A stretch of DNA of 64,000 bases from Candidatus Babeliales bacterium (GCA_963701665.1 OY969622.1:224001-288000); one strand, 5' to 3'. Shown: positions 1 to 64,000, numbered from the stretch's first letter. Notes: generated by a model from the letters alone, not told the origin. Translations and numbers: made by a program.

Positions 1-31
1 TAGTGATTTTTATAATCAAATAAGAGTAATA

Positions 32-274
32 TTACCAAAATCTTTTTTTTGTGAAAGCTTTTCCAGCAAAAGTTTTTAGATAATGTTCAAATTCTTTCGC
101 TTTGGATTTATCAACGAAACAAATATAAAGCACTAGCTCCCAAGGTCTATAGCTTGCTGTGTAAATGGAACCACCAGAATTATGGGTTTCAAGTCTTTGT
201 TCTAAGTTTGTGGTATAACCTGCATACATTCGATCTGGGAACGCTGTTGATTTGATAAGATATACATAATACAT
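32..274 (-). CDS. GIY-YIG nuclease family protein (small standalone type)
   Basis: YYVYLIKS...YAGYTTNLEQRLETHN and the FE..LK motif match the GIY-YIG pattern; 80 aa. Confidence 0.85.
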   Translation of the reverse strand: MYYVYLIKSTAFPDRMYAGYTTNLEQRLETHNSGGSIYTASYRPWELVLYICFVDKSKAKEFEHYLKTFAGKAFTKKRFW

Positions 275-300
275 GGTTGAAATTAATGTTTTGCGAAGCC

Positions 301-438
301 GTCCATTCTTCGCTTTAGGGTAAAACTTCGAAGTGTTATAAAGCTACGAAGGACAATCTTCGCCTTCATTTTGCTGGCGACAGCCAATCGTAGCCGTAGG
401 TCAACTTCGTAGTATTAACCCACGTAGGCGAAGATTGG
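301..438. repeat. Nested palindromic (REP-like, CGTAG...CGAAG) element upstream of the GIY-YIG gene
   Basis: AATCTTCGCC (355-364) is the inverse of GGCGAAGATT (427-436); imperfect IR GTCCATTCTTCGCTTTA / TAAAGCTACGAAGGAC. Confidence 0.6.
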
Positions 439-608
439 CGTTACCTAGTGGATGCAATCTTAAATCATGAGCTTGAATTTAGCACGGGAGTGCAAGTCAT
501 AAAAACCGTTTGTACTAGCTTAAAAATTGAGGTTAATAGGTAATAAAAGTCTAAACTATTATTTACTAATCCTAATTACAGGTTAGTTTGCTAAAATAAA
601 TGATACTA

Positions 609-643
609 TTGAAAACTTCTCTATAAAGTAGTATACTATAGAG
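609..643 (+). promoter_or_regulatory. Sigma70 promoter with overlapping operator for the TA operon
   Basis: TTGAAA(609-614)-17 bp-TATACT(632-637); inverted repeat CTCTATA(619-625)/TATAGAG(637-643) brackets the -10. Confidence 0.6.
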
Positions 644-681
644 TAGTGATACTATTCTTCACCTGATGAGGCAAAACACTT

Positions 682-1002
682 ATGAGTAAATGGCAGATCG
701 AATATTGGGATAGTTCAAAAGATAAAAGTTCCATTGAAAAATGGCTTGATGAATTGACCAAAGACCAGCTTAAGTCGGTAGCCAAAGAATTAAGGATGCT
801 AGAAGAAGCAGGTAACAAGTTAAAATTGCCACATAGTAGGCCTTTAGGTGATGGGCTTTTTGAATTACGAGAACGTAGGTATGGTTATAGAATTTATTAC
901 GGATTTTCTGGCAAACATTTAATTATTTTGCTTGCGGCCGGAAATAAAACAAGCCAAGAAAGAGATATGAAGATCGCTAGGGAGCGATTATCAAAACTAT
1001 AA
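682..1002 (+). CDS. Type II toxin, RelE/ParE superfamily (HigB/Gp49-like)
   Basis: LPHSRPLGDGLFELR...YRIYY...IILLAAGNK.SQERD..IARER; toxin-first gene order. Confidence 0.85.
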   Translation: MSKWQIEYWDSSKDKSSIEKWLDELTKDQLKSVAKELRMLEEAGNKLKLPHSRPLGDGLFELRERRYGYRIYYGFSGKHLIILLAAGNKTSQERDMKIARERLSKL

Positions 1003-1012
1003 GGAAAAGAAA

Positions 1013-1342
1013 ATGAGTGAAAAAAAAATTATGAAAACAAAAAGTTTTCAAAAATATCTTGAAAAGCGTCTCGATAAAGATGAGATTGCTGAAATTGAAG
1101 AACAAGCTCTGTTAGAAATTAAAATTCTTCAATCTATGCAGAAGTCAATATCAGATGCTATGACTGATTATATGAACAAAAATAACATTGGCTTTAATGA
1201 GCTCGTTAGGCGCTTAGATACAAGTCCAGCACATGTAGCAAAAATACAAAAGGGCGAAGCTAATCTAACTGTATCTAGCTTGGCGCATATTTTGGCATTG
1301 CTCGGAAAAGAGCCGCAAGATGTTTTTAAAAACAAAAAATAA
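1013..1342 (+). CDS. XRE/Cro-HTH antitoxin (HigA-like)
   Basis: HTH segment ELVRRLDTSPAHVAKIQKGEANLTVSSL, directly after the toxin. Confidence 0.8.
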   Translation: MSEKKIMKTKSFQKYLEKRLDKDEIAEIEEQALLEIKILQSMQKSISDAMTDYMNKNNIGFNELVRRLDTSPAHVAKIQKGEANLTVSSLAHILALLGKEPQDVFKNKK

Positions 1343-1348
1343 CTTTTA

Positions 1349-1564
1349 ATGGCTAAAGAATTAAAAGAATTCAAACATTATTTTGCAGAAAAACTCAGAG
1401 ATCCTGAGTATGCAATCGCATATCTTAATGAAGCATTAGCAGATGAGGATAAACGAGTTTTTTTAGTAGCGCTTAAAAATGTTATAGAAGCTTACGAAGA
1501 AAATAAAAGCCCTCTAGAAAAAAAGCTTATACTGAGGAAGTTTAAAGAAGATTATTTTCAATAA
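1349..1564 (+). CDS. Addiction-module antidote-like protein (N-terminal part, no HTH)
   Basis: LRDPEYAIAYLNEALADED...FLVALKNV resembles HI1420-type antidote N-termini; only 71 aa. Confidence 0.55.
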   Translation: MAKELKEFKHYFAEKLRDPEYAIAYLNEALADEDKRVFLVALKNVIEAYEENKSPLEKKLILRKFKEDYFQ

Positions 1565-1782
1565 AATATAAAGCTCTACCTAATAAGCCTTTACAAAAAA
1601 ATGATTTTTGTAATTCTTCTATTTTTACAGCTTGATATTTTTTTTTTGAAATTGACCACCAATGATCACTAAGCTCAATGCTAATGCTATTACAGCTATT
1701 CTGAGGTTCGTGAGGATTACTTTCCATTCTACAAATAATACCTAAGCTTTTTTCAATAAGCATTTGTAATTTATAATTCTTA

Positions 1783-2705
1783 GAGCCTATCTGAAAACTC
1801 TAAGTACTTGAAAAAATAAATAAAAAAAATAAAATCCCTCTTGAAGTTATCACACAAACAAAAAGGGATTTTTTCATATGAAGCATTTAAATTACAAAGA
1901 AATGATACCATCAAAATATGTCATATCTGACGAACTTTTACAAGAATTTCATAACGTTATATCAACAAATATTCCACCAAGTAAAATAGGCCGGCCACGT
2001 TCTGATGATGGCCCATTAATTGCTGGGATATATTATTTGCTTAGAACAGGATGCCAATGGGATGCGCTTCCCAAGTGCTTTGGCCCCGCAAAGACTGTTT
2101 ATCATAGATTTAGAGAATTGGTCAAAGCTAATGCTTTTCAAAAAATTTGGAAATCGGTTTTAACGCACTATGATCGAACCAAAGGACTTTGTCTTGAAAA
2201 TCAATCTATGGATTCATGTCATAAAAAGGTTCCGCTTGGAGGAGATAAAACAGGGATCAGCCCGGTTGATAGAAGAAAATTAGGTTCAAAATTAAATCTT
2301 GTTGTAGAAGAATATGGACTACCTCTTGGTGCTACACTTGCAAGTGAAAATCGACATGACACGCAATTATTTGTTTCCCTTGTCGATAATTTACAGCATC
2401 AAATTCCACAATCAAGAAATCATTATCTTCGAACCGATAAGGGCTTTGTTTCTAAAAAAAATAAGGCAGAAGCTATTAAAAGAAACTTCACGCCTATCAT
2501 GCCATTAAAAAAACCAAAAAATAAACCTCGAGTTACGCAAAAAAAAGATCCAATACGATGGGTCGTTGAAAGAACATTTTCTTGGATGAATCGATTCAGG
2601 CGTGTTTTTATTCGTTATGACAAGCTATCTAAAAATTTTCTTGGATTAGTTCAATTCGCTTGTCTAGTCATTGTTTTCAGAAAAATTTAGTTTTCAGACA
2701 GGCTC
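1783..2705 (+). mobile_element. IS5-family insertion sequence (923 bp)
   Basis: Terminal IRs GAGCCTATCTGAAAACT / AGTTTTCAGACAGGCTC (16/17 match), with TA on both sides. Confidence 0.9.
1878..2690 (+). CDS. IS5-family DDE transposase
   Basis: GRPR...LRTGCQW..LP..FG...TVYHRF, DKG and RWVVERTFSW motifs; single 270-aa ORF. Confidence 0.92.
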   Translation: MKHLNYKEMIPSKYVISDELLQEFHNVISTNIPPSKIGRPRSDDGPLIAGIYYLLRTGCQWDALPKCFGPAKTVYHRFRELVKANAFQKIWKSVLTHYDRTKGLCLENQSMDSCHKKVPLGGDKTGISPVDRRKLGSKLNLVVEEYGLPLGATLASENRHDTQLFVSLVDNLQHQIPQSRNHYLRTDKGFVSKKNKAEAIKRNFTPIMPLKKPKNKPRVTQKKDPIRWVVERTFSWMNRFRRVFIRYDKLSKNFLGLVQFACLVIVFRKI

Positions 2706-2708
2706 TAA

Positions 2709-3130
2709 TTATGTTCTTGGATTAATGGTAGGAGCATTAATGTGCCATTGCACTGTTCCGTTAACACCAGGAGCTGGTTTTGTAGTAAGCTCAATAGTGG
2801 CATCATCACATATTATTACAGGTACTTTTCCTTCATTATTAAAATCTCCACCATCGGTATTATACTTAGTAATATCAGTTCCTGGTTCCCCTTCAAAAAG
2901 CCTTATAAATTTAGCACATCGATTTCCACCTGCATTTAATTGTGCAGTTTTCCCCGGCTGGATAGCATCCTTGGTAACTAATGTTTCCACAAACTTATTA
3001 CGATTATCTCTTCTGTATACATCGATGGCAACTTTTACAGAGCGACTACCGCTATTTTTAATAGTAAAATTTGCCCCATGCATTCCAGAGAAAGTTGCTA
3101 ATAATAAAGTACGATAACAATTGTTTTCAT
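2709..3130 (-). CDS. Small probably secreted beta-rich protein (island cargo) with an apparent 1-nt frameshift near 3107
   Basis: ORF 2709-3083; one extra T in the short T run would give a signal peptide MKTIVIVLLLLATFSGMHG from the ATG at 3130. Confidence 0.55.
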
Positions 3131-3333
3131 TGCAATCATGCTTTTTCCCTTAAATTTTAATAATTAGTTCTTTTTATTATTTATAGAATATCAATATTTA
3201 TAGGTTGCCATAAAAATAGTACAAAGAGCAATGATTTATATTGCATTTTCCAACTGTTATTATTGCATTGTTTCATGATAAACTATGAAACATTTTAATA
3301 GATCGTCTGGAATCCCTAATAGAGATACTCATC

Positions 3334-4788
3334 ATGAAAGCAATTTTAATCGCCCGTGTAAGCACAGAAGAACAGAAAGAAGCTGGCAATTCTCTTCCAG
3401 CGCAAGTCGCTCGTCTTGAGAAATATTGCCAAGTCAGAAATTTTCCCATCATTAAAAGTTTTAGCTTTGATGAGAGTGGCTATAAAAACCAACGAGAAGC
3501 ATTCGATGCAATTTTAGATTTTGTACTCGAGCAACGTGAGAAAGTAGCCGTGTGTTGCGACAAAGTCGATCGCCTTTCTCGTAATATATTCGATAAACGA
3601 GTGTCTACGCTCTATGAAAAAGCATTGCAAGATCAGCTAGAGCTGCATTTTGTTTCTGATGGACAAGTTATTAATAGTCGTATTTCAGCCGTTGAAAAGT
3701 TCCAATTTGGGATTAGTTTAGGATTGGCAAAATATTATTCTGATGCCATCAGCGATAACGTTAAAAGAGCCATAGAGCAAAAATTGCGCAAAGGCGAGTG
3801 GATTGCCAAAGCGCCCTATGGGTATAAAAATATTCTCCTAGGGGATAAAAAAGATATCTGTGTTGATGAGTATGCAAAGCACATAATACACAAAGTATTT
3901 GAACTCTACGCAACGGGAGCCTTTTCTTTTGAGCTTTTATGCAAAAAATTAAAAGATGATCATAACATTGTGTGGAGTGTAAGTTATATTGATAAAGTTT
4001 TTAACAACCATTTTTATTATGGTGTCATGGTTGTTAACGGCCAACAATATCCTCATAAATATCCTCCCCTAATTTCTCAAGCACTTTTTGAAAAGGTTCA
4101 GCTTATGAAAAAAAGTCTCAGCAAAAAACAAAGCAGATATGCAGGAAAGCCTTTTCACTATCGCGGACTTTTGCGTTGTGATGATTGTGGATTTGCCATT
4201 ACGCCAGAAAAGCACAAGGGTCATGTCTATTATCATTGCACTGAATTCAAGGGCAAGCATGGGGCAAAATGGCTGCGAGAAGAGGCAATCACCGAACAAC
4301 TAGGAGCTATCTTTAAAAGTTTGCAAATGCCTGAAGAAGTCTTAAAACAAATCACTGAGACATTAACTGAAGTTCATGAAAATAAGATTGCCTTCCAAAC
4401 AAAACAATTCGATACGCTCACTAGGGAACAAAAAGAAGTCACAAAAATGATGGATAATTTATACCTTGATAAACTCAAAGGGAGAATTACTGAGAGCGCG
4501 TATGACAGATTTTACCAAAAATTCAGAGATCAGATCACGGATATTTCTATTAGATTAGAGCAATTACAAGAAGCAGAAGATCACTACTATATTACGGTAA
4601 AATACCTACTAGAGCTGACAACGCGTGCCTATGACCTTTTTATGAGTTCGGAAGTGGAGGAAAAAAGGCAATTAATCAAACTTGTACTATCGAACTTAAG
4701 GCTAAAAGGTGAAACACTCGTCTACGACGCTCATCAGCCGTTTGATTTGATACTAAAAAGTACCGATCAACAACTTTGGCGTCCCTAA
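3334..4788 (+). CDS. Large serine recombinase (integrase)
   Basis: ARVST catalytic motif, DRLSR, PYGY recombinase domain, CxxCG...YYHC zinc ribbon, coiled coil; last codons overlap tRNA-Glu antisense. Confidence 0.92.
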   Translation: MKAILIARVSTEEQKEAGNSLPAQVARLEKYCQVRNFPIIKSFSFDESGYKNQREAFDAILDFVLEQREKVAVCCDKVDRLSRNIFDKRVSTLYEKALQDQLELHFVSDGQVINSRISAVEKFQFGISLGLAKYYSDAISDNVKRAIEQKLRKGEWIAKAPYGYKNILLGDKKDICVDEYAKHIIHKVFELYATGAFSFELLCKKLKDDHNIVWSVSYIDKVFNNHFYYGVMVVNGQQYPHKYPPLISQALFEKVQLMKKSLSKKQSRYAGKPFHYRGLLRCDDCGFAITPEKHKGHVYYHCTEFKGKHGAKWLREEAITEQLGAIFKSLQMPEEVLKQITETLTEVHENKIAFQTKQFDTLTREQKEVTKMMDNLYLDKLKGRITESAYDRFYQKFRDQITDISIRLEQLQEAEDHYYITVKYLLELTTRAYDLFMSSEVEEKRQLIKLVLSNLRLKGETLVYDAHQPFDLILKSTDQQLWRP

Positions 4789-4853
4789 GGGGATTCGAAC
4801 CCCTGTTTTCGCCGTGAAAGGGCGATGTCCTAGACCAGCTAGACGATAGGGAC
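4777..4853 (-). tRNA. tRNA-Glu (TTC)
   Basis: Cloverleaf with GTCCCTA/TAGGGAC acceptor stem, anticodon arm TCGCC-CTTTCAC-GGCGA, GGTTCGAATCC T-arm, encoded CCA. Confidence 0.96.
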
Positions 4854-4930
4854 GTTGATATCAAAGGAGGATTTTTTCTTAATTTTGCAGGTATTTTAAA
4901 GGCCTTAGCAGGGAGGCTGGCGGAGCCAGG

Positions 4931-4969
4931 CGTAGTTTGCCGAGCCGGAAGGCCCGGATAAACGAAGAC
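4931..4969. repeat. CGTAG...CGAAG hairpin abutting the tRNA-Lys 3' end
   Basis: CGTAGTTTG-CCGAGCCGGAAGGCCCGGAT-AAACGAAGAC directly before TGG, the same layout as 389-438. Confidence 0.5.
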
Positions 4970-5045
4970 TGGTGAGCCGCGATGGATTCGAACCATCGAC
5001 CCACAGCTTAAAAGGCTGTTGCTCTACCAACTGAGCTAGCGGCTC
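4970..5045 (-). tRNA. tRNA-Lys (TTT)
   Basis: GAGCCGC/GCGGCTC acceptor stem, ACAGC-CTTTTAA-GCTGT anticodon arm, TTCGAAT loop, CCA; 76 nt. Confidence 0.96.
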
Positions 5046-5089
5046 GAATTCTTAAATAGTTAAGAATTTTTAGCAAAATCAATGACTCC

Positions 5090-5118
5090 ATACTAGTTAT
5101 TTCAGGTATGTTTGTCAA
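5090..5118 (-). promoter_or_regulatory. Sigma70 promoter for tRNA-Lys/tRNA-Glu
   Basis: TTGACA-17 bp-TAGTAT on the minus strand, about 45 nt upstream of tRNA-Lys. Confidence 0.65.
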
Positions 5119-5200
5119 GAAATTACCAGAAAAATAGTGCCCTTTATAATATTTTTTTTCCTGCTAAACTGAATAATATACTATTTTTAGGGGGTTATAA

Positions 5201-5779
5201 ATGCTTAAACAAATTTTTGTAGCATTCTTATCTTTAACTAACTTGTCATATGTTCCTGATACCAAAAGAATTTTGGATCATCATGAAGTCCATGATCAGC
5301 AAAAACATTTCAATCATGACAGTTTTCTTACGTCTTGGAACGATGCTAGCTTTAATATGGAAAGCGCGATGAGCATTGCTTTTGAGAGGTATAAAAATAA
5401 TCTGATAGAGCAACAAGAAGCGAAAACAGATAACTATGATACAACAAGAGAAGAACAAGCCTTAGAAAAATTAGCATCTGAAAATTTAGTTCCGGGTACT
5501 ATTCGTGTGCGATACCATAATGGACGAGGATATATAAGCTCGTATCTTCAATTAGAAAATAGTTATTGTTGGCATTATGGTGACTGCTTTCCTACATTGT
5601 ATCTGCACAATGAAAAAAAATTATCCAATCAAGCAGATACATTAAAAACATTAATTTCTGCTGAAAAAAAACCAAAAGTGACGGTATATTTAAGCCGTAA
5701 ACGTCCTTTACAATTTTCCCAATCTAAAAAAATCTTATATTCAATAGATTTAGATTTTACAAAATCCATCGAGTGTTAA
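5201..5779 (+). CDS. Hypothetical protein with a hydrophobic N-terminus
   Basis: 192-aa ORF with a GGGGG RBS-like site. Confidence 0.7.
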   Translation: MLKQIFVAFLSLTNLSYVPDTKRILDHHEVHDQQKHFNHDSFLTSWNDASFNMESAMSIAFERYKNNLIEQQEAKTDNYDTTREEQALEKLASENLVPGTIRVRYHNGRGYISSYLQLENSYCWHYGDCFPTLYLHNEKKLSNQADTLKTLISAEKKPKVTVYLSRKRPLQFSQSKKILYSIDLDFTKSIEC

Positions 5780-7131
5780 ATTAAACTTTGGAATTCTTGC
5801 CCATCAAATTCTTGAACGCCGTGGTCCACCTGTAGAGTAAGCGTTGATGGCGAATGATTAGCGCGTGCAAAGCTTTCAAATGCGCCCAATGGGTTTGTAT
5901 GCCATCCAACTTTTATAGCAGTGTATCCTGTTGTATTTTCAGGTTTCTCAAATTTATGTCTTTTTTGTTGTAGTATGCCTAAAAGCGTGTGGATGTATGC
6001 TACTTGATTTTGTTGATGATTGATTGAACAGAGCAGAGAAATAAAATTATCAATCTGTCTCATCATTTTTTTTGATTTTTGCGTAGGCAATGCTGTGTCA
6101 TCAATCTTTGCGTCTCTTTGTGCAATGAAAATAGCATTCATATCGCTAAAATCTATCTTGGTTGCATGTTGCTGATTAAGCCCCTTGTTCAAGAAAACAA
6201 TATAGGCTTCTTTTGCTTGATGGAGCAAGTTTGGTGCAGTGATTTGTTCTTTATTGCCAGGATCAATGGCAATAACTAAATGATTTTTTATGGGATTAAT
6301 TTGTTTAAATTCGAAAAATCCTGAGGTATCTGAAAAAACGTTGATGTTGGTTGTGATGCCATTATTTTGAAGATGTGTTCGAAATTCATGAAACAATGAA
6401 CGGCATTCATTATTTTCGCTATATGCTTTATCAAAGCAATATAATCTTTGATGTTGATACCCTCTTTTGCCAAGGATATAGGAAAGCAAATATTCGCTTA
6501 AAAGCAGGCCACTTCCAAAATACTCGCCCGAAAGAGGTTGATGAGCGGTGCACTGATCAGAAGGAAATAATGTTGGTAGTTTTGAAATGACTTTGAGTGT
6601 ACAACCAATTTTATCGTATAAGGTTGCTTTTGTGCACGTACATGTCGCTAGTTGGCGTTCTTCGGCTGGTAGATGAAATTTTTGAAACAATAATTCAACG
6701 CAATAATCTTTAATAGTTTCTTGTATTTCTCGAGAGTCTAGGGTGATGTCTGGATAACGATCGTACAAGGGTACGATTTTTCTGAATTGTTTCTGTGCGA
6801 ATGTTTTATAAAAAATATGTGCTAAAAATAGTTTTGTTGTTTCAGGATCATCTTGAAACAACGGTAATAATCCATTCGCTTTAATTTCTTTTTTTTTGAA
6901 TGATAGGATGTTCTTATCATCAACATCTTCTAGTGCATACTTTTTAAAAGGGGCTTGCGCAACCATAGAGGCGCGCAATTTTTTATAGAGCATATCGACT
7001 GATCGTATGCCCTTGTTATATTCGCAGCAAGTCTTACATTCGGGTTCAGACTCCATGCTTTTAAGTGATGCTGTAAACAATACAATAAGAATTAATACGT
7101 GGGATGCGAAAAGTAGAGGTGTTTTTTTCAT
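5776..7131 (-). CDS. Hypothetical secreted protein (signal peptide + ME motif)
   Basis: 451-aa ORF; MKKTPLL...SLKS-MESE. Confidence 0.75.
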   Translation of the reverse strand: MKKTPLLFASHVLILIVLFTASLKSMESEPECKTCCEYNKGIRSVDMLYKKLRASMVAQAPFKKYALEDVDDKNILSFKKKEIKANGLLPLFQDDPETTKLFLAHIFYKTFAQKQFRKIVPLYDRYPDITLDSREIQETIKDYCVELLFQKFHLPAEERQLATCTCTKATLYDKIGCTLKVISKLPTLFPSDQCTAHQPLSGEYFGSGLLLSEYLLSYILGKRGYQHQRLYCFDKAYSENNECRSLFHEFRTHLQNNGITTNINVFSDTSGFFEFKQINPIKNHLVIAIDPGNKEQITAPNLLHQAKEAYIVFLNKGLNQQHATKIDFSDMNAIFIAQRDAKIDDTALPTQKSKKMMRQIDNFISLLCSINHQQNQVAYIHTLLGILQQKRHKFEKPENTTGYTAIKVGWHTNPLGAFESFARANHSPSTLTLQVDHGVQEFDGQEFQSLI

Positions 7132-7233
7132 AGAGACTTCGTGTGCTTTAAAAATTGTTATTATTTTTTCTGTGACGTTATTTTAATGCATTCTGAGAAA
7201 TATTCAAAAAATATATTGGTTGAAGAGAGATTT

Positions 7234-8589
7234 TTATTTTATAAAGATGCTACTAATGTAACAATAAATGAAAAGACCAAGAATGTCCATGATTGTTGCT
7301 AAAAAGGGACCGGCTGCGAATGCCGGATCAAAATGTAATTTTTTAAGAATGATAGGTATACCACTACCAAGAACAACTGAAACGAGTACAATGAGTGATA
7401 AAGAAACACTCACCACAATACTTCCTAAAAGTTGCCCATACGTAAAGTAAACGCGCGCAAATGAAAAGAGTCCTAATAAAATTGCCATCATAACAGCCAT
7501 GCCTAATTCGCGTCGTAAAAACCGAGGAATATTTGCTTGATGAATTTCCCCTGAAGCCATACCTTGAATAACTAACGCAGATGTTTGGCTACTTGAATTA
7601 CCGCCAGTACTCGTGAGCATGGTAATGAAAAGTATTAAGAAACCTTCTAAGGTTGCTTCATAATTGCGAATAATCATCGTTGAAAGTGATTGTGCCAGCA
7701 AAAGAATGATGAGTATGTAACTACGTTCATAAAGAATTCTAAAGAAAGGCGTTTCAAAATAGGTTTTGGTAATCGGTACCATCGCAGAAATACGATAAAC
7801 GTCTTCGCTTGCTTCTTGCTCGATAATATTGACCAATGTGTCACTCGGAATGACACCCAGAAAAAAATTATTTTTACCTACGACGGGCACTGTCATTAAT
7901 TGATAGTGAATCATCTCTTTTGCAATTTTTTCTTGATCTTCATCAACATTTGCAATGAGTTCATTTTTGAGCATGAAAGAGCTTAAACGCGCGTTTGGGC
8001 TTTTCAGAACGAGGTCTTCGAGACCTATGTGGCCAACTAATTTGTTTTCATGATTGGTGACATAAATTTGTTGATGGAGATCAAGACGAGGTTTTAGACG
8101 TTGTAAAATATTAATACTTTTTTCAACAGTGAAATCTTCGCGCAGGGTGACGACATCGGTATCCATGATACCGCCGGCAGATTGCGGATCAAATTTAAGG
8201 AGCGAAATAACTTGTTGTCGATCGTGCGCATTTAATAAATCTAAATAATCTTTGAGCTCTTCATTTGATAATGAATCAAAAAGATCGGTCAGTTCATCAA
8301 CGCCAGTGGCATTCAGAATCATGATTTTGTCATGACGATCAAGAATAGAAAGCATGAAAATTTTCATGGCATCTGAAAGATAGGTAAAAACACCAACTTT
8401 AAGACGCTTAGGCAAATGCACAATCAGTTCTTGCGCCTGTTCTCGCTCTATATCAGTTAAAAACTGCGCAATATCCGCCGGATGTATTGATAAAAATTGG
8501 TGCCAGATCGTTTTTGTCTCGGGTGTTTCTTGGCGAATCACCGCTTGCATATTATCCTCAACATGTTTCAAAATCATTTTTGAGTTCAT
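7234..8589 (-). CDS. mgtE: Magnesium transporter MgtE
   Basis: HPADIA N-domain, SAGGIM CBS pair, GGNSSSQ and DPA..AGPF.ATI.D membrane motifs. Confidence 0.93.
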   Translation of the reverse strand: MNSKMILKHVEDNMQAVIRQETPETKTIWHQFLSIHPADIAQFLTDIEREQAQELIVHLPKRLKVGVFTYLSDAMKIFMLSILDRHDKIMILNATGVDELTDLFDSLSNEELKDYLDLLNAHDRQQVISLLKFDPQSAGGIMDTDVVTLREDFTVEKSINILQRLKPRLDLHQQIYVTNHENKLVGHIGLEDLVLKSPNARLSSFMLKNELIANVDEDQEKIAKEMIHYQLMTVPVVGKNNFFLGVIPSDTLVNIIEQEASEDVYRISAMVPITKTYFETPFFRILYERSYILIILLLAQSLSTMIIRNYEATLEGFLILFITMLTSTGGNSSSQTSALVIQGMASGEIHQANIPRFLRRELGMAVMMAILLGLFSFARVYFTYGQLLGSIVVSVSLSLIVLVSVVLGSGIPIILKKLHFDPAFAAGPFLATIMDILGLFIYCYISSIFIK

Positions 8590-8902
8590 TATGCATCTCT
8601 TTCAGGTTTGCTGGTTACCTTGTTTCATGATCCTAAAGCATAGTAAAGTGGAGACCTTTTAACATACCAGAATATCTAGTATTGTCCATTTGGGTTAAAA
8701 GTGAGATCGGTCTTTACCCCTACGTTATTTTTCCCCTTTTTGAATTAACATTAATAGGATAATTAAGTGTTACACACTTTGGGGGCTATTTTGCAAGAAA
8801 ATCGTGAAGCAGATAACGAATGTCGCCTTCTCTTACGATTGTTGACAATAGAAAAAAGACGAGCAAAACTATGCGTACGTTTACATAATCTAAGGGGTCT
8901 AC

Positions 8903-9445
8903 ATGAAATATCCAGTATATTTTTCGCTTGTTGTTTTTTGTTTAGTTCATTCTTATAGCCTTGGCATGGATGCAGCACTCGCACTTCTTTATCATCCGTC
9001 ATCAACACAATCAGCATCAAGCCGTTATACATATCAGCCCAATCCTGGCATGGATATTTCATCAGAAAAAATAAAAGAGAATGCGCAACAATTTTTGGAT
9101 CATGTGGATGCTTTTAAAGCCCGCGCAGAAAAAATATTGGATATGGAAAATACTCATCTTTCGAGAGATCAAAGAACATATTTACTAAATTATATGGCTA
9201 GATGCACGAGTATGCGCGTTAGCGTATCTGAAGAGCCGAAATGCGTTTACGAAAAAATATGCCAATTCTCTGCAAGTAGTAACGATGACAATTTTTGGAA
9301 AGAATTAGCGAAAAAGAGAAATATTGATCAGCCGATTTTTTCTAGTCATGAAAAACAAAGATCGGCTTTATATCAATTATTCGAGCAGTTCAAAAAAGAG
9401 CGATTGATCATTGAAGTCCTTAAATCAAATAAATCGGCTCTTTAA
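8903..9445 (+). CDS. Hypothetical secreted protein, paralog of 9464-9994
   Basis: Signal peptide ending SLG-MDA; shares D.FK..AEK.LDM and VY.K.C.F with the next gene. Confidence 0.75.
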   Translation: MKYPVYFSLVVFCLVHSYSLGMDAALALLYHPSSTQSASSRYTYQPNPGMDISSEKIKENAQQFLDHVDAFKARAEKILDMENTHLSRDQRTYLLNYMARCTSMRVSVSEEPKCVYEKICQFSASSNDDNFWKELAKKRNIDQPIFSSHEKQRSALYQLFEQFKKERLIIEVLKSNKSAL

Positions 9446-9463
9446 CGCTACAAAGGAGTTTAC

Positions 9464-9994
9464 ATGAAATATTTTTTCTATCTTTTTGCTATTCCGTTTT
9501 TTTTGATACATGGTTTGGTAAGTGCGAGTGAGGTTGTTGCCTTCCGGCCTAATGACCTGATAAAGATAGTTGATAATGATGAGCGCCGTGATGCAGCAGT
9601 GTTTATTGCCTGTTTAGATGGATTTAAAAATGTAGCAGAAAAAACATTGGATATGTATAAAGAAGGTCATGAAAAGCTGTCTGATCGAGAAATATTATTT
9701 TTAAAATTTTGTATCGAAGCAAATGATATTGTTCGCTATAAAGTTAATGAACATAGTAATGCTGTCTACAAAAAAGCATGCTCATTTGATTTAAGCTCTC
9801 CCTCTACGATGCTAGGACTAGAGTTTTGGCCTAAATTATTGTGCAAGAAAAAAGTTGATCCACAATTATTTGATGAACAGCTTGCATATGTAGAAAAAAT
9901 GAAAGCTTTTATTGAAGAGTTAATTGCTAAAGGATTAATTTGCCACTACCCACGTACGGTAGGTGGGAAAATCGTATACAAAGCCGCGCTCTAA
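9464..9994 (+). CDS. Hypothetical secreted protein, paralog of 8903-9445
   Basis: AAGGAG RBS, signal peptide, shared motifs. Confidence 0.75.
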   Translation: MKYFFYLFAIPFFLIHGLVSASEVVAFRPNDLIKIVDNDERRDAAVFIACLDGFKNVAEKTLDMYKEGHEKLSDREILFLKFCIEANDIVRYKVNEHSNAVYKKACSFDLSSPSTMLGLEFWPKLLCKKKVDPQLFDEQLAYVEKMKAFIEELIAKGLICHYPRTVGGKIVYKAAL

Positions 9995-10038
9995 TTTTTC
10001 TATTTGACTATAAATTCAGAAATCTTTAATCTGAATAT

Positions 10039-10980
10039 ATGATTAAGGATTTTATTATGATGATTCAAAATACCCCTACTTTACCTATGAACACTGTTTT
10101 TTCAGGTGATGTGCCTCAGCGCATAGACCTGTTTTTGGCCGGCCACCATGGGCAATCCAGAACCTATTTCCAAGAGCTGATTGCGCTCAAGCATGTTTTT
10201 GTTAACGACAGCCCGGTTAAAAAGCCCAGCTTGCTCTTAAAGCAGGGAGACACCGTTGCGGTGCATTTTCCTACGCTAGAAGAGATCAAAGCTCTGAAAA
10301 CGCTCGATCCGGGGCTTAAGATAGAAGTCGTTTTTGAGCATGAAGACTTTTTAGTGATCAATAAACCCGCGCATCTTTCGGTGCACGCGCCTTCACAACA
10401 TACAAACGAGGGTTCATTAGTTGATTGGCTTTTATCGAGGTTTCAAGAGCTTGAGAACGTGGGCAGCCAGGAGCGGCCGGGCATTGTACATCGCCTTGAT
10501 AAAGATACTTCAGGACTTTTATTGGTTGCGCGTAACCGCATTGCTCATGAGCTGTTGAGCGATATGTTCAAGCAGCGTCAGGTTAAAAAGACCTATCACG
10601 CCGTTGTCAAAGGGCATCCTGAAGAAACGGGTGCGATCGATTTCCCTATTGCGCGTGATACCGTGCATCGCATCAAAATGACCCACAAATCCGTTGTTGG
10701 CCGTGACGCGCGTACCGAATATAAAGTTCTACGATATTTTAAAGAGGCGTCGCTGCTGGAATTACGTCCACTGACAGGGCGTACGCATCAGCTGCGCGTG
10801 CATTGTGCTGCACTCGGGTATCCTATTATTGGCGATCGTTTATATGGTTCCTCTTCTAAGCTTGTCGAGCGTCAGGCATTGCATGCTGTTGCATTAGAAT
10901 TTGTATACAAAGGACAACCATACTTTTTTTCTCGGGAAGCACCAGATGATTTTGCGCAGCTCATTGCCCATCTTGAATAA
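10039..10980 (+). CDS. rluD: RluA/RluD-family 23S rRNA pseudouridine synthase
   Basis: N-terminal S4 domain, NKP, GIVHRLDKDTSG, TGRTHQLRVH. Confidence 0.88.
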   Translation: MIKDFIMMIQNTPTLPMNTVFSGDVPQRIDLFLAGHHGQSRTYFQELIALKHVFVNDSPVKKPSLLLKQGDTVAVHFPTLEEIKALKTLDPGLKIEVVFEHEDFLVINKPAHLSVHAPSQHTNEGSLVDWLLSRFQELENVGSQERPGIVHRLDKDTSGLLLVARNRIAHELLSDMFKQRQVKKTYHAVVKGHPEETGAIDFPIARDTVHRIKMTHKSVVGRDARTEYKVLRYFKEASLLELRPLTGRTHQLRVHCAALGYPIIGDRLYGSSSKLVERQALHAVALEFVYKGQPYFFSREAPDDFAQLIAHLE

Positions 10981-11102
10981 GTAAAAGATTTCTTGATTTT
11001 TTTCAAAACTTGAATAGCATAAGTTCGAAGCTAAGAAGGAATTGTAGTAATGAAGCGGCCGTATTTTTTCTAAAAATAACATTCCTTCTTGAACTTTTTG
11101 GA

Positions 11103-11867
11103 CTATATACAATTCCCTAAAATTTGAATTACCGATTTTAACTCTCTCATGAAGCTTTGATATACGCGCTGCGTTAATCGTTCTTCTTGAATTTTTGGCA
11201 TTGCACTAATCTTAACTTTGAGCGTATCAAACTTTTTCTTGTATTGATCAGTGATTTTTTTGTTTTCAACAATCCAAACATTTTCTTCATTACGTGTTGT
11301 GCCACCGATGGTAGCATTAGCTGATCCAGTAAATACTATTGTTCTTCCTGAAAGTGTGTTATCAAAAACAAAAAATTTGTTATGCATGATCGAATAATAT
11401 TTGCCGCCATACACATGAATTGGGATTCTTAATTTGCGCAATGCTGTTATTTTTTCATAACGGCTGTACGTGCAACTTTTATCGACAATAATTTCTATAG
11501 CAACATTTCGATGGTGAGCTTGTATGAGCGCTTCAACGATATCTTTATCCGTTAATTGATACACGGCGATGCGAATTTTTGTTCGTGGTTTGCTCATATG
11601 GATAAGTCCTATGAGTAACACTTTCACATCTTCATCGGGTACAAAGAAAACCTGTTTTACCCTTTTGCCCGGCACGATCAACTTTTTTTGCGTGTAAGCA
11701 ATGCATTGATCTTGTTGATACCGGTTAGTTTTCTCCTTGCTTAACAGTGGTGGTGAAAAAATGAAAAAAGTAAGTACACTGATGATCGTTGTACGTGTTT
11801 TTTTTCTGATAAGACGCTTTTTTGGCGAGGCAGTGTGTTGAAAAACATAGTAGAATAGGCGCTTCAT
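11103..11867 (-). CDS. Phospholipase D-family protein (single HKD, Nuc/zucchini-like)
   Basis: MHNKFFVFD...TGSAN...NEEN; start placed at 11867 after AAGGAG; N-terminal hydrophobic segment. Confidence 0.85.
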   Translation of the reverse strand: MKRLFYYVFQHTASPKKRLIRKKTRTTIISVLTFFIFSPPLLSKEKTNRYQQDQCIAYTQKKLIVPGKRVKQVFFVPDEDVKVLLIGLIHMSKPRTKIRIAVYQLTDKDIVEALIQAHHRNVAIEIIVDKSCTYSRYEKITALRKLRIPIHVYGGKYYSIMHNKFFVFDNTLSGRTIVFTGSANATIGGTTRNEENVWIVENKKITDQYKKKFDTLKVKISAMPKIQEERLTQRVYQSFMRELKSVIQILGNCI

Positions 11868-11954
11868 TTGACACTCCTTTTTTTGAATGGTACAATGAGG
11901 ATGATTATTGAAAAAAATAATTTCAATTCGTGACAATTTGCAGAGGAGTTTTCT

Positions 11955-12713
11955 ATGCTTACTACGTCACCACGTTCTTTATGTATGGCGCTCGCCATAT
12001 TAATTGCTTCCCATGCGTCTCATCTTAATGCACAAACTACATTCTCTGTTGCTGTAACTAATGGCGATCCTGAGCCTACAAGAAATTTTGGAAAAAGAGA
12101 ATCAGATTCATCACGTTTTGTTAGCGCTTGCGCGGTTATTGCTGGTGTGACACTCGCTGGACTTGGCCTTTATGGCTTGGCTCAATATTTTGAAGAAACT
12201 GATGATCATTTTCTACGCACTGCTGAACAACGTTTTGAAACTATGAAGCGGCGCTATGCAGGATTTCATAGATTATCCAATCGCGAGCTTGAAGAACAGA
12301 TTAATGATGTTAATTGGCAGGTAAAATATTATCGCATATTGACGTTCAAGAATACTGTGGAACGCGAAAATGGTGATCTTGCTAATTTCATACAGAAAAT
12401 TGATGATCGCATACGATCGCTCAGAAGAAAACTGAACGATGCGCGCGGCCTTTCATCGTTTGAATATGCTGATCTTTGTTCTATAAAAAAATCTTTAGAA
12501 CGAGTGTATGATGAATGCGCGCGTCTCAATAGCGCACTCGCGACATTATTAAAACGCGTGATTAATCTTCCCGGATACAAGGAAGAAGAGCGTGAAAAAC
12601 TACGTGAAGAGCGAGAACGTCGCCATCAAAAAGAAATGCTCGACGCATTAAAAAAACCTACCTATGTGTACGTTGAAGATCAACGAAGTCCAAGCACATC
12701 CTATTATAGATAA
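11955..12713 (+). CDS. Hypothetical exported/membrane coiled-coil protein
   Basis: Signal peptide, second hydrophobic helix, coiled coil; GAGGAG RBS. Confidence 0.75.
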   Translation: MLTTSPRSLCMALAILIASHASHLNAQTTFSVAVTNGDPEPTRNFGKRESDSSRFVSACAVIAGVTLAGLGLYGLAQYFEETDDHFLRTAEQRFETMKRRYAGFHRLSNRELEEQINDVNWQVKYYRILTFKNTVERENGDLANFIQKIDDRIRSLRRKLNDARGLSSFEYADLCSIKKSLERVYDECARLNSALATLLKRVINLPGYKEEEREKLREERERRHQKEMLDALKKPTYVYVEDQRSPSTSYYR

Positions 12714-12720
12714 TAGTTTA

Positions 12721-14279
12721 TTAATCTTTTTTGGCTTTAGATAAGATTATAACGTTTTCTGACTTATCCTCTTCACAGTGATGAATGAGCACGTATTTAT
12801 CGTCAACATTAACGATTGATTTTATCGGATGATTCGAAATACTTACGTTGCCTGGATCATTAAATCCATCCCGCGCATTATATAGTTTTAGTTGGCCTTT
12901 GCTTGTTCCTGCTAGAAGGAGTTCATCATTAAAAGATGTAAGGGATGTCCATTGTTCATCTTTTTCTGATGGGAGTGTAAACAGTGTGAGTGTTCTTGCT
13001 GGTGTTTTATCGAGCTCAAAGCGAACTAGTTTTTTGCCAAGGAGCCCAATTAAATGATCCTGGAAGCATGCAAGGCCTTGAATAGCATCTTCAAGTTCTT
13101 CAATTCGTCTGAGACAGTTGCCTGTTGCTGTGTCCCATTTTTTTAAACTACGATCCCGTGCAGCAGAATAAGCACATTTTTTAAGGGCAAGCAGCGCTGT
13201 AATGGCACCATTGTGTTGTTCAGAAAACTCTTTTTTACTTGACGTTTCTCCAGATTTATCATGAGGCAAATCATGTTTTATTATGACTCCCTTAGGTGTT
13301 CCTTCTAAAATATAGGAAGGAATCTCTTCTTCATTATACGAAGTGAAAAAGGCACATAGAGGCGGTTTTGAATGGGATGAAATTATGCTTATTTTTAGAT
13401 TCTTTAGCGGTGTAATCATGAGCGATTCAGTTTTTAATGTACTGGTAAAGGGGCAAAAAAGAACTGGGCGATCAGGAAAGCCTAAAGTCTTTTGCCATGT
13501 TCCCAGCGCATTTCTTTTTGTTGTATAGCAATCTATTTCACCATTCTGTTTTGCGGCAAATAGATCATGACCTTTCATAGTAACGAGAGTTGATAGTGCT
13601 TGTAATGGAACTTCACTATAAGCTTTTAAATGGTAATCCTCATAAAGATCTTTTTTTTGAGCTTTTTCAGCTTTTTTTAGTCGCGGACTTTGAACTATGT
13701 TAAAATGAAATTCTTTGTTGGTAAATAAAGAACCATCTATTTTTTTAAACTTTTTTTCTTCATGTGAAGGTAGTGCAATCGAGGTTAGTTGGGGATTTTG
13801 TTTCGTTAAGTATAAGCATCGTTCACGATATACGCTTGCCATGGCACCTTCTTTGAAATATTGTTTATAATGATTGACTAATTTTTCATAGAGCATATTG
13901 GCAAGCTCAACCCTATCCAAAGTAATTGCCGTATGGATACAATCTTCGATGCAATCAAATTGTGTGGGCAGAGAACGTTCGTGAATGGCAGAATCTAATA
14001 GTTCTAGTATTGTAGATTCATCTGCTTGATTTTGCATGATAGAGATAACAAATTCGCTAAAACTTGGATCATGAAACATAGTTGAATCATGCAGCAGCTT
14101 TTTTCTTCTTCCCATGAAAATTCTTCTTTTTCTTTAGCCCCTTTTTTTCTTTGGCCAGGCGCTTCTTCTTTTTCATCCCATGCATAATAAACATTACCAT
14201 CCTCTCCTTCCTCCATGCCAAAAAGATTTATGGTGCCCAGTAGTATTACTGCAAGAGTAAGAAGAATATTTTTTTTCAT
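12721..14279 (-). CDS. Secreted WD40-repeat protein, split by a -1 frameshift in an A6 run near 14100
   Basis: Upstream frame has signal peptide ...LFG-MEE; downstream frame has HNGAITAL...SAARDRSLKKWD; one extra A joins WEEEK to KLLHDS. Confidence 0.75.
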
Positions 14280-14351
14280 ATAACTTCCTTTTTTGAACAA
14301 ATCTATTCATGAAATTCAAATTACTGAATTTTTCCGAGACGATGCAAGACA

Positions 14352-16169
14352 TCACTCGTTTTTTTGCTTTGGCAAAAGCATAAAAAGTGTGAGTTGTTTA
14401 TCTTTATAGGGCAGTTCTTGAAGGGCCATTATTGCGGTGTGATTTTTAGTGAGTTTTGTGATGGGTACATTTCCCCCTAGTGGAATCTCCCGAATATAAT
14501 TGCCACTTTCTGGATTCCAAACAAGTAGAGTTCCATCTTTATGCCCGGTCAATGCATATTGTTTATAACCAACAATGCTTAAGATGGGCATTAGTATTTC
14601 TCTGGTTCTTGTTTTTTTAAATTCCTGAACTATGTTTTTGTCTTTTTTCTCTTTACCTTTATTGTTAGATTTTTTTCCTTCTAGCGTGGATTCTTGCCAT
14701 ATTTCTAAATAACGCTGACGAGATAAAGAGACTAAAAAATTTGGTTGTACCTTCGCAAGTCCATCAAGAGAGCCTACATCGCTTTTGAGTGTTTGAAGAC
14801 ATTGTTCCTTAAGAAAATCCCAAATTTTAATCGATCCATCGCGAGAAGCTGAGGCAAGAAGATGCTGTTTGCCCATACCCGAAGGATTTTTCTTTGTTTC
14901 CCAGCATGGATTGTGTATGGTTCTGTGTAAAGTAACTAACGCTGTGACAGCATCAGTATGCCCAATCAACTTGCGTACTACTTGACCCTTATGATTGTCA
15001 ACAACAATTTTGCCGGATTTTTTGTCCCCTCTTTTTCCTCGGAAATAAAGTGTCATTGGTTGCTCTTCCCCTGCATCCGTCATAACTAAAAACCAACCAA
15101 CTAAGGCAGCCGTTGGAACATATCTAGGTTTTGTTGTAAGAACATGAATTGAAGGGTCCTTTTTCTTTTGAGCTGCCATATGATACCTAACTTTTGCATC
15201 AGTTGGTTTTTTAAGTATTTCAAATTCTTGCTTATTAACATCATGAAAAAAAATTCCTCGTCGAGTGGCAGCAATAAGCTGTGAACTATGTTTCGGTACC
15301 GTATAGCATACGATATCCTGTGGCAGCGTAAGGTGTAGCGGGTCATTTTCCCAAAATTCCTTGGTACGTTCATAATGAGCCTTAAGATCTCTAAGAGATT
15401 TACAAGAACTCTCAAGGAATCTTACCGAACGAGGGGTTTTAGTAGATCTGAGAGTAGCGCTGCTAAATTGTGAAAGGGTTCTATCAAGGGGAAGATAATC
15501 AGATTGCTTGTATTTACTCATAAGATCGCCCAGTTGTTGTTGAGTTTCAGGAGCAACATAAGGAACAATATAAGTATCGAAAATTGTGTTAAGCTCTTTA
15601 ATAAGTTTTTTTCCAATATCCTGCGCTTGAAAGTGTGTTTGATAAATTCTAATTATATTATTCCATAAATAACAAACAATTTTGGAAGAAGCATCAAGAT
15701 TGTTATAAAGAATAGTTATATATTGGTTGATTTGGTCTTGAGGACTTAAGCGAGATAATTGATCAATGAGTCTATTAAATTCATCGTAATATTCTCTAAT
15801 TTTTTTTTCTTGTGCGAGCTTCTCTAAACTTCTTATGAATTCATTAAAATCGGTAATTTCTTTTGTTGGATCCAATAATTCGGTATGCACATCTTCTTCG
15901 GTTAATAACAATGTGCTAACTTTTTTTTTATTTTTTTTACGACTTCTACTTTTTTTACGATTTTTGCGCTCGTCTTCTTCTTCACTTGTAGTAATAGGTT
16001 TTGCTGCTAATTTAAGTGCGTAGGTGATTTTTCTTTGCTCACCAGTGTCTTTATCGGTTTTTATGATTTCTATACTTTTAGTATTCATGCCAAAAAGAAT
16101 AGTGTTAAAAAGAAATGTTAGGATGCATAATCCGGTGAATATTTTTTTTTGTAAAAAAATGGGATTCAT
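14352..16169 (-). CDS. Secreted WD40-repeat protein
   Basis: Signal peptide ...LFG-MNT; GHTDAVTAL...ASASRDGSIKIWD and TGHKDGTLLVWN. Confidence 0.85.
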   Translation of the reverse strand: MNPIFLQKKIFTGLCILTFLFNTILFGMNTKSIEIIKTDKDTGEQRKITYALKLAAKPITTSEEEDERKNRKKSRSRKKNKKKVSTLLLTEEDVHTELLDPTKEITDFNEFIRSLEKLAQEKKIREYYDEFNRLIDQLSRLSPQDQINQYITILYNNLDASSKIVCYLWNNIIRIYQTHFQAQDIGKKLIKELNTIFDTYIVPYVAPETQQQLGDLMSKYKQSDYLPLDRTLSQFSSATLRSTKTPRSVRFLESSCKSLRDLKAHYERTKEFWENDPLHLTLPQDIVCYTVPKHSSQLIAATRRGIFFHDVNKQEFEILKKPTDAKVRYHMAAQKKKDPSIHVLTTKPRYVPTAALVGWFLVMTDAGEEQPMTLYFRGKRGDKKSGKIVVDNHKGQVVRKLIGHTDAVTALVTLHRTIHNPCWETKKNPSGMGKQHLLASASRDGSIKIWDFLKEQCLQTLKSDVGSLDGLAKVQPNFLVSLSRQRYLEIWQESTLEGKKSNNKGKEKKDKNIVQEFKKTRTREILMPILSIVGYKQYALTGHKDGTLLVWNPESGNYIREIPLGGNVPITKLTKNHTAIMALQELPYKDKQLTLFMLLPKQKNE

Positions 16170-16320
16170 GTCGTTGTCCCTATTTTTATGTTTATTTGAA
16201 TACCTTTTAACATTTTCTTAGATGGTAACTCAAGACTTGTGACAGGGACCTTTTGTAAATCTATTTTCAAATTGAGCCCAAGTGCGATACGCTAAAAATA
16301 AATAAAAAGGATAAAATGAT

Positions 16321-16596
16321 ATGAAAAACAGCACCTTTTATACGTTAGTTGCATCGATAAATCTATTTTTTATCTTTTTTTTAGTGTATAAAAATAGTGT
16401 TATGATACAGCTTTCATTTCAAAAACAGACAGCTGAAAAAGAAAAAAAGATGCTTTTAAGTGAAAAAGAACACGTAAGGGCATATCTCTGTGCGTTACAA
16501 AGTAGAACTACCATCCAAGAATATGCGCATAATAACCTTCATATGCAAAAAATCGAACGTAAACAAATGAAAATGTTACCAGTGCAATCAGTATGA
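16321..16596 (+). CDS. ftsL: Cell division protein FtsL-like
   Basis: Single TM plus coiled coil ending in IQEYA...L.M; overlaps the start of the PBP gene. Confidence 0.6.
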   Translation: MKNSTFYTLVASINLFFIFFLVYKNSVMIQLSFQKQTAEKEKKMLLSEKEHVRAYLCALQSRTTIQEYAHNNLHMQKIERKQMKMLPVQSV

Positions 16597-18269
16597 TAAA
16601 ATATTATAAAGTCCGCAGCGCAGCTGTTTTTTTAATCTTTTGTGCCGGGTATTGTGTGATCGTTGCCAACTTATATATTTTGCAAATATGCAAAAACGAT
16701 TTTTTTACACAACTTGGTAATCAACAATATCACATTACGACAAAAACAATGCCACAACGTGCTTCTATTTATGATCGTAATGGTCAATACTTGGCGATCA
16801 ATCAAGAAAGTTATGCGGCATTTTTGACGCCACATGATCTTAATTCTGTCGAAAAGGTTGAGCAGTTTCTCAAAAAACATTTTCCAAAGGCATTGCATCG
16901 TTTGCATGAACATGCTCAAAGCCATTTTTTATATGTCAAACGGCGTCTGACTCCCGAACAAAAAGAACTCATAGAAAAAGAAGCGCCAGCCGATATTAAA
17001 TTATTGAAAGAACCAAGCAGGTTTTATCCTTTTAGCGCAGCAGCACAACTTGTTGGCCTAACCGATAGCGATACAAAAGGATTATTTGGCGTTGAACTCA
17101 TCTGCAACAAAGAGTTAGCAGGCGAGCCGACAACCGTGTCATTACAAAAAGACGCGCGTTCAGGACATTTTTATTTTGCAAAAGAAACAAAAGTTGAAGG
17201 AAACGAGGGCGCTGATATTCATGTAACGCTCGACGCAGATATTCAACATTTAGTTATGGAAGAACTGAAAACGAGTGTCGAATCATTGCACGCGCAGGAA
17301 GGTGCTGCACTCGTTATGGATCCGACAAACGGGCAGATTATTGCCATGGCAAGTTATCCAGACTTTGATCCGAATAGTCGTCATCACCTGGATTTAGAAA
17401 CGACAAAAAATAAACTTTTAACCGAAAGTTATGAATTAGGCTCGGTGATGAAAATTGTGGTGACGTTAGCATTGCTCGAAGAACAATTAGTAAATCCCGA
17501 TGAAGAAGTTGATTGTGAAAATACGAGCCGCGGTACGGTGAACGGTGTTACCTTTTCAACATGGCGAGCGCATGGTATTTTACCGTTTTCCGAAATCATT
17601 CAACGCTCGAATAATATTGGTATTGCAAAAGTTGCTGCGCGCCTTGGGCCTTTATTATATGATCATTATATAAAAATGGGCTTTGGCTCAAAAACAGCGC
17701 TCAATTGGCCGGGTGAACAAGCAGGATTTGTTAATCCACCCGAGCGTTGGACACGACCTTCACTCGTTTCATTATCATTTGGGTATGAAAGCCGCGCAAC
17801 GTTGATGCAACTTGCACAACTTTTTACCATGATCGCAAATCACGGTGTTTTTGTAACGCCAACACTCTTTTTGCAAGAAGAAGCTCAAAAAGAACAACGG
17901 TATAGCAGCAGAGCCGTTGATCAAGTGCGTACAATTCTTGAAAAAACAGTGACGCATGGTACTGCGCATAAAGCAAAACTTGAAGGATATTCTGTAATGG
18001 GCAAAACAGGCACCGCAATCAAAGTTATTGATGGCCGGTACGATCCCGCGCATAATATTTATACTTTTGCAGGTATTATTGAAAAAGATAATTATAAACG
18101 AGTGATCGTAACCTTTATCAATGATGCGCATGTTGCGCGCAATGTCTATGCATCAACGATCGCTGTGCCATTATTCGAGCGCATTGCGCACGATGTTCTT
18201 TTGCATGATACTATAATTACCAAGGAAATCAGTGAAAATCCAAAAAACGACGACATTCATTCCAGCTGA
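16593..18269 (+). CDS. ftsI: Class B penicillin-binding protein (FtsI/PBP3)
   Basis: RA.IYDRNG, RFYP, SVMK (SxxK), SNN (SxN), KTG motifs. Confidence 0.88.
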   Translation: MIKYYKVRSAAVFLIFCAGYCVIVANLYILQICKNDFFTQLGNQQYHITTKTMPQRASIYDRNGQYLAINQESYAAFLTPHDLNSVEKVEQFLKKHFPKALHRLHEHAQSHFLYVKRRLTPEQKELIEKEAPADIKLLKEPSRFYPFSAAAQLVGLTDSDTKGLFGVELICNKELAGEPTTVSLQKDARSGHFYFAKETKVEGNEGADIHVTLDADIQHLVMEELKTSVESLHAQEGAALVMDPTNGQIIAMASYPDFDPNSRHHLDLETTKNKLLTESYELGSVMKIVVTLALLEEQLVNPDEEVDCENTSRGTVNGVTFSTWRAHGILPFSEIIQRSNNIGIAKVAARLGPLLYDHYIKMGFGSKTALNWPGEQAGFVNPPERWTRPSLVSLSFGYESRATLMQLAQLFTMIANHGVFVTPTLFLQEEAQKEQRYSSRAVDQVRTILEKTVTHGTAHKAKLEGYSVMGKTGTAIKVIDGRYDPAHNIYTFAGIIEKDNYKRVIVTFINDAHVARNVYASTIAVPLFERIAHDVLLHDTIITKEISENPKNDDIHSS

Positions 18270-19149
18270 CGTGCCGAGCGCCCAGCATGAGGAATTTATA
18301 AAAAATTATACGGCAATTACGCGATCAACCGGCAACCTCATGTTATTTGCCTGCGATCAAAAAATTGAGCATTTAAATCGAGATTTTTATGGTCCGAACA
18401 TTGATCCTGCTGATAATAATCCTGAACATCTTTTTCAAATTGCTTCACAAGGTGATATTGGCGCATTTGCTACCCATTTAGGCTTAATAGCGCAGTATGG
18501 TGCTTCGTATAAAAACGTGCACTATATTGTTAAAATGAATGGCAAAACTGATTTAGTAAAAACAATGCAACGCGATCCTCTTAGCCACCAACTATGGACA
18601 CTCAAACAAATCCTTTCATTTAAGCAAAATACCGGGTTATCAATTTGCGGTGTTGGGTATACCATATACCCGGGCAGTGAGTATGAACCAGCTATGTTGC
18701 GCGAAGCAGCAGAATTAATCTATGAAGCGCATCAACATGGTCTTATTACTATTTTGTGGGCATATCCACGTGGCAAAGCAGTGATACGCGAACACGCGCC
18801 TGATATCATTGCGGGTGCTGCTGGCCTTGCTGCATCGCTTGGTGCTGATTTTGTAAAATTAAATCAGCCCGAAGCAGCAGGAAAATTATCCGCAAATCAA
18901 GCACTCAAAATTGCCGTGCAAGCGGCGGGAAAAACCAAAGTAATTATTTCCGGCGGAGCTGCCCAAGACCCGCGCCAATTTTTGCAAGAATTATATGAAC
19001 AACTGCGCGAGGGCGGAACTGCTGGTAATGCAACCGGACGTAACATTCATCAGCGCTCGTTATCGCAAGCGCTCGCCATGACACGCGCTATTTCTTCCCT
19101 CGTTTTTTCAAATTCGAGTGTTGATGATGCATTGAAGAATTTTCAGTAA
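18232..19149 (+). CDS. Class I fructose-bisphosphate aldolase (DhnA/FbaB family)
   Basis: ACDQKIEH, GYTIYPGS, LWAYPRG, LGADFVK, GRNIHQ. Confidence 0.85.
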   Translation: MKIQKTTTFIPADVPSAQHEEFIKNYTAITRSTGNLMLFACDQKIEHLNRDFYGPNIDPADNNPEHLFQIASQGDIGAFATHLGLIAQYGASYKNVHYIVKMNGKTDLVKTMQRDPLSHQLWTLKQILSFKQNTGLSICGVGYTIYPGSEYEPAMLREAAELIYEAHQHGLITILWAYPRGKAVIREHAPDIIAGAAGLAASLGADFVKLNQPEAAGKLSANQALKIAVQAAGKTKVIISGGAAQDPRQFLQELYEQLREGGTAGNATGRNIHQRSLSQALAMTRAISSLVFSNSSVDDALKNFQ

Positions 19150-19223
19150 AAAAGGGACCTTGTTTTTCTTGACAACCTATCCTAAGCTAATCAACAGCAT
19201 GTGCTTAAAAAAGGAAAACAAGC

Positions 19224-20762
19224 ATGAGAAAAATTCTTTTAAGTATTCTGGTATGGGTAGTATGGATACAGAATTCTTATGCCTACAATACAAATTTAAC
19301 GACAGGTTGTTCTGAAAATTTATCGTATTGCCCTCCTGGTTGTGGTGTAGCACGTACCTTTATATTGACACGCCCAGTCTACCGTAATATTGCAGCACAA
19401 TGGTCGTTATGGCACGATGTTGTTTTTAATGCTTGTCAACCGCAAACGTTTGGATTTCAAATATTGCCCATTTTTCAACGCACATTAGGATCAGGCAAAG
19501 TTACTCGTTACTTTTTATTTGATGATGTGCTGCCATGCACCTACAACGACAATTCAGATTTTCTTGTTGTTAAAGGCGATGATGCGGATAACGGTAATCA
19601 ATATAGCCGTGATATTCGTGCTGAATGGATCAATTTGCCCAGTACATTTGCTGGTAGTTTTACCGTTCGTCCAAAACAAGAGGAAGCTGCCGTTTGGCTT
19701 GAAGCATATTACAGTCTTCGTGATACTTTTGAATCTCCTGTTTTAAAAAGTTGCTGGCTCTCTGTTGCATTACCCATCCATTATATGAAAACAGACATTA
19801 ATTTAACTGAATACCCCTCACAACCCACGGTGACTCCTCGGCCAATCGCTCCTACGTCAATTGCTGAGGCGCTTTCAAATCCAGCATGGAATTTTGCAAA
19901 ATTTGGTCCCTCAAAAAAAGAATTTGATGTTGCAGAACTTAATCTGAAAATTGGCAGCAATTTTTTAGATCAAGATGGCTTTCAATTATGTATTTATTCT
20001 TCTGCGGTTGCGCCGTTGCATGGCTACAACAATCCAGGATTTGTGTTTAGTCCCGTGCTAGGAACTAATCGTCATTTTGGGTATGGCACGGGATTAATTT
20101 TGCAGTTACCGATGACCAATGATTGTAATTCTTGTTTTATGGCATTCTTTTTTGAAATTGAAAACATTTATTTTTTCAGAGACTCACAAAAAAGAACCTT
20201 CGATCTAAAATTAAAACCATGGTCACGCTATTTGTTGCTCGTTAATGAAGATGGCAGAACCAATATTCCCGCGGTAAATATTCTGACGCGTGGTGCGCGT
20301 ATACGCCCGTTTAATATGGTTGATATGACAACTGGCGTTCGTTATCAATCGGGTGGCCTTGAAATGGAATTAGGTCTTGATGTATGGGCGCGTGGGCGTG
20401 AAGATGTGAAATTAAAAGAATGTTTTCCCTGCGGCTATGGCATTCAAGGTGTAGGTTTTCTATCGGGCACTAATATTCCAGCAACAGCAAATATGAGCAC
20501 GATTGGTGTTTTGGCTCCTAATGATGTTATTCCTTTTACAACAACTGAGATCTTTGTTCCTATTACCGAAAATGATATTGAATTAACCTCAGCTGCTGCA
20601 CGTGGTGCTATTAATTTTAGGCTACATCTAGCGGGTGGCTATTCGGCATCCTGTAATGATACACTCTTCTTTATTGGCTTTGGCGGATTTTTTGAAGTAC
20701 CTAATTATAATACCGATTTCAAACGCTATGGAGCGTGGGGAAAAATTGGATTCGGTTTTTAA
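19224..20762 (+). CDS. Hypothetical exported protein, possible outer-membrane beta-barrel
   Basis: Signal peptide, amphipathic aromatic strands, C-terminus GAWGKIGFGF ending in Phe. Confidence 0.7.
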   Translation: MRKILLSILVWVVWIQNSYAYNTNLTTGCSENLSYCPPGCGVARTFILTRPVYRNIAAQWSLWHDVVFNACQPQTFGFQILPIFQRTLGSGKVTRYFLFDDVLPCTYNDNSDFLVVKGDDADNGNQYSRDIRAEWINLPSTFAGSFTVRPKQEEAAVWLEAYYSLRDTFESPVLKSCWLSVALPIHYMKTDINLTEYPSQPTVTPRPIAPTSIAEALSNPAWNFAKFGPSKKEFDVAELNLKIGSNFLDQDGFQLCIYSSAVAPLHGYNNPGFVFSPVLGTNRHFGYGTGLILQLPMTNDCNSCFMAFFFEIENIYFFRDSQKRTFDLKLKPWSRYLLLVNEDGRTNIPAVNILTRGARIRPFNMVDMTTGVRYQSGGLEMELGLDVWARGREDVKLKECFPCGYGIQGVGFLSGTNIPATANMSTIGVLAPNDVIPFTTTEIFVPITENDIELTSAAARGAINFRLHLAGGYSASCNDTLFFIGFGGFFEVPNYNTDFKRYGAWGKIGFGF

Positions 20763-20927
20763 CTACCAATAATCTTCTTCGCTTTCATAAACACCATGCG
20801 TGTTTCCATCATCTTCATAAATATCATGATAACGTTCCGGTTTCTTGTCTTTGCGTGATGGTTTTTTGGTAGCGGGCTTTTTTTCTTGTTTCTGTTTTTT
20901 TGTTGGTGGATTTTTCTTTGTTGGCAT
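20763..20927 (-). CDS. Small 54-aa protein with a basic Lys/Pro N-half and an acidic aromatic C-half (not in the ORF track)
   Basis: AGGAG 5 nt before ATG; MPTKKNPPTKKQKQEKKPATKKPSRKDKKPERYHDIYEDDGNTHGVYESEEDYW*. Confidence 0.6.
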   Translation of the reverse strand: MPTKKNPPTKKQKQEKKPATKKPSRKDKKPERYHDIYEDDGNTHGVYESEEDYW

Positions 20928-21074
20928 GAGAGCTCCTGTTTTTGTTCATACCGTATCAAAAAAAACGAGCGTCATGCAAGCATCTGGGATAACTATCAGG
21001 CTCATAAGTGAACCTGATAGTATTTATTGTCACGAGCAGTGCCTTAAGCAAGGGTAGAAAACTCGAATAGTGGG

Positions 21075-21416
21075 TTATTGTTGTGCCATCATGGTTACCA
21101 TAACCATGTCATTGGAACAGTGCATTGAACAGCCCCATTGGCCATGCACCATGTGTGTTGACATTGCACCATTGTTGTTGATTGTGACTTCAAATTGAGG
21201 TGCTTCATCCGTAATTTCATCTGCAGGAACAGGTTGTACTTGAACTATGATATTTGCTTCTGGATTTGAAAGTTCTGCAACTGGGTTAGCTTCATCAAGA
21301 ACGAATTCACCCTTCATGCACTGATCAGCAACACAAACATCCATCATAAGTTTTACATCTGCTAGCAACGCATGAGCTGAGAGTAAAGATAAACAAAGTA
21401 ATGTTATTTTTTTCAT
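21075..21416 (-). CDS. Hypothetical small secreted protein
   Basis: AGGAG before MKKITLLCLSLLSAHALLA; start moved from 21491 to 21416. Confidence 0.7.
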   Translation of the reverse strand: MKKITLLCLSLLSAHALLADVKLMMDVCVADQCMKGEFVLDEANPVAELSNPEANIIVQVQPVPADEITDEAPQFEVTINNNGAMSTHMVHGQWGCSMHCSNDMVMVTMMAQQ

Positions 21417-21640
21417 AGTTTCTCCTAAACAAACTAAAAACAATGCTTTGCTTAAGGTGTGCTCGAGACGATTTTTTGCAATCTTAGACACAATATAATC
21501 TTCGAGATGTATTTGTCAATTACCTATTTTTCCCTGGGGGCCAATGAACGTGATTATAGGCATTATATGGGCTTAAAAATGGCCTTATTGGGGGGGAAAG
21601 GGGGGCTATCTGAAAATATATGGCAACCCTTACTGTTTAA

Positions 21641-21670
21641 AATTGACAAATATAAAATATAAGGTATTCT
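21641..21670 (+). promoter_or_regulatory. Promoter of the J-domain array
   Basis: TTGACA-16 bp-TATTCT; the 20-mer AATTGACAAATATAAAATAT is identical to 48418-48437. Confidence 0.55.
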
Positions 21671-21706
21671 ATAGGTATACCAAGCATTATAGAGAATGGA
21701 GTTTTT

Positions 21707-24265
21707 ATGAATAAAAATATAGTTTTTTTGATGTTTTTAACCTGTTTTACAGGTTTATTCGCTATGGAAGATCGTTCTAAACCTCAGTCTAATACCATTG
21801 AGCAAAGGCCGACACCATATCAATTTTTAGGTATAGATAAAACAGCAGAGGCAGGGGACATAAAGAAATCCTATGTTCAATTAGCAAAACAGTATCATCC
21901 TGATAAAGCTAAGGGTGATACAGCTGTGGCAGCAGAGTATTTCAAAGTAGTACAATACGCTTATGAAGCACTTACCAAAAACAATGCAATAAACACAGAG
22001 CATGCTAAAAATGATTGGCAAGATTGGGTCAATGAACCCGCAAATATGATGATTAAATCGGCGGCAGAAAAACTACAGGCTGAAATTAAACAAAATCTTG
22101 ATAATAATCAGAATTTGGTAACTATAAAAAAATTAATATTTGATGCGTGTACTTATTATGAGACGCATCTTTCGTGGGTTGATACGACAAGCCAAAAACT
22201 TTTAAAGCGTCTAATGATCGAAAATTATGTTGAACTAACAAGAAGAGTAATAAGAACTAACGATGCAGGTGCGCAAGGAGAAGTATATGAGGCATTCATA
22301 AGAATACGCCCTCATATAAACGATATTGAGGCAGACTTAAAAGAAATAGATAAGTTACTTGATGCATGTCGAGCAAAACGTGATGCGGGCAAAAAAAATC
22401 TTCAGCCAAAGTCGAATCAGACGAGTGTTGCTTTCATGGATTCTGGGGATCTTTATGCTATTTTGGAGATAAGCCCTCTTGCAAACCAAGAAGAAATAAA
22501 CAATGCCTTTCTAAAATTGCAGACAAAATATAAGCCTTATTCATTTGCAGAAGGATCGCAAGAACGTAAGCGAGCAGAATACCAATTTAAGCCGATCTGG
22601 GATGCATTTGATACATTGGGTAATAAACAAAGAAGAGCTATCTACGATAAAAAAAGATTAAAAGCATTTGATACTTCCGCACAAAATACAGAACAACCTT
22701 CGAGAAAAAGACCCTCAGAGAATGATGGAAAAAATGCTCGCCCTGAAAAATTCGCAAAGCAAGATAATACTCAAAAGTCTTCAAAAGATGACGAAAATAT
22801 AAAGAAATTAATAAATGCGATAAACAGTGAAAATAATGCCGTGGATAACTATATAACAAACATGGGACGCAGCGAAAATATTGAACTTAATCCCCATGAA
22901 TTTTTTGAAAAAATTTGTCAGCAATATAATAAAACATTGAAGTTTCTTACTGCTACTACAAAACATGCCGATTTTTTACAACAATATAAGGACCTTGCCG
23001 ATGTAATTAATGAAACAAGCAAAAACTTTTATAGTGCTGCCAATTTTGTATATGAAAAAGGCAAAGATAAGGGATGGTTCTTATATTCGCTTCAGAAAGC
23101 ATGTGAACTGAACGAGCTTGCATTACAGTGTGCAAAGTATTTGCAATCAATTGAAGGTGAAAAAATTATGGAGAGTTGCCGCAAGCAACACAATGTTTTT
23201 ATAAAATACTTAATTGATTTATACGAAAGTTTTGATTATTTAGAGCTGTTTTTTACTGATTTATCTATTCCAGTGCATTATCGTAATAATACATTCACCA
23301 TTTTAAAAGAAGATTGTAAAAAAGAGGAATTTTCAGTTTTGAAAGAAAAATTGCCTAAGCTTTCCTATAGCATCGCTGAACATTATTTTAACCAAGGATT
23401 ATATGAAGATGCAAAAAAACTGGTTATTGCTCTTATTCGAGGCAACATGACAAGAGACAGAACAAGGTTAAGAAAAAGCAAAGATTTATTAAATAAAATT
23501 AAAGCTGCGTCTGCAGCTAAAATGGAGCAAGAAAGTGTTTATTTCTTGAATCGGTTTGAAAATGATACTCACGCGCTGAGTAATGTAATTAGATCTTATA
23601 AAATTAATAAGTCTAATGATGAGCAAACGCTATTAGCAATTCGCAACAACTGCAAACAATATGTTGATTTCATTTGGTCGAATCGCGAGCAGACTCTTTC
23701 GCCTCAAACGTATACAAATATTCTGGATAATTGTATGCAGATCATGCATGATTTACAGGAAGCAAAGCTATTCTATCCTGAATGCATAGAGCTAGTATCC
23801 CTTTGTCTCAATTTCCCTTGGAAAAACCCAGAGATTCTTAAAGAAAGTATAGAGCCCATGAGTAATTATGCTCTTGGAGCGATACTTTCTGAAGTACAAT
23901 TCACACCAGAGGATTTGAAAGATGATAAAAAATTATCGTCACTCGCTCAGAAAATGCTTTCTGAAAATCAATGTAATTTTTTTGTTAGAACGTTAGGATA
24001 CATTCGTTCTCCGAATACCTATGAAAGTGCTACCAATGCTATTCTTAAATGTTACTTTGCTTTAGCCGAACAGTTGAGCGATCATGGTAATTATTCTGAT
24101 GCACTTTTAATGCTTGATACTGCGATGCTGCGATATCGCATGGGTAGTTTACGAGAAAATTTTGAGAGTTTAAAAGCTCAGGTATGCGTATTACAAGACT
24201 TGCAAAATCCAACTAGCTTTGATGAAGACGAATTATTAAAAGAACTGTTTGAACAACATAATTGA
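21707..24265 (+). CDS. Secreted J-domain (DnaJ-like) protein 1: canonical J-domain, second degenerate J-domain, helical/TPR-like repeats
   Basis: PYQFLGI...IKKSY..LAKQYHPDK...AYEAL; second domain DLYAILEI...EINNAF...AFDTLGN..RRAIYD without HPD. Confidence 0.85.
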   Translation: MNKNIVFLMFLTCFTGLFAMEDRSKPQSNTIEQRPTPYQFLGIDKTAEAGDIKKSYVQLAKQYHPDKAKGDTAVAAEYFKVVQYAYEALTKNNAINTEHAKNDWQDWVNEPANMMIKSAAEKLQAEIKQNLDNNQNLVTIKKLIFDACTYYETHLSWVDTTSQKLLKRLMIENYVELTRRVIRTNDAGAQGEVYEAFIRIRPHINDIEADLKEIDKLLDACRAKRDAGKKNLQPKSNQTSVAFMDSGDLYAILEISPLANQEEINNAFLKLQTKYKPYSFAEGSQERKRAEYQFKPIWDAFDTLGNKQRRAIYDKKRLKAFDTSAQNTEQPSRKRPSENDGKNARPEKFAKQDNTQKSSKDDENIKKLINAINSENNAVDNYITNMGRSENIELNPHEFFEKICQQYNKTLKFLTATTKHADFLQQYKDLADVINETSKNFYSAANFVYEKGKDKGWFLYSLQKACELNELALQCAKYLQSIEGEKIMESCRKQHNVFIKYLIDLYESFDYLELFFTDLSIPVHYRNNTFTILKEDCKKEEFSVLKEKLPKLSYSIAEHYFNQGLYEDAKKLVIALIRGNMTRDRTRLRKSKDLLNKIKAASAAKMEQESVYFLNRFENDTHALSNVIRSYKINKSNDEQTLLAIRNNCKQYVDFIWSNREQTLSPQTYTNILDNCMQIMHDLQEAKLFYPECIELVSLCLNFPWKNPEILKESIEPMSNYALGAILSEVQFTPEDLKDDKKLSSLAQKMLSENQCNFFVRTLGYIRSPNTYESATNAILKCYFALAEQLSDHGNYSDALLMLDTAMLRYRMGSLRENFESLKAQVCVLQDLQNPTSFDEDELLKELFEQHN

Positions 24266-24302
24266 TACTAAAGGGAGCCTGAATACTTAAAATGGAGTTT
24301 TT

Positions 24303-27239
24303 ATGAATAAAAATATAGCTTTTTTGATGTTTTTATCCTGTTTTACAGGGTTATTTGCTATGGAAGAGCGCCCTCGGGCCCAGTTCGTTGCATTGACCCC
24401 TTATGATTTTTTAGGCCTCGACAAAACAGCAAAACCTGAAGATATAACAAAAAGTTACAGAAAATTAGCATCTGTAATTCATCCCGATAAATCTAAAAAG
24501 CCCATGGCTGAAGAGTGCTTCAAAGCAATTTGTAATGCTCATGAAGTGCTTGGCGACGATAAAGTGAAAGCTTATTACGATGAGCAGGATTGGCAAGGTT
24601 GGACAAATCCTGCATCCAGTACTGTAGTGGATAGTGAAGTTATGAAGATACATGCCCGTCAAGAAGCACTTGAAGTACATATAAGAAATAATCCGTGGGA
24701 CTTAGCAACAATAATGAAAATGACGAATGAAGCATGTAATTATTATGAGAAGTATTTTTCAAGAGCTAATGAAGAAGGTCAAAAACTTTTAAAGAATCTT
24801 GTGATAACAAATCGCCTTGAGTTAGCAAAAATGATGATTGGTACTAATGATACTAATGAACAGCAACAAGCGAGAGAGCAGCTTGAAAGAATACGAATTC
24901 ATGCAACTGAAATTCAATCGCCATTTCTTCAAGAAATAAATCAATTATTATCACGCTATATTCCCTCGCCGAGTCCGAAGCAGAAACAATCAAGTTATAC
25001 AGATTTCGATCTAATTTGTACTGCATATGAAAGTTTGAGATTTAGACGTACAGCCTTGGATAAGAAAGAATTAGAGATATGTAGTCAGATTTTAGGTGTA
25101 AGCTGTCGTGCACATATTAAAACAATAGAAGCCGCTTATAGGCATTTGGTTAGTCTAGGCGACTTATTGGCATCGAATTTATCGCTACAGCAAGTGCAGG
25201 CGTTACAATCAATGCGTGCGGCAAAAACAGGAACAGCAAATCGATCCGAAAATATGCGAGATCCTTACGAGATCTTAGGGATACGTAACGGTTCAGATTA
25301 TAAGGAAATTGACGCTGCATATCAGGAAAGAAGAATATCGCTATATCTTAAACTTAGCGAATTGAAGAAAGTCTCGGATGCATATACGGTAACTCAAAAT
25401 GAAATAGCCCAAATTGAAGAAGCGTATCGTTATTTAAGAAATCAAAAAACGAGAAATATACATGAAAAAGACACTAGTGGATCTGATCAAAAACAAAATA
25501 TTAATGATACCATACGCAAATATCAAGAGCAGCTTGGAAAACTTTACGGTCAGCGTGCCAATTGGGTGACTATACGAAAATTAGTTGATGAATCTTATGA
25601 GTATTATAGCAATGTTCTCAAAAATCATGGGCCTTTTGAGATGATAAAGGATCATATAGCAAATAATTATGCGAACCTTATACGAGAAGGTCTTAGATTA
25701 CATGAGTTTAATATGTGCTATGTAATTGAGCAAGGTTGGATTAAGAAGATAATCGAGAATACTGAAATCGAATCGGCTAATCGTTCTTATGTAGCAATGC
25801 TAATGCGTGAATATGAACGTAAAAATAAAAATGCTGGATCATATGATAAGCAGAGTTTTGCAAACAGTAATGCACCTGAAGTTAAAGATGATGTACAAAT
25901 CAAAAAACAAATTGTTGATACCATAAATGACTATCAAGAAAGATTAGATAGGCTTTTTAAACACAATCCTCAGGATAATTTTGAAGTTATAAAAACATTA
26001 GTGAATGAATCTTATGGTAAATATATGGAGATTCTTGAAACATGTTTTGATGCGGGACTCCGAGCAAAGATCAAGGGTTGCATATCTGATAATTATACAC
26101 AGCTTATAGTGGTAGGTCTTAACGAACCGCTTGAGGCTCTCATGCGCTGTGCGATAGAGCAGGTATGGTTTGACCGTGTATTGGAAAATGCGCAAATAGG
26201 TTCAAAAAATTATAATTTCGTGAAAGGATTGCTAGATAATCATGGGTCTGGTACACGAACAGAGCAGCAGCCAAGAGATAAACAAAGTGTTCGGTCTCAA
26301 AAGATCAAATCTCAAGAGATTTTAAAAAAAGTTAAAGAGTATCAGGAACGACTTGACGCCTTTTTTCAGGACATCACTCTTATATATAATAAAAAATCAT
26401 CTAATATGGATGAAATAAAATCATTAGTTTATGAGTCTCACGATTATTATAGATCCATTTTAGCATTAGCGTCATCGGAACATGCACATGTTCGTAACAT
26501 GCTTAGAAAACATTTATCAAATAATTATTCGAGACTTGTAAAAAAAGGCCTTTTAGGCTTTGGGATTCAATTGGATTGGGTACAATTGGGAATTGAATAT
26601 TCTGAAGTAGGAACCCCTAATTATATCTATTTAAAACAGATAGAGGCTGAATGCTTTAAGCAACAAAATAACACGAAAAAACGATCGTTCAGCGAGACAA
26701 ATAGCGATACAGATGAGGAAAACGAAACAGAAGAATCTGAAAATGTAGGTCAGCCTCAACAAAAACAAGCAAAAGTTGAACGTGAAAAAGAACAAGAACA
26801 TACAGCATCGGATCAAAATGAGGCTGCAAACAAGCATAGAAGTCCTCATTATTCTTCTATACGACATCAAATTGAAACGATACATGGATTGTTGGATAAA
26901 GGGTTAGATTCAGTTTCTGCTAAGGATGCTGTTATCTCAAGTCCGGGCTATTTTAATAATTTATTACAAAACATACCATCTCGTGATGATCGTAAAAGCG
27001 CTGCTATTGAGATACTTGGACTTTATCAAAAAGTAGTTGAAAAATTGATAGATACGGGCGCCGAGAATACTGCGTGCATTATAATGGATGCTGCAGACGC
27101 ATTAATTAAGAGAGAAATACACAGTGCGCGCGATAGATGCGCTCTGTTAAAAGCTCAAGTATCGGTAATGCAGGGCGTACCAAATTCTGCGGATGAGATA
27201 GATTCATTATTGGATGCGGTGCTTGAAGAGCATAGTTGA
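24303..27239 (+). CDS. Secreted J-domain protein 2: canonical J-domain, degenerate J-like segments, three helical repeats
   Basis: YRKLASVIHPDK; DPYEILGI...EIDAAY; repeated YQE.L...LV.ES..YY...NY..L...GL unit. Confidence 0.85.
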   Translation: MNKNIAFLMFLSCFTGLFAMEERPRAQFVALTPYDFLGLDKTAKPEDITKSYRKLASVIHPDKSKKPMAEECFKAICNAHEVLGDDKVKAYYDEQDWQGWTNPASSTVVDSEVMKIHARQEALEVHIRNNPWDLATIMKMTNEACNYYEKYFSRANEEGQKLLKNLVITNRLELAKMMIGTNDTNEQQQAREQLERIRIHATEIQSPFLQEINQLLSRYIPSPSPKQKQSSYTDFDLICTAYESLRFRRTALDKKELEICSQILGVSCRAHIKTIEAAYRHLVSLGDLLASNLSLQQVQALQSMRAAKTGTANRSENMRDPYEILGIRNGSDYKEIDAAYQERRISLYLKLSELKKVSDAYTVTQNEIAQIEEAYRYLRNQKTRNIHEKDTSGSDQKQNINDTIRKYQEQLGKLYGQRANWVTIRKLVDESYEYYSNVLKNHGPFEMIKDHIANNYANLIREGLRLHEFNMCYVIEQGWIKKIIENTEIESANRSYVAMLMREYERKNKNAGSYDKQSFANSNAPEVKDDVQIKKQIVDTINDYQERLDRLFKHNPQDNFEVIKTLVNESYGKYMEILETCFDAGLRAKIKGCISDNYTQLIVVGLNEPLEALMRCAIEQVWFDRVLENAQIGSKNYNFVKGLLDNHGSGTRTEQQPRDKQSVRSQKIKSQEILKKVKEYQERLDAFFQDITLIYNKKSSNMDEIKSLVYESHDYYRSILALASSEHAHVRNMLRKHLSNNYSRLVKKGLLGFGIQLDWVQLGIEYSEVGTPNYIYLKQIEAECFKQQNNTKKRSFSETNSDTDEENETEESENVGQPQQKQAKVEREKEQEHTASDQNEAANKHRSPHYSSIRHQIETIHGLLDKGLDSVSAKDAVISSPGYFNNLLQNIPSRDDRKSAAIEILGLYQKVVEKLIDTGAENTACIIMDAADALIKREIHSARDRCALLKAQVSVMQGVPNSADEIDSLLDAVLEEHS

Positions 27240-27265
27240 TAGTATAGATATAAAATGGAGTTTTT

Positions 27266-29008
27266 ATGAATAAGAATATACTTTTTTTAATTATTTTAAG
27301 TTGCTTTACCGGTTTATTTGCTATGGAAGAGCGCCAACCATCGCATGGACAAGGAGTCGATTTATATCTACTTTTAAGAGTTAACAATGATGCTACGACC
27401 CAGGATATAGATACGGCTTACAAAGCACTTGAACATCGAGAAATAATGTCAGGATTTAAAACTGTAGATTATTTTTTCAATGTTGTTCGAGCTTATAAAA
27501 TTTTATCTAATGATAAGTTGAGAAATATCTATGATAACCGTGGCCCTAGCGCTGCAGATGTTGCTTTATATGCTACAGGATATCCGCACGCAACCGATTT
27601 GGCTGTTCGAACTAGAATAGCGAAGGATCAAGATGATCTTAGATCAAAAGACGGTAATGCGTTGCTGAAGCTTATAAAAGAAGTAAATGCTTACTATCGA
27701 GGACACTTGTTTATGGGGACCGCCAAGTTATGTGATACATTGCGTGATTGTATAGCACAAAATTACTATAATCTTGCACATGGTTTATTCTGTAATGTTA
27801 GATATAATCATGATGCAGTGCTAGAGTACATCAAGCAAGGGTTGAATTTTGCATTACCTGAGAGTCCTGCTTCTAATGCCTTAAAAGCTTTCGCCAATAA
27901 GTTACAAAAGCCAACAGAGTCTAAAACAAAGTCGCCGAGAGTTGATCTTCAACAATGGCATCCATCTACAAATATTCAACAAGAAGCGGCTCTTGATCTT
28001 CTAGATGATACTAATGCAAAAATTTTAAATGTAGTAGAAGATAGAGAAGCTTTCGAAACGCCAAAAGTGTTTTGTAAAAAAATATACGAATACTTAGATG
28101 CATACGCGAACTATACTATGCCAGCTTCATTGGAAAAGGATCGGAATTTTTCAAGTAAGCGTCATCTATGCAGTGCATTAACACATAGCGCAGCTGAAAA
28201 ATTACTTGGAATGTCAAAAGACACCATTTGGCATATCTATGGATTACAGCATGCAAAAATATTATGCCAAAAGGCATCAGATCATACTTTGCGTTTACCA
28301 AATATCAAACGGTATAGAAATACAAAGCAAACTATAGAAAGTAGTATTGTAACCATACAAGGATCTTTAGATGCTTGGTATACGCAAGGTACTTGTCTAG
28401 TTAATTTCTTTATAAGCCCTGAAATACCGCTAGATCTTTGTAAAGATGTATGGGCAACTATGATCAATGATATTGCAAGATTTAGTGTTGAAACACAAGA
28501 TGTAATGCTCGATTGTACCTATCAATTGGCACGACGATGTTTGAATGAACATTATTATGATGAAATTATAGATATAAATTTAAAAGTCTTGGCAAATCAG
28601 TATATACAATCTAGGGCTGATTTTGTTGCTCAATATCGAGAACTTATCGATAGTGCGCTCAATAACCTTGAACAACAATGCAGTACATTTTTCAAAGCGT
28701 TCCATGGTGAATTTCTCATGAGGTATGACAACAAGGATTCATCGGAAGCTTTAGCAGACATTATTCAAAATTATTTTACAATGCAATATATGCCATCACA
28801 ATCCATTGAAACAATGTTTGGTGATATCTTTTTACTATATACACGGCGGCTTGAACCCGAAAAAAAATGGGATAAAATGTACGAGTTAGCATGGCGCTGC
28901 TTAACTTTTAATAGATGGCCTGCGCATATTCAGAAACATGAACTTTTTACAACCATGCGCAAATTTATTACTAACTATGAAGATCTAAAAGCCAAAGGGC
29001 TTATGTAA
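27266..29008 (+). CDS. Secreted J-like protein 3 (no HPD)
   Basis: DLYLLLRV..DAT.QDI..AYK...AYKILSN..LR..YD; HPD replaced. Confidence 0.8.
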   Translation: MNKNILFLIILSCFTGLFAMEERQPSHGQGVDLYLLLRVNNDATTQDIDTAYKALEHREIMSGFKTVDYFFNVVRAYKILSNDKLRNIYDNRGPSAADVALYATGYPHATDLAVRTRIAKDQDDLRSKDGNALLKLIKEVNAYYRGHLFMGTAKLCDTLRDCIAQNYYNLAHGLFCNVRYNHDAVLEYIKQGLNFALPESPASNALKAFANKLQKPTESKTKSPRVDLQQWHPSTNIQQEAALDLLDDTNAKILNVVEDREAFETPKVFCKKIYEYLDAYANYTMPASLEKDRNFSSKRHLCSALTHSAAEKLLGMSKDTIWHIYGLQHAKILCQKASDHTLRLPNIKRYRNTKQTIESSIVTIQGSLDAWYTQGTCLVNFFISPEIPLDLCKDVWATMINDIARFSVETQDVMLDCTYQLARRCLNEHYYDEIIDINLKVLANQYIQSRADFVAQYRELIDSALNNLEQQCSTFFKAFHGEFLMRYDNKDSSEALADIIQNYFTMQYMPSQSIETMFGDIFLLYTRRLEPEKKWDKMYELAWRCLTFNRWPAHIQKHELFTTMRKFITNYEDLKAKGLM

Positions 29009-30941
29009 GCATCGGCTTTAATAGTTAGGGACGAAATTTTAAAATTTATGGAGGGGATAAAAAAATGACTATTTCAATAAAGAACATTATTTTTTTAGGT
29101 ATTTTGAGTATTTCATGCGGTATGCCATTGTTTGGTATGGAAGAACGCCGACCATTGCCTGCACAAGAAGTTAGTTTATATACACTATTAAAACTCGATA
29201 ATAATGCGACTGAAGAGCAAATAAAAACTGCATTTACAAATCTTCAAAATGCCCAAATAGAATCGGGCTTTAAAGATGAGGAGAATTTCTTTAGTGTTGC
29301 ACTTGCGTATAAAATTTTATCAAATAATGAGCTGAGAGAATGCTATGATAACTATGGTTATATCGTAGCCTATAATGATTTACGCATGAAAGGATATTCA
29401 CAGAAAGTTGATTTGGAGGTTAAGGCCAAAATAGAAGAATATCAAAATGTACTTCAGAAATCATTGATGAGCATGGATACTTTAACAATACAAATTGATA
29501 CAAAAAAAGTAAATGATTTCTACCAAGCAAATTTGTTTAAGGGCACCCCTGAACTATGTGATACATTGCGCGATTATATAGCACAAAATTACTATAATCT
29601 GGCGCGTGGTTTATATGCTGTTAAATATAAGCGTAATCAAGTGTTAGAATACATTAAGCAAGGATTGAATTTTGCATTAGCTGAGAGTTATTTTTCTAAT
29701 GAATTAAAAGCTCTTCAAAATGAGTTGCAAAATCAAACAAAGTCTCAAACAGAGTTATCACCAGTTGGGTTTCAATGGCACCAATCTCGAGAATCCAAAG
29801 CTTATGTAGATAATCAACGAGAAATAGTTCTTAATTTTCTAAATGATACTAATGCAAAAGTTTTAAATGCATTAAAAGATAAAGAAGCTTTCGAAACGCC
29901 AACAACGTTTTGTAAAAAAATATATGAATACTTAGATGCATTAGCGAACTATGATGTGCAAGTGGATTTAAAAAATGATCTTGTTTTTTTACGTAAGCGC
30001 TATATGTGCGGTGAATTTACCTATAAAGCAGCCGAAAAATTACGTAAAATGTCACAAGGCACCATCTGGTATAGCTATGGATTACAGCATAGAAAAATAT
30101 TATGCCAAAAGGCATTAGGTCATATTTTGTGTTTACAAAATCTCAATAAATATAGAAATACAAAGCGTAGTATAGAAAGCGATATTGTAAAGATACAAGG
30201 ACTTTTAGATTCATGGTATACGCAGGGTGGCTGTTTGCTTGATTTCTTTATAAATCCTGAAATACCGCTAAATCTTTGTAAAGATGTATGGGCAACTATG
30301 ATCGATGATATTGGAAGATTTAGCGTTGAAACACAAGATGTAATGCTCGATTGTACCTATCAATTGACACGACGATGTTCGAGTGAGCATTATTATGATG
30401 AAATTATAGATATAAGTTCAAAAGCCTTGGCAAATCAGTATATACAATCTAGGGTTGATTTTGTTGCTCGATATAAACACCTTATCGATAGTATATTCAA
30501 TGAAGTCTTTGATACGTGCCGCCGTGGATTGCGCACAAAGCATGAAAACAAAGTTTCAGCTGAGACTTTGGCTGACCATATTATTCAAAATTATTTTACA
30601 ATCCAACATATGTCATCACAATCTATCAAAACAATGTTTGAGGATATTCTTTTAATATATACGCAGCGGCTTGAACCTGAAATGAAATGGGATAAAATGT
30701 ATGAATTAGCAAAAAGCTGCTTAACTTTTGATAAGTGGCCTCAACACATTCAGATACATAGACTTTTTATAACGATGCGTACGTTTAAGGCTCGGTATGA
30801 AACGTTAAAAGCTCGAGGGCGTATATAAGCATCGGCTTTAATAGTTAGGGACGAAATTTTAAAATTTATGAGGGGGATAAAAAAAATGACTATTTCAATA
30901 AAGAACATTATTTTTTTAGGTATTTTAAGTATTTCATGCGG
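29006..30941 (+). repeat. ~115-bp direct repeat (29006-29120 and 30826-30941) covering the intergenic region, RBS and signal peptide
   Basis: TAAGCATCGGCTTTAATAGTTAGGGACGAAATTTTAAAATTTATG...ATGACTATTTCAATAAAGAACATTATT is near-identical in both copies. Confidence 0.9.
29065..30828 (+). CDS. Secreted J-like protein 4 (no HPD), close paralog of protein 3
   Basis: SLYTLLKL..NATEEQIKTAF...AYKILSN.ELRECYD; long stretches near-identical to 27266-29008. Confidence 0.8.
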   Translation: MTISIKNIIFLGILSISCGMPLFGMEERRPLPAQEVSLYTLLKLDNNATEEQIKTAFTNLQNAQIESGFKDEENFFSVALAYKILSNNELRECYDNYGYIVAYNDLRMKGYSQKVDLEVKAKIEEYQNVLQKSLMSMDTLTIQIDTKKVNDFYQANLFKGTPELCDTLRDYIAQNYYNLARGLYAVKYKRNQVLEYIKQGLNFALAESYFSNELKALQNELQNQTKSQTELSPVGFQWHQSRESKAYVDNQREIVLNFLNDTNAKVLNALKDKEAFETPTTFCKKIYEYLDALANYDVQVDLKNDLVFLRKRYMCGEFTYKAAEKLRKMSQGTIWYSYGLQHRKILCQKALGHILCLQNLNKYRNTKRSIESDIVKIQGLLDSWYTQGGCLLDFFINPEIPLNLCKDVWATMIDDIGRFSVETQDVMLDCTYQLTRRCSSEHYYDEIIDISSKALANQYIQSRVDFVARYKHLIDSIFNEVFDTCRRGLRTKHENKVSAETLADHIIQNYFTIQHMSSQSIKTMFEDILLIYTQRLEPEMKWDKMYELAKSCLTFDKWPQHIQIHRLFITMRTFKARYETLKARGRI

Positions 30942-32745
30942 CATATCATTATTTGGTATGGAAGAACGCCGGCCGACGGAAGCGGTTAGTTTATATGAAT
31001 ATTTAAGCGTTAAGAATGATGCTACTGCTCAGGATCTGGATATGGCTTACAAAGCACTTGAAGATGAGGAAATAAGATCGGGATTTAAAACTTTGGATTA
31101 TTTTTTCGACGCTGTTCAAGCTTATAAAATTTTATCGGATAATGAGCTGAAACAAGTATATGATCAGCATGGCTATGCATCAGCATATAATCAATTGATC
31201 CTTAAAGGCTATCCTCAAAAAATTGATGAGGATGTGCAGAGCCGGATGAAAAAATATCAATATGAACTTAAAAATAATCCGAAAGATACAGTTTCCTTTC
31301 AAGATAGTACAAAAAAGGTGAATGCATACTATCAAGCACAATTGTTTATGGGCACTCGAGCCTTATGCAATGAACTGCGCAGAGTTATAGCGCAAAACTG
31401 CTATGATCTTGCGCGTTTTCTTTATGGTATTCAATTGTGTAGACACATACGTGCCTACGAAGTACAGCAAGGCATTCAAATATGCGCCTATATTGACGAA
31501 GGATTACGTTTTGCTCTATCCGATAGCCCTCTTGTGCGTGAGTTAGCAAGTTTAAGAAAAAAAATTACTGATCGGGCAGAACAAAGCATGAAAAAGATCG
31601 AAGATGGGAAGGGTATATTGGTTATACCAAGAAAAAACTTTTATATCTATGAATCTTCTGAAATCAAAAAACGTAAAATAAAGGAAAAGGATGATACAAA
31701 AAAAGTTGCTCGTAAACAGAAACAGAGCAAATCTCCACGGCTTGAAAAAGTAGATGATGAACAAAAAAATAAAGCAAAAACATCATTCTCAGATAAACTA
31801 AAAATAATGGGATTATTGGAAAATAACAATAAAAATCTTGCTTATATTCTAGAAAATATGCCCCCTGCGTGGACACCTAAGATGCTTTTTGAAAAAATAT
31901 GTGAAGTTTCGGAGCGACGCGATAATAATGATGATACAATGAATTTATTGCAACATGATCCTGATATTGTACGTGCCCGTTTTATAGGTGGCCAGTTACT
32001 ACAACGTGCTGCTAAAAAACTATTTGAAAAGTCGCAGAGAACTCCGTGGGTTTATTATGGATTGCAACGAGCAAAAATTTTATGTCAGAAAGCATTAGAT
32101 CATATCTCATTAGCACAAGGTATCAATGAATATAATGATATGCATACGCACATACAAAATGAGCTTGCCGTTATACAGAAACGTTTGAATACATGGTATG
32201 GGCAAAAGAAAGCTGTGTATGATTTCTTTAATCTCGATATACCACTGGATATTTGCAAAGATGTCTTGATAGGTTTAATCAATGATGCTGAAACATTAGA
32301 TGATCAAACTCGGAACACTGTATTTATTTGTGTCAATCTATTAGCAATAAGATATATCTCGGATGGTCGTTATTTTGATGCCCTTGCTCTTATTAACAAT
32401 GCTTTAGAAAAATCCTACGCGCAATCAACTGATGCTTTTGAAAAATGCATAAAGCTGAAAAGCTCTATAGAAGATCAAATTAGCAGATTTCAAAGACTAT
32501 TTAATGGTTCATCTGATGAAAATTTTGATATGTCAGATAAGTTTCTATCGGAAATGTTTGCTGATATCATTTCAATATATACACGATTTGAGCGTAATAA
32601 AAAATTTGATAAAATGTATGATTTAGCAAAAAAGTGTTTAACTTTTGATAGATGGCCTCAATCCGTTCGTGAACATAAGCTCTTTACAACAATGCAAAGC
32701 TTCAGTGCCACATACGAAATGAAAAAAGCCCAAGGGCGTATATAA
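30886..32745 (+). CDS. Secreted J-like protein 5 (no HPD) with a basic central insert
   Basis: Same MTISIKNII...LFG-MEERR leader as protein 4 (start set at 30886); J-like domain; shared C-terminus CLTF.RWP....H.LFTTM. Confidence 0.8.
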   Translation: MTISIKNIIFLGILSISCGISLFGMEERRPTEAVSLYEYLSVKNDATAQDLDMAYKALEDEEIRSGFKTLDYFFDAVQAYKILSDNELKQVYDQHGYASAYNQLILKGYPQKIDEDVQSRMKKYQYELKNNPKDTVSFQDSTKKVNAYYQAQLFMGTRALCNELRRVIAQNCYDLARFLYGIQLCRHIRAYEVQQGIQICAYIDEGLRFALSDSPLVRELASLRKKITDRAEQSMKKIEDGKGILVIPRKNFYIYESSEIKKRKIKEKDDTKKVARKQKQSKSPRLEKVDDEQKNKAKTSFSDKLKIMGLLENNNKNLAYILENMPPAWTPKMLFEKICEVSERRDNNDDTMNLLQHDPDIVRARFIGGQLLQRAAKKLFEKSQRTPWVYYGLQRAKILCQKALDHISLAQGINEYNDMHTHIQNELAVIQKRLNTWYGQKKAVYDFFNLDIPLDICKDVLIGLINDAETLDDQTRNTVFICVNLLAIRYISDGRYFDALALINNALEKSYAQSTDAFEKCIKLKSSIEDQISRFQRLFNGSSDENFDMSDKFLSEMFADIISIYTRFERNKKFDKMYDLAKKCLTFDRWPQSVREHKLFTTMQSFSATYEMKKAQGRI

Positions 32746-32762
32746 ACCTGCTAAATACAATC

Positions 32763-33362
32763 TTAAGAACTGCTTTCTTTCTTTAACAAGGTAATACCCT
32801 TTTTCATCGTGGTACATTCTTGATCATAACCCCAACGGAAGAACCATGCAAAAGAAGATGCCCATGTATCACAATTTTTACATTTAATACCAGGAATAAC
32901 CTTTTTAGAATTAGCACTGTAACGTGCTTCTAAAATTTCAAAAGGTGTATAGGCAGATGTTTTAGCTTTCTCATTTGGGTGTGCATTAAATTTTTGGAAT
33001 GCTTCTAAGATATTGGGATCAATTCGTTCATATTCTATGTAATCAGTAAACATTTGCTGAACAACATCAGGATATTTTTGTGCTATTTCATTTAATTTCA
33101 GGCTTAACGTATCATCTTTTTCAGGTGAATATGCATCCCACCACATAAGGTTAAACCATACATAAGGATTTATTTTCATGGCACCAACTATGGTTTCTGC
33201 ATTTATGTTCTGATAGAGAGCCTGTATCTCTGAACAGTTGCGATAAGCTTTAGCTTTATGACTTGAGAATAAAAATTGTTCAAGATCAGTTTTACAAGAA
33301 GATGATGCATGAAAACTAAAAATCGTAAGCAAGGCAGCACTAGCTATAATGCGTGATTTCAT
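32763..33362 (-). CDS. Small secreted protein, member of the post-groEL paralog family
   Basis: AAGGA RBS before MKSRII; AHPNEK...YTPFEILE; C-terminal C..W...DQEC. Confidence 0.7.
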   Translation of the reverse strand: MKSRIIASAALLTIFSFHASSSCKTDLEQFLFSSHKAKAYRNCSEIQALYQNINAETIVGAMKINPYVWFNLMWWDAYSPEKDDTLSLKLNEIAQKYPDVVQQMFTDYIEYERIDPNILEAFQKFNAHPNEKAKTSAYTPFEILEARYSANSKKVIPGIKCKNCDTWASSFAWFFRWGYDQECTTMKKGITLLKKESSS

Positions 33363-33404
33363 AGGTATTTCCTTTATGTAAAACTTTTTGCACATGTGCA
33401 TAAC

Positions 33405-33437
33405 AAAAGAGCTCGCATCATTGCGAGCCCTTTTTTT
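33405..33437 (-). terminator. Intrinsic terminator (copy of the groEL-type hairpin)
   Basis: GCTCGCA-TCAT-TGCGAGC stem between A and T tracts. Confidence 0.7.
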
Positions 33438-33474
33438 GATATAAAATTACCATAAATAATTAACACATGCCACA

Positions 33475-33834
33475 CTATTTTAAATGTTGTCCTGGCATAT
33501 TTATTGAATAATAAGAGATTGCTGCTTGGATGAGCCAACGATTTTCTTTATAGATGTAGGCAATTGCTTGGGGAACTATGTCTGAGCGATACGGGAGATC
33601 CATACACACCATACCAAGGTAACACACAGCGCTAGGCGTGAGGCGGCTCAATATTTCTTTTTTATTATCCAATATTACTGACGATGGTAGATGACTCCTC
33701 TCGTCATCTGAAAGTCGAGAAGCTAAAAAGCGAAGAATTTCTTCTTCACTAAATTGTGCAGTTTCTTGTGATGCACTGATGATTGAAGCTGAGCTAATCG
33801 TGAGGAGCAGTAAAAAAAGTTTTTTAAAGTTCAT
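33475..33834 (-). CDS. Small secreted protein, shortened paralog of 33858-34433
   Basis: MNFKKLFLLLL leader; EEEILRFLA vs ENAILQFLA; QAIAYIY..LIQAA vs QSLRYVY..LLQQA. Confidence 0.65.
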   Translation of the reverse strand: MNFKKLFLLLLTISSASIISASQETAQFSEEEILRFLASRLSDDERSHLPSSVILDNKKEILSRLTPSAVCYLGMVCMDLPYRSDIVPQAIAYIYKENRWLIQAAISYYSINMPGQHLK

Positions 33835-33857
33835 AAGATATTCCTTAATTATTGTAT

Positions 33858-34433
33858 CTATTTTTCCAAACATGAAAGGCTTTCTCCAAGCGCTTTACAT
33901 TCACGGCTTTTTCCAAAAATCTTGCTCCATGTGCCGTTACAGTTGTGTGATTTTTCATGTGCTGCCAGTTTGTCTTTTAATGTAACTTCTTGGCCTTCTA
34001 GTTTCTCATCGAATTTCACACCTGCTGCAGAAAATATTTTAATAATCCTGGCATCAACTGCGCCTTGAACAATGTAAAGATCGGCTGCCTGCTGTAGTAA
34101 TTCAGGTTTTTTATAATAAACATAACGTAATGATTGGCATACAAATCGCTGTGTTCTTTCATCCAGACCAAAACCAGTTGCAAGTAAAGCTAAGCCGTAA
34201 ACCTTTTCCGGGTGAACAGCATTTAAAAGTTCTTCTTTGGGTTTGTGGAAAAAAGCTTCACCAGCGAGAAATTGAAGAATAGCATTTTCTCGGTCTAAAA
34301 CTTCTTCTTTAGTCGCTGTATCAAAGACGCGCTTCCATACATTATCGAACTCTTCTAATTTTTGTTTTTGTGCTTCTACTTTTAGGAACAGTAAGCATAC
34401 TAAAAAAGTAAAGGCTATTTTTTGAAAATTCAT
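33858..34433 (-). CDS. Small secreted protein, post-groEL paralog family
   Basis: MNFQKIAF signal peptide; C-terminal HNCNGTW...REC. Confidence 0.7.
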   Translation of the reverse strand: MNFQKIAFTFLVCLLFLKVEAQKQKLEEFDNVWKRVFDTATKEEVLDRENAILQFLAGEAFFHKPKEELLNAVHPEKVYGLALLATGFGLDERTQRFVCQSLRYVYYKKPELLQQAADLYIVQGAVDARIIKIFSAAGVKFDEKLEGQEVTLKDKLAAHEKSHNCNGTWSKIFGKSRECKALGESLSCLEK

Positions 34434-34459
34434 GAGTTATATCTTTCGTATGTGTTGAG

Positions 34460-34496
34460 AAAAGAAGGCCCTGCTCATACTGCGAGCCTTCTTTTT
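34460..34496 (-). terminator. Degenerate copy of the groEL-type terminator
   Basis: AAAAGAAGGC...TGCGAGCCTTCTTTTT. Confidence 0.6.
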
Positions 34497-34506
34497 ATTT
34501 TTTTCG

Positions 34507-35136
34507 TTATTTCTTTGGTTGCTGATTCATGCGGTTAAGAGTTCTTCTTATTTTTGAGCATTCTTGATCTGGAAACCAAGGATTTGGATTGCACTTGTGT
34601 AGTAATGAATGAAGATCTTTCATTTTTCTTGCTCCAAAGGCTACTTCTAAAAGTTCTTTTGGGCTATACCCTAGATGATCGTCAGTTACTTTATTCTTTA
34701 GATTGGGATTTGCTTCTGCATCTAAAAGAATCCTTACGATTATTTCATTAAAAAGATCTTCATCCTCATAGAGGTTTGGGTACCTGAGTTTATCAATATT
34801 AATCGCACTATGCAGTAATGTGTTGCCGTATTCATCAGTGAGACTGGCATCTTTTGGATTTCTGTTAATTAAATAACGAAAAGCTTCTACAACTTTGGGT
34901 TTATCTGTTTCATCTACATTGCGTGCCAAAATAGCTAATTTATAGAGAAGCGGGAATCTGTTAAAACCGTACACACGGCGAGAATTTGAATCTTTAACGC
35001 GATCCAAAAACTCATTTAATTCTTGTTCATTGGCAAAATGAGTAAACGTAAACGTAGCATTGTTAGCTTCTACCGCTTTTAGAGAAATAGTTGCTCCTGT
35101 AACTAACAGTGCCAAAAACATTTTTTTGAAATGCAT
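34507..35136 (-). CDS. Secreted ankyrin-like protein, post-groEL paralog family
   Basis: DEYGNTLLHSA...IVRILLDAEANPNLKN...SPKEL; C-terminal HKC...W..DQEC. Confidence 0.75.
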   Translation of the reverse strand: MHFKKMFLALLVTGATISLKAVEANNATFTFTHFANEQELNEFLDRVKDSNSRRVYGFNRFPLLYKLAILARNVDETDKPKVVEAFRYLINRNPKDASLTDEYGNTLLHSAINIDKLRYPNLYEDEDLFNEIIVRILLDAEANPNLKNKVTDDHLGYSPKELLEVAFGARKMKDLHSLLHKCNPNPWFPDQECSKIRRTLNRMNQQPKK

Positions 35137-35165
35137 AGTAAATCCTTTATGGTAAAGTGTATTTC

Positions 35166-35207
35166 AAAAAGAAGGCTCGCAAATTACTGCGAGCCCTTCT
35201 TTTTTTT
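35166..35207 (-). terminator. groEL intrinsic terminator
   Basis: AGAAGGCTCGCA-loop-TGCGAGCCCTTCT with T tracts, about 20 nt past the groEL stop. Confidence 0.8.
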
Positions 35208-35226
35208 GTACGCGGAAAATTAAAAA

Positions 35227-36910
<1,684 letters not shown>

Positions 36911-36914
36911 TTAC

Positions 36915-37205
36915 TTATTTAACAATGCCTAAAATTTCAGGTTCCCCAATAATGAGATAGTCGCTTCCTAGCTCAGTGCCCGCATATTTGCCGAAGAAAA
37001 TGATATCGCCAGCTTTGACTGCGAGAGGGATTGTTTTTCCTTCGGGAGTAGTGCGCCCAGGCCCAACTGCAAGAACGGTGGCCTTTTGCCCTTTTTCTTT
37101 AGCGGCATCAGGGATGAATAAGCCGCCGGGGGTCATAGCTTCGGTTTCAAGACGTTTTACGAGAACTCTGTCATTGAGCGGTTGCATCTTATCAAATTCT
37201 GACAT
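36915..37205 (-). CDS. groS: Co-chaperonin GroES
   Basis: [10 protein letters not shown]...[14 protein letters not shown]...AVGPG...KYAGTE; AGGAGG RBS. Confidence 0.95.
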
Positions 37206-37375
37206 GTGCTCCTCCTATCTTTAAAAAAAGGAAAAAAATTGTACGAAAAATTTTACTAAAAAATAATGTGTTTTTACCCATAAAAAATAGTATACAATAA
37301 AAAAGAACTAATTCAATGCCTACAGTATGAGACTCAGATTTTTTATCTGCGATATGTAGGGAATTTGAGTCTCAT

Positions 37376-37887
37376 ACGCCTATGCTCCACAGGGGTAGCA
37401 ATGACATATTGGCGCATATTCGTCATTCCGAGCGTTAGCGTGGGAATCTAATAATAAAATATAATCCTTATAGTTTACAAATTTGTTCATATAAATCTTC
37501 CCAATAAGGATTATTAGACATAATAAGTGATATTTTTTTTGTTCTTGAACTATCTTTAATCTGTTTTTCTCGAATAATTGCATTTGGCATATCGCTATAT
37601 AGTTCATAATAAATTAATAGTTTGCAAGCATAACGGCTTGTGAACCCTTGAACTAAATTATTTTTATGTTGAAATACTCTTTGTATCAGATTAGAAATTA
37701 CGCCTATATACAGGGTTCCATTACGTTTATTTGTCATAACATAAACAGCTGGCTGTTTCATTGTAGTTTTTTTAATATGAATTTACTAAATTTTGGATTA
37801 CCACGCTCATGCTCCGCATGGCTCGTAATGACACATTGGCGCATATTCGTCACTCCGAGTGTTAGTATGGGAATCCAATAATAAAAT
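37376..37887. repeat. 85-bp direct repeats (37376-37460 and 37803-37887) flanking a GIY-YIG gene, each built of a right and a left palindrome half
   Basis: ...AATGACA(T/C)ATTGGCGCATATTCGTCA(T/C)TCCGAG...GGGAATC(T/C)AATAATAAAAT in both copies. Confidence 0.85.
37468..37761 (-). CDS. GIY-YIG nuclease family protein (~95-aa standalone type)
   Basis: AVYVMTNKRNGTLYIGV.SNL..RV.QHK...GFT.RY...AI.REKQIK...NP.W.DL. Confidence 0.9.
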   Translation of the reverse strand: MKQPAVYVMTNKRNGTLYIGVISNLIQRVFQHKNNLVQGFTSRYACKLLIYYELYSDMPNAIIREKQIKDSSRTKKISLIMSNNPYWEDLYEQICKL

Positions 37888-37892
37888 TTTCA

Positions 37893-38348
37893 TTAGTCTT
37901 TGCAACAAAAATCTTTGTCATTCTTTGGCGATTGGCAGCAGCCGGCATTTTTTTCTGCCTCTTCTGCTGCTCTTTTAATAGCAGCTTTAAGCTTTTCAGG
38001 GGTAGGTTGATACAAATCCAAAATGTTATTGCCCGGATCTCTAAAGCTTAAAATAATGCCATGGACTGCCTCAACAGGTTCACTCAAAAACTCAATGCCA
38101 GAATCTTTGTGGGCGAGATAAAATTCTTCTACATCAGGAACCTCTAATACAATCCCTGTGCGTCGTTCTGGTAACTCCTGACTTGTTTGTGCCAGGCCCA
38201 TTTTGACGCCGTTAATATCAAATTCTGCCCATCGATTACTACTATGAAAATTGAGCCTGAGCCCTAAACTTTGGTAAAATGCCACTGCCCTGGCAATGTC
38301 ATTTTCCATTAATATGAACATATTGACTGAAATTGGTTGATGAGTCAT
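37893..38348 (-). CDS. VOC/glyoxalase-family protein
   Basis: DIARAVAFYQSLG...LEVPDVE...FRDPGNN; Cys-pair tail. Confidence 0.8.
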   Translation of the reverse strand: MTHQPISVNMFILMENDIARAVAFYQSLGLRLNFHSSNRWAEFDINGVKMGLAQTSQELPERRTGIVLEVPDVEEFYLAHKDSGIEFLSEPVEAVHGIILSFRDPGNNILDLYQPTPEKLKAAIKRAAEEAEKNAGCCQSPKNDKDFCCKD

Positions 38349-38477
38349 GACAGCACTTTCGCTAGACGTCTATGAGAAGTATACTGTTTCTTAGTCTAAC
38401 AAAATTTTCTTATAATGTTTATGAAAGCGTCGTTTTATAATTAAAAAACGCTCTTTGTTAAATAATTAAAAAAAGAG

Positions 38478-39143
38478 ATGAGCATGAAAACGATAAAAAT
38501 ATTCCCTTCTTTAGTTGCGGCAGATCCTTTACACCTTGCACAAGTTATCAGTACGTTGGAGCCGTATTGTGATGGATTTCACCTTGATATAATGGATAAT
38601 CATTTTGTGCCGAATCTGACCTGGGGCCCCCTGGTAGTGAACGCCATTAGTGCTTATACCAAAAAAACGCTCTTCGTTCATATAATGGCTGATCAACCTG
38701 AAAAAATTATTAAAAAGTTGATGTTGCGTCCTAATGATATCGTCGCTTTTCACTCAGAATCAAAAAATGATTTTTTTTTAATAAATAATATCATAAAAGA
38801 AAAAAAAGCGATGAGCTCGCTTGCCATTAGCCCCAAAATTGAGCTAGAAGAAATTTTTCCCTATCTTAAAGATGTCAACCAAGTTTTACTTATGTCTGTG
38901 CAACCTGGCTTCTCTGGACAACTCTTTTTGAAAGATTCGATTGAGAGGCTCAAAGCGTTGGTTGCCTATAAACGAGAAAAGGAACTTACTTTTTTAATTG
39001 GCATGGATGGAGGCATTAATGAAGACAACATCCATGAACTTGCCAAAGAAGGATGTACCATCTTTGCAATTGCATCCGCGATATTTTCCAAAGCAGACGC
39101 GCGTAGTGCGCTTAAGAATTTATATGCGCGCGCGCAGCATTGA
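38478..39143 (+). CDS. rpe: Ribulose-phosphate 3-epimerase
   Basis: HLDIMDNHFVPNLTWG, LLMSVQPGFSGQ, DGGIN. Confidence 0.92.
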   Translation: MSMKTIKIFPSLVAADPLHLAQVISTLEPYCDGFHLDIMDNHFVPNLTWGPLVVNAISAYTKKTLFVHIMADQPEKIIKKLMLRPNDIVAFHSESKNDFFLINNIIKEKKAMSSLAISPKIELEEIFPYLKDVNQVLLMSVQPGFSGQLFLKDSIERLKALVAYKREKELTFLIGMDGGINEDNIHELAKEGCTIFAIASAIFSKADARSALKNLYARAQH

Positions 39144-39210
39144 AGCTCATCCGAAAATATTCAATATTAGGGAAGTGGCGCCTAGGAAAATGCATATTGA
39201 AAACAAAGTT

Positions 39211-39309
39211 GTCATTGCGAGCGAATGCGTGGCAATCCAATTATAAAATTAGTTCCTTTAAGGAATTAATTTTATAATTGGATTGCCACGGCTAAAGCCT
39301 CGGGATGAC
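39211..39309. repeat. GTCAT...ATGAC palindromic element (MITE/RPE-like)
   Basis: GTCATTGCGAGCGAATGCGTGGCAATCCA, palindromic AT core, TGGATTGCCACGGCTAAAGCCTCGGGATGAC. Confidence 0.9.
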
Positions 39310-39337
39310 ATTCTTGTATTATTGTAAATTCCTTAGC

Positions 39338-40804
39338 TTATTCGTGTGCACCGTAATCAACAAGAAGTTTTTTTAGTTTTTCTGATGAAGCATATGAAAG
39401 CGAGGTGAAGCCATCGTAGTTGCGCGTGTTAACAAAAAGATCCATTGTGTGAGAATATTTACCAAATCGTTCAGCAATAACTTCTAAAATTAATTTAGTA
39501 ACTTCATAAAATTCGTCTTTGTCTGAACTAAAAAATACTGTGGCAAGCAGCGGTGTGAGCCCTTTTGTATACACAGTGGTATTCATAATCATATAAAAAA
39601 GGTATTTGTTTTTTGAATATTGTTTAATTTTTTCAATGAGAAGTTTTGCTATGTCAAAATTTCTTCTCAAAATGGCAATTATAAGTGGGCTTTGGCCTTC
39701 AGTGGAAACACTGCTGAGTGAATCGTAGATGAATTGTGTTTTATTATGAAGAAATTTTTCAATCGAATACAAAATAAAAGCAACATATTCATAACGGCCT
39801 TGTCCAACAGCATGCATAAGCATATCCCAGCCACTTTCATCTTTTGCGGTAATAAATTCAAAAAAAGTATCGGGTTTATCTTTATATTTTTCTTGCGCTT
39901 GGAACATAATTTTTTGCATTTTGCCAAAAGCGCTATCGTGCATGACTTCAACAAATTGTTGCGATAAAGCATGAGCTTGCGCGATTTCTGGATCAAGTTG
40001 TTGTAGTATTGTTGCACCGTGATCAATAAGAAATTTTCGTACATCTGATGTGAGTGCATAGGTGAGTGCTGTTCCATTGTCTTCATTCTGTGCATTGATG
40101 AACTCATCATACAATGTAGAATGTTTCCCTAAGACTTTTTCGGCTGTTTGGACTACCAATTTAAGAGGGCGTAATGCACCGTCATAGGTAAGCCAGTGAA
40201 GTGAAGTCCATTTATCATTGTATACGGTTGCATTCAAAAATTTTAGAAATAAATCTTTATCATCAAGAAGCGCAGGAACGCGATCCATAAATGCTTTAAT
40301 CGTTTTATAATCGCCATTCTGCGTTGAAAAATAAAGCGCAGAATTACCAAGTGGATCTCGTGCATCAAGAAAATTGAAGATCTGTTGTTTATCTTCTTTT
40401 GTTTTTTTATTGCCGTAATATTGAGCAACTTCATCAAGCAGCGTAATAACTTGACGATAATCAAACAGTGCTGATGCAATCATCAAGGTGGTCATACCTT
40501 CATCATTTTTTTGCGTTATAAACGAGTAATAGCCGCGTTTATTATTTTTGTTTCTTACTCGTTCATCACTCAAAATGGTATTAAACAGTTTCTGCTCTTT
40601 GAGGTTTTGTGCTACAAAAATAATTTTGTCTTGACCTATATCTGTTTTAACCGGCGTTGAATCTTTGAAATTTTGCGTTTTGGCACTAACATTTTTATCC
40701 TGCGGCGAGCAACAAGAGACGTCTTTTATTGGTTGAGAAAAAATTGGCATAAAAAAAATAATGAGCGAGTAAGCAAGCGTGCTTCTCAATTTTAATTTCA
40801 TCAT
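39338..40804 (-). CDS. Secreted ankyrin-repeat protein
   Basis: Repeated D.xG.T.L..A units (GMTTLMIA, GNSALYF, WTSLHW, GQSPLIIA, GLTPL); signal peptide. Confidence 0.85.
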   Translation of the reverse strand: MMKLKLRSTLAYSLIIFFMPIFSQPIKDVSCCSPQDKNVSAKTQNFKDSTPVKTDIGQDKIIFVAQNLKEQKLFNTILSDERVRNKNNKRGYYSFITQKNDEGMTTLMIASALFDYRQVITLLDEVAQYYGNKKTKEDKQQIFNFLDARDPLGNSALYFSTQNGDYKTIKAFMDRVPALLDDKDLFLKFLNATVYNDKWTSLHWLTYDGALRPLKLVVQTAEKVLGKHSTLYDEFINAQNEDNGTALTYALTSDVRKFLIDHGATILQQLDPEIAQAHALSQQFVEVMHDSAFGKMQKIMFQAQEKYKDKPDTFFEFITAKDESGWDMLMHAVGQGRYEYVAFILYSIEKFLHNKTQFIYDSLSSVSTEGQSPLIIAILRRNFDIAKLLIEKIKQYSKNKYLFYMIMNTTVYTKGLTPLLATVFFSSDKDEFYEVTKLILEVIAERFGKYSHTMDLFVNTRNYDGFTSLSYASSEKLKKLLVDYGAHE

Positions 40805-40971
40805 AGATATTTCCTTATCAAAAATAACACATGATTTTTTTTCATCATGTTGAAAAAACTATACCATGTGCACTTTGCGATTTTCAATCATTGCTAGATG
40901 GTTAAAACGAATTAATCGTTTTTGTCATCACTTTAAAAATTAGTTAAGCTGAACACGCTTAGGGTAATACT

Positions 40972-42582
40972 ATGAAAAATAATGAGAAAAAAAGTATGAA
41001 AAGAAGAGTTGTATCTATTGCCATGTTGCTTGGTATCTTTTTACCAATCGCTCGGTTGGAAGCTTTGTCAGATGATTACGATGGTATGTTTGACGATCTT
41101 GATCTCTATGCTGCAATGCTTGAGGAAACTGCTGGTACGCGTGGGGCTGCTTGTATCGATGCGCAGGGTGTGCTTGATTTGATTGCCGACCCAGCTGGCA
41201 TCGATGCGCCAGGAAAGTTACAACAAAATTTATATTTGCATACTTACAATGTTAATCAACGTTCATTGCTTGATATGCCTCAATTTTTGATTCGTGAGTA
41301 TTGTTTGCCCCAATGCTGGCAAATTAATGCCTGGTTTTTTTATAATGAAACTACACGAGCAAATTTTACCGCTGAAGGCAAAAATATCACCGCATATTGG
41401 GACATTGAAAATGCTAATTTTATTCAAAATCTTGATCAAATTGATTTTGGTATCGATATTCCAACCGCGATCGAACTTTTTAGCTTTTTAAAAATGCAGG
41501 AGCGACGAGTGGGATTTATGTTTGATGTTGCTCATGCAAAAGGACGTTTTAATATCGAATTTAAAATACCGTTTTATTATTTAGAGCGGAATTTTTTTGT
41601 AACCCCGGAAGAACAAGAAATGATTGCTCAATTTTTTGGGTCCGGTGGATCAGCCGAGAATAAAAATTTCATTAGCGATCGTGTTGGCTTTGGTGATACT
41701 CGATTGACGATAGGTTTTTTTGCTGTTGAAGATGATAGATTACAGCTCAATGTCGGTGTCGAGGCAACAATCCCAACACAAGTTGCATTCAAGAAAGGAT
41801 TACTTGGTAGCGATTTCAAAAAAAATTCAAACCATCCTATTTTTAATATTTTAGAATTGTTCCAATTAGTCTTTTGTGATACGCCTGATTTAGCAGCGGT
41901 GCAAGAAATGTCTTTGAATTTTTTGATTTCGGCATTTGATAAATTATCGGCGAATTTATTACAGACCTCGTTAGGAAACAATGGCCATCTCGGGCTTATG
42001 GTTTTTGCTGAAAAATTTATGCAGTTGAATCATCGCTTTAGCATGACAACACGTACAGCGCTTGAATATTTATGTCCGGCGCTTGATACACGGTTTTATA
42101 TTACAAAAAAGTTTAGTCAAGAATTTAATGCCAAAGAGCCGTATACAACCGCCGAAGGTGCCGATCCAGCGCAAGCACCAGCCAAATTAGCATTTCTGAA
42201 TTTTCAATTAATTAATACGCTTATTCCAAAAGTGTATCGCACCATGATTTATCCAGGATTTATCTTTAAGTTTACGACGTGCGTTGATGCCATTGTTGAT
42301 AGACATGAACGGTGGCAGGTGGGTGTAGGCTTTGATCTATGGTGGCAGGATAAGGAACGTTTAGGCAAAATTTATGCAACACCTTGGCAAATTTCAGAAA
42401 TACGCACCGATATTGCCGTGAAGCCTGGCGCATATCAAAATAAACTTTTTGTCTCATCTAATTATAAAGGAAGGGGAGAGAGGTGTGATTGGTGTTTAAC
42501 ACTTTATGGCGATTATAGTTTTATCAGTACTGGTATTGGTAATGACTTTAATCTGGCAGTGCGTTTTGCCACGGAGATATAA
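40972..42582 (+). CDS. Hypothetical exported protein, possible outer-membrane beta-barrel
   Basis: Signal peptide; GFGDTRL, aromatic amphipathic strands; layout similar to 19224-20762. Confidence 0.7.
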   Translation: MKNNEKKSMKRRVVSIAMLLGIFLPIARLEALSDDYDGMFDDLDLYAAMLEETAGTRGAACIDAQGVLDLIADPAGIDAPGKLQQNLYLHTYNVNQRSLLDMPQFLIREYCLPQCWQINAWFFYNETTRANFTAEGKNITAYWDIENANFIQNLDQIDFGIDIPTAIELFSFLKMQERRVGFMFDVAHAKGRFNIEFKIPFYYLERNFFVTPEEQEMIAQFFGSGGSAENKNFISDRVGFGDTRLTIGFFAVEDDRLQLNVGVEATIPTQVAFKKGLLGSDFKKNSNHPIFNILELFQLVFCDTPDLAAVQEMSLNFLISAFDKLSANLLQTSLGNNGHLGLMVFAEKFMQLNHRFSMTTRTALEYLCPALDTRFYITKKFSQEFNAKEPYTTAEGADPAQAPAKLAFLNFQLINTLIPKVYRTMIYPGFIFKFTTCVDAIVDRHERWQVGVGFDLWWQDKERLGKIYATPWQISEIRTDIAVKPGAYQNKLFVSSNYKGRGERCDWCLTLYGDYSFISTGIGNDFNLAVRFATEI

Positions 42583-42611
42583 CATATGTACTTTTAAAGG
42601 GGAGAAGTAGT

Positions 42612-43589
42612 ATGAAGATGATTGAAAAAAGGGGATGGTTGTTATTTTTTATCGGGTTATGCATTGCGACGTTTGCAGTAGGGGCAACGCCACTGACAAA
42701 TCCAATTTTAAAATTCTTGGACGGTATAACATTTGCAATTGATGGTACTACCATCTGGGAAATGATGGTCATCCGTCATGGCGTTAAAAAAATTCTATAC
42801 GGTGTTTTAAACAAAGAAACAGGTTCATATGAGGGTGTGTATCTTTTTCAGGATGGGTACCATTCTTTACACTCGCTTGCAGAGTTCGAACGTACGTTAG
42901 AAGAAAAACGAGCGTATCAAAAAAATCAGTTGGATCAACAGTTCATTGATGCGCAAGCGCACGCAGCATGTCTTGAAGAACTTTCGACGATGACAACAAC
43001 GCTTGAAGAAAAATTCCTGCAAGATTGCGAAGAACAATTATGTGTTATTGAAAGAACGCTCGAGCAAGATGAATCAATCGTGCGTGAGCAGATTCTCCTG
43101 CAGGAATCATTGTATAGGTCATACCAACATGAAATAGAGCATCAAGAAGAACTTATTATTGAAAAATATATCACAAACAAAGAAGCGTATCATGATGCTT
43201 CTATGCGTGTGCAACAAGAATATGAAGTCATTGAAAATGAATTGGCAGAAATTTTTACGCAGATAAAGCAGGATGTATTAAATGTGTTAGCACCATTTAG
43301 AAAAAAAATGGAATTGGCCAAAAAATTCTTACAGAAGCTTGTTGATGAGTTTTGTCGCAACCATAAACGAGGTTCAAGTTTTCTCATTCATTGGACAATG
43401 ATTGCAGATGGTCAAGAATTTGTTATCTTTAATAGGACGATGACAGGTTGTAATATTCTCAATGCATTTTGCTATGATCTGACAAGTTTTTTAAAAGATA
43501 TTATTGAAAGTTGTCCAAAAGGATGGCAACAATTTTTAGAGCTATCACATCAAAAAAAAATTAATGAAATTGGCATTGTTCAAGAATAG
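42612..43589 (+). CDS. Hypothetical exported coiled-coil protein
   Basis: 325-aa ORF, signal peptide, Glu-rich helical middle. Confidence 0.75.
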   Translation: MKMIEKRGWLLFFIGLCIATFAVGATPLTNPILKFLDGITFAIDGTTIWEMMVIRHGVKKILYGVLNKETGSYEGVYLFQDGYHSLHSLAEFERTLEEKRAYQKNQLDQQFIDAQAHAACLEELSTMTTTLEEKFLQDCEEQLCVIERTLEQDESIVREQILLQESLYRSYQHEIEHQEELIIEKYITNKEAYHDASMRVQQEYEVIENELAEIFTQIKQDVLNVLAPFRKKMELAKKFLQKLVDEFCRNHKRGSSFLIHWTMIADGQEFVIFNRTMTGCNILNAFCYDLTSFLKDIIESCPKGWQQFLELSHQKKINEIGIVQE

Positions 43590-43626
43590 TTGGCGGAAAC
43601 TAGATAAATATACAATAAGTATAGGT

Positions 43627-43724
43627 GTCATTCTGAGACAACGAAGTTGTCGTAGGAATCCAGTCTGATAAAGATTTTCATTTTAAAGACTGGATCACTA
43701 CGTCGCTATGCTCCTCATGATGAC
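43627..43724. repeat. GTCAT...ATGAC palindromic element
   Basis: GTCATTCTGAGACAACGAAGTTGTCGTAGGAATCCAG...CTGGATCACTACGTCGCTATGCTCCTCATGATGAC. Confidence 0.88.
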
Positions 43725-43799
43725 ACATTCTGCTTTTATAGAGCTCTTTGATTTGGGAAAATATCATTGGCGCTCTATGCTGAGTATTAAAGGTAGATT

Positions 43800-45986
43800 A
43801 TGGAACCTACACAACAAGTATTAGAGGGAGTTGTTGAACGCTTTATTTATAAAAATGAGCAAACAGGCTATGCAGTAGGCGTACTGCAGGTAAAAAATAA
43901 TAGTTCAGCAATCATAACAGGCTTCATGAGTACTATAAATCCAGGTGAACATGTTTCATTAATGGGCACCTGGATTAACCATGCAAAATTTGGCAGACAA
44001 TTTGACGTCAAACAATGTGTGGCGAAAGCTCCTGAAACTAGTATTGGTCTTAAAAAATATTTGGGATCCGGTCTTATCAAAGGGATTGGACCAGTCTACG
44101 CCGAAAAATTAGTAGATTATTTTGGCTTGAGCGTTCTTGAAGTGATCGATAAAACACCCGAGCGTTTACGAGATGTCCCCGGTATTGGCGCAAAACGACA
44201 TGACCAAATAATGAAAGCGTGGGTTGATCAGAAGCATATTGCATTGGTCATGGTATTTTTACAGGAAAAAGGTGTCTCCACAGCGTACGCCGTAAAAATT
44301 TATAAAAAATGGGGTCATGAATCACTTGCCTTTCTTAAAGAAAATCCGTATCGTTTGGCCGAAGAAGTATGGGGAATTGGGTTTAAAACCGCGGATAAAA
44401 TTGCTCAAAATCTTGGCTTTGAACGGCATTCACTCAAGCGTATCAAAGCTGGTATTCTCTTTTTTTTGCATGATATAACCACCCAGGGACATTTATATAA
44501 TGAACTGCAGGAGGCAAAAACAAAAGTATGTGAGCTTCTTGAAATTGCATACGAAGAACAAGAAGTATCCTTGCGAACGGCGCTGCATGAATTGCATGCT
44601 GCCGATAAAATAAAAGTTATCACGCATGAGACTGAGCACCTTCTTGCACTTTCGGTCAATTATAGTGTTGAAAAATCGGTCGCAAAAAAATTGAAAGCGC
44701 TCGTTTCTTTTGAACGCGCGCATCAAATTTCAAGTTCGGAAGTTTACGCGCGTTTGAGACATGATGAACAAACGAGTGCAAAAGCATTGCATGAAGATCA
44801 GCAACGCGCGGTTTTGGCTGCTTTTCAAGAAAAAGTGGTCATTATTACTGGTGGGCCGGGTACCGGGAAAACGACCGTGGTGAAAAATCTTCTTGCGCTT
44901 CTTGATGAATATAAATTATCGTATCTGCTGGCTGCACCGACAGGCCGCGCAGCAAAGAGAATATTTGAAAGTACTCATAAGCCTGCCGCAACGATCCACC
45001 GTTTGTTAGAATTTGATGTAAGCACGATGCGATTTGTCCATGATGAAACGAACGCGCTTAAAACAGATTTTTTAATTGTCGATGAAGCGTCTATGATTGA
45101 TATTTTTCTTGCGCACGCGCTTTTGAAAGCGGTATCACTCAAAACACACCTTATTTTAATTGGTGATGTTGATCAATTACCTTCCGTTGGCGCAGGAAAT
45201 TTTTTGCGTGATCTGATTGCAAGTAGTCTGTGCACCACTGTGCATTTGACGCATATTTTTCGCCAAGCTCAAGATAGTTTGATTATTGTCAATGCGCACC
45301 GCGTCAATCATGGTGAATTTCCAACAACGATGAGCACTGAGCTGCAGAAAGATTTTGTGTATATCAAGGAAGAAAACCCGGAAAATCTGCTTGAGCATGT
45401 GCACAAAGTATTTAAAAAAATTCTGCCTTTTTATCACATTAAATCAGATGATGCGATGGTATTAGTGCCGATGAACCGCGGCATTGTCGGCACGCAGACA
45501 CTCAATCATCAGTTACAAAATTTTTTGAATCACAGTGCACAAGATCAACTTGAATATCATGGTACACTTTTTAAACGCGGTGATCGTGTGATGCAGATTC
45601 GTAATAATTATGATAAGATTGTGTTTAACGGTGATATTGGGTGTATTGAAGAAATTCAGCATGAAGATAAAACGATGGCGGTTTCTTTTTTTGATCGTAT
45701 CGTCCTTTACGAATTTGATGAATTGAGCGAATTGGTGTTAGCATATGCAGTTACGATTCACAAAAGCCAAGGATCAGAATATCCAGCAGTTATTATTCCT
45801 CTGTTTATGCAACATTTTATGTTGCTCCAGCGCAATTTATTATATACTGCCATCACGCGTGCAAAAAGATTATGTATTCTGATTGGCCAACCGAAAGCTA
45901 TTGCCATGGCAGTGAAAAATAATAAATCGGTGACAAGAAAAACATTATTAAAAGAATTTTTAACAACCGAGTTAGCATGTCGTTAA
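43800..45986 (+). CDS. recD2: ATP-dependent RecD-like DNA helicase RecD2
   Basis: N-terminal OB/HhH (GIGP), GGPGTGKT, APTGRAA, VDEASM, TIHKSQGSEY; 728 aa. Confidence 0.93.
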   Translation: MEPTQQVLEGVVERFIYKNEQTGYAVGVLQVKNNSSAIITGFMSTINPGEHVSLMGTWINHAKFGRQFDVKQCVAKAPETSIGLKKYLGSGLIKGIGPVYAEKLVDYFGLSVLEVIDKTPERLRDVPGIGAKRHDQIMKAWVDQKHIALVMVFLQEKGVSTAYAVKIYKKWGHESLAFLKENPYRLAEEVWGIGFKTADKIAQNLGFERHSLKRIKAGILFFLHDITTQGHLYNELQEAKTKVCELLEIAYEEQEVSLRTALHELHAADKIKVITHETEHLLALSVNYSVEKSVAKKLKALVSFERAHQISSSEVYARLRHDEQTSAKALHEDQQRAVLAAFQEKVVIITGGPGTGKTTVVKNLLALLDEYKLSYLLAAPTGRAAKRIFESTHKPAATIHRLLEFDVSTMRFVHDETNALKTDFLIVDEASMIDIFLAHALLKAVSLKTHLILIGDVDQLPSVGAGNFLRDLIASSLCTTVHLTHIFRQAQDSLIIVNAHRVNHGEFPTTMSTELQKDFVYIKEENPENLLEHVHKVFKKILPFYHIKSDDAMVLVPMNRGIVGTQTLNHQLQNFLNHSAQDQLEYHGTLFKRGDRVMQIRNNYDKIVFNGDIGCIEEIQHEDKTMAVSFFDRIVLYEFDELSELVLAYAVTIHKSQGSEYPAVIIPLFMQHFMLLQRNLLYTAITRAKRLCILIGQPKAIAMAVKNNKSVTRKTLLKEFLTTELACR

Positions 45987-46738
45987 GTACCTTTCCTGTC
46001 ATTCTGAGACAACGAAGTTGTCGTAGGAATCCAGTCTATAAAATTAGTTCATTAAAGGGATCTATTAAAGTTCTGGGTCACCACGGAGCTGTGCTCCTCG
46101 TGATGACATTCTGGTTTTTGATTTTTTATGCCTCATGTTATGCAAAGCCGATCGTTATTATTTTAGATCCAGCAGATACCTTGCGGGAAATTGCTGGCAG
46201 CACGTATGAACGAGGGTTAACGCTCAAATGTGCCGAGGTTTTGCAAAAGAAACTTGAAATGATGCATGAAAACGTGCGTGTGATCTTAACGAGGCTGCCG
46301 GGTGAGTCGCTCGAACCACTGCAAAATGCACACGTTTCAAATCGTATTGATGCAGATTGTTATGTGAGCATACATTTTTATCATGAAAAACAGGCAAAAC
46401 CTCGTTTGTATGTGTATTATTATGCGCAGAATCCTATCACCGATGGCTGGAAAAAAACCGCTCAAGATCTCGCTTTTATACCATTCGATCAAGCGCATAA
46501 TGAAAATAACGCCCTCACAAAACAATGGGGAACTGTTATGACAAACATTCTTGAAAATACAGTCTATAATCCTCTTTTTGATTTTTGTGGGTTATTTGGT
46601 ATTCCTCATAAAGCATTAGTTGGCATTCGCGCGCCTGCATTCTGTATTGAAGCTGGCATACGCCACAAAGAAGATTGGCAAGTCTATGTTGCTCCTCTAG
46701 CGCACGCGCTTTTAGAAATTATTAAGCAGATTCCTTAA
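45977..46738 (+). CDS. N-acetylmuramoyl-L-alanine amidase (Amidase_3 fold) with a palindromic element in frame at the N-terminus
   Basis: ILDP...E...VILTR...SN...AD..VSIH...PA..IE.G. Confidence 0.75.
   Translation: MSLSTFPVILRQRSCRRNPVYKISSLKGSIKVLGHHGAVLLVMTFWFLIFYASCYAKPIVIILDPADTLREIAGSTYERGLTLKCAEVLQKKLEMMHENVRVILTRLPGESLEPLQNAHVSNRIDADCYVSIHFYHEKQAKPRLYVYYYAQNPITDGWKKTAQDLAFIPFDQAHNENNALTKQWGTVMTNILENTVYNPLFDFCGLFGIPHKALVGIRAPAFCIEAGIRHKEDWQVYVAPLAHALLEIIKQIP
45998..46107. repeat. GTCAT...ATGAC palindromic element inside the amidase ORF
   Basis: Left half identical to the 43627 copy; right half TGGGTCACCACGGAGCTGTGCTCCTCGTGATGAC. Confidence 0.88.
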
Positions 46739-46739
46739 G

Positions 46740-47288
46740 ATGGTATCACGTATGTACATTCTTCCCATTTTAGTAAGTGTCATGGCTTCCACCTGTTATT
46801 TTGCGTATAATCAGCAGTGGATTTTGGTGCAAAACCCTTTTGCCCCCACGCAAACTATACAAACAGTGCAAGGTACAGCACAAACAAAAAAAACGGTGAA
46901 GCTTTTTTTTTGGCACCATGATGCATGGCGTCAAGAAACTACAACGATCTTATGGTCCGATAATCAAGCGGATGCACTTTCATCATTAATAACTCGTTGG
47001 TTGGCTATGATGGATGAAGAAAAACAGATGACCAAAAAAATTTCATTGCAATCAGTTGCGATAAGTTCCAACGATCAAGAAGCAATTTGTTCATTAGATC
47101 GCAATCCTTTTGGCAAACATCAATCCACTTTTGAAAAAATGATATGGATTGAAGGGCTCCTTAAATCTATTCGCGAAAATGGCATCAAAATACTCCATAT
47201 TCGATTGCTGGTACATCATCAACCATTATCCGATGTTCATATAGAATTTACTGATCCGTTTCCTTTGGTAGGATATTTGAATTTGTAA
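46740..47288 (+). CDS. Membrane-anchored protein, GerMN-like
   Basis: N-terminal TM, VKLFF...L.SV.I...E...I..LL.S...I.LLV...H pattern; follows the amidase. Confidence 0.55.
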   Translation: MVSRMYILPILVSVMASTCYFAYNQQWILVQNPFAPTQTIQTVQGTAQTKKTVKLFFWHHDAWRQETTTILWSDNQADALSSLITRWLAMMDEEKQMTKKISLQSVAISSNDQEAICSLDRNPFGKHQSTFEKMIWIEGLLKSIRENGIKILHIRLLVHHQPLSDVHIEFTDPFPLVGYLNL

Positions 47289-48256
47289 GATCTCTTTTTT
47301 GGTAATAATGCATCGCGTTCACTAGATTCAATTTTTGCCTCGTTTAAAATTCTACTTTCACTCAGATGTAAAAGACGCACCGTGTTTTTTAAGCAATCTT
47401 TAATAGTATGTCTATTTGAGCACACATTGATGGGCTTACAGTCTTGACATCCTTCCGGAGGATAACTTGCGAGTAAACATGTGCCGGAACCAACAAGAAG
47501 CGCGAATGCCCCAATAAACCAATCTACGCTAAAGAGCGTCATGGCTGCGATACCGCACCCTAAACCCGTAGCGCATGGCGGGATTTGTTCAAGTGCGCTC
47601 AGGGTTTTTTCTTGTATATTTTTTTGTTTTAATTTTGCCCGGAGAGCATTGAGGGCGGCGATGCGTACTTGTAACCAATCGGTCGGTGTTGTGCTAGGTT
47701 CTTTAAAAAATATACCTTCAAGATCTTTTGGCTCTTTGTTTAAAAACATATCTTCAAGATCTTCGGATTCTTCGCTTGAAAATATATTTTTGAGATCTTC
47801 CGGTTTTTTGTTTGGAAACATATCTTCAAAGTATTCTTGCTCTTTTTCTCCAAGCCTTTTTTTAATATTTTGTTTAAAATTGGCTGCTTGATCGTTGCTT
47901 GATAATAACTGTATGCCTTCATTAAAATACGTTAACTGATTTTGCGTGTTATGTTTATATATTTCTAGATGTTCTAAAACCTCATCATATGATCTTATTT
48001 CGACGGCGTTTATTAATGGATGTAAATCAGCCCAGAGAGGATTTTTATGAGCAGATATAAAGTCTTCAGCAGAAACATGATCGGCATAAATTAAGGGAGT
48101 GAGTCTATATAAATCTGATGTGAACCATGCGAAATATTGTTCAAGTTCGCTTGTTTCTTGTGTCTCGCATACTATGGTAGTTCCCCCGTCCTCTTTCTCC
48201 ATACAGAGCGTAGTGAATAGAGCAAAAAGAGATAGAAGCAGCGTTATTTTTTTCAC
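47237..48256 (-). CDS. Hypothetical secreted protein (ME motif) with 11-aa internal repeats and a C-terminal TM pair
   Basis: GTG start after GGGGGA; ...TLC-MEK; repeats EDMFPNKKP/EDLKNIFSSEES/EDLEDMFLNKEP/KDLEGIFFKEP. Confidence 0.75.
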   Translation of the reverse strand: MKKITLLLSLFALFTTLCMEKEDGGTTIVCETQETSELEQYFAWFTSDLYRLTPLIYADHVSAEDFISAHKNPLWADLHPLINAVEIRSYDEVLEHLEIYKHNTQNQLTYFNEGIQLLSSNDQAANFKQNIKKRLGEKEQEYFEDMFPNKKPEDLKNIFSSEESEDLEDMFLNKEPKDLEGIFFKEPSTTPTDWLQVRIAALNALRAKLKQKNIQEKTLSALEQIPPCATGLGCGIAAMTLFSVDWFIGAFALLVGSGTCLLASYPPEGCQDCKPINVCSNRHTIKDCLKNTVRLLHLSESRILNEAKIESSERDALLPKKRSYKFKYPTKGNGSVNSI

Positions 48257-48417
48257 AGAATCCCCCTAGAAACAATTATGTACGTAGTGTGATGATCATA
48301 TCAATTAAAATTATATTTCGTTTTTCAAGTAATTTAACAGGATGGGATCATCCTTTTGAACCTTGCCATCTGAAGCCTATTCAGCATGCATTTAACCCTA
48401 GGCCTCCAGGGTGTTAT

Positions 48418-48447
48418 AATTGACAAATATAAAATATTGTTTAAAAT
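48418..48447 (+). promoter_or_regulatory. Promoter of the Skp1-LRR gene pair
   Basis: TTGACA-16 bp-TAAAAT; 20-mer identical to 21641-21660. Confidence 0.55.
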
Positions 48448-48494
48448 AAATAGTAAACAGGTATTATTTACCTATTTCATTAAATGGAGTTATT

Positions 48495-49829
48495 ATGAAA
48501 TTAAATTTAGCTATTTTTACCCTAATTTTAGGCCTTTTTCCAGGTTTGTATGCCATGGAACAAGAGCAGTCTAATCAACAAATTATTAACCTGAAACTTT
48601 CAGATGGGCAAATGGTAAGTTTTCCTGCAGAAGTTGCCTTGCATTCATCTTTGCTTCGTACCTATCTAGAAGATAATGAGATACATGATGATTCCCCTCT
48701 CGTTGATTTCTCTGAACAGCAATTATGTATGCACGATATCGACGATAGTGATGATAAAGAAAAAATTCATGATCTTGCATTAAATTCTAAAATTGTACGC
48801 GCGGTTTTTGATTGTGTGATACATGGCAAAAAAATACTTCATGATTTAAACAAAGATGAATTGATTGCAGCATTTGAAGTAGGAGATTATTTAGGAATCC
48901 CCCAAAAAACAATGAGGAAATTGACGCGCTGTATTCAAAAAAATATTGCAGAAAATGAGCAACCTCAATTAGTACGAATCTCTCATTATTGCAATTCAAT
49001 TCGCAATTTGTATCGTGATGATGTGCTTCAGGTAATACTGCAAAGAATTAATGTGATTCATGGTTTTGAAGAAATTGAATGCGAGCCGTATCGATTGATA
49101 ATTAAACCACAAAAAATTGACGAATTAAGCGGGATTGAAGATCTTGCACAAAAATATGAAAAAGTGTGCATCCGAGAAATTTGTTTGGATAATAATTCAT
49201 TAAAGATGCTTGATGTTAAACAGCTTATAAAACTGTTTCCTTTTGTGAATATGATTTTTGCTAATAATAATAAAATTGAAAAACTTATTTTACCAGAAAC
49301 ATTGCCAGCGGAATTTGCGCTTTTATTGCAAAAAAATAAGATTAAAGAACTTTCCAATTTTAAATTAGGCGAAAATGGCTACATTGATTTGCGCAATAAT
49401 CCACTTTCAGGTTCTGCGCAAGAAAATATCCAAAGAGCTATGCATCCAACTCTAATAGAACTGAATAGGCCACTAGTCAACACACTTTCAAGTTTTGATT
49501 CTTTCAAAAATGGCGCAGGAAGTTTTTTTCAACAATCATTAATTATTGGTAGTACCATAAGCTTAATTAATCTAGGGTACGCGACAATGAAATATTATAT
49601 GGGTTCTACACCATCAATAATAAGTACATTTAAGAAAGAGTTAATAAGTGACATGAAATCATCTTTTCTGTTAAAATCTCTCGGTGCTACGTTATTAGCA
49701 TCTACAGGCTATGTCTGGTATGTTAGTTATTTTCAATGGAAACATGCAAATGAAACGCTATGGAATTCATACCAAAGACCACTTATTGATTACGATCAAA
49801 CTAGCGAACCCGCAACATTAGAAAAATAA
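48495..49829 (+). CDS. Secreted Skp1/BTB-POZ-like + leucine-rich-repeat protein with C-terminal TM helices
   Basis: INLKLSDGQ...EVALHSSLLRTYLED...LIAAFEVGDYLGI; LRR units LDNNSLK, ANNNKIE, LQKNKIK, LRNNPL. Confidence 0.75.
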   Translation: MKLNLAIFTLILGLFPGLYAMEQEQSNQQIINLKLSDGQMVSFPAEVALHSSLLRTYLEDNEIHDDSPLVDFSEQQLCMHDIDDSDDKEKIHDLALNSKIVRAVFDCVIHGKKILHDLNKDELIAAFEVGDYLGIPQKTMRKLTRCIQKNIAENEQPQLVRISHYCNSIRNLYRDDVLQVILQRINVIHGFEEIECEPYRLIIKPQKIDELSGIEDLAQKYEKVCIREICLDNNSLKMLDVKQLIKLFPFVNMIFANNNKIEKLILPETLPAEFALLLQKNKIKELSNFKLGENGYIDLRNNPLSGSAQENIQRAMHPTLIELNRPLVNTLSSFDSFKNGAGSFFQQSLIIGSTISLINLGYATMKYYMGSTPSIISTFKKELISDMKSSFLLKSLGATLLASTGYVWYVSYFQWKHANETLWNSYQRPLIDYDQTSEPATLEK

Positions 49830-49855
49830 CTAAAAATATTCTTTATGGAGTTGTT

Positions 49856-51172
49856 ATGAAATTAAATTTTGCTATTTTTGCTCTCTCTTTAGTTCTATTT
49901 TCAGGCCTACGTGCCATGGAAGAAAAGCCTAAAACACCAATGCCAGAAAAAACTGTCTCTATTCGATGCTCAGATGGTCGAATTATAGGAATTGCCAAGG
50001 ATAAAGCATTCTGTGCATCCTTTATTCGCAATTACGTAAATGATTGTGATGATAGATTGATTCCTGTCGAAGGAAAAGAAGGCTCGCATGATGCGCTCAC
50101 CGTTGATTTTTCAAATAATACATTCTTCAGCGGAGTTGACGAAAATGATGAAACGCTGCTACTAGATCTTAGTGCCGATACATTGAAAAAAATGTTTGAT
50201 TGTTGTATTTACGAGGAAGCAATTCAGCGTCTCAATAAAGAAGAGATACTTGCCGTATTTGAAGCGGGTCATTTTTTAGGTATTGCGCGTGCTACATTAA
50301 GTGCGTTGACGTTGCATGCACAAAACATCGTACCTTATAAAGAACAACCAAAATTAATACAATTGAGTCATTACGTAAATTCAATAGGTGGTTTATATAA
50401 TAGCGGTATGTTAAAAATTGAATGCCAGTTAAAAGATCAGCGTGATGATAATAACGGTTTTGATCTCGTTACTCTTTTTATAAAAAATCAACATATTGAA
50501 ACGTTAGATGGTATTGAGTTATTAGCAAAAAAATATGAATATGATAACCAATATGTTACCAGGTTGGTTATAACAGGGAATAATCTAAAAATCTTGCATG
50601 TTAGCAAGTTGTTGGCAGTATTTCCTTTTTTAAAGGAAGTTCACGCCGACGATAATGATATTGAAAAACTTATAGTCCCGCAGCAATTACCGCCAAAATT
50701 CATGCTCTTTTTGAATAATAATAAGCTACAAGAATTACCTCAATTTAAACTTGGCGAAGATGGCCATATTGATCTACAAAATAATCCTCTCAGTGCGCGA
50801 GCAAAAAAAATAATGGCATGTGCTGTACGGCCAAGCTTTCTGCAAAATAATCGACATCGCCAAAAAGCTCTTTTGAATGCCGATACATTAAAAGAGGCGG
50901 CATTTATGGGTGGTTTTATTTGCGCAGAAATGGGAATCGCTATTCCTTACCTCGTTTTACTTCATATGTATGTATCTCCAGCTCCTTCTTTTGTATTAGA
51001 AATGTTCGCTTCAAAAAGACATGCTATTATCATGGGAGGTTTGGCGAGTATTTTGGGTGCGACTGGAATTGGTTTAGCGCAGGGATATTTTAGAAATTAT
51101 CCTAACGCTGTAGCACAGCATAAATATCAACAGGCTACATTTTTTGTTGATCAAAAATCTGAAAATTCATAA
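49856..51172 (+). CDS. Secreted Skp1/BTB-POZ-like + LRR protein, tandem paralog
   Basis: VSIRCSDGRIIGI...ASFIRNY...ILAVFEAGHFLGI; same LRR block and TM region. Confidence 0.75.
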   Translation: MKLNFAIFALSLVLFSGLRAMEEKPKTPMPEKTVSIRCSDGRIIGIAKDKAFCASFIRNYVNDCDDRLIPVEGKEGSHDALTVDFSNNTFFSGVDENDETLLLDLSADTLKKMFDCCIYEEAIQRLNKEEILAVFEAGHFLGIARATLSALTLHAQNIVPYKEQPKLIQLSHYVNSIGGLYNSGMLKIECQLKDQRDDNNGFDLVTLFIKNQHIETLDGIELLAKKYEYDNQYVTRLVITGNNLKILHVSKLLAVFPFLKEVHADDNDIEKLIVPQQLPPKFMLFLNNNKLQELPQFKLGEDGHIDLQNNPLSARAKKIMACAVRPSFLQNNRHRQKALLNADTLKEAAFMGGFICAEMGIAIPYLVLLHMYVSPAPSFVLEMFASKRHAIIMGGLASILGATGIGLAQGYFRNYPNAVAQHKYQQATFFVDQKSENS

Positions 51173-51243
51173 AACGGTAAAATATAGTTTAAAGTAAATT
51201 CGATGTTACTATGCCGCAGGAAATGATATTGGAAACAAAAGTT

Positions 51244-51341
51244 GTCATTGCGAGCGAATGCGTGGCAATCCAATTATAAAATTAGTTCCTTTAAGGAATT
51301 AATTAAAGTTTGGATCCCCACGGCTAAAGCCTCGGGATGAC
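51244..51341. repeat. GTCAT...ATGAC palindromic element, near-identical to the 39211 copy
   Basis: GTCATTGCGAGCGAATGCGTGGCAATCCAATTATAAAATTAGTTCCTTTAAGGAATTAATT...CCACGGCTAAAGCCTCGGGATGAC. Confidence 0.9.
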
Positions 51342-51489
51342 ATTTTTGCTAATTGTACAATTTATATCGAATTCGCGTTAGTTTATTGGAATGCATCCCA
51401 ATGTTGAGGGTGTAGAGCCCCCGAAATTACGCTTATTTAAAAAGCTTTTTTAGTATTTTAATGGTATTGTAGTATACTTTAAGTAGACC

Positions 51490-52929
51490 ATGATTCTTCC
51501 ACCTCACTTTGTTGTAAAGAAAGATTCAATGATACTTGCCTATGCTCAAAGTATAATTACCCCTATTTTTGGTTCCTTTGAACGTGAAGAGTTCAAAAAA
51601 TTCCTTAAATTGGGGGCTGTTTTTAGTGCCATTATTGGCTCTTATTGGACCCTGGGGACTATCAAAGAGGCACTCGTTAGCCTCCTAATAGGGTCAGCAA
51701 TGCTTCCCCATGCAAAAGCAGCCTCGTTAATATGCCTCATTCCCGCGCTTATGCTCTATTCCCGCCTTCTTGATTATCTTTCAAGAGAGCGGCTTTTTTA
51801 CGTCCTTTCTTGGGGGTATGCTGCTATTACCTTCGTTTTTGCCCTTCTTTTAATGCATCCAGATATAGGACAGGCAGATGCGGCTACTATTGCAGCACGT
51901 ACGGGGTGGGCTTCATGGGGGACCCAATTTTTGGGCTACGCATATTATGCAATAATTGAAAGCTATGGTTCCTTGATGGTGGCTCTGTTTTGGTCAATTG
52001 CCGTTGACACCACGCAACCTGAATCGGCCAAAAAAGGTTTTTCTTTTGTTGTGGCCTTAGGACAATTTGGGGGCATTATAAGTCCATTCATAATTTGTAA
52101 AATTCCACGATTTTTTGGTTTTGAAACGTGTGGTTTATCAGTAATGATCAGTTGCATGTTGCTCCTTAGCGCACTATTTCTTTTACGGTACTTGTTGACA
52201 TCGACACCTCCAGAGTTTTTACGATCATTTCATGGGACGAATGAAAAAACCATTGAAGAAAAACAAGAGCCAGGATTTTTTGAAGGATTAAAACTTTTAT
52301 TGCAGCATCGCTATTTACTGTGCATTTTTTCTATGCTGTTTTTCTTTGAGATGCTTACACAAATCTTTGACTTTCATTTTAAATGCATGGCAGCTGAACA
52401 ATTTGCTGGGTTAGCATTAGTTGAATATATAAGTACCTATAGCAGTATGGTCAGCTTGATGACGCTGCTGTGTTTAGTGTTAGGTGTGAACCGTATTACG
52501 CAGTTTTTTGGTTTAGGTGTTTCACTTGCCTTAATGCCGATTATGGTCGGGTGTGCCATCTTTGGCTTTATTACCACCCATCATCTTTTATTTCTTTTTT
52601 GGCTTATGGTTGCATCTAAAGCATGCAATTATGCACTCAATGTGCCAGCAGTAAAACAGCTTTATATTCCAACAACGCATGACGTACGTTTCAAAGCTCA
52701 AGCATGGATAGAGACTTTTGGCGCGCGTTCAGCCCGCCAAGGAGGAGGGTTTTATAATATGCTCTTGCATCCTTTACAACGTAATATGGGTTTGCATGCG
52801 GGATATTTATGTCATATTTGGATGACCGCCTATTTTGGTTTTGCATTTGTCATTGCGTGGTTCTTTATTGCACGTTATTTAGGCCGTACGTGCAAAGAAG
52901 CAGTTGAAACGCGCACGGTAGTTTGTTAG
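51490..52929 (+). CDS. Nucleotide transporter, Npt/Tlc (ATP/ADP translocase) family
   Basis: E.KKFL, E.YGS...LFW...AKK, YALN.P...LYIP...RFKA..WI..FG.R; about 12 TM. Confidence 0.88.
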   Translation: MILPPHFVVKKDSMILAYAQSIITPIFGSFEREEFKKFLKLGAVFSAIIGSYWTLGTIKEALVSLLIGSAMLPHAKAASLICLIPALMLYSRLLDYLSRERLFYVLSWGYAAITFVFALLLMHPDIGQADAATIAARTGWASWGTQFLGYAYYAIIESYGSLMVALFWSIAVDTTQPESAKKGFSFVVALGQFGGIISPFIICKIPRFFGFETCGLSVMISCMLLLSALFLLRYLLTSTPPEFLRSFHGTNEKTIEEKQEPGFFEGLKLLLQHRYLLCIFSMLFFFEMLTQIFDFHFKCMAAEQFAGLALVEYISTYSSMVSLMTLLCLVLGVNRITQFFGLGVSLALMPIMVGCAIFGFITTHHLLFLFWLMVASKACNYALNVPAVKQLYIPTTHDVRFKAQAWIETFGARSARQGGGFYNMLLHPLQRNMGLHAGYLCHIWMTAYFGFAFVIAWFFIARYLGRTCKEAVETRTVVC

Positions 52930-53315
52930 TCGCCCTTCTTTTGCTTTTTTTCTTTTAAATTTACCTTATACATTGCAAATAAATCTTTGTGCTGTTGCAC
53001 TAAAACTCTAGCATTTACATAATTATCAGTATTAGCTGCAGTTTCATCAATTAAAAATTTTATTATTACATCATCTACCTCAATTAATCGCTCAACTATA
53101 ACTTCTTGGGACGAAGTTGATGGCGGCAATACATTCTTAGTGTCTAATACTTTTTTTATTCTTTTTTGAGTGGGCCCAGTTCTTCTTTCTCGGCGTTTTA
53201 TGAATCGATCAATAAATGTGCGAGGCTTTGTATCGTTGTCTTCCATTCCTAACGTGCTAAACACGGGTGCTGAAGTAAAAAATAGTAAGGCAAATAGTGC
53301 ATAAATTTTTAGCAT
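52926..53315 (-). CDS. Hypothetical secreted protein (ME motif)
   Basis: Signal peptide ending TLG-MED; basic patches. Confidence 0.65.
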   Translation of the reverse strand: MLKIYALFALLFFTSAPVFSTLGMEDNDTKPRTFIDRFIKRRERRTGPTQKRIKKVLDTKNVLPPSTSSQEVIVERLIEVDDVIIKFLIDETAANTDNYVNARVLVQQHKDLFAMYKVNLKEKKQKKGD

Positions 53316-53451
53316 GGTGTTACTTTCTCAAGAAATTAAATATGGTCTACTAGTATAGTAAAGCATGCTTAATAATTTTAAAGGGAATCTTACGACAATA
53401 ATAAGCGCAAAATAGCGGGAAGTTTTTTATTATAAGAATTTTGATGTATAC

Positions 53452-53492
53452 AAAGCCGCGAGAAAGTTAGATTGCTTTCCCGCGGCTTTTTT
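53452..53492. terminator. Intrinsic terminator
   Basis: AAAGCCGCGAGAAAG-loop-CTTTCCCGCGGCTTTTTT. Confidence 0.75.
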
Positions 53493-53496
53493 CTAT

Positions 53497-53760
53497 TTAT
53501 CGAGGAGGTCTAGCGTGCTGTTCTCTGTTTGGTCTAGGAGCTTTTGGTGGCACTGGAGCGCTTTTTCCTGGTCTTGCAACTGCTGCAGGTTGAGGTTGCG
53601 TAGGTGCTGCTGGAGCAGGTTTTGCTGGTGAAGCTGCTGTGGGTCTAGGTTTGCCGCCGCCACCGCCGCATCCACATTTACTATCATCTCGAGGCGATGC
53701 AACGAGTGCTGAACTTAAGCCGAGGCTTAAGAGACAGGCTAAAACGAGGGTTTTTTTCAT
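53497..53760 (-). CDS. Small secreted Pro/Ala-rich protein with CGCGGGGG
   Basis: AAGGAG RBS, signal peptide, low-complexity body. Confidence 0.7.
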   Translation of the reverse strand: MKKTLVLACLLSLGLSSALVASPRDDSKCGCGGGGGKPRPTAASPAKPAPAAPTQPQPAAVARPGKSAPVPPKAPRPNREQHARPPR

Positions 53761-53784
53761 AGAGTCTCCTTTTAAATAAAGTAA

Positions 53785-54432
53785 CTACACGTATTCACAA
53801 TATTTTTTATAGTGAGCTGCTTGGTATAATGTAAGAACCTTGAGCAGAAGCTCACGATAACTTTCAAGGGAATCGACGATATAATTAAGTAATTTTGATT
53901 GCTCATCCCAAGTGCGTAGGAGTAATTTGTCTTTAAAGTAAGGTTGTTGCTCAAATTCAAGCGCTTGCTCCTCAGTCATGGGGCCCCCCTGCATGACGAG
54001 CGTTTCTTTGCTTGCTGAAGATAATCTTTCATAATAGGTTGGATTAACAAAAGTTAAATAGCGCTTTGCATCAACATGCCCCCGAATAAGATCTGCAATT
54101 TTTTTCGAAAATCCTTTTTCAAGAACGTACGCTCTACCTATTTTTTCATGATCCGCTGCACCCAGGCCGTTAGTATCATCATGTATAAGAAGATGGCCAA
54201 TATCATGTAATAGTGCAGCCACTATTGTTTCATCATCAGCATTCGCATTTTTTGCCCGGTGTGCGCATTGTAATGCGTGTTCAAGTTGCGAAACCGGTTC
54301 ACCAATATAATCATAGGAGGCGCCACTTTGCAAAATGGTCATAATCTCTTCAACAACTTGTTCAGGAGTTTGGGCTGCTGAAGTATTAAGTGTTACCATC
54401 AAAAATATCATCGCTATCGCGCGTATCTTCAT
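53785..54432 (-). CDS. HD-domain protein, PhnZ-like, with a signal peptide
   Basis: YIGEPVSQLEHALQCA...AALLHDIGH...HE..G...HV.AKRYL...LS.AS..TL..QGGPM...LR.WDE. Confidence 0.82.
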   Translation of the reverse strand: MKIRAIAMIFLMVTLNTSAAQTPEQVVEEIMTILQSGASYDYIGEPVSQLEHALQCAHRAKNANADDETIVAALLHDIGHLLIHDDTNGLGAADHEKIGRAYVLEKGFSKKIADLIRGHVDAKRYLTFVNPTYYERLSSASKETLVMQGGPMTEEQALEFEQQPYFKDKLLLRTWDEQSKLLNYIVDSLESYRELLLKVLTLYQAAHYKKYCEYV

Positions 54433-54733
54433 TAATTTCGATCTTTCGCAAATTGGAATAGATATCTTTTAAATCTAATTCTGGTGCAAGCAGTTGAATG
54501 GTGTATTCTGCTACAGATAGTTTTTCCTGGGTAAAGGCAAGTTCATATTGCAGTCGATCTATTAACGAATTTTCAAATGGGGCGTGGGATTTTTTTTTTG
54601 AAAATATCCGCAATATTTTTGCATTCAGGTCGTCCTCATTTGAAATAACCGAATCTTGCCCATTCTCCATGGCCTGACCTGTTAACGTAGTAAACAACAA
54701 GAGTACGCTCAAAATCTTTTCTATATTTTTCAT
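54386..54733 (-). CDS. Hypothetical secreted protein (ME motif)
   Basis: MKNIEKILSVLLLFTTLTGQA-MEN. Confidence 0.6.
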   Translation of the reverse strand: MKNIEKILSVLLLFTTLTGQAMENGQDSVISNEDDLNAKILRIFSKKKSHAPFENSLIDRLQYELAFTQEKLSVAEYTIQLLAPELDLKDIYSNLRKIEINEDTRDSDDIFDGNT

Positions 54734-54886
54734 TGTTTTTTTGTACTATTTTCTCGATTTAACATGTAATAACAGTAGCCTAATTTAAAAAAAAATCTGT
54801 TGCAAGATATTCAAATCTCTTGTAATGAAAGTTACGCGCGCATCACACTTTAGAATATAGGGACACCATTTTAAGTGGAGTGTTAG

Positions 54887-55738
54887 ATGATTGGAAAGAT
54901 ATTTTCTTTGGGTATCTATAGCTTATTAACGATAGGTACGATAGAGGCCGCAGATATACGGGGTTATGTGCTGAGAAATATCGATGACCAACCCGTGAAT
55001 GTAATGGTAGAAGATCATCTTTTTAGGCCGCTCAGTAATGAGAAGCTTGAGCCGAATGATGAACTTATTTTGTCTTTATACTATTTAAATGTGATGCAAG
55101 CAAAAAAATTACAAATTTTTTTTAAAAGACAAGATAAAGATGCAGGCAATACTCGAACCGAAGAAATTGATTTTAAATTAAGAGGATCAAAAATAATTAA
55201 GGTTCATGGGGTTGATTCTGTCAGAGAAGAAACAGATCTTGTGCTTAAAAGTTTACACAAGCGCAGAACAGAAAAACCAAAAGTAGTCCCTGTTCAAAAA
55301 AAAATTTTGGGGTATTACTTTAGAAATATTGATGAGATACCTTTGAGAGTTGACCTTTTAAATAAACAGTCGGGTACTATTTTCAAAAGCACAATACTAC
55401 AACCAAATGAAGAATTTCTTTTAGATGTAGATTATTTTAAAAAGAACCATCTATTAAAGTTTACGGTAATAACTTATTACAATAAATATACAAACTATTG
55501 GAAGGAACTCTATAGAGAGAAACTGCTAAGCCCGTGTAAAAAATATAAAGTTGATAAAGTAAGGAATGAGTCAAGTTTGATTACAGGATTTTGGTCAAAA
55601 CATATAGAAAAACCAGGTACTGATAAAGAAATTGTTGCGGTGCGCAAAGTACCAGGCGTCAACTTTGAAGAATTTTATAAAAAATGTACCGGGCTTTATA
55701 AGCAACGTGAAAAGCCAGCCGTTGCTGAGGCTACATAA
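54887..55738 (+). CDS. Secreted protein with two internal repeat domains
   Basis: GYVLRNIDDQPVNV...LEPNDELIL vs GYYFRNIDEIPLRV...LQPNEEFLL. Confidence 0.75.
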   Translation: MIGKIFSLGIYSLLTIGTIEAADIRGYVLRNIDDQPVNVMVEDHLFRPLSNEKLEPNDELILSLYYLNVMQAKKLQIFFKRQDKDAGNTRTEEIDFKLRGSKIIKVHGVDSVREETDLVLKSLHKRRTEKPKVVPVQKKILGYYFRNIDEIPLRVDLLNKQSGTIFKSTILQPNEEFLLDVDYFKKNHLLKFTVITYYNKYTNYWKELYREKLLSPCKKYKVDKVRNESSLITGFWSKHIEKPGTDKEIVAVRKVPGVNFEEFYKKCTGLYKQREKPAVAEAT

Positions 55739-55800
55739 CCAAGCATCGGACGGCAAAGATCAGAAAGAACTTGAACAAAAATAATTTAATTGTAGTTTAT

Positions 55801-56844
55801 TCAAATTACAATCTGAGGTATATAAGGAACGCCGGAGTGCTTATAGAAAGTATGTACCGATTGTAGATAGTGTTGTGTGTCTGTTGCATCATCATGACTG
55901 TAGCCAGAATGAATAGAATTTTCAAGTGTAACAAATTCTACATTTTTAAGCCCAGCATGTTTGAGAGCTTGATAAAGGTTGAACGAATTTTTATAAGGCA
56001 CGCGCTGATCTTTTAATGAACCAATAAAAAGCACCCGTATTTCATTAGTATTGCATACCTCAACAAAACGCTGCAGGATTTTTTGATTAAGAGGCGCAAT
56101 ACCATAATGATCATAATGAGGCAAAAGGCATGAAAGGGCATAACTTAGAGAGGTCATATTGGCAAGCGAGTCAAAGCATGATTCTAAAATAATTGCTTTG
56201 ATTGGTTTTAAGCATTGTGCTGGATCGTACATGCATGCAACGAAGTTGAATGCTGCTACTGCGCCACGAGAAACACCATAAAGAATAATAGAATCGGGAA
56301 GCAAGGGCGAATTTTGCATATCTTGAAATGTTTTTGCAAGTACATGCATGTCATGCATCTGGCCAAAATTAAGGGCAAAAATATTCAAAAAGTAGGGGTT
56401 AATGCTTATATTATTTTTTGCGTTTCCTGAAATGGTTATTTGATAGCGATTATTGCTCGTATCAAGAATATGCCGTGCGAGTGGCGTAACGAGGGCATTA
56501 AAGAGAGCGTACGGCAAGTCTGACCACGTGCGCGTTTTTTTATCAAGAAGCGTACGCAATGTTATTTCGGGGAAATTGCACGCGACCGTTTTAGGCCCTT
56601 GCATAACTTCAAAACCGTGCTTGCTGGTGACTAATTCACCCGTTGTTGCAAGATAGGAATTGCAGTATTTTGCTGCTTGATGTTCAGAAGACCAAAGGCC
56701 GGGAGCAAAAAGATAACTTGCTTCTCCATGCCATTCATGTGCAGCTGCATTAAAAATGAGATATGTACTAATTATGCAGAGAGAAAGTACGTATTTTAAT
56801 GAATATGCCATGTACCTTTTAACTATTCGATGTTTTGCCCGCAA
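55801..56844 (-). CDS. Alpha/beta hydrolase-fold protein
   Basis: LYGVSRGA nucleophile elbow, ILESCFDS, D.RVP, H. Confidence 0.78.
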   Translation of the reverse strand: MRAKHRIVKRYMAYSLKYVLSLCIISTYLIFNAAAHEWHGEASYLFAPGLWSSEHQAAKYCNSYLATTGELVTSKHGFEVMQGPKTVACNFPEITLRTLLDKKTRTWSDLPYALFNALVTPLARHILDTSNNRYQITISGNAKNNISINPYFLNIFALNFGQMHDMHVLAKTFQDMQNSPLLPDSIILYGVSRGAVAAFNFVACMYDPAQCLKPIKAIILESCFDSLANMTSLSYALSCLLPHYDHYGIAPLNQKILQRFVEVCNTNEIRVLFIGSLKDQRVPYKNSFNLYQALKHAGLKNVEFVTLENSIHSGYSHDDATDTQHYLQSVHTFYKHSGVPYIPQIVI

Positions 56845-57455
56845 AGAGCCATAATTGTTTTGTATTTATCATAAGATAATGTTGGTGCATGAACATAAAA
56901 ATTATTAATGGTAGTTATCAGCTTTGTATTTTTCCTGCCGCACCAGTTCCTATATTGATTTGCATGTGCCATGGCATTATTAATATCTGTTGCCGAAGCT
57001 TTTTGCTCTTTATAATTTCTTTGAATTATACCCCCGAGCTCAGTCAACGATGTAGCATGTTTATTATACCAATTTTTATATTCAGTATATACATATATAG
57101 ATCCCAGTATAACCGCTGCGGTAGCAACTGCTTCTCTATGATTATTAACGAAAGCGCATGTATTTTTAGTTAAGGTCAATGGGTTAACTTTTACACCCGA
57201 TACTTGGAAATTTGATTTGCCTTCAAGATAGTTGAACGCATTAGATGCTTGTTTTCCTAAGAATTCTAATGCTGCTCCGCCGTTATATTTTACGGCGTTT
57301 TTGAGTGTCTCTAGAACAGGTTGGCGTGCAATTATGGTAATTTCTAAAGCCGGTTGTACAGCATCAGCTGGGATTGGATCTGCCTGTAATGAACGAATAG
57401 AAAGCGCTGCTACAACGCCTAAGAAAAATATAAGAGCTATTTTTTTTAATGACAT
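56823..57455 (-). CDS. Hypothetical exported/membrane protein
   Basis: GGAGGA RBS, signal peptide, internal TM. Confidence 0.72.
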   Translation of the reverse strand: MSLKKIALIFFLGVVAALSIRSLQADPIPADAVQPALEITIIARQPVLETLKNAVKYNGGAALEFLGKQASNAFNYLEGKSNFQVSGVKVNPLTLTKNTCAFVNNHREAVATAAVILGSIYVYTEYKNWYNKHATSLTELGGIIQRNYKEQKASATDINNAMAHANQYRNWCGRKNTKLITTINNFYVHAPTLSYDKYKTIMALCGQNIE

Positions 57456-57583
57456 AAAATTCCTCCACTTAAAAACAGTAATTTTAGGGTAATTACTGGT
57501 ATAACCTCTTTATATAAATTAAACAAAAGCCAGAATTTGTCAACTTACCAGGTTCGCAAACAGGCCATTTTTAGGTGGAGTAT

Positions 57584-57612
57584 TTGACAAAATTGACAAT
57601 TTGTCTTACGAT
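57584..57612 (+). promoter_or_regulatory. Sigma70 promoter of deaD
   Basis: TTGACA(57584-57589)-17 bp-TACGAT(57607-57612); a second TTGACA at 57593. Confidence 0.65.
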
Positions 57613-57618
57613 TGAGGT

Positions 57619-57820
57619 ATCCTAAGAGGGCCAATAAGACGGTGAGCCCTGCGGGGTTGAATTGAAAAAGCGACATAATTTGTTTGTGATACCCAATTTT
57701 GCTCAGGTTAAACCGAGCGCCGTCTTAACTGGAAAAAGCCTGTATTTGGCATATTTGAGGCGTATTTAGCCTATATGTAATGCCGGGTAAGCATCACGAA
57801 CCTTCGATAGGAAAAATCTT
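57619..57820 (+). ncRNA. Putative structured 5' leader of deaD
   Basis: TAAGACGGTG(57635-57644) pairs with CGCCGTCTTA(57718-57727); GCTC-GGT/ACC-GAGC and GGCAT/ATGCC hairpins; TCCTA(57620-57624) pairs with TAGGA(57808-57812, the RBS). Confidence 0.55.
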
Positions 57821-59554
57821 ATGAAATCATTTAAAGAACTGGCTTTAGCGCCTGAAATTGCTAAAGCTCTCCAAAACCTAGGCTTTGAAACGCCTACAGA
57901 AATTCAAGCGAAAGCTATCCCTTTACTTCTTGATTCAAAGAATATTGATATTCATGGTCAAGCTCAAACGGGTACGGGAAAAACGTTAGCTTTCGGTATT
58001 CCTTTAATTCAAAACATTGATGCAACACGCCGTGAAGTGCAAGGGTTGATTGTAGCACCGACTCGTGAATTAGTAGTGCAAATTTGCCAAAGCTTGCGCA
58101 GCGTAGCACAAGAGACTGGTATTGAGATTGCGCCTATTTATGGTGGTGTTTCAATGGAAGAACAGATCCGACAACTCAGAAAAGGTGTGCACATTGTTGT
58201 GGGAACGCCGGGACGTCTCAATGATCATTTACGCCGTAAAACGCTAACGCTCGGCTCATTATCAACGCTCGTTCTTGATGAAGCTGATATTATGCTTGAT
58301 ATGGGATTCAAAGAAGAAGTAGACGAGATTTTGAATTACGCGCCGCGTAATCGTCAAATTTGGCTCTTTTCTGCGACCGTTAAGCAGGGTATCAGTGATA
58401 TTATGCGCGTGCATATGAAAGATCCTGTATCAGTACGCGTGAGTCAGCAAAATGTAGGGACTACCAAAACTGAACAATTTTATTGTGTTGTACCAATGCG
58501 CGATCGTATTGCTGCATTGAGTAGATTTATTGATAGCGTGCCGGAATTTTACGGCTTTATCTTTTGTCAGACAAAAATATTAACGGCTGAAGTTGCTGAA
58601 CATTTAAACCGTCGTGGTTATGCTGCCAATGCATTGCATGGTGACATGAGCCAAGTACAACGAAATCGCGTTATTAAAATGTTCAAACAACGAGAATTTA
58701 CTATTTTAGTGGCGACTGACGTCGCAGCGCGTGGTATTGACGTTTCAGACTTAACCCACGTTATCAACTATTCATTACCTGATGATCAAGAAAGTTATGT
58801 TCATCGTATTGGAAGAACAGGGCGTGCCGGTAAAGAAGGTACGGCTATTACGTTCGTTAGTCAAAGTGAAACACGCTATATTGGCGGATTACAAAGAAAA
58901 TTCAAAGTTACCATACAGCCGATAGTGGTTCCTTCAAGTGATGCAATTGCTCAGGTTCGTATGAAACAAGCGGGTGAGTACCTTAAAGAAAGTATTGCAC
59001 AAAGTACGAATAGTACCTACAGTGCACAATTACAGAGCTTAATCGATACATTCCCTACGGCCGATCTTTCACGCGCCTTAGTTTCCTTGCTTGATGAAAA
59101 ATTTTTCAAACACGTGGCATCAGATCAAAATATAAAATTTGCGCCAACAGTACATTTAAATGCTGACAGAGATGATGGCATGCCTGCTATGAAAGAGCTA
59201 TGCCTTAATGTTGGTTCTGATGATGGCATCACAAAATCTGACGTTCTTGATTGGCTTGCTGACGTGGCAAAATTAGACGTGAAAAACATTGAAAGAATAA
59301 AAGTTATTAAACGACGTACGTTCATCGTGGTGAAACCTGAACACGCGCATGATATTGTTGAGCGTTTGAAAGGTGAAACACTCGGCGGCAGACGCGTACG
59401 TGTTGATATTAATCAGTATAGTTCATCGGGCGCTTCTTCTGATCGTTTTGCTGCAAGAAAGCAACGCGGCGGCGGTAACGGTAACAACCGTTTTGGCAGA
59501 TCCGGCGGCCGTAACAGATCAAATAATTACACTGACTACGCATTCGGGCGTTAA
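57821..59554 (+). CDS. deaD: DEAD-box RNA helicase DeaD/CsdA-like
   Basis: Q motif, AQTGTGKT, PTREL, DEAD, SAT, HRIGRTGRAG; C-terminal DbpA-type RNA-binding domain and RG-rich tail. Confidence 0.9.
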   Translation: MKSFKELALAPEIAKALQNLGFETPTEIQAKAIPLLLDSKNIDIHGQAQTGTGKTLAFGIPLIQNIDATRREVQGLIVAPTRELVVQICQSLRSVAQETGIEIAPIYGGVSMEEQIRQLRKGVHIVVGTPGRLNDHLRRKTLTLGSLSTLVLDEADIMLDMGFKEEVDEILNYAPRNRQIWLFSATVKQGISDIMRVHMKDPVSVRVSQQNVGTTKTEQFYCVVPMRDRIAALSRFIDSVPEFYGFIFCQTKILTAEVAEHLNRRGYAANALHGDMSQVQRNRVIKMFKQREFTILVATDVAARGIDVSDLTHVINYSLPDDQESYVHRIGRTGRAGKEGTAITFVSQSETRYIGGLQRKFKVTIQPIVVPSSDAIAQVRMKQAGEYLKESIAQSTNSTYSAQLQSLIDTFPTADLSRALVSLLDEKFFKHVASDQNIKFAPTVHLNADRDDGMPAMKELCLNVGSDDGITKSDVLDWLADVAKLDVKNIERIKVIKRRTFIVVKPEHAHDIVERLKGETLGGRRVRVDINQYSSSGASSDRFAARKQRGGGNGNNRFGRSGGRNRSNNYTDYAFGR

Positions 59555-59661
59555 TAACGCTTTTATTTAGAGCTTATTTTCCAAATTCAATGAACATTCA
59601 ACTTTGATCAAAATTGAATTTGGCTGCGCAGAAGTAACATTAAAAACAAAATTGTCATTGC

Positions 59662-60839
59662 TGTAGAAGTTCATAATTTCGGTGAATAAAAAGATACCCA
59701 CAAAGGGAAATCAGAGTTAGAATTAAATATGCAAATATTAACAATTTTAACAGGAGTTCCTTTTATGGGTATAAATACATCGTATCGTACTTTAGCAAGC
59801 AATTCAATTAAATATATGCTAAAATATGTGGAAGAATACGAACTTGTTAAGTCAAAAAAACACCCTCAATTTAAGCGTGTTCGAGAATTTTTTGAAGCCA
59901 GAGAACTCTGTTTTCAGAATTTTTATAAGCTTTACAGACGCTACAAAGCTGCTCAGGAAATTCCCGAACTTTTGTTGCCTATAAGACGCGGTCCCAAGCC
60001 TAAGTTTGAAGAAATGCCGCTTGCAGATGATAGTCTTGTAAAACAAATTTTAGAGTATCGGAAATCAGGTTTAAATAGGTATGTTATTGCCGCAGCCCTC
60101 AAAAAAAATCCCTTGATTAAAAAGGGTTGTTCTGCAAGTTCAGTATATCGAACATTACGAAAATATGGCGTTTCTAAGTTAACTAAACGAGTACAAGAGG
60201 AAAAAAGAAAGATCGTGAGAACATTCGCAGGGTCATTAGCCCATATAGATTGCCATTACTTACCTAAAGAAATTGTGCAATCTGAACCTAAAAAGAAATA
60301 TTTTGTGCTGGGAGTTATTGATGACTTCTCTAGAATAGTTTGGGTTGAAGTAATTGAATCTCTCAAAGCAATAGATGTGACTTTTGCTATGATGGATATC
60401 ATTTTGCATATGAACCAACGATACGGTATCACATTTGATGAAGCTTTAACTGATAATGGTGCTGAATTTTGTTCAGGTCCAGAAAGATTAAAAAATCATC
60501 CTTTTGAAAGATTGCTACTTCATTTTGCTATTAAGCACCGAAGAACCCTCCCTTATAAGCCTCAAACAAATGGAAAAATTGAGAGATTTTGGCGTTCTTT
60601 TGATGATGAAGTTATTGAAGGATCTATATTTAACACAATTGATGAACTAAAAGATGCTGTTCTTGGCTATAATTTCTATCATAATGAACATCGGCCCCAT
60701 CAAGGTTTGGATGGTAAAATTCCATCAGCTTTGTTGAAGGAATCGAGCACACCCGTTTAAGGGAATTAAAAAATTTTCAATTTAACTCTGCTTGTCTCTT
60801 TGTGCCAAAAATTATTCACCGAAACTCTGAACACATACA
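59662..60839 (+). mobile_element. IS481-family insertion sequence (1178 bp)
   Basis: TGT...ACA ends, 28-bp IR (23/28 match), 5-bp target duplication ATTGC (59657-59661 and 60840-60844). Confidence 0.9.
59729..60760 (+). CDS. IS481-family transposase (rve integrase core)
   Basis: HIDCHY, IDDFSR, TDNGAEF, PQTNGKIERF, N..RPHQGL.G..P; no frameshift. Confidence 0.9.
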   Translation: MQILTILTGVPFMGINTSYRTLASNSIKYMLKYVEEYELVKSKKHPQFKRVREFFEARELCFQNFYKLYRRYKAAQEIPELLLPIRRGPKPKFEEMPLADDSLVKQILEYRKSGLNRYVIAAALKKNPLIKKGCSASSVYRTLRKYGVSKLTKRVQEEKRKIVRTFAGSLAHIDCHYLPKEIVQSEPKKKYFVLGVIDDFSRIVWVEVIESLKAIDVTFAMMDIILHMNQRYGITFDEALTDNGAEFCSGPERLKNHPFERLLLHFAIKHRRTLPYKPQTNGKIERFWRSFDDEVIEGSIFNTIDELKDAVLGYNFYHNEHRPHQGLDGKIPSALLKESSTPV

Positions 60840-61086
60840 ATTGCGAGCCACGTATGTGACGTGGCAACCCAGCTTATAAAATTAGTTCCTTTAAAGGAAT
60901 TATTAAAGTTCTGGGTCACCACGTCACTATGTTCCTCGTGATGACACTTTTGTTTAAAATGTTCATTTTTCCGATCGTTACTCTTTAGAATTTTTTGGAT
61001 AAGTTATTAAAAAACGCACGTTTTCCAAACTAGACATTTGTGCGGGTGAATTGTATCTTTAGCTCAACTTTTTTAAAGGAGAGTAT

Positions 61087-62019
61087 ATGGAACATATCAC
61101 CTGCATTTTTTGTCCTCGCGATGCTTCATCCATCATGATTGAAGAAGATGGCTATCAAGGAAAAAAATGCCATGAATGTTCATTAATTTATATTTCCCCT
61201 CGTCCAATGATCGATGAAGTTATCGATATATATGGGCACAACAATGCTCATATTTCTGCACAATCCCATATTGATGGTAGTTATTTAAAACGTTTATACG
61301 CGCGTCACAGTCTGCGTATTTTAAAAAAATTCATAAAAAATGGTGCTCTACTTGAAATCGGATCGGGTGCTGGGTATTTCCTTGATGAAGCACGTAAGGC
61401 TGGTTTTGATCCCCATGGCATTGAATTAAATCCCGAACAAGCTCGTTTCATGCAAGAAACATTGCATATCCCCTGTGAACAAAAACCACTATCAGCACAT
61501 TCGTTTTCTGCTCAAACGTTCGATGTAATTTTTCATAGCGATGTTATTAGCCACTTTCATAATCCTATCAAAGAGTTTCATACTATGCATGCTCTCTTGC
61601 GTGACAATGGTTATCTTATATTTGAAACAGGTAATATTGGCGATGTGGCTACGAGCTATTATTCATTATTTTCTAGTTTTCAATATCCCGATCATCTTTT
61701 TTTCTTTAGTGAAAAAACATTACGATTACTTCTTGAAAAAACCGGTTTTGAGCTTGTGGCCTATCATGCATATTCTATTGTGCCACAATTATATTTCATG
61801 AGATGGTTGAAAAGAACCGTGCTATCATCGCAAGAAAGTCGCGTTTTATATGCAAGAAACTCGCAAAACTCTAAGAAAACAATAAAATCCTTTCTCATTG
61901 CGTATGCAAAGCAGCTCTATTATTACTTTATGTATATCCTTCGCTATCGCGTTGGTTCTTGGTTTGTAAAATCAGAGTGTCCACAAACCGTACTTATTGT
62001 TGCGCGAAAAAAAGCATAA
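61087..62019 (+). CDS. Class I SAM-dependent methyltransferase
   Basis: N-terminal CxxC pairs, LLEIGSGAG, FDVI...VISH..NP, P.HL.FFS. Confidence 0.82.
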   Translation: MEHITCIFCPRDASSIMIEEDGYQGKKCHECSLIYISPRPMIDEVIDIYGHNNAHISAQSHIDGSYLKRLYARHSLRILKKFIKNGALLEIGSGAGYFLDEARKAGFDPHGIELNPEQARFMQETLHIPCEQKPLSAHSFSAQTFDVIFHSDVISHFHNPIKEFHTMHALLRDNGYLIFETGNIGDVATSYYSLFSSFQYPDHLFFFSEKTLRLLLEKTGFELVAYHAYSIVPQLYFMRWLKRTVLSSQESRVLYARNSQNSKKTIKSFLIAYAKQLYYYFMYILRYRVGSWFVKSECPQTVLIVARKKA

Positions 62020-62162
62020 TCGTGCAATTTTTCATTAATCTCAAATGATAACTGATTGAAATGCTTTTTAGTGTCATTTTGCAAATAGTTACAAAAATGC
62101 ATTCATGTGACTGAGATAAAAACGGTTGCTTTTTGCTTCATGTCTAGGACAGACTTAAAAAG

Positions 62163-63206
62163 ATGAGTCATTTAAAACTCATCATGAATTGTGAAAGTAA
62201 TTTGATAGTAGTGAAAGAAACAGGCATGCATTCAGGAGAAAATAAGACTGTTGCGCAACAGATCTCTCGATGGGGCAATGCAGCTTCGATTGCGTTACTA
62301 GATCCTTCGTGTAATATTTTTAGTGTTCCGCATCTTGAAGGAATTATCGGGTATCGTATAGCATCACAATATGCCATAGTTTTTGGTGATCCAGTCTGTG
62401 AACAAAAAGTTATTAAAGACCTTCTCTCTTCATTTCATGAACATTGTGCACTTCATAAAAAAAAAATAATTTACATTTGTACGAGTGAGCAATTTGCACA
62501 ATTATCATTGAACAATTTTTGTAAAGCTGCCATTGAATTTGGATCAGAAGTTGTTTTAAATCCTATGCTTGATCCTATGCAAAAGACCGGCAAGAAAGCC
62601 TCCCTTTTACGTAATAAGTATAATCAAGCTATGCGTGATGGGATTATTGTTGAAGAATACAGTCAATATGACGAACATATCGAAGAAGAAATGCAAAAAA
62701 TTCGTGAATCGTGGCTTAACAATAGAAAAGGGCCACAGTTATGTTTGTTGCAAATAGATATATTTCGTGAACGAGCGCATAAGCGGTATTTTTATGCCCA
62801 TTATAAAGGAAGAATAATTGGCTTGCTCATGCTTAATCGCATTGATGCGCATCATGGATGGGTGCTCAATATTTTAATGGTGTCTCCCGATGCACCGACC
62901 GTTACCTCAGAATTTCTTATTATCAATACGCTTGCGAAGTTGCGCGAAGAATCTTGTCATTTTTTTTCAGTGGGTACGTTACCAGCAACTAGTCTTGGCA
63001 AATTCGAGGGTCTGGGCAAATTTTCTCAATGGTGTACGCGCGGCCTTTATAGAACTGCTAAAAAAATTTTTCGTCTTGAAGATAGGCAACGTTATTGGAA
63101 AAAATTTTATCCAGAAGCGCGTCCCGTTTATATCGTATTCAGTCAGTCTGGCGTTAAATTGACTGAAGCATACGGTATTATTCGCGCTTTAAGTGCTAAG
63201 CTCTGA
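62163..63206 (+). CDS. Aminoacyl-phosphatidylglycerol synthase domain protein (MprF C-terminal/DUF2156-like)
   Basis: GY...AIVFGDPV, G.E..L, G.K...LR...N, PDAP...EFL, ..KF.P. Confidence 0.75.
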   Translation: MSHLKLIMNCESNLIVVKETGMHSGENKTVAQQISRWGNAASIALLDPSCNIFSVPHLEGIIGYRIASQYAIVFGDPVCEQKVIKDLLSSFHEHCALHKKKIIYICTSEQFAQLSLNNFCKAAIEFGSEVVLNPMLDPMQKTGKKASLLRNKYNQAMRDGIIVEEYSQYDEHIEEEMQKIRESWLNNRKGPQLCLLQIDIFRERAHKRYFYAHYKGRIIGLLMLNRIDAHHGWVLNILMVSPDAPTVTSEFLIINTLAKLREESCHFFSVGTLPATSLGKFEGLGKFSQWCTRGLYRTAKKIFRLEDRQRYWKKFYPEARPVYIVFSQSGVKLTEAYGIIRALSAKL

Positions 63207-64000
63207 TTGCGCGTCTATTTCTTCTTGTGCCTGCAATAAATTGCGGATTTTTTTGAACCATTCTAATCTTTCTTCGGGCGTATCCTGAGATAAGGTGTGG
63301 GTTTGATTTTTAGTTAATGCTTTGATTTCTTTTGCGTATTTAACAAAAGCTACTGCCGTTGCTAGATCTTTGCTAGCGGGAATGAGATCAGCTTCTGATT
63401 CGATTGCCTGCTTTATACTGTAAAATTGTATAGGGACCGCTTCTTTGTTGCGCATGCACAGTTTCTTAACATTATACAAAAAAAGACGATGATTTGCGTT
63501 CATATGAAATTTTTCATGTTGTAGTTCTGCTGATTGAGACGATTTTGATAAATTTTTATAATTGAGCCCAAGATACAAATCAAAAACGGATGGCTTCTTC
63601 GTAATAAGAGTAGCTGTATCCTTAAAACGTGCGCGGCAGCAAGTGCCACTTTCTTGAGACCAGTCGATATTTTTGTATTCTTGAAAATACATACTTAACG
63701 TTGTATATTCATCCGCAATTTTTTCTTTGATAGTATATTCGGCTGAAAATAAATCTTTGATAGCTTTTTTGTCTTGCTCAGTGAAATGTGTTTCGGGAGA
63801 AAAATGAATGACAAGCAGTTTTTTTTGATCAATATTTTTATGTAGTGAACTATGGAGATCAATCATCTGTTCTTTTTCTTCATCAGATAAATAGTTGCAT
63901 TGTTTAAGCAAGAGAAGAGCATTCACCACTCTTTTTTCCGTAATCAATACTATTGCTTCTTGAATAGTTAATCCCTGATCATGTAATTCTTGCACCAACG
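63189..64000 (-). CDS. Hypothetical protein (5' end beyond the window), with an HExxH-like motif
   Basis: Frame open to the window edge; LQHEKFH...E.EAD. Confidence 0.65.
   Translation of the reverse strand, partial: LVQELHDQGLTIQEAIVLITEKRVVNALLLLKQCNYLSDEEKEQMIDLHSSLHKNIDQKKLLVIHFSPETHFTEQDKKAIKDLFSAEYTIKEKIADEYTTLSMYFQEYKNIDWSQESGTCCRARFKDTATLITKKPSVFDLYLGLNYKNLSKSSQSAELQHEKFHMNANHRLFLYNVKKLCMRNKEAVPIQFYSIKQAIESEADLIPASKDLATAVAFVKYAKEIKALTKNQTHTLSQDTPEERLEWFKKIRNLLQAQEEIDAQSELST

Follow-up and report, generated by a model that had tools for sequence, protein, structure and literature searches.

A tandem array of five leader-bearing J-domain and J-like paralogues in a Candidatus Babeliales bacterium and its possible connection to host Hsp70

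The array, its J-domains and the predicted structures

The window, i.e. the whole stretch of 64,000 nucleotides that was analysed, contains five intact, co-oriented paralogous ORFs of a Ca. Babeliales (Dependentiae) genome in tandem; all features described below are on the plus strand. Gene 1 (21707..24265, 852 aa) encodes a leader followed by Met-Glu (ME), a J-domain with HPD (J1), a helical unit of ~100 aa (module B), a second, HPD-less J-like domain (J2), a basic linker and a helical body. Gene 2 (24303..27239, 978 aa) has leader/ME and an HPD-bearing J1; module B, present once in each other gene, occurs here four times, and there is one internal HPD-less J, followed by a basic/acidic linker and a C-terminal helical domain common to gene 1. 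Gene 3 (27266..29008, 580 aa) consists of leader/ME, an HPD-less J fold, module B and a helical body, the basic linker being lost, and gene 4 (29065..30828, 587 aa) has the same layout and is 58% identical to it. Gene 5 (30886..32745, 619 aa) combines leader/ME, an HPD-less J with an acidic helix II, module B, a class-1 nuclear localization signal (NLS) match and a helical body; its ORF could also be read from 30868 (625 aa), and the ribosome-binding site (SD) favours 30886. The intergenic gaps are 26-57 nt, and the array is probably one operon. A sigma70-like promoter candidate (21643..21670, TTGACA-16-TATTCT, 10/12 match) was picked out by its position upstream of gene 1; overall, such sites were not more frequent than in shuffled sequences. 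In each of the five genes short-read contigs matched scattered stretches with no gap in the alignments, a partial cover that is too sparse to confirm all reading frames or groEL.

The first-pass annotation had described an array of five secreted J-domain proteins with a progressive loss of HPD. The Pfam DnaJ profile (PF00226, cut-off 27.8 bits) indeed matched every N-terminus, with 101.8 and 88.5 bits for genes 1 and 2, which pass the cut-off, and 25.7, 27.8 and 18.6 bits for genes 3, 4 and 5. HPD, which is required for stimulation of the Hsp70 ATPase, is present in J1 of gene 1 (21896..21904, aa 64) and of gene 2 (24480..24488, aa 60), and one degenerate J-like segment without HPD was found in each of these two genes, as had been proposed (22448..22648, aa 248-315, with low model confidence, in gene 1; 25260..25460, aa 320-389, in gene 2). 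It was verified that HPD is absent from genes 3-5 over their full length. The loss is not progressive, it is a single step: genes 3-5 have one common loop replacement or shortening, which recurs in a 35%-identical homologue (P0016). Other lesions among the relatives are HPS in genome G001, NPA in two genes of genome G003, and those of all internal J repeats. Separate HPD losses are indicated because the lesions differ; the J-domain tree (65 columns), which was mostly unresolved with unsettled bootstrap values, does not count losses, as parsimony needs four HPD changes and the well-supported branches force only one. In all five multi-J members examined (genes 1 and 2, P0004, P0021 and P0022) the first J has HPD and the internal ones lack it.

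The net charge of helix II is +2 and +1 in genes 1 and 2, and -2, -1 and -5 in genes 3, 4 and 5; the mean was +2.5 in 58 domains with HPD versus +0.3 in 31 HPD-less domains. By profile match, an HPD between helices II and III, and a basic helix II, genes 1 and 2 classify as J-domain proteins of class C, and genes 3-5 as J-like (type IV-like), not as canonical J-domain proteins. The zinc-finger CxxCxGxG repeats of class A DnaJ do not occur in the array proteins; the one protein found to have them is the canonical DnaJ, which the genome encodes separately.

The predicted models of genes 1 and 3 are all-helical throughout, which agrees with the long helical bodies noted at first. In the gene 3 model (pLDDT 84) residues ~7-86 match the J-domains of ERdj5, CSP, DNAJB8 and dnj-2 (Z 8.4-9.9, rmsd 2.2-6.5, 22-30% identity), and this HPD-less domain is predicted to keep the J fold; homology and Pfam suggest the same for genes 4 and 5. 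Fold searches with both models yielded only generic solenoid matches (TM ~0.1-0.2), and that the helical body has no assigned fold should not be taken to mean that its fold is new. Module B matched TPR domains weakly (Sec72, Z 10.2; FKBP TPRs, Z 8.4-8.7), within noise for helical bundles, and the DnaJ/TPR clusters of the Atlas were at 0.78-0.80, where matches under 0.9 are leads only. An EEVD-binding TPR carboxylate clamp in module B was unsupported: at the positions that we take to be those of the clamp Lys, Asn and Arg the alignment is not conserved, and its single invariant Asn lies elsewhere than the presumed clamp Asn. In joining a J-domain to TPR-like helices the array proteins resemble those class C J-proteins that carry TPR or helical domains (bacterial DnaJ/TPR, DNAJC3/DNAJC7), whereas DjlA has a membrane anchor and a C-terminal J, the J of the array proteins being N-terminal.

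The leader, the Met junction and the route of export

All five proteins begin with an uncharged leader of 17-19 residues that ends LF[AG]-ME, and none of the five has a membrane helix downstream of it. The signal peptide plus ME noted on each protein in the first-pass annotation was recovered as a signal-peptide-like leader plus ME. Leaders were called, instead of with SignalP, by an in-house hydropathy heuristic that also makes false calls, e.g. on a groEL fragment. The leader has a basic n-region and a short hydrophobic core (19-residue hydropathy 1.3-1.9). In 151 ORFs with a leader, M[EDQ] lies between residues 15 and 34, and 134 of them had A, S, G or C at -1 (38 expected), and [AGSC]M[EDQ] followed the leader in 136/512 leader-bearing ORFs, compared with 72/7982 internal 18-mers. 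N-region, core and small -1 residue are, at the level of this heuristic, features of Sec/signal peptidase I substrates, and export by Sec with cleavage by signal peptidase I right before the Met appears plausible. Internal translation starts at the ME methionine were rejected, with SD-like pairing at 4% of 156 versus 60% at the leader starts, and so were lipoproteins (signal peptidase II), the leader Cys of genes 1-5 being absent in the homologues P0017, P0021 and the G003 genes, all of which have M[EQ].

Outside this family the junction is patchy: ten other genomes were sampled, and it was present in 13/134 of their leader ORFs and in none from five of these genomes. The recognisable envelope proteins of the genome (GspC/D, Pal-like, BamD, ABC binding protein, thioredoxins) belong to the non-ME leader class; a scan of 51 ME proteins, with a different profile library, detected no such protein. 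A leader-like N-terminus is also present on glutamine synthetase, normally a cytoplasmic, ATP-using enzyme.

The closest relatives of the RecD2 protein are from Ca. Babeliales/Dependentiae (51-59% identity; others 42-51%), a lineage of bacteria living inside protists, and the window also encodes an ATP/ADP translocase as well as ankyrin and WD40 genes. The genome has two secretins, two T2SS/pilus ATPases, GspC and two signal peptidase I genes, and no match to FlhA/SctV (PF00771) or VirB4 was found in it at 93.6% completeness. T2SS substrates have been described to exit the Legionella vacuole (PMC6617341), and export of the array proteins into the host may be envisaged.

The genome encodes one DnaK, which is leaderless. 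A second Hsp70 was not found in any of 41 Babeliales genomes, each with at most one DnaK (in pieces in three) plus an MreB-sized weak match. Among 76 non-canonical J-proteins, taken from 61 fetched Babeliales stretches and the own genome, 68 have a leader and 55 have kept HPD. The first-pass annotation had inferred a host Hsp70 target from the periplasm's lack of ATP and DnaK. The ATP premise, which is general knowledge, is weaker for this lineage, because normally cytoplasmic ATP-using enzymes also bear leaders here; the missing second Hsp70 is a stronger argument for a host partner. For the members with HPD the proposed export and host Hsp70 partner gained independent but indirect support from the T2SS, the single leaderless DnaK and the lack of a second Hsp70, and also from the lack of an internal ME start and the enrichment of NLS and ankyrin in the leader+ME class (see below); the proposed decoy role is disfavoured.

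Divergence of the family and basic linkers

In the same-genus genome G001 the flanking genes are 69-88% identical and the array genes 21-32% over long alignments. Between strains the HPD-less J-domain was invariant (61/61) and the C-terminal body variable (88/108). Judged by such alignments, the family is fast-evolving. In the G001 orthologue of genes 1-2 the motif reads HPS, and HPD is missing from both adjacent genes; with no intact HPD, Hsp70 stimulation is not conserved at that locus. One neighbour in G003 resembles the array proteins in its basic linker and helical body but gave no J match. A tract of gene 4 (30256..30474) is ~94% identical to gene 3, short-read contigs cross both of its edges without differences, and comparison with gene 3 makes gene conversion likely. 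The dN/dS values among genes 3-5 were 0.57-0.66 overall and 0.45-0.82 in the J-domain, which at the sequence level is weak constraint and no proof of a new function; positive selection was rejected, as values above 1 occurred only in the conversion-affected gene 3/4 region (1.23). In a profile search of 261 genomes of the order, with at most three candidates scored per genome, matches beyond the J-domain were found only in G001 among the matches listed. Searches for related loci retrieved nothing for the upstream anchor gene and nothing for the array in metagenomes.

Three NLS-like stretches had been noted, and all could be located; they were scored against class-1, class-2 and bipartite consensus patterns. 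That of gene 5 (31666..31689, KKRK) is a class-1 monopartite match; the bipartite-like stretch of gene 1 (22697..22759), in a predicted disordered linker, is non-canonical, and so is the long-spacer stretch of gene 2 (26673..26774), which is below consensus. Gene 3 has a class-2 match in a predicted helical region, gene 4 has no consensus match, and neither of the two has a basic linker. An NLS consensus was present in 21/94 leader+ME proteins of at least 250 aa (5.3 expected) and in 7/178 other leader proteins (5.5 expected), and ankyrin in 24/156 leader+ME versus 13/356 other leader proteins; the proteins in these counts are related to one another, so that p-values are overstated. Strict bipartite patterns were not enriched (2/94 leader+ME proteins), and only one of four ad hoc patterns was specific to the class. 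In homologues with ~20% identity the basic motif is retained in the same linker, the consensus being reached in 4/7 tested, and P0021 and P0022 also have it there.

A possible role in the host, and alternatives

We favour, at roughly even odds (about 0.5), the reading that the five paralogues are exported, that the pair with HPD recruits host Hsp70, and that the three HPD-less members are Hsp70-independent binders. After Sec export and cleavage just before the Met the proteins would pass the type II secretin, or vesicles, into the cytosol of the protist host, and members with the basic linker would go on to the nucleus. J1 of genes 1 and 2 would stimulate host Hsp70 beside a bound target in a HopI1-like manner, a step inferred from established J-domain biochemistry, with the targets held by the helical bodies. 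One HPD-loop loss and two duplications would have led to genes 3-5, in which the retained J fold would serve for structure or for binding. The variable C-terminal helical region would be the likely target-binding surface, diversified through duplication and gene conversion.

A wider reading is doubtful as a whole. It would make the array the Hsp70-hijacking arm of a Babeliales Sec/type II route for nucleus-bound effectors, with leader cleavage exposing Met-Glu/Asp/Gln/Asn. Such a eukaryote-like, NatB-type start might resist host N-degron turnover and be analogous to the processed PEXEL N-terminus; members with HPD would direct the nuclear Hsp70 of the host to selected complexes for remodelling, and in their HPD-less paralogues the J fold would have become a new binding module.

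It is unlikely, though the best placed of the alternatives to the favoured reading, that the whole family is exported and independent of Hsp70, with the J fold capping a J+B module, HPD as a remnant and the HPD-less copies drifting. The diversity of HPD lesions (loop loss in genes 3-5, HPS, NPA, internal repeats), the G001 locus without any intact HPD, the high paralogue dN/dS and the G003 neighbour with linker and body but no J match would fit this. Against it, HPD is kept in the first J of 5/5 multi-J members while internal Js lose it, and in 55/76 non-canonical J-proteins of the order; HPD and a basic helix II co-vary, no reading frame of the array is broken, and strains do not differ in the HPD-less J.

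Less probable still is an uncleaved, DjlA-like membrane tether, or a bypassed leader, with cytoplasmic J-domains that serve the own DnaK as extra chaperones. The cognate DnaK is present, three Babela-specific DnaJ-domain proteins have been read as an enlarged own chaperone set (PMC4378268), and the leader on glutamine synthetase suggests that a leader may not always mean export. Basic n-region, short hydrophobic core, the strongly selected small residue before the Met and the missing SD ahead of it nevertheless point to cleavage and export, the enrichment of NLS and ankyrin would be senseless in the bacterial cytoplasm, and ~21-32% identity within a genus is unlike housekeeping co-chaperones.

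Equally improbable is export without nuclear entry, with a host Hsp70 elsewhere (vacuole lumen, ER BiP, mitochondrial) or effector refolding at the bacterial surface. T2SS releases proteins just beyond the outer membrane, remodelling of the host mitochondrion is described for one cultured member of the Dependentiae (PMC6561590), exported Plasmodium J-proteins assist folding of other exported proteins (PMC9149364), and genes 3-4 lack the basic linker. Against this, NLS-type motifs occupy the same position in distant homologues, and sequence inspection revealed an acidic mature N-terminus and no organelle-targeting sequence after it.

Least probable are the Hsp70 decoys proposed at first, i.e. 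HPD-less members that bind host Hsp70 without stimulation and block host J-proteins. In their favour, the J fold is retained in the gene 3 model, a potential interaction with host Hsp70 is described for eCiJP, one of the exported Plasmodium J-proteins with a corrupted HPD (PMC9149364), and activation was not always abolished by HPD/AAA, but simulations found that this mutation abolishes a stable Hsp70-J complex (PMC13012618), and genes 3-5 have lost the whole loop together with the basic charge of helix II, which is neutral to acidic. The repurposed binders of the first-pass annotation fit better. Competition of the helical bodies of genes 3-5 for shared targets, which is distinct from Hsp70 decoying, is possible.

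HopI1, a J-domain-containing type III effector of Pseudomonas syringae, has been shown to bind Hsp70 and to stimulate it (PMC6321325). The array is set beside it by description only, as a bacterial HPD J-domain protein proposed to act on host Hsp70. HopI1 is type III-secreted, targeted to the chloroplast and has PQ repeats, whereas the array proteins have Sec-type leaders, an N-terminal J, helical repeats, NLS-like linkers and HPD-less paralogues, and the genome has no match to the type III export gate (PF00771), so that the comparison is one of working principle, not of membership. Plasmodium falciparum, likewise a parasite that lives inside cells, exports an enlarged repertoire of J-proteins, of which many are HPD-corrupted (type IV; RESA, PF10_0381, eCiJP) and some use host Hsp70 (PMC9149364). 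It differs as a eukaryote with PEXEL/PTEX export and its own exported Hsp70, PfHsp70-x, while the 41 Babeliales genomes have no second Hsp70; the likeness is best regarded as convergent, and no homology is claimed past the J fold. Within the same order as the array, Babela massiliensis is described as having T2SS for its only secretion system, three lineage-specific DnaJ-domain proteins and ankyrin proteins with signal peptides (PMC4378268), and for Chromulinavorax signal sequences are reported on 44% of proteins (PMC6561590). The Babela proteins are treated as the bacterium's own chaperones, and the accessible part of that account mentions neither leaders on them nor HPD loss, the Met junction or NLS enrichment (PMC4378268). 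No description of the array proteins or the Met junction was found in the open-access literature, Babela supplements aside.

Dependentiae would have to manipulate their protist hosts with Sec/type II secretion only, and almost no effectors have been characterised. If host Hsp70 is what the leader-bearing J-proteins work on, an entire bacterial order shares a strategy otherwise seen in a single effector of a plant pathogen and in malaria parasites; under the wider reading this would be an order-wide bacterial convergence on the exported J-protein strategy of Plasmodium. The array offers a natural series with and without HPD in which the function of an HPD-less J fold can be tested, and the Met junction a simple sequence mark to pick host-directed proteins in this family. 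A five-gene leader+ME tandem array is not unique here: 62 tandem paralogue groups were found, some with 6 or 7 genes, and the leader+ME class accounts for 56 of their 151 genes.

Architecture of the array and its relatives

Five ORFs were found at 21707-32745 on the forward strand, where the first-pass annotation had placed the array: gene 1 (21707-24265, 852 aa), gene 2 (24303-27239, 978 aa), gene 3 (27266-29008, 580 aa), gene 4 (29065-30828, 587 aa) and gene 5 (30868-32745 as ORF). The start of gene 5 is more likely at 30886 (619 aa), because the ribosome-binding site there copies the one before gene 4; the 619-aa form exists in a public protein collection. Candidate sigma70-like sites, both with perfect TTGACA hexamers, lie back-to-back at 21492-21670 and face the array and a small antisense leader gene (21075-21416).

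The frames had to be checked because single-base insertions are clustered in the assembled groEL, 4 kb downstream. About eight of them within 500 nt, compared with the same-genus genome G001, break this only copy (35227-36883, reverse strand) into three ORFs, which is likely a long-read error patch and not biology. Every array gene had a leader at its start and a C-terminus in common with a paralogue, pieces of all five were matched without gaps by short-read contigs (partial cover), and the array was treated as intact. Four small leader-bearing genes, one with weak ankyrin matches, lie between the array and groEL (32763-35136, reverse strand); at their place G001 has two genes, one 25% identical.

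A profile search covering 1.84 billion representatives yielded nine proteins at E below 1e-30, one of them a tandem-J protein matching via J alone, and a few further proteins that match the family beyond the J-domain. These and the fetched relatives have a common architecture: a leader followed by Met-Glu (ME), a J-domain, a helical module B of about 100 aa, a linker that is basic and of low complexity, and finally a long helical body. J and B form a repeated unit, with four B copies in gene 2 and several in the homologue P0022. In all five multi-J members examined (genes 1 and 2, P0004, P0021, P0022) the first J carries HPD and the internal copies lack it. AlphaFold models of gene 1 (pLDDT 72.5, pTM 0.43) and gene 3 (pLDDT 83.8, pTM 0.49) were all-helical, in agreement with the long helical make-up predicted earlier, and fold searches with the helical bodies gave generic solenoid matches only. 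For the HPD-less N-terminal domain of the gene 3 model, alignment to J-domains of known structure gave Z 8.4-9.9 at 22-30% identity, in line with the proposal that J helices are kept without HPD.

Between the same flanking genes G001 encodes three leader+ME J-proteins: one of 780 aa that carries HPS, and two shorter ones, of 180 and 256 aa, that lack HPD. The flanking genes are 69-88% identical, whereas the array genes reach 21-32% over long alignments. No J gene was present in the equivalent interval of G003, another genome of the order, which at a separate place has three leader+MQ J genes in tandem, of which two have NPA and the third HPD; they are weakly similar to the array family beyond J (E 6e-5 over 36 residues). 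Thus, arrays mixing HPD-bearing and HPD-less copies recur.

Further J-proteins were seen elsewhere. On contig C1 of the genome under study, 1061302-1062690 encodes a further leader+ME protein; it has three J-like repeats, only the first with HPD, and an orthologue-like gene in G003 (L007:3191-4519). A dispersed relative of genes 3-5 is the unlinked 227-aa leader+ME protein at C1:541124-541807, with an HPD-less J, module B and a still basic helix II (+3). The leader-bearing protein at C1:712238-714280 carries an HPD-less J-like domain in its middle part (in most cases near aa 215-310); unlike the fast-evolving array, this type recurs in several genomes across families (stretches L009, L158, L159, L164, L170), and it could be a conserved protein of the envelope or of the interface with the host. 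In G039 an 85-aa stand-alone, leaderless HPD J-domain gene (L169:1737-1994) lies directly upstream of canonical dnaJ, and in G022 a similar J match adjoins dnaJ.

Probable export and the proposed Hsp70 partner

From the sequence features we infer, with a probability of about one half, that exported HPD-bearing members couple host Hsp70 to targets and that the HPD-less clade consists of Hsp70-independent binders. The array proteins would be exported by Sec, their leader would be cleaved before the Met, and release would occur via a type II secretin; the HPD-bearing members would then link host Hsp70 to targets that their helical bodies hold, some of these targets being nuclear.

The genome is a single 1.34-Mb contig (37% GC, completeness 93.6%), and its RecD2 is 51-59% identical to Ca. 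Babeliales/Dependentiae records and 42-51% to other taxa. Protists are described as hosts of these intracellular parasites (PMC4378268, PMC6561590, PMC4776705). Two secretins, two T2SS/pilus ATPases, GspC and two tandem signal peptidase I genes were found, and FlhA/SctV and VirB4 had no match in this 93.6% complete genome; a T2SS without other secretion systems fits reports on the lineage (PMC4378268; PMC4776705). The two signal peptidase I paralogues (L206:620-2410, that is C1:911619-913409) are similar and of 290 aa.

The genome encodes one DnaK, which is leaderless. It had been presumed that ATP is lacking outside the cytoplasm, a premise weakened by a glutamine synthetase-like protein with a signal-peptide-like N-terminus (L115:3040-4425, reverse strand; TIGR00653, 418 bits, just under the cut-off). 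Therefore, a second Hsp70 was searched for, and no second DnaK was found in 41 of 41 genomes sampled across the order, the leader being checked for the DnaK of the present genome only. The sampled genomes had 1-14 J-domain matches each. Non-canonical J-proteins were taken from the present genome and 61 stretches around most, not all, of these matches; a leader was found in 68 of the 76, HPD in 55 and the Met junction, by pattern, in 27. Provided that the leaders are real, HPD J-domains outside the cytoplasm combined with the lack of an exported Hsp70 imply that the partner comes from the host. The glutamine synthetase with a leader keeps alive the alternative that the array leaders do not export.

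The array is proposed to work like HopI1 and to run parallel to the exported J-proteins of Plasmodium, but it belongs to neither family as described in PMC6321325 and PMC9149364, respectively. In the main texts of the open-access library searched, J-proteins of this lineage that are exported, lack HPD or bear an NLS were not described, and the Babela-specific DnaJ-domain proteins are treated in PMC4378268 as the bacterium's own chaperones.

Loss of HPD and divergence of the paralogues

Only genes 1 and 2 have HPD, each in its first J, as had been annotated. The Pfam DnaJ matches of genes 1-5 (101.8, 88.5, 25.7, 27.8 and 18.6 bits) fall in one step between gene 2 and gene 3, and the progressive loss proposed earlier was not borne out: there is no gradient, but one shortened, replaced HPD loop common to genes 3-5 and the homologue P0016, which are grouped in the J tree (93/88, unstarred). 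Over their length, genes 3-5 share 36-58% identity; genes 1 and 2 have in common the N-terminal 220 and the C-terminal 115 residues. Lesions of other kinds (HPS, NPA, internal repeats) point to several independent losses, for the counting of which the J tree is too weak.

Where HPD is lost, helix II also becomes less basic: the mean net charge was +2.5 in 58 HPD-bearing and +0.3 in 31 HPD-less domains (the rows being related), and -2, -1 and -5 in genes 3-5. Helices II and III are reported to contribute to Hsp70 recognition (PMC13012618). The HPD-less members had also been proposed as Hsp70 decoys, and one HPD-corrupted Plasmodium protein is described as potentially binding host Hsp70 (PMC9149364). 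However, this role is disfavoured, because a decoy must still bind Hsp70, yet genes 3-5 have lost the basic helix II together with HPD, and in the simulations of PMC13012618 HPD/AAA did not form a stable complex.

From strain to strain, genes 3 and 4 keep an unchanged J-like domain (61/61 in both), while the body varies (124/139 and 88/108). In residues 402-449 of gene 4, 11 of 13 strain differences match gene 3, and the DNA identity to gene 3 climbs to about 94% over 30256-30474. Both edges of this tract, which likely stems from gene conversion, were spanned without differences by contigs of the short-read run X1, which may be the source sample. The dN/dS among paralogues, 0.57-0.66, speaks for weak constraint and is no proof of positive selection.

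The Met junction and putatively host-directed features

ORFs of at least 100 aa (n=1147) were classified with our own leader heuristic, which makes some false calls, into 156 with a leader and M[EDQNK], 356 with another leader, 180 membrane and 455 cytoplasmic. [AGSC]M[EDQ] followed the leader in 136 of 512 leader ORFs; the next commonest middle residue reached 33, and internal windows 72/7982. With the -1 residue left free, 134 of 151 junction sites had A/S/G/C there (38 expected), and signal peptidase I sites likewise have small -1 residues. A second translation start at the junction Met was ruled out, SD-like pairing preceding it in 4% of cases versus 60% at true starts. In other families the junction occurs unevenly (13/134 leader ORFs).

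The class with a leader and ME looks host-directed, judged by its motif content. Common NLS consensus patterns were used for scoring and matched 21 long ME proteins out of 94 (5.3 expected), compared with 7/178 among the other leader proteins and 13/241 among the cytoplasmic ones; the signal came from monopartite motifs, bipartite ones occurring in only 2/94. Three of four ad hoc patterns, which had been tried first, were not class-specific. Ankyrin repeats were found in 24/156 ME versus 13/356 other leader proteins, and a partial scan recognised envelope proteins among 102 other leader proteins (NCBIfam) and none among 51 ME proteins (Pfam). By the E/D/Q pattern the class is also enriched in tandem arrays.

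Of the NLS-like stretches annotated in three array genes, only that of gene 5 agrees credibly with the consensus; genes 1 and 2 miss it, their motifs being weaker. Reading these as NLS-like is nevertheless supported, because basic motifs sit in the same linker of the G001 orthologue, of three out of the four G003 proteins and of P0021 and P0022, despite about 20% identity.

E, D, Q or N follows the small residue and Met in 143 of 212 cases. Acidic +2 residues are common after bacterial signal peptides, which argues against over-reading the junction. The same four residues after Met are the set acetylated by NatB, and its reported tethering to the ribosome is a further caution (PMC9692967). An N-degron or PEXEL-like role may be considered as a side reading, outside the main explanation.

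Two tandem leader+ME paralogues without Pfam match were also seen at 48495-51172 (forward strand); by eye, their N-terminal parts resemble Skp1/BTB.
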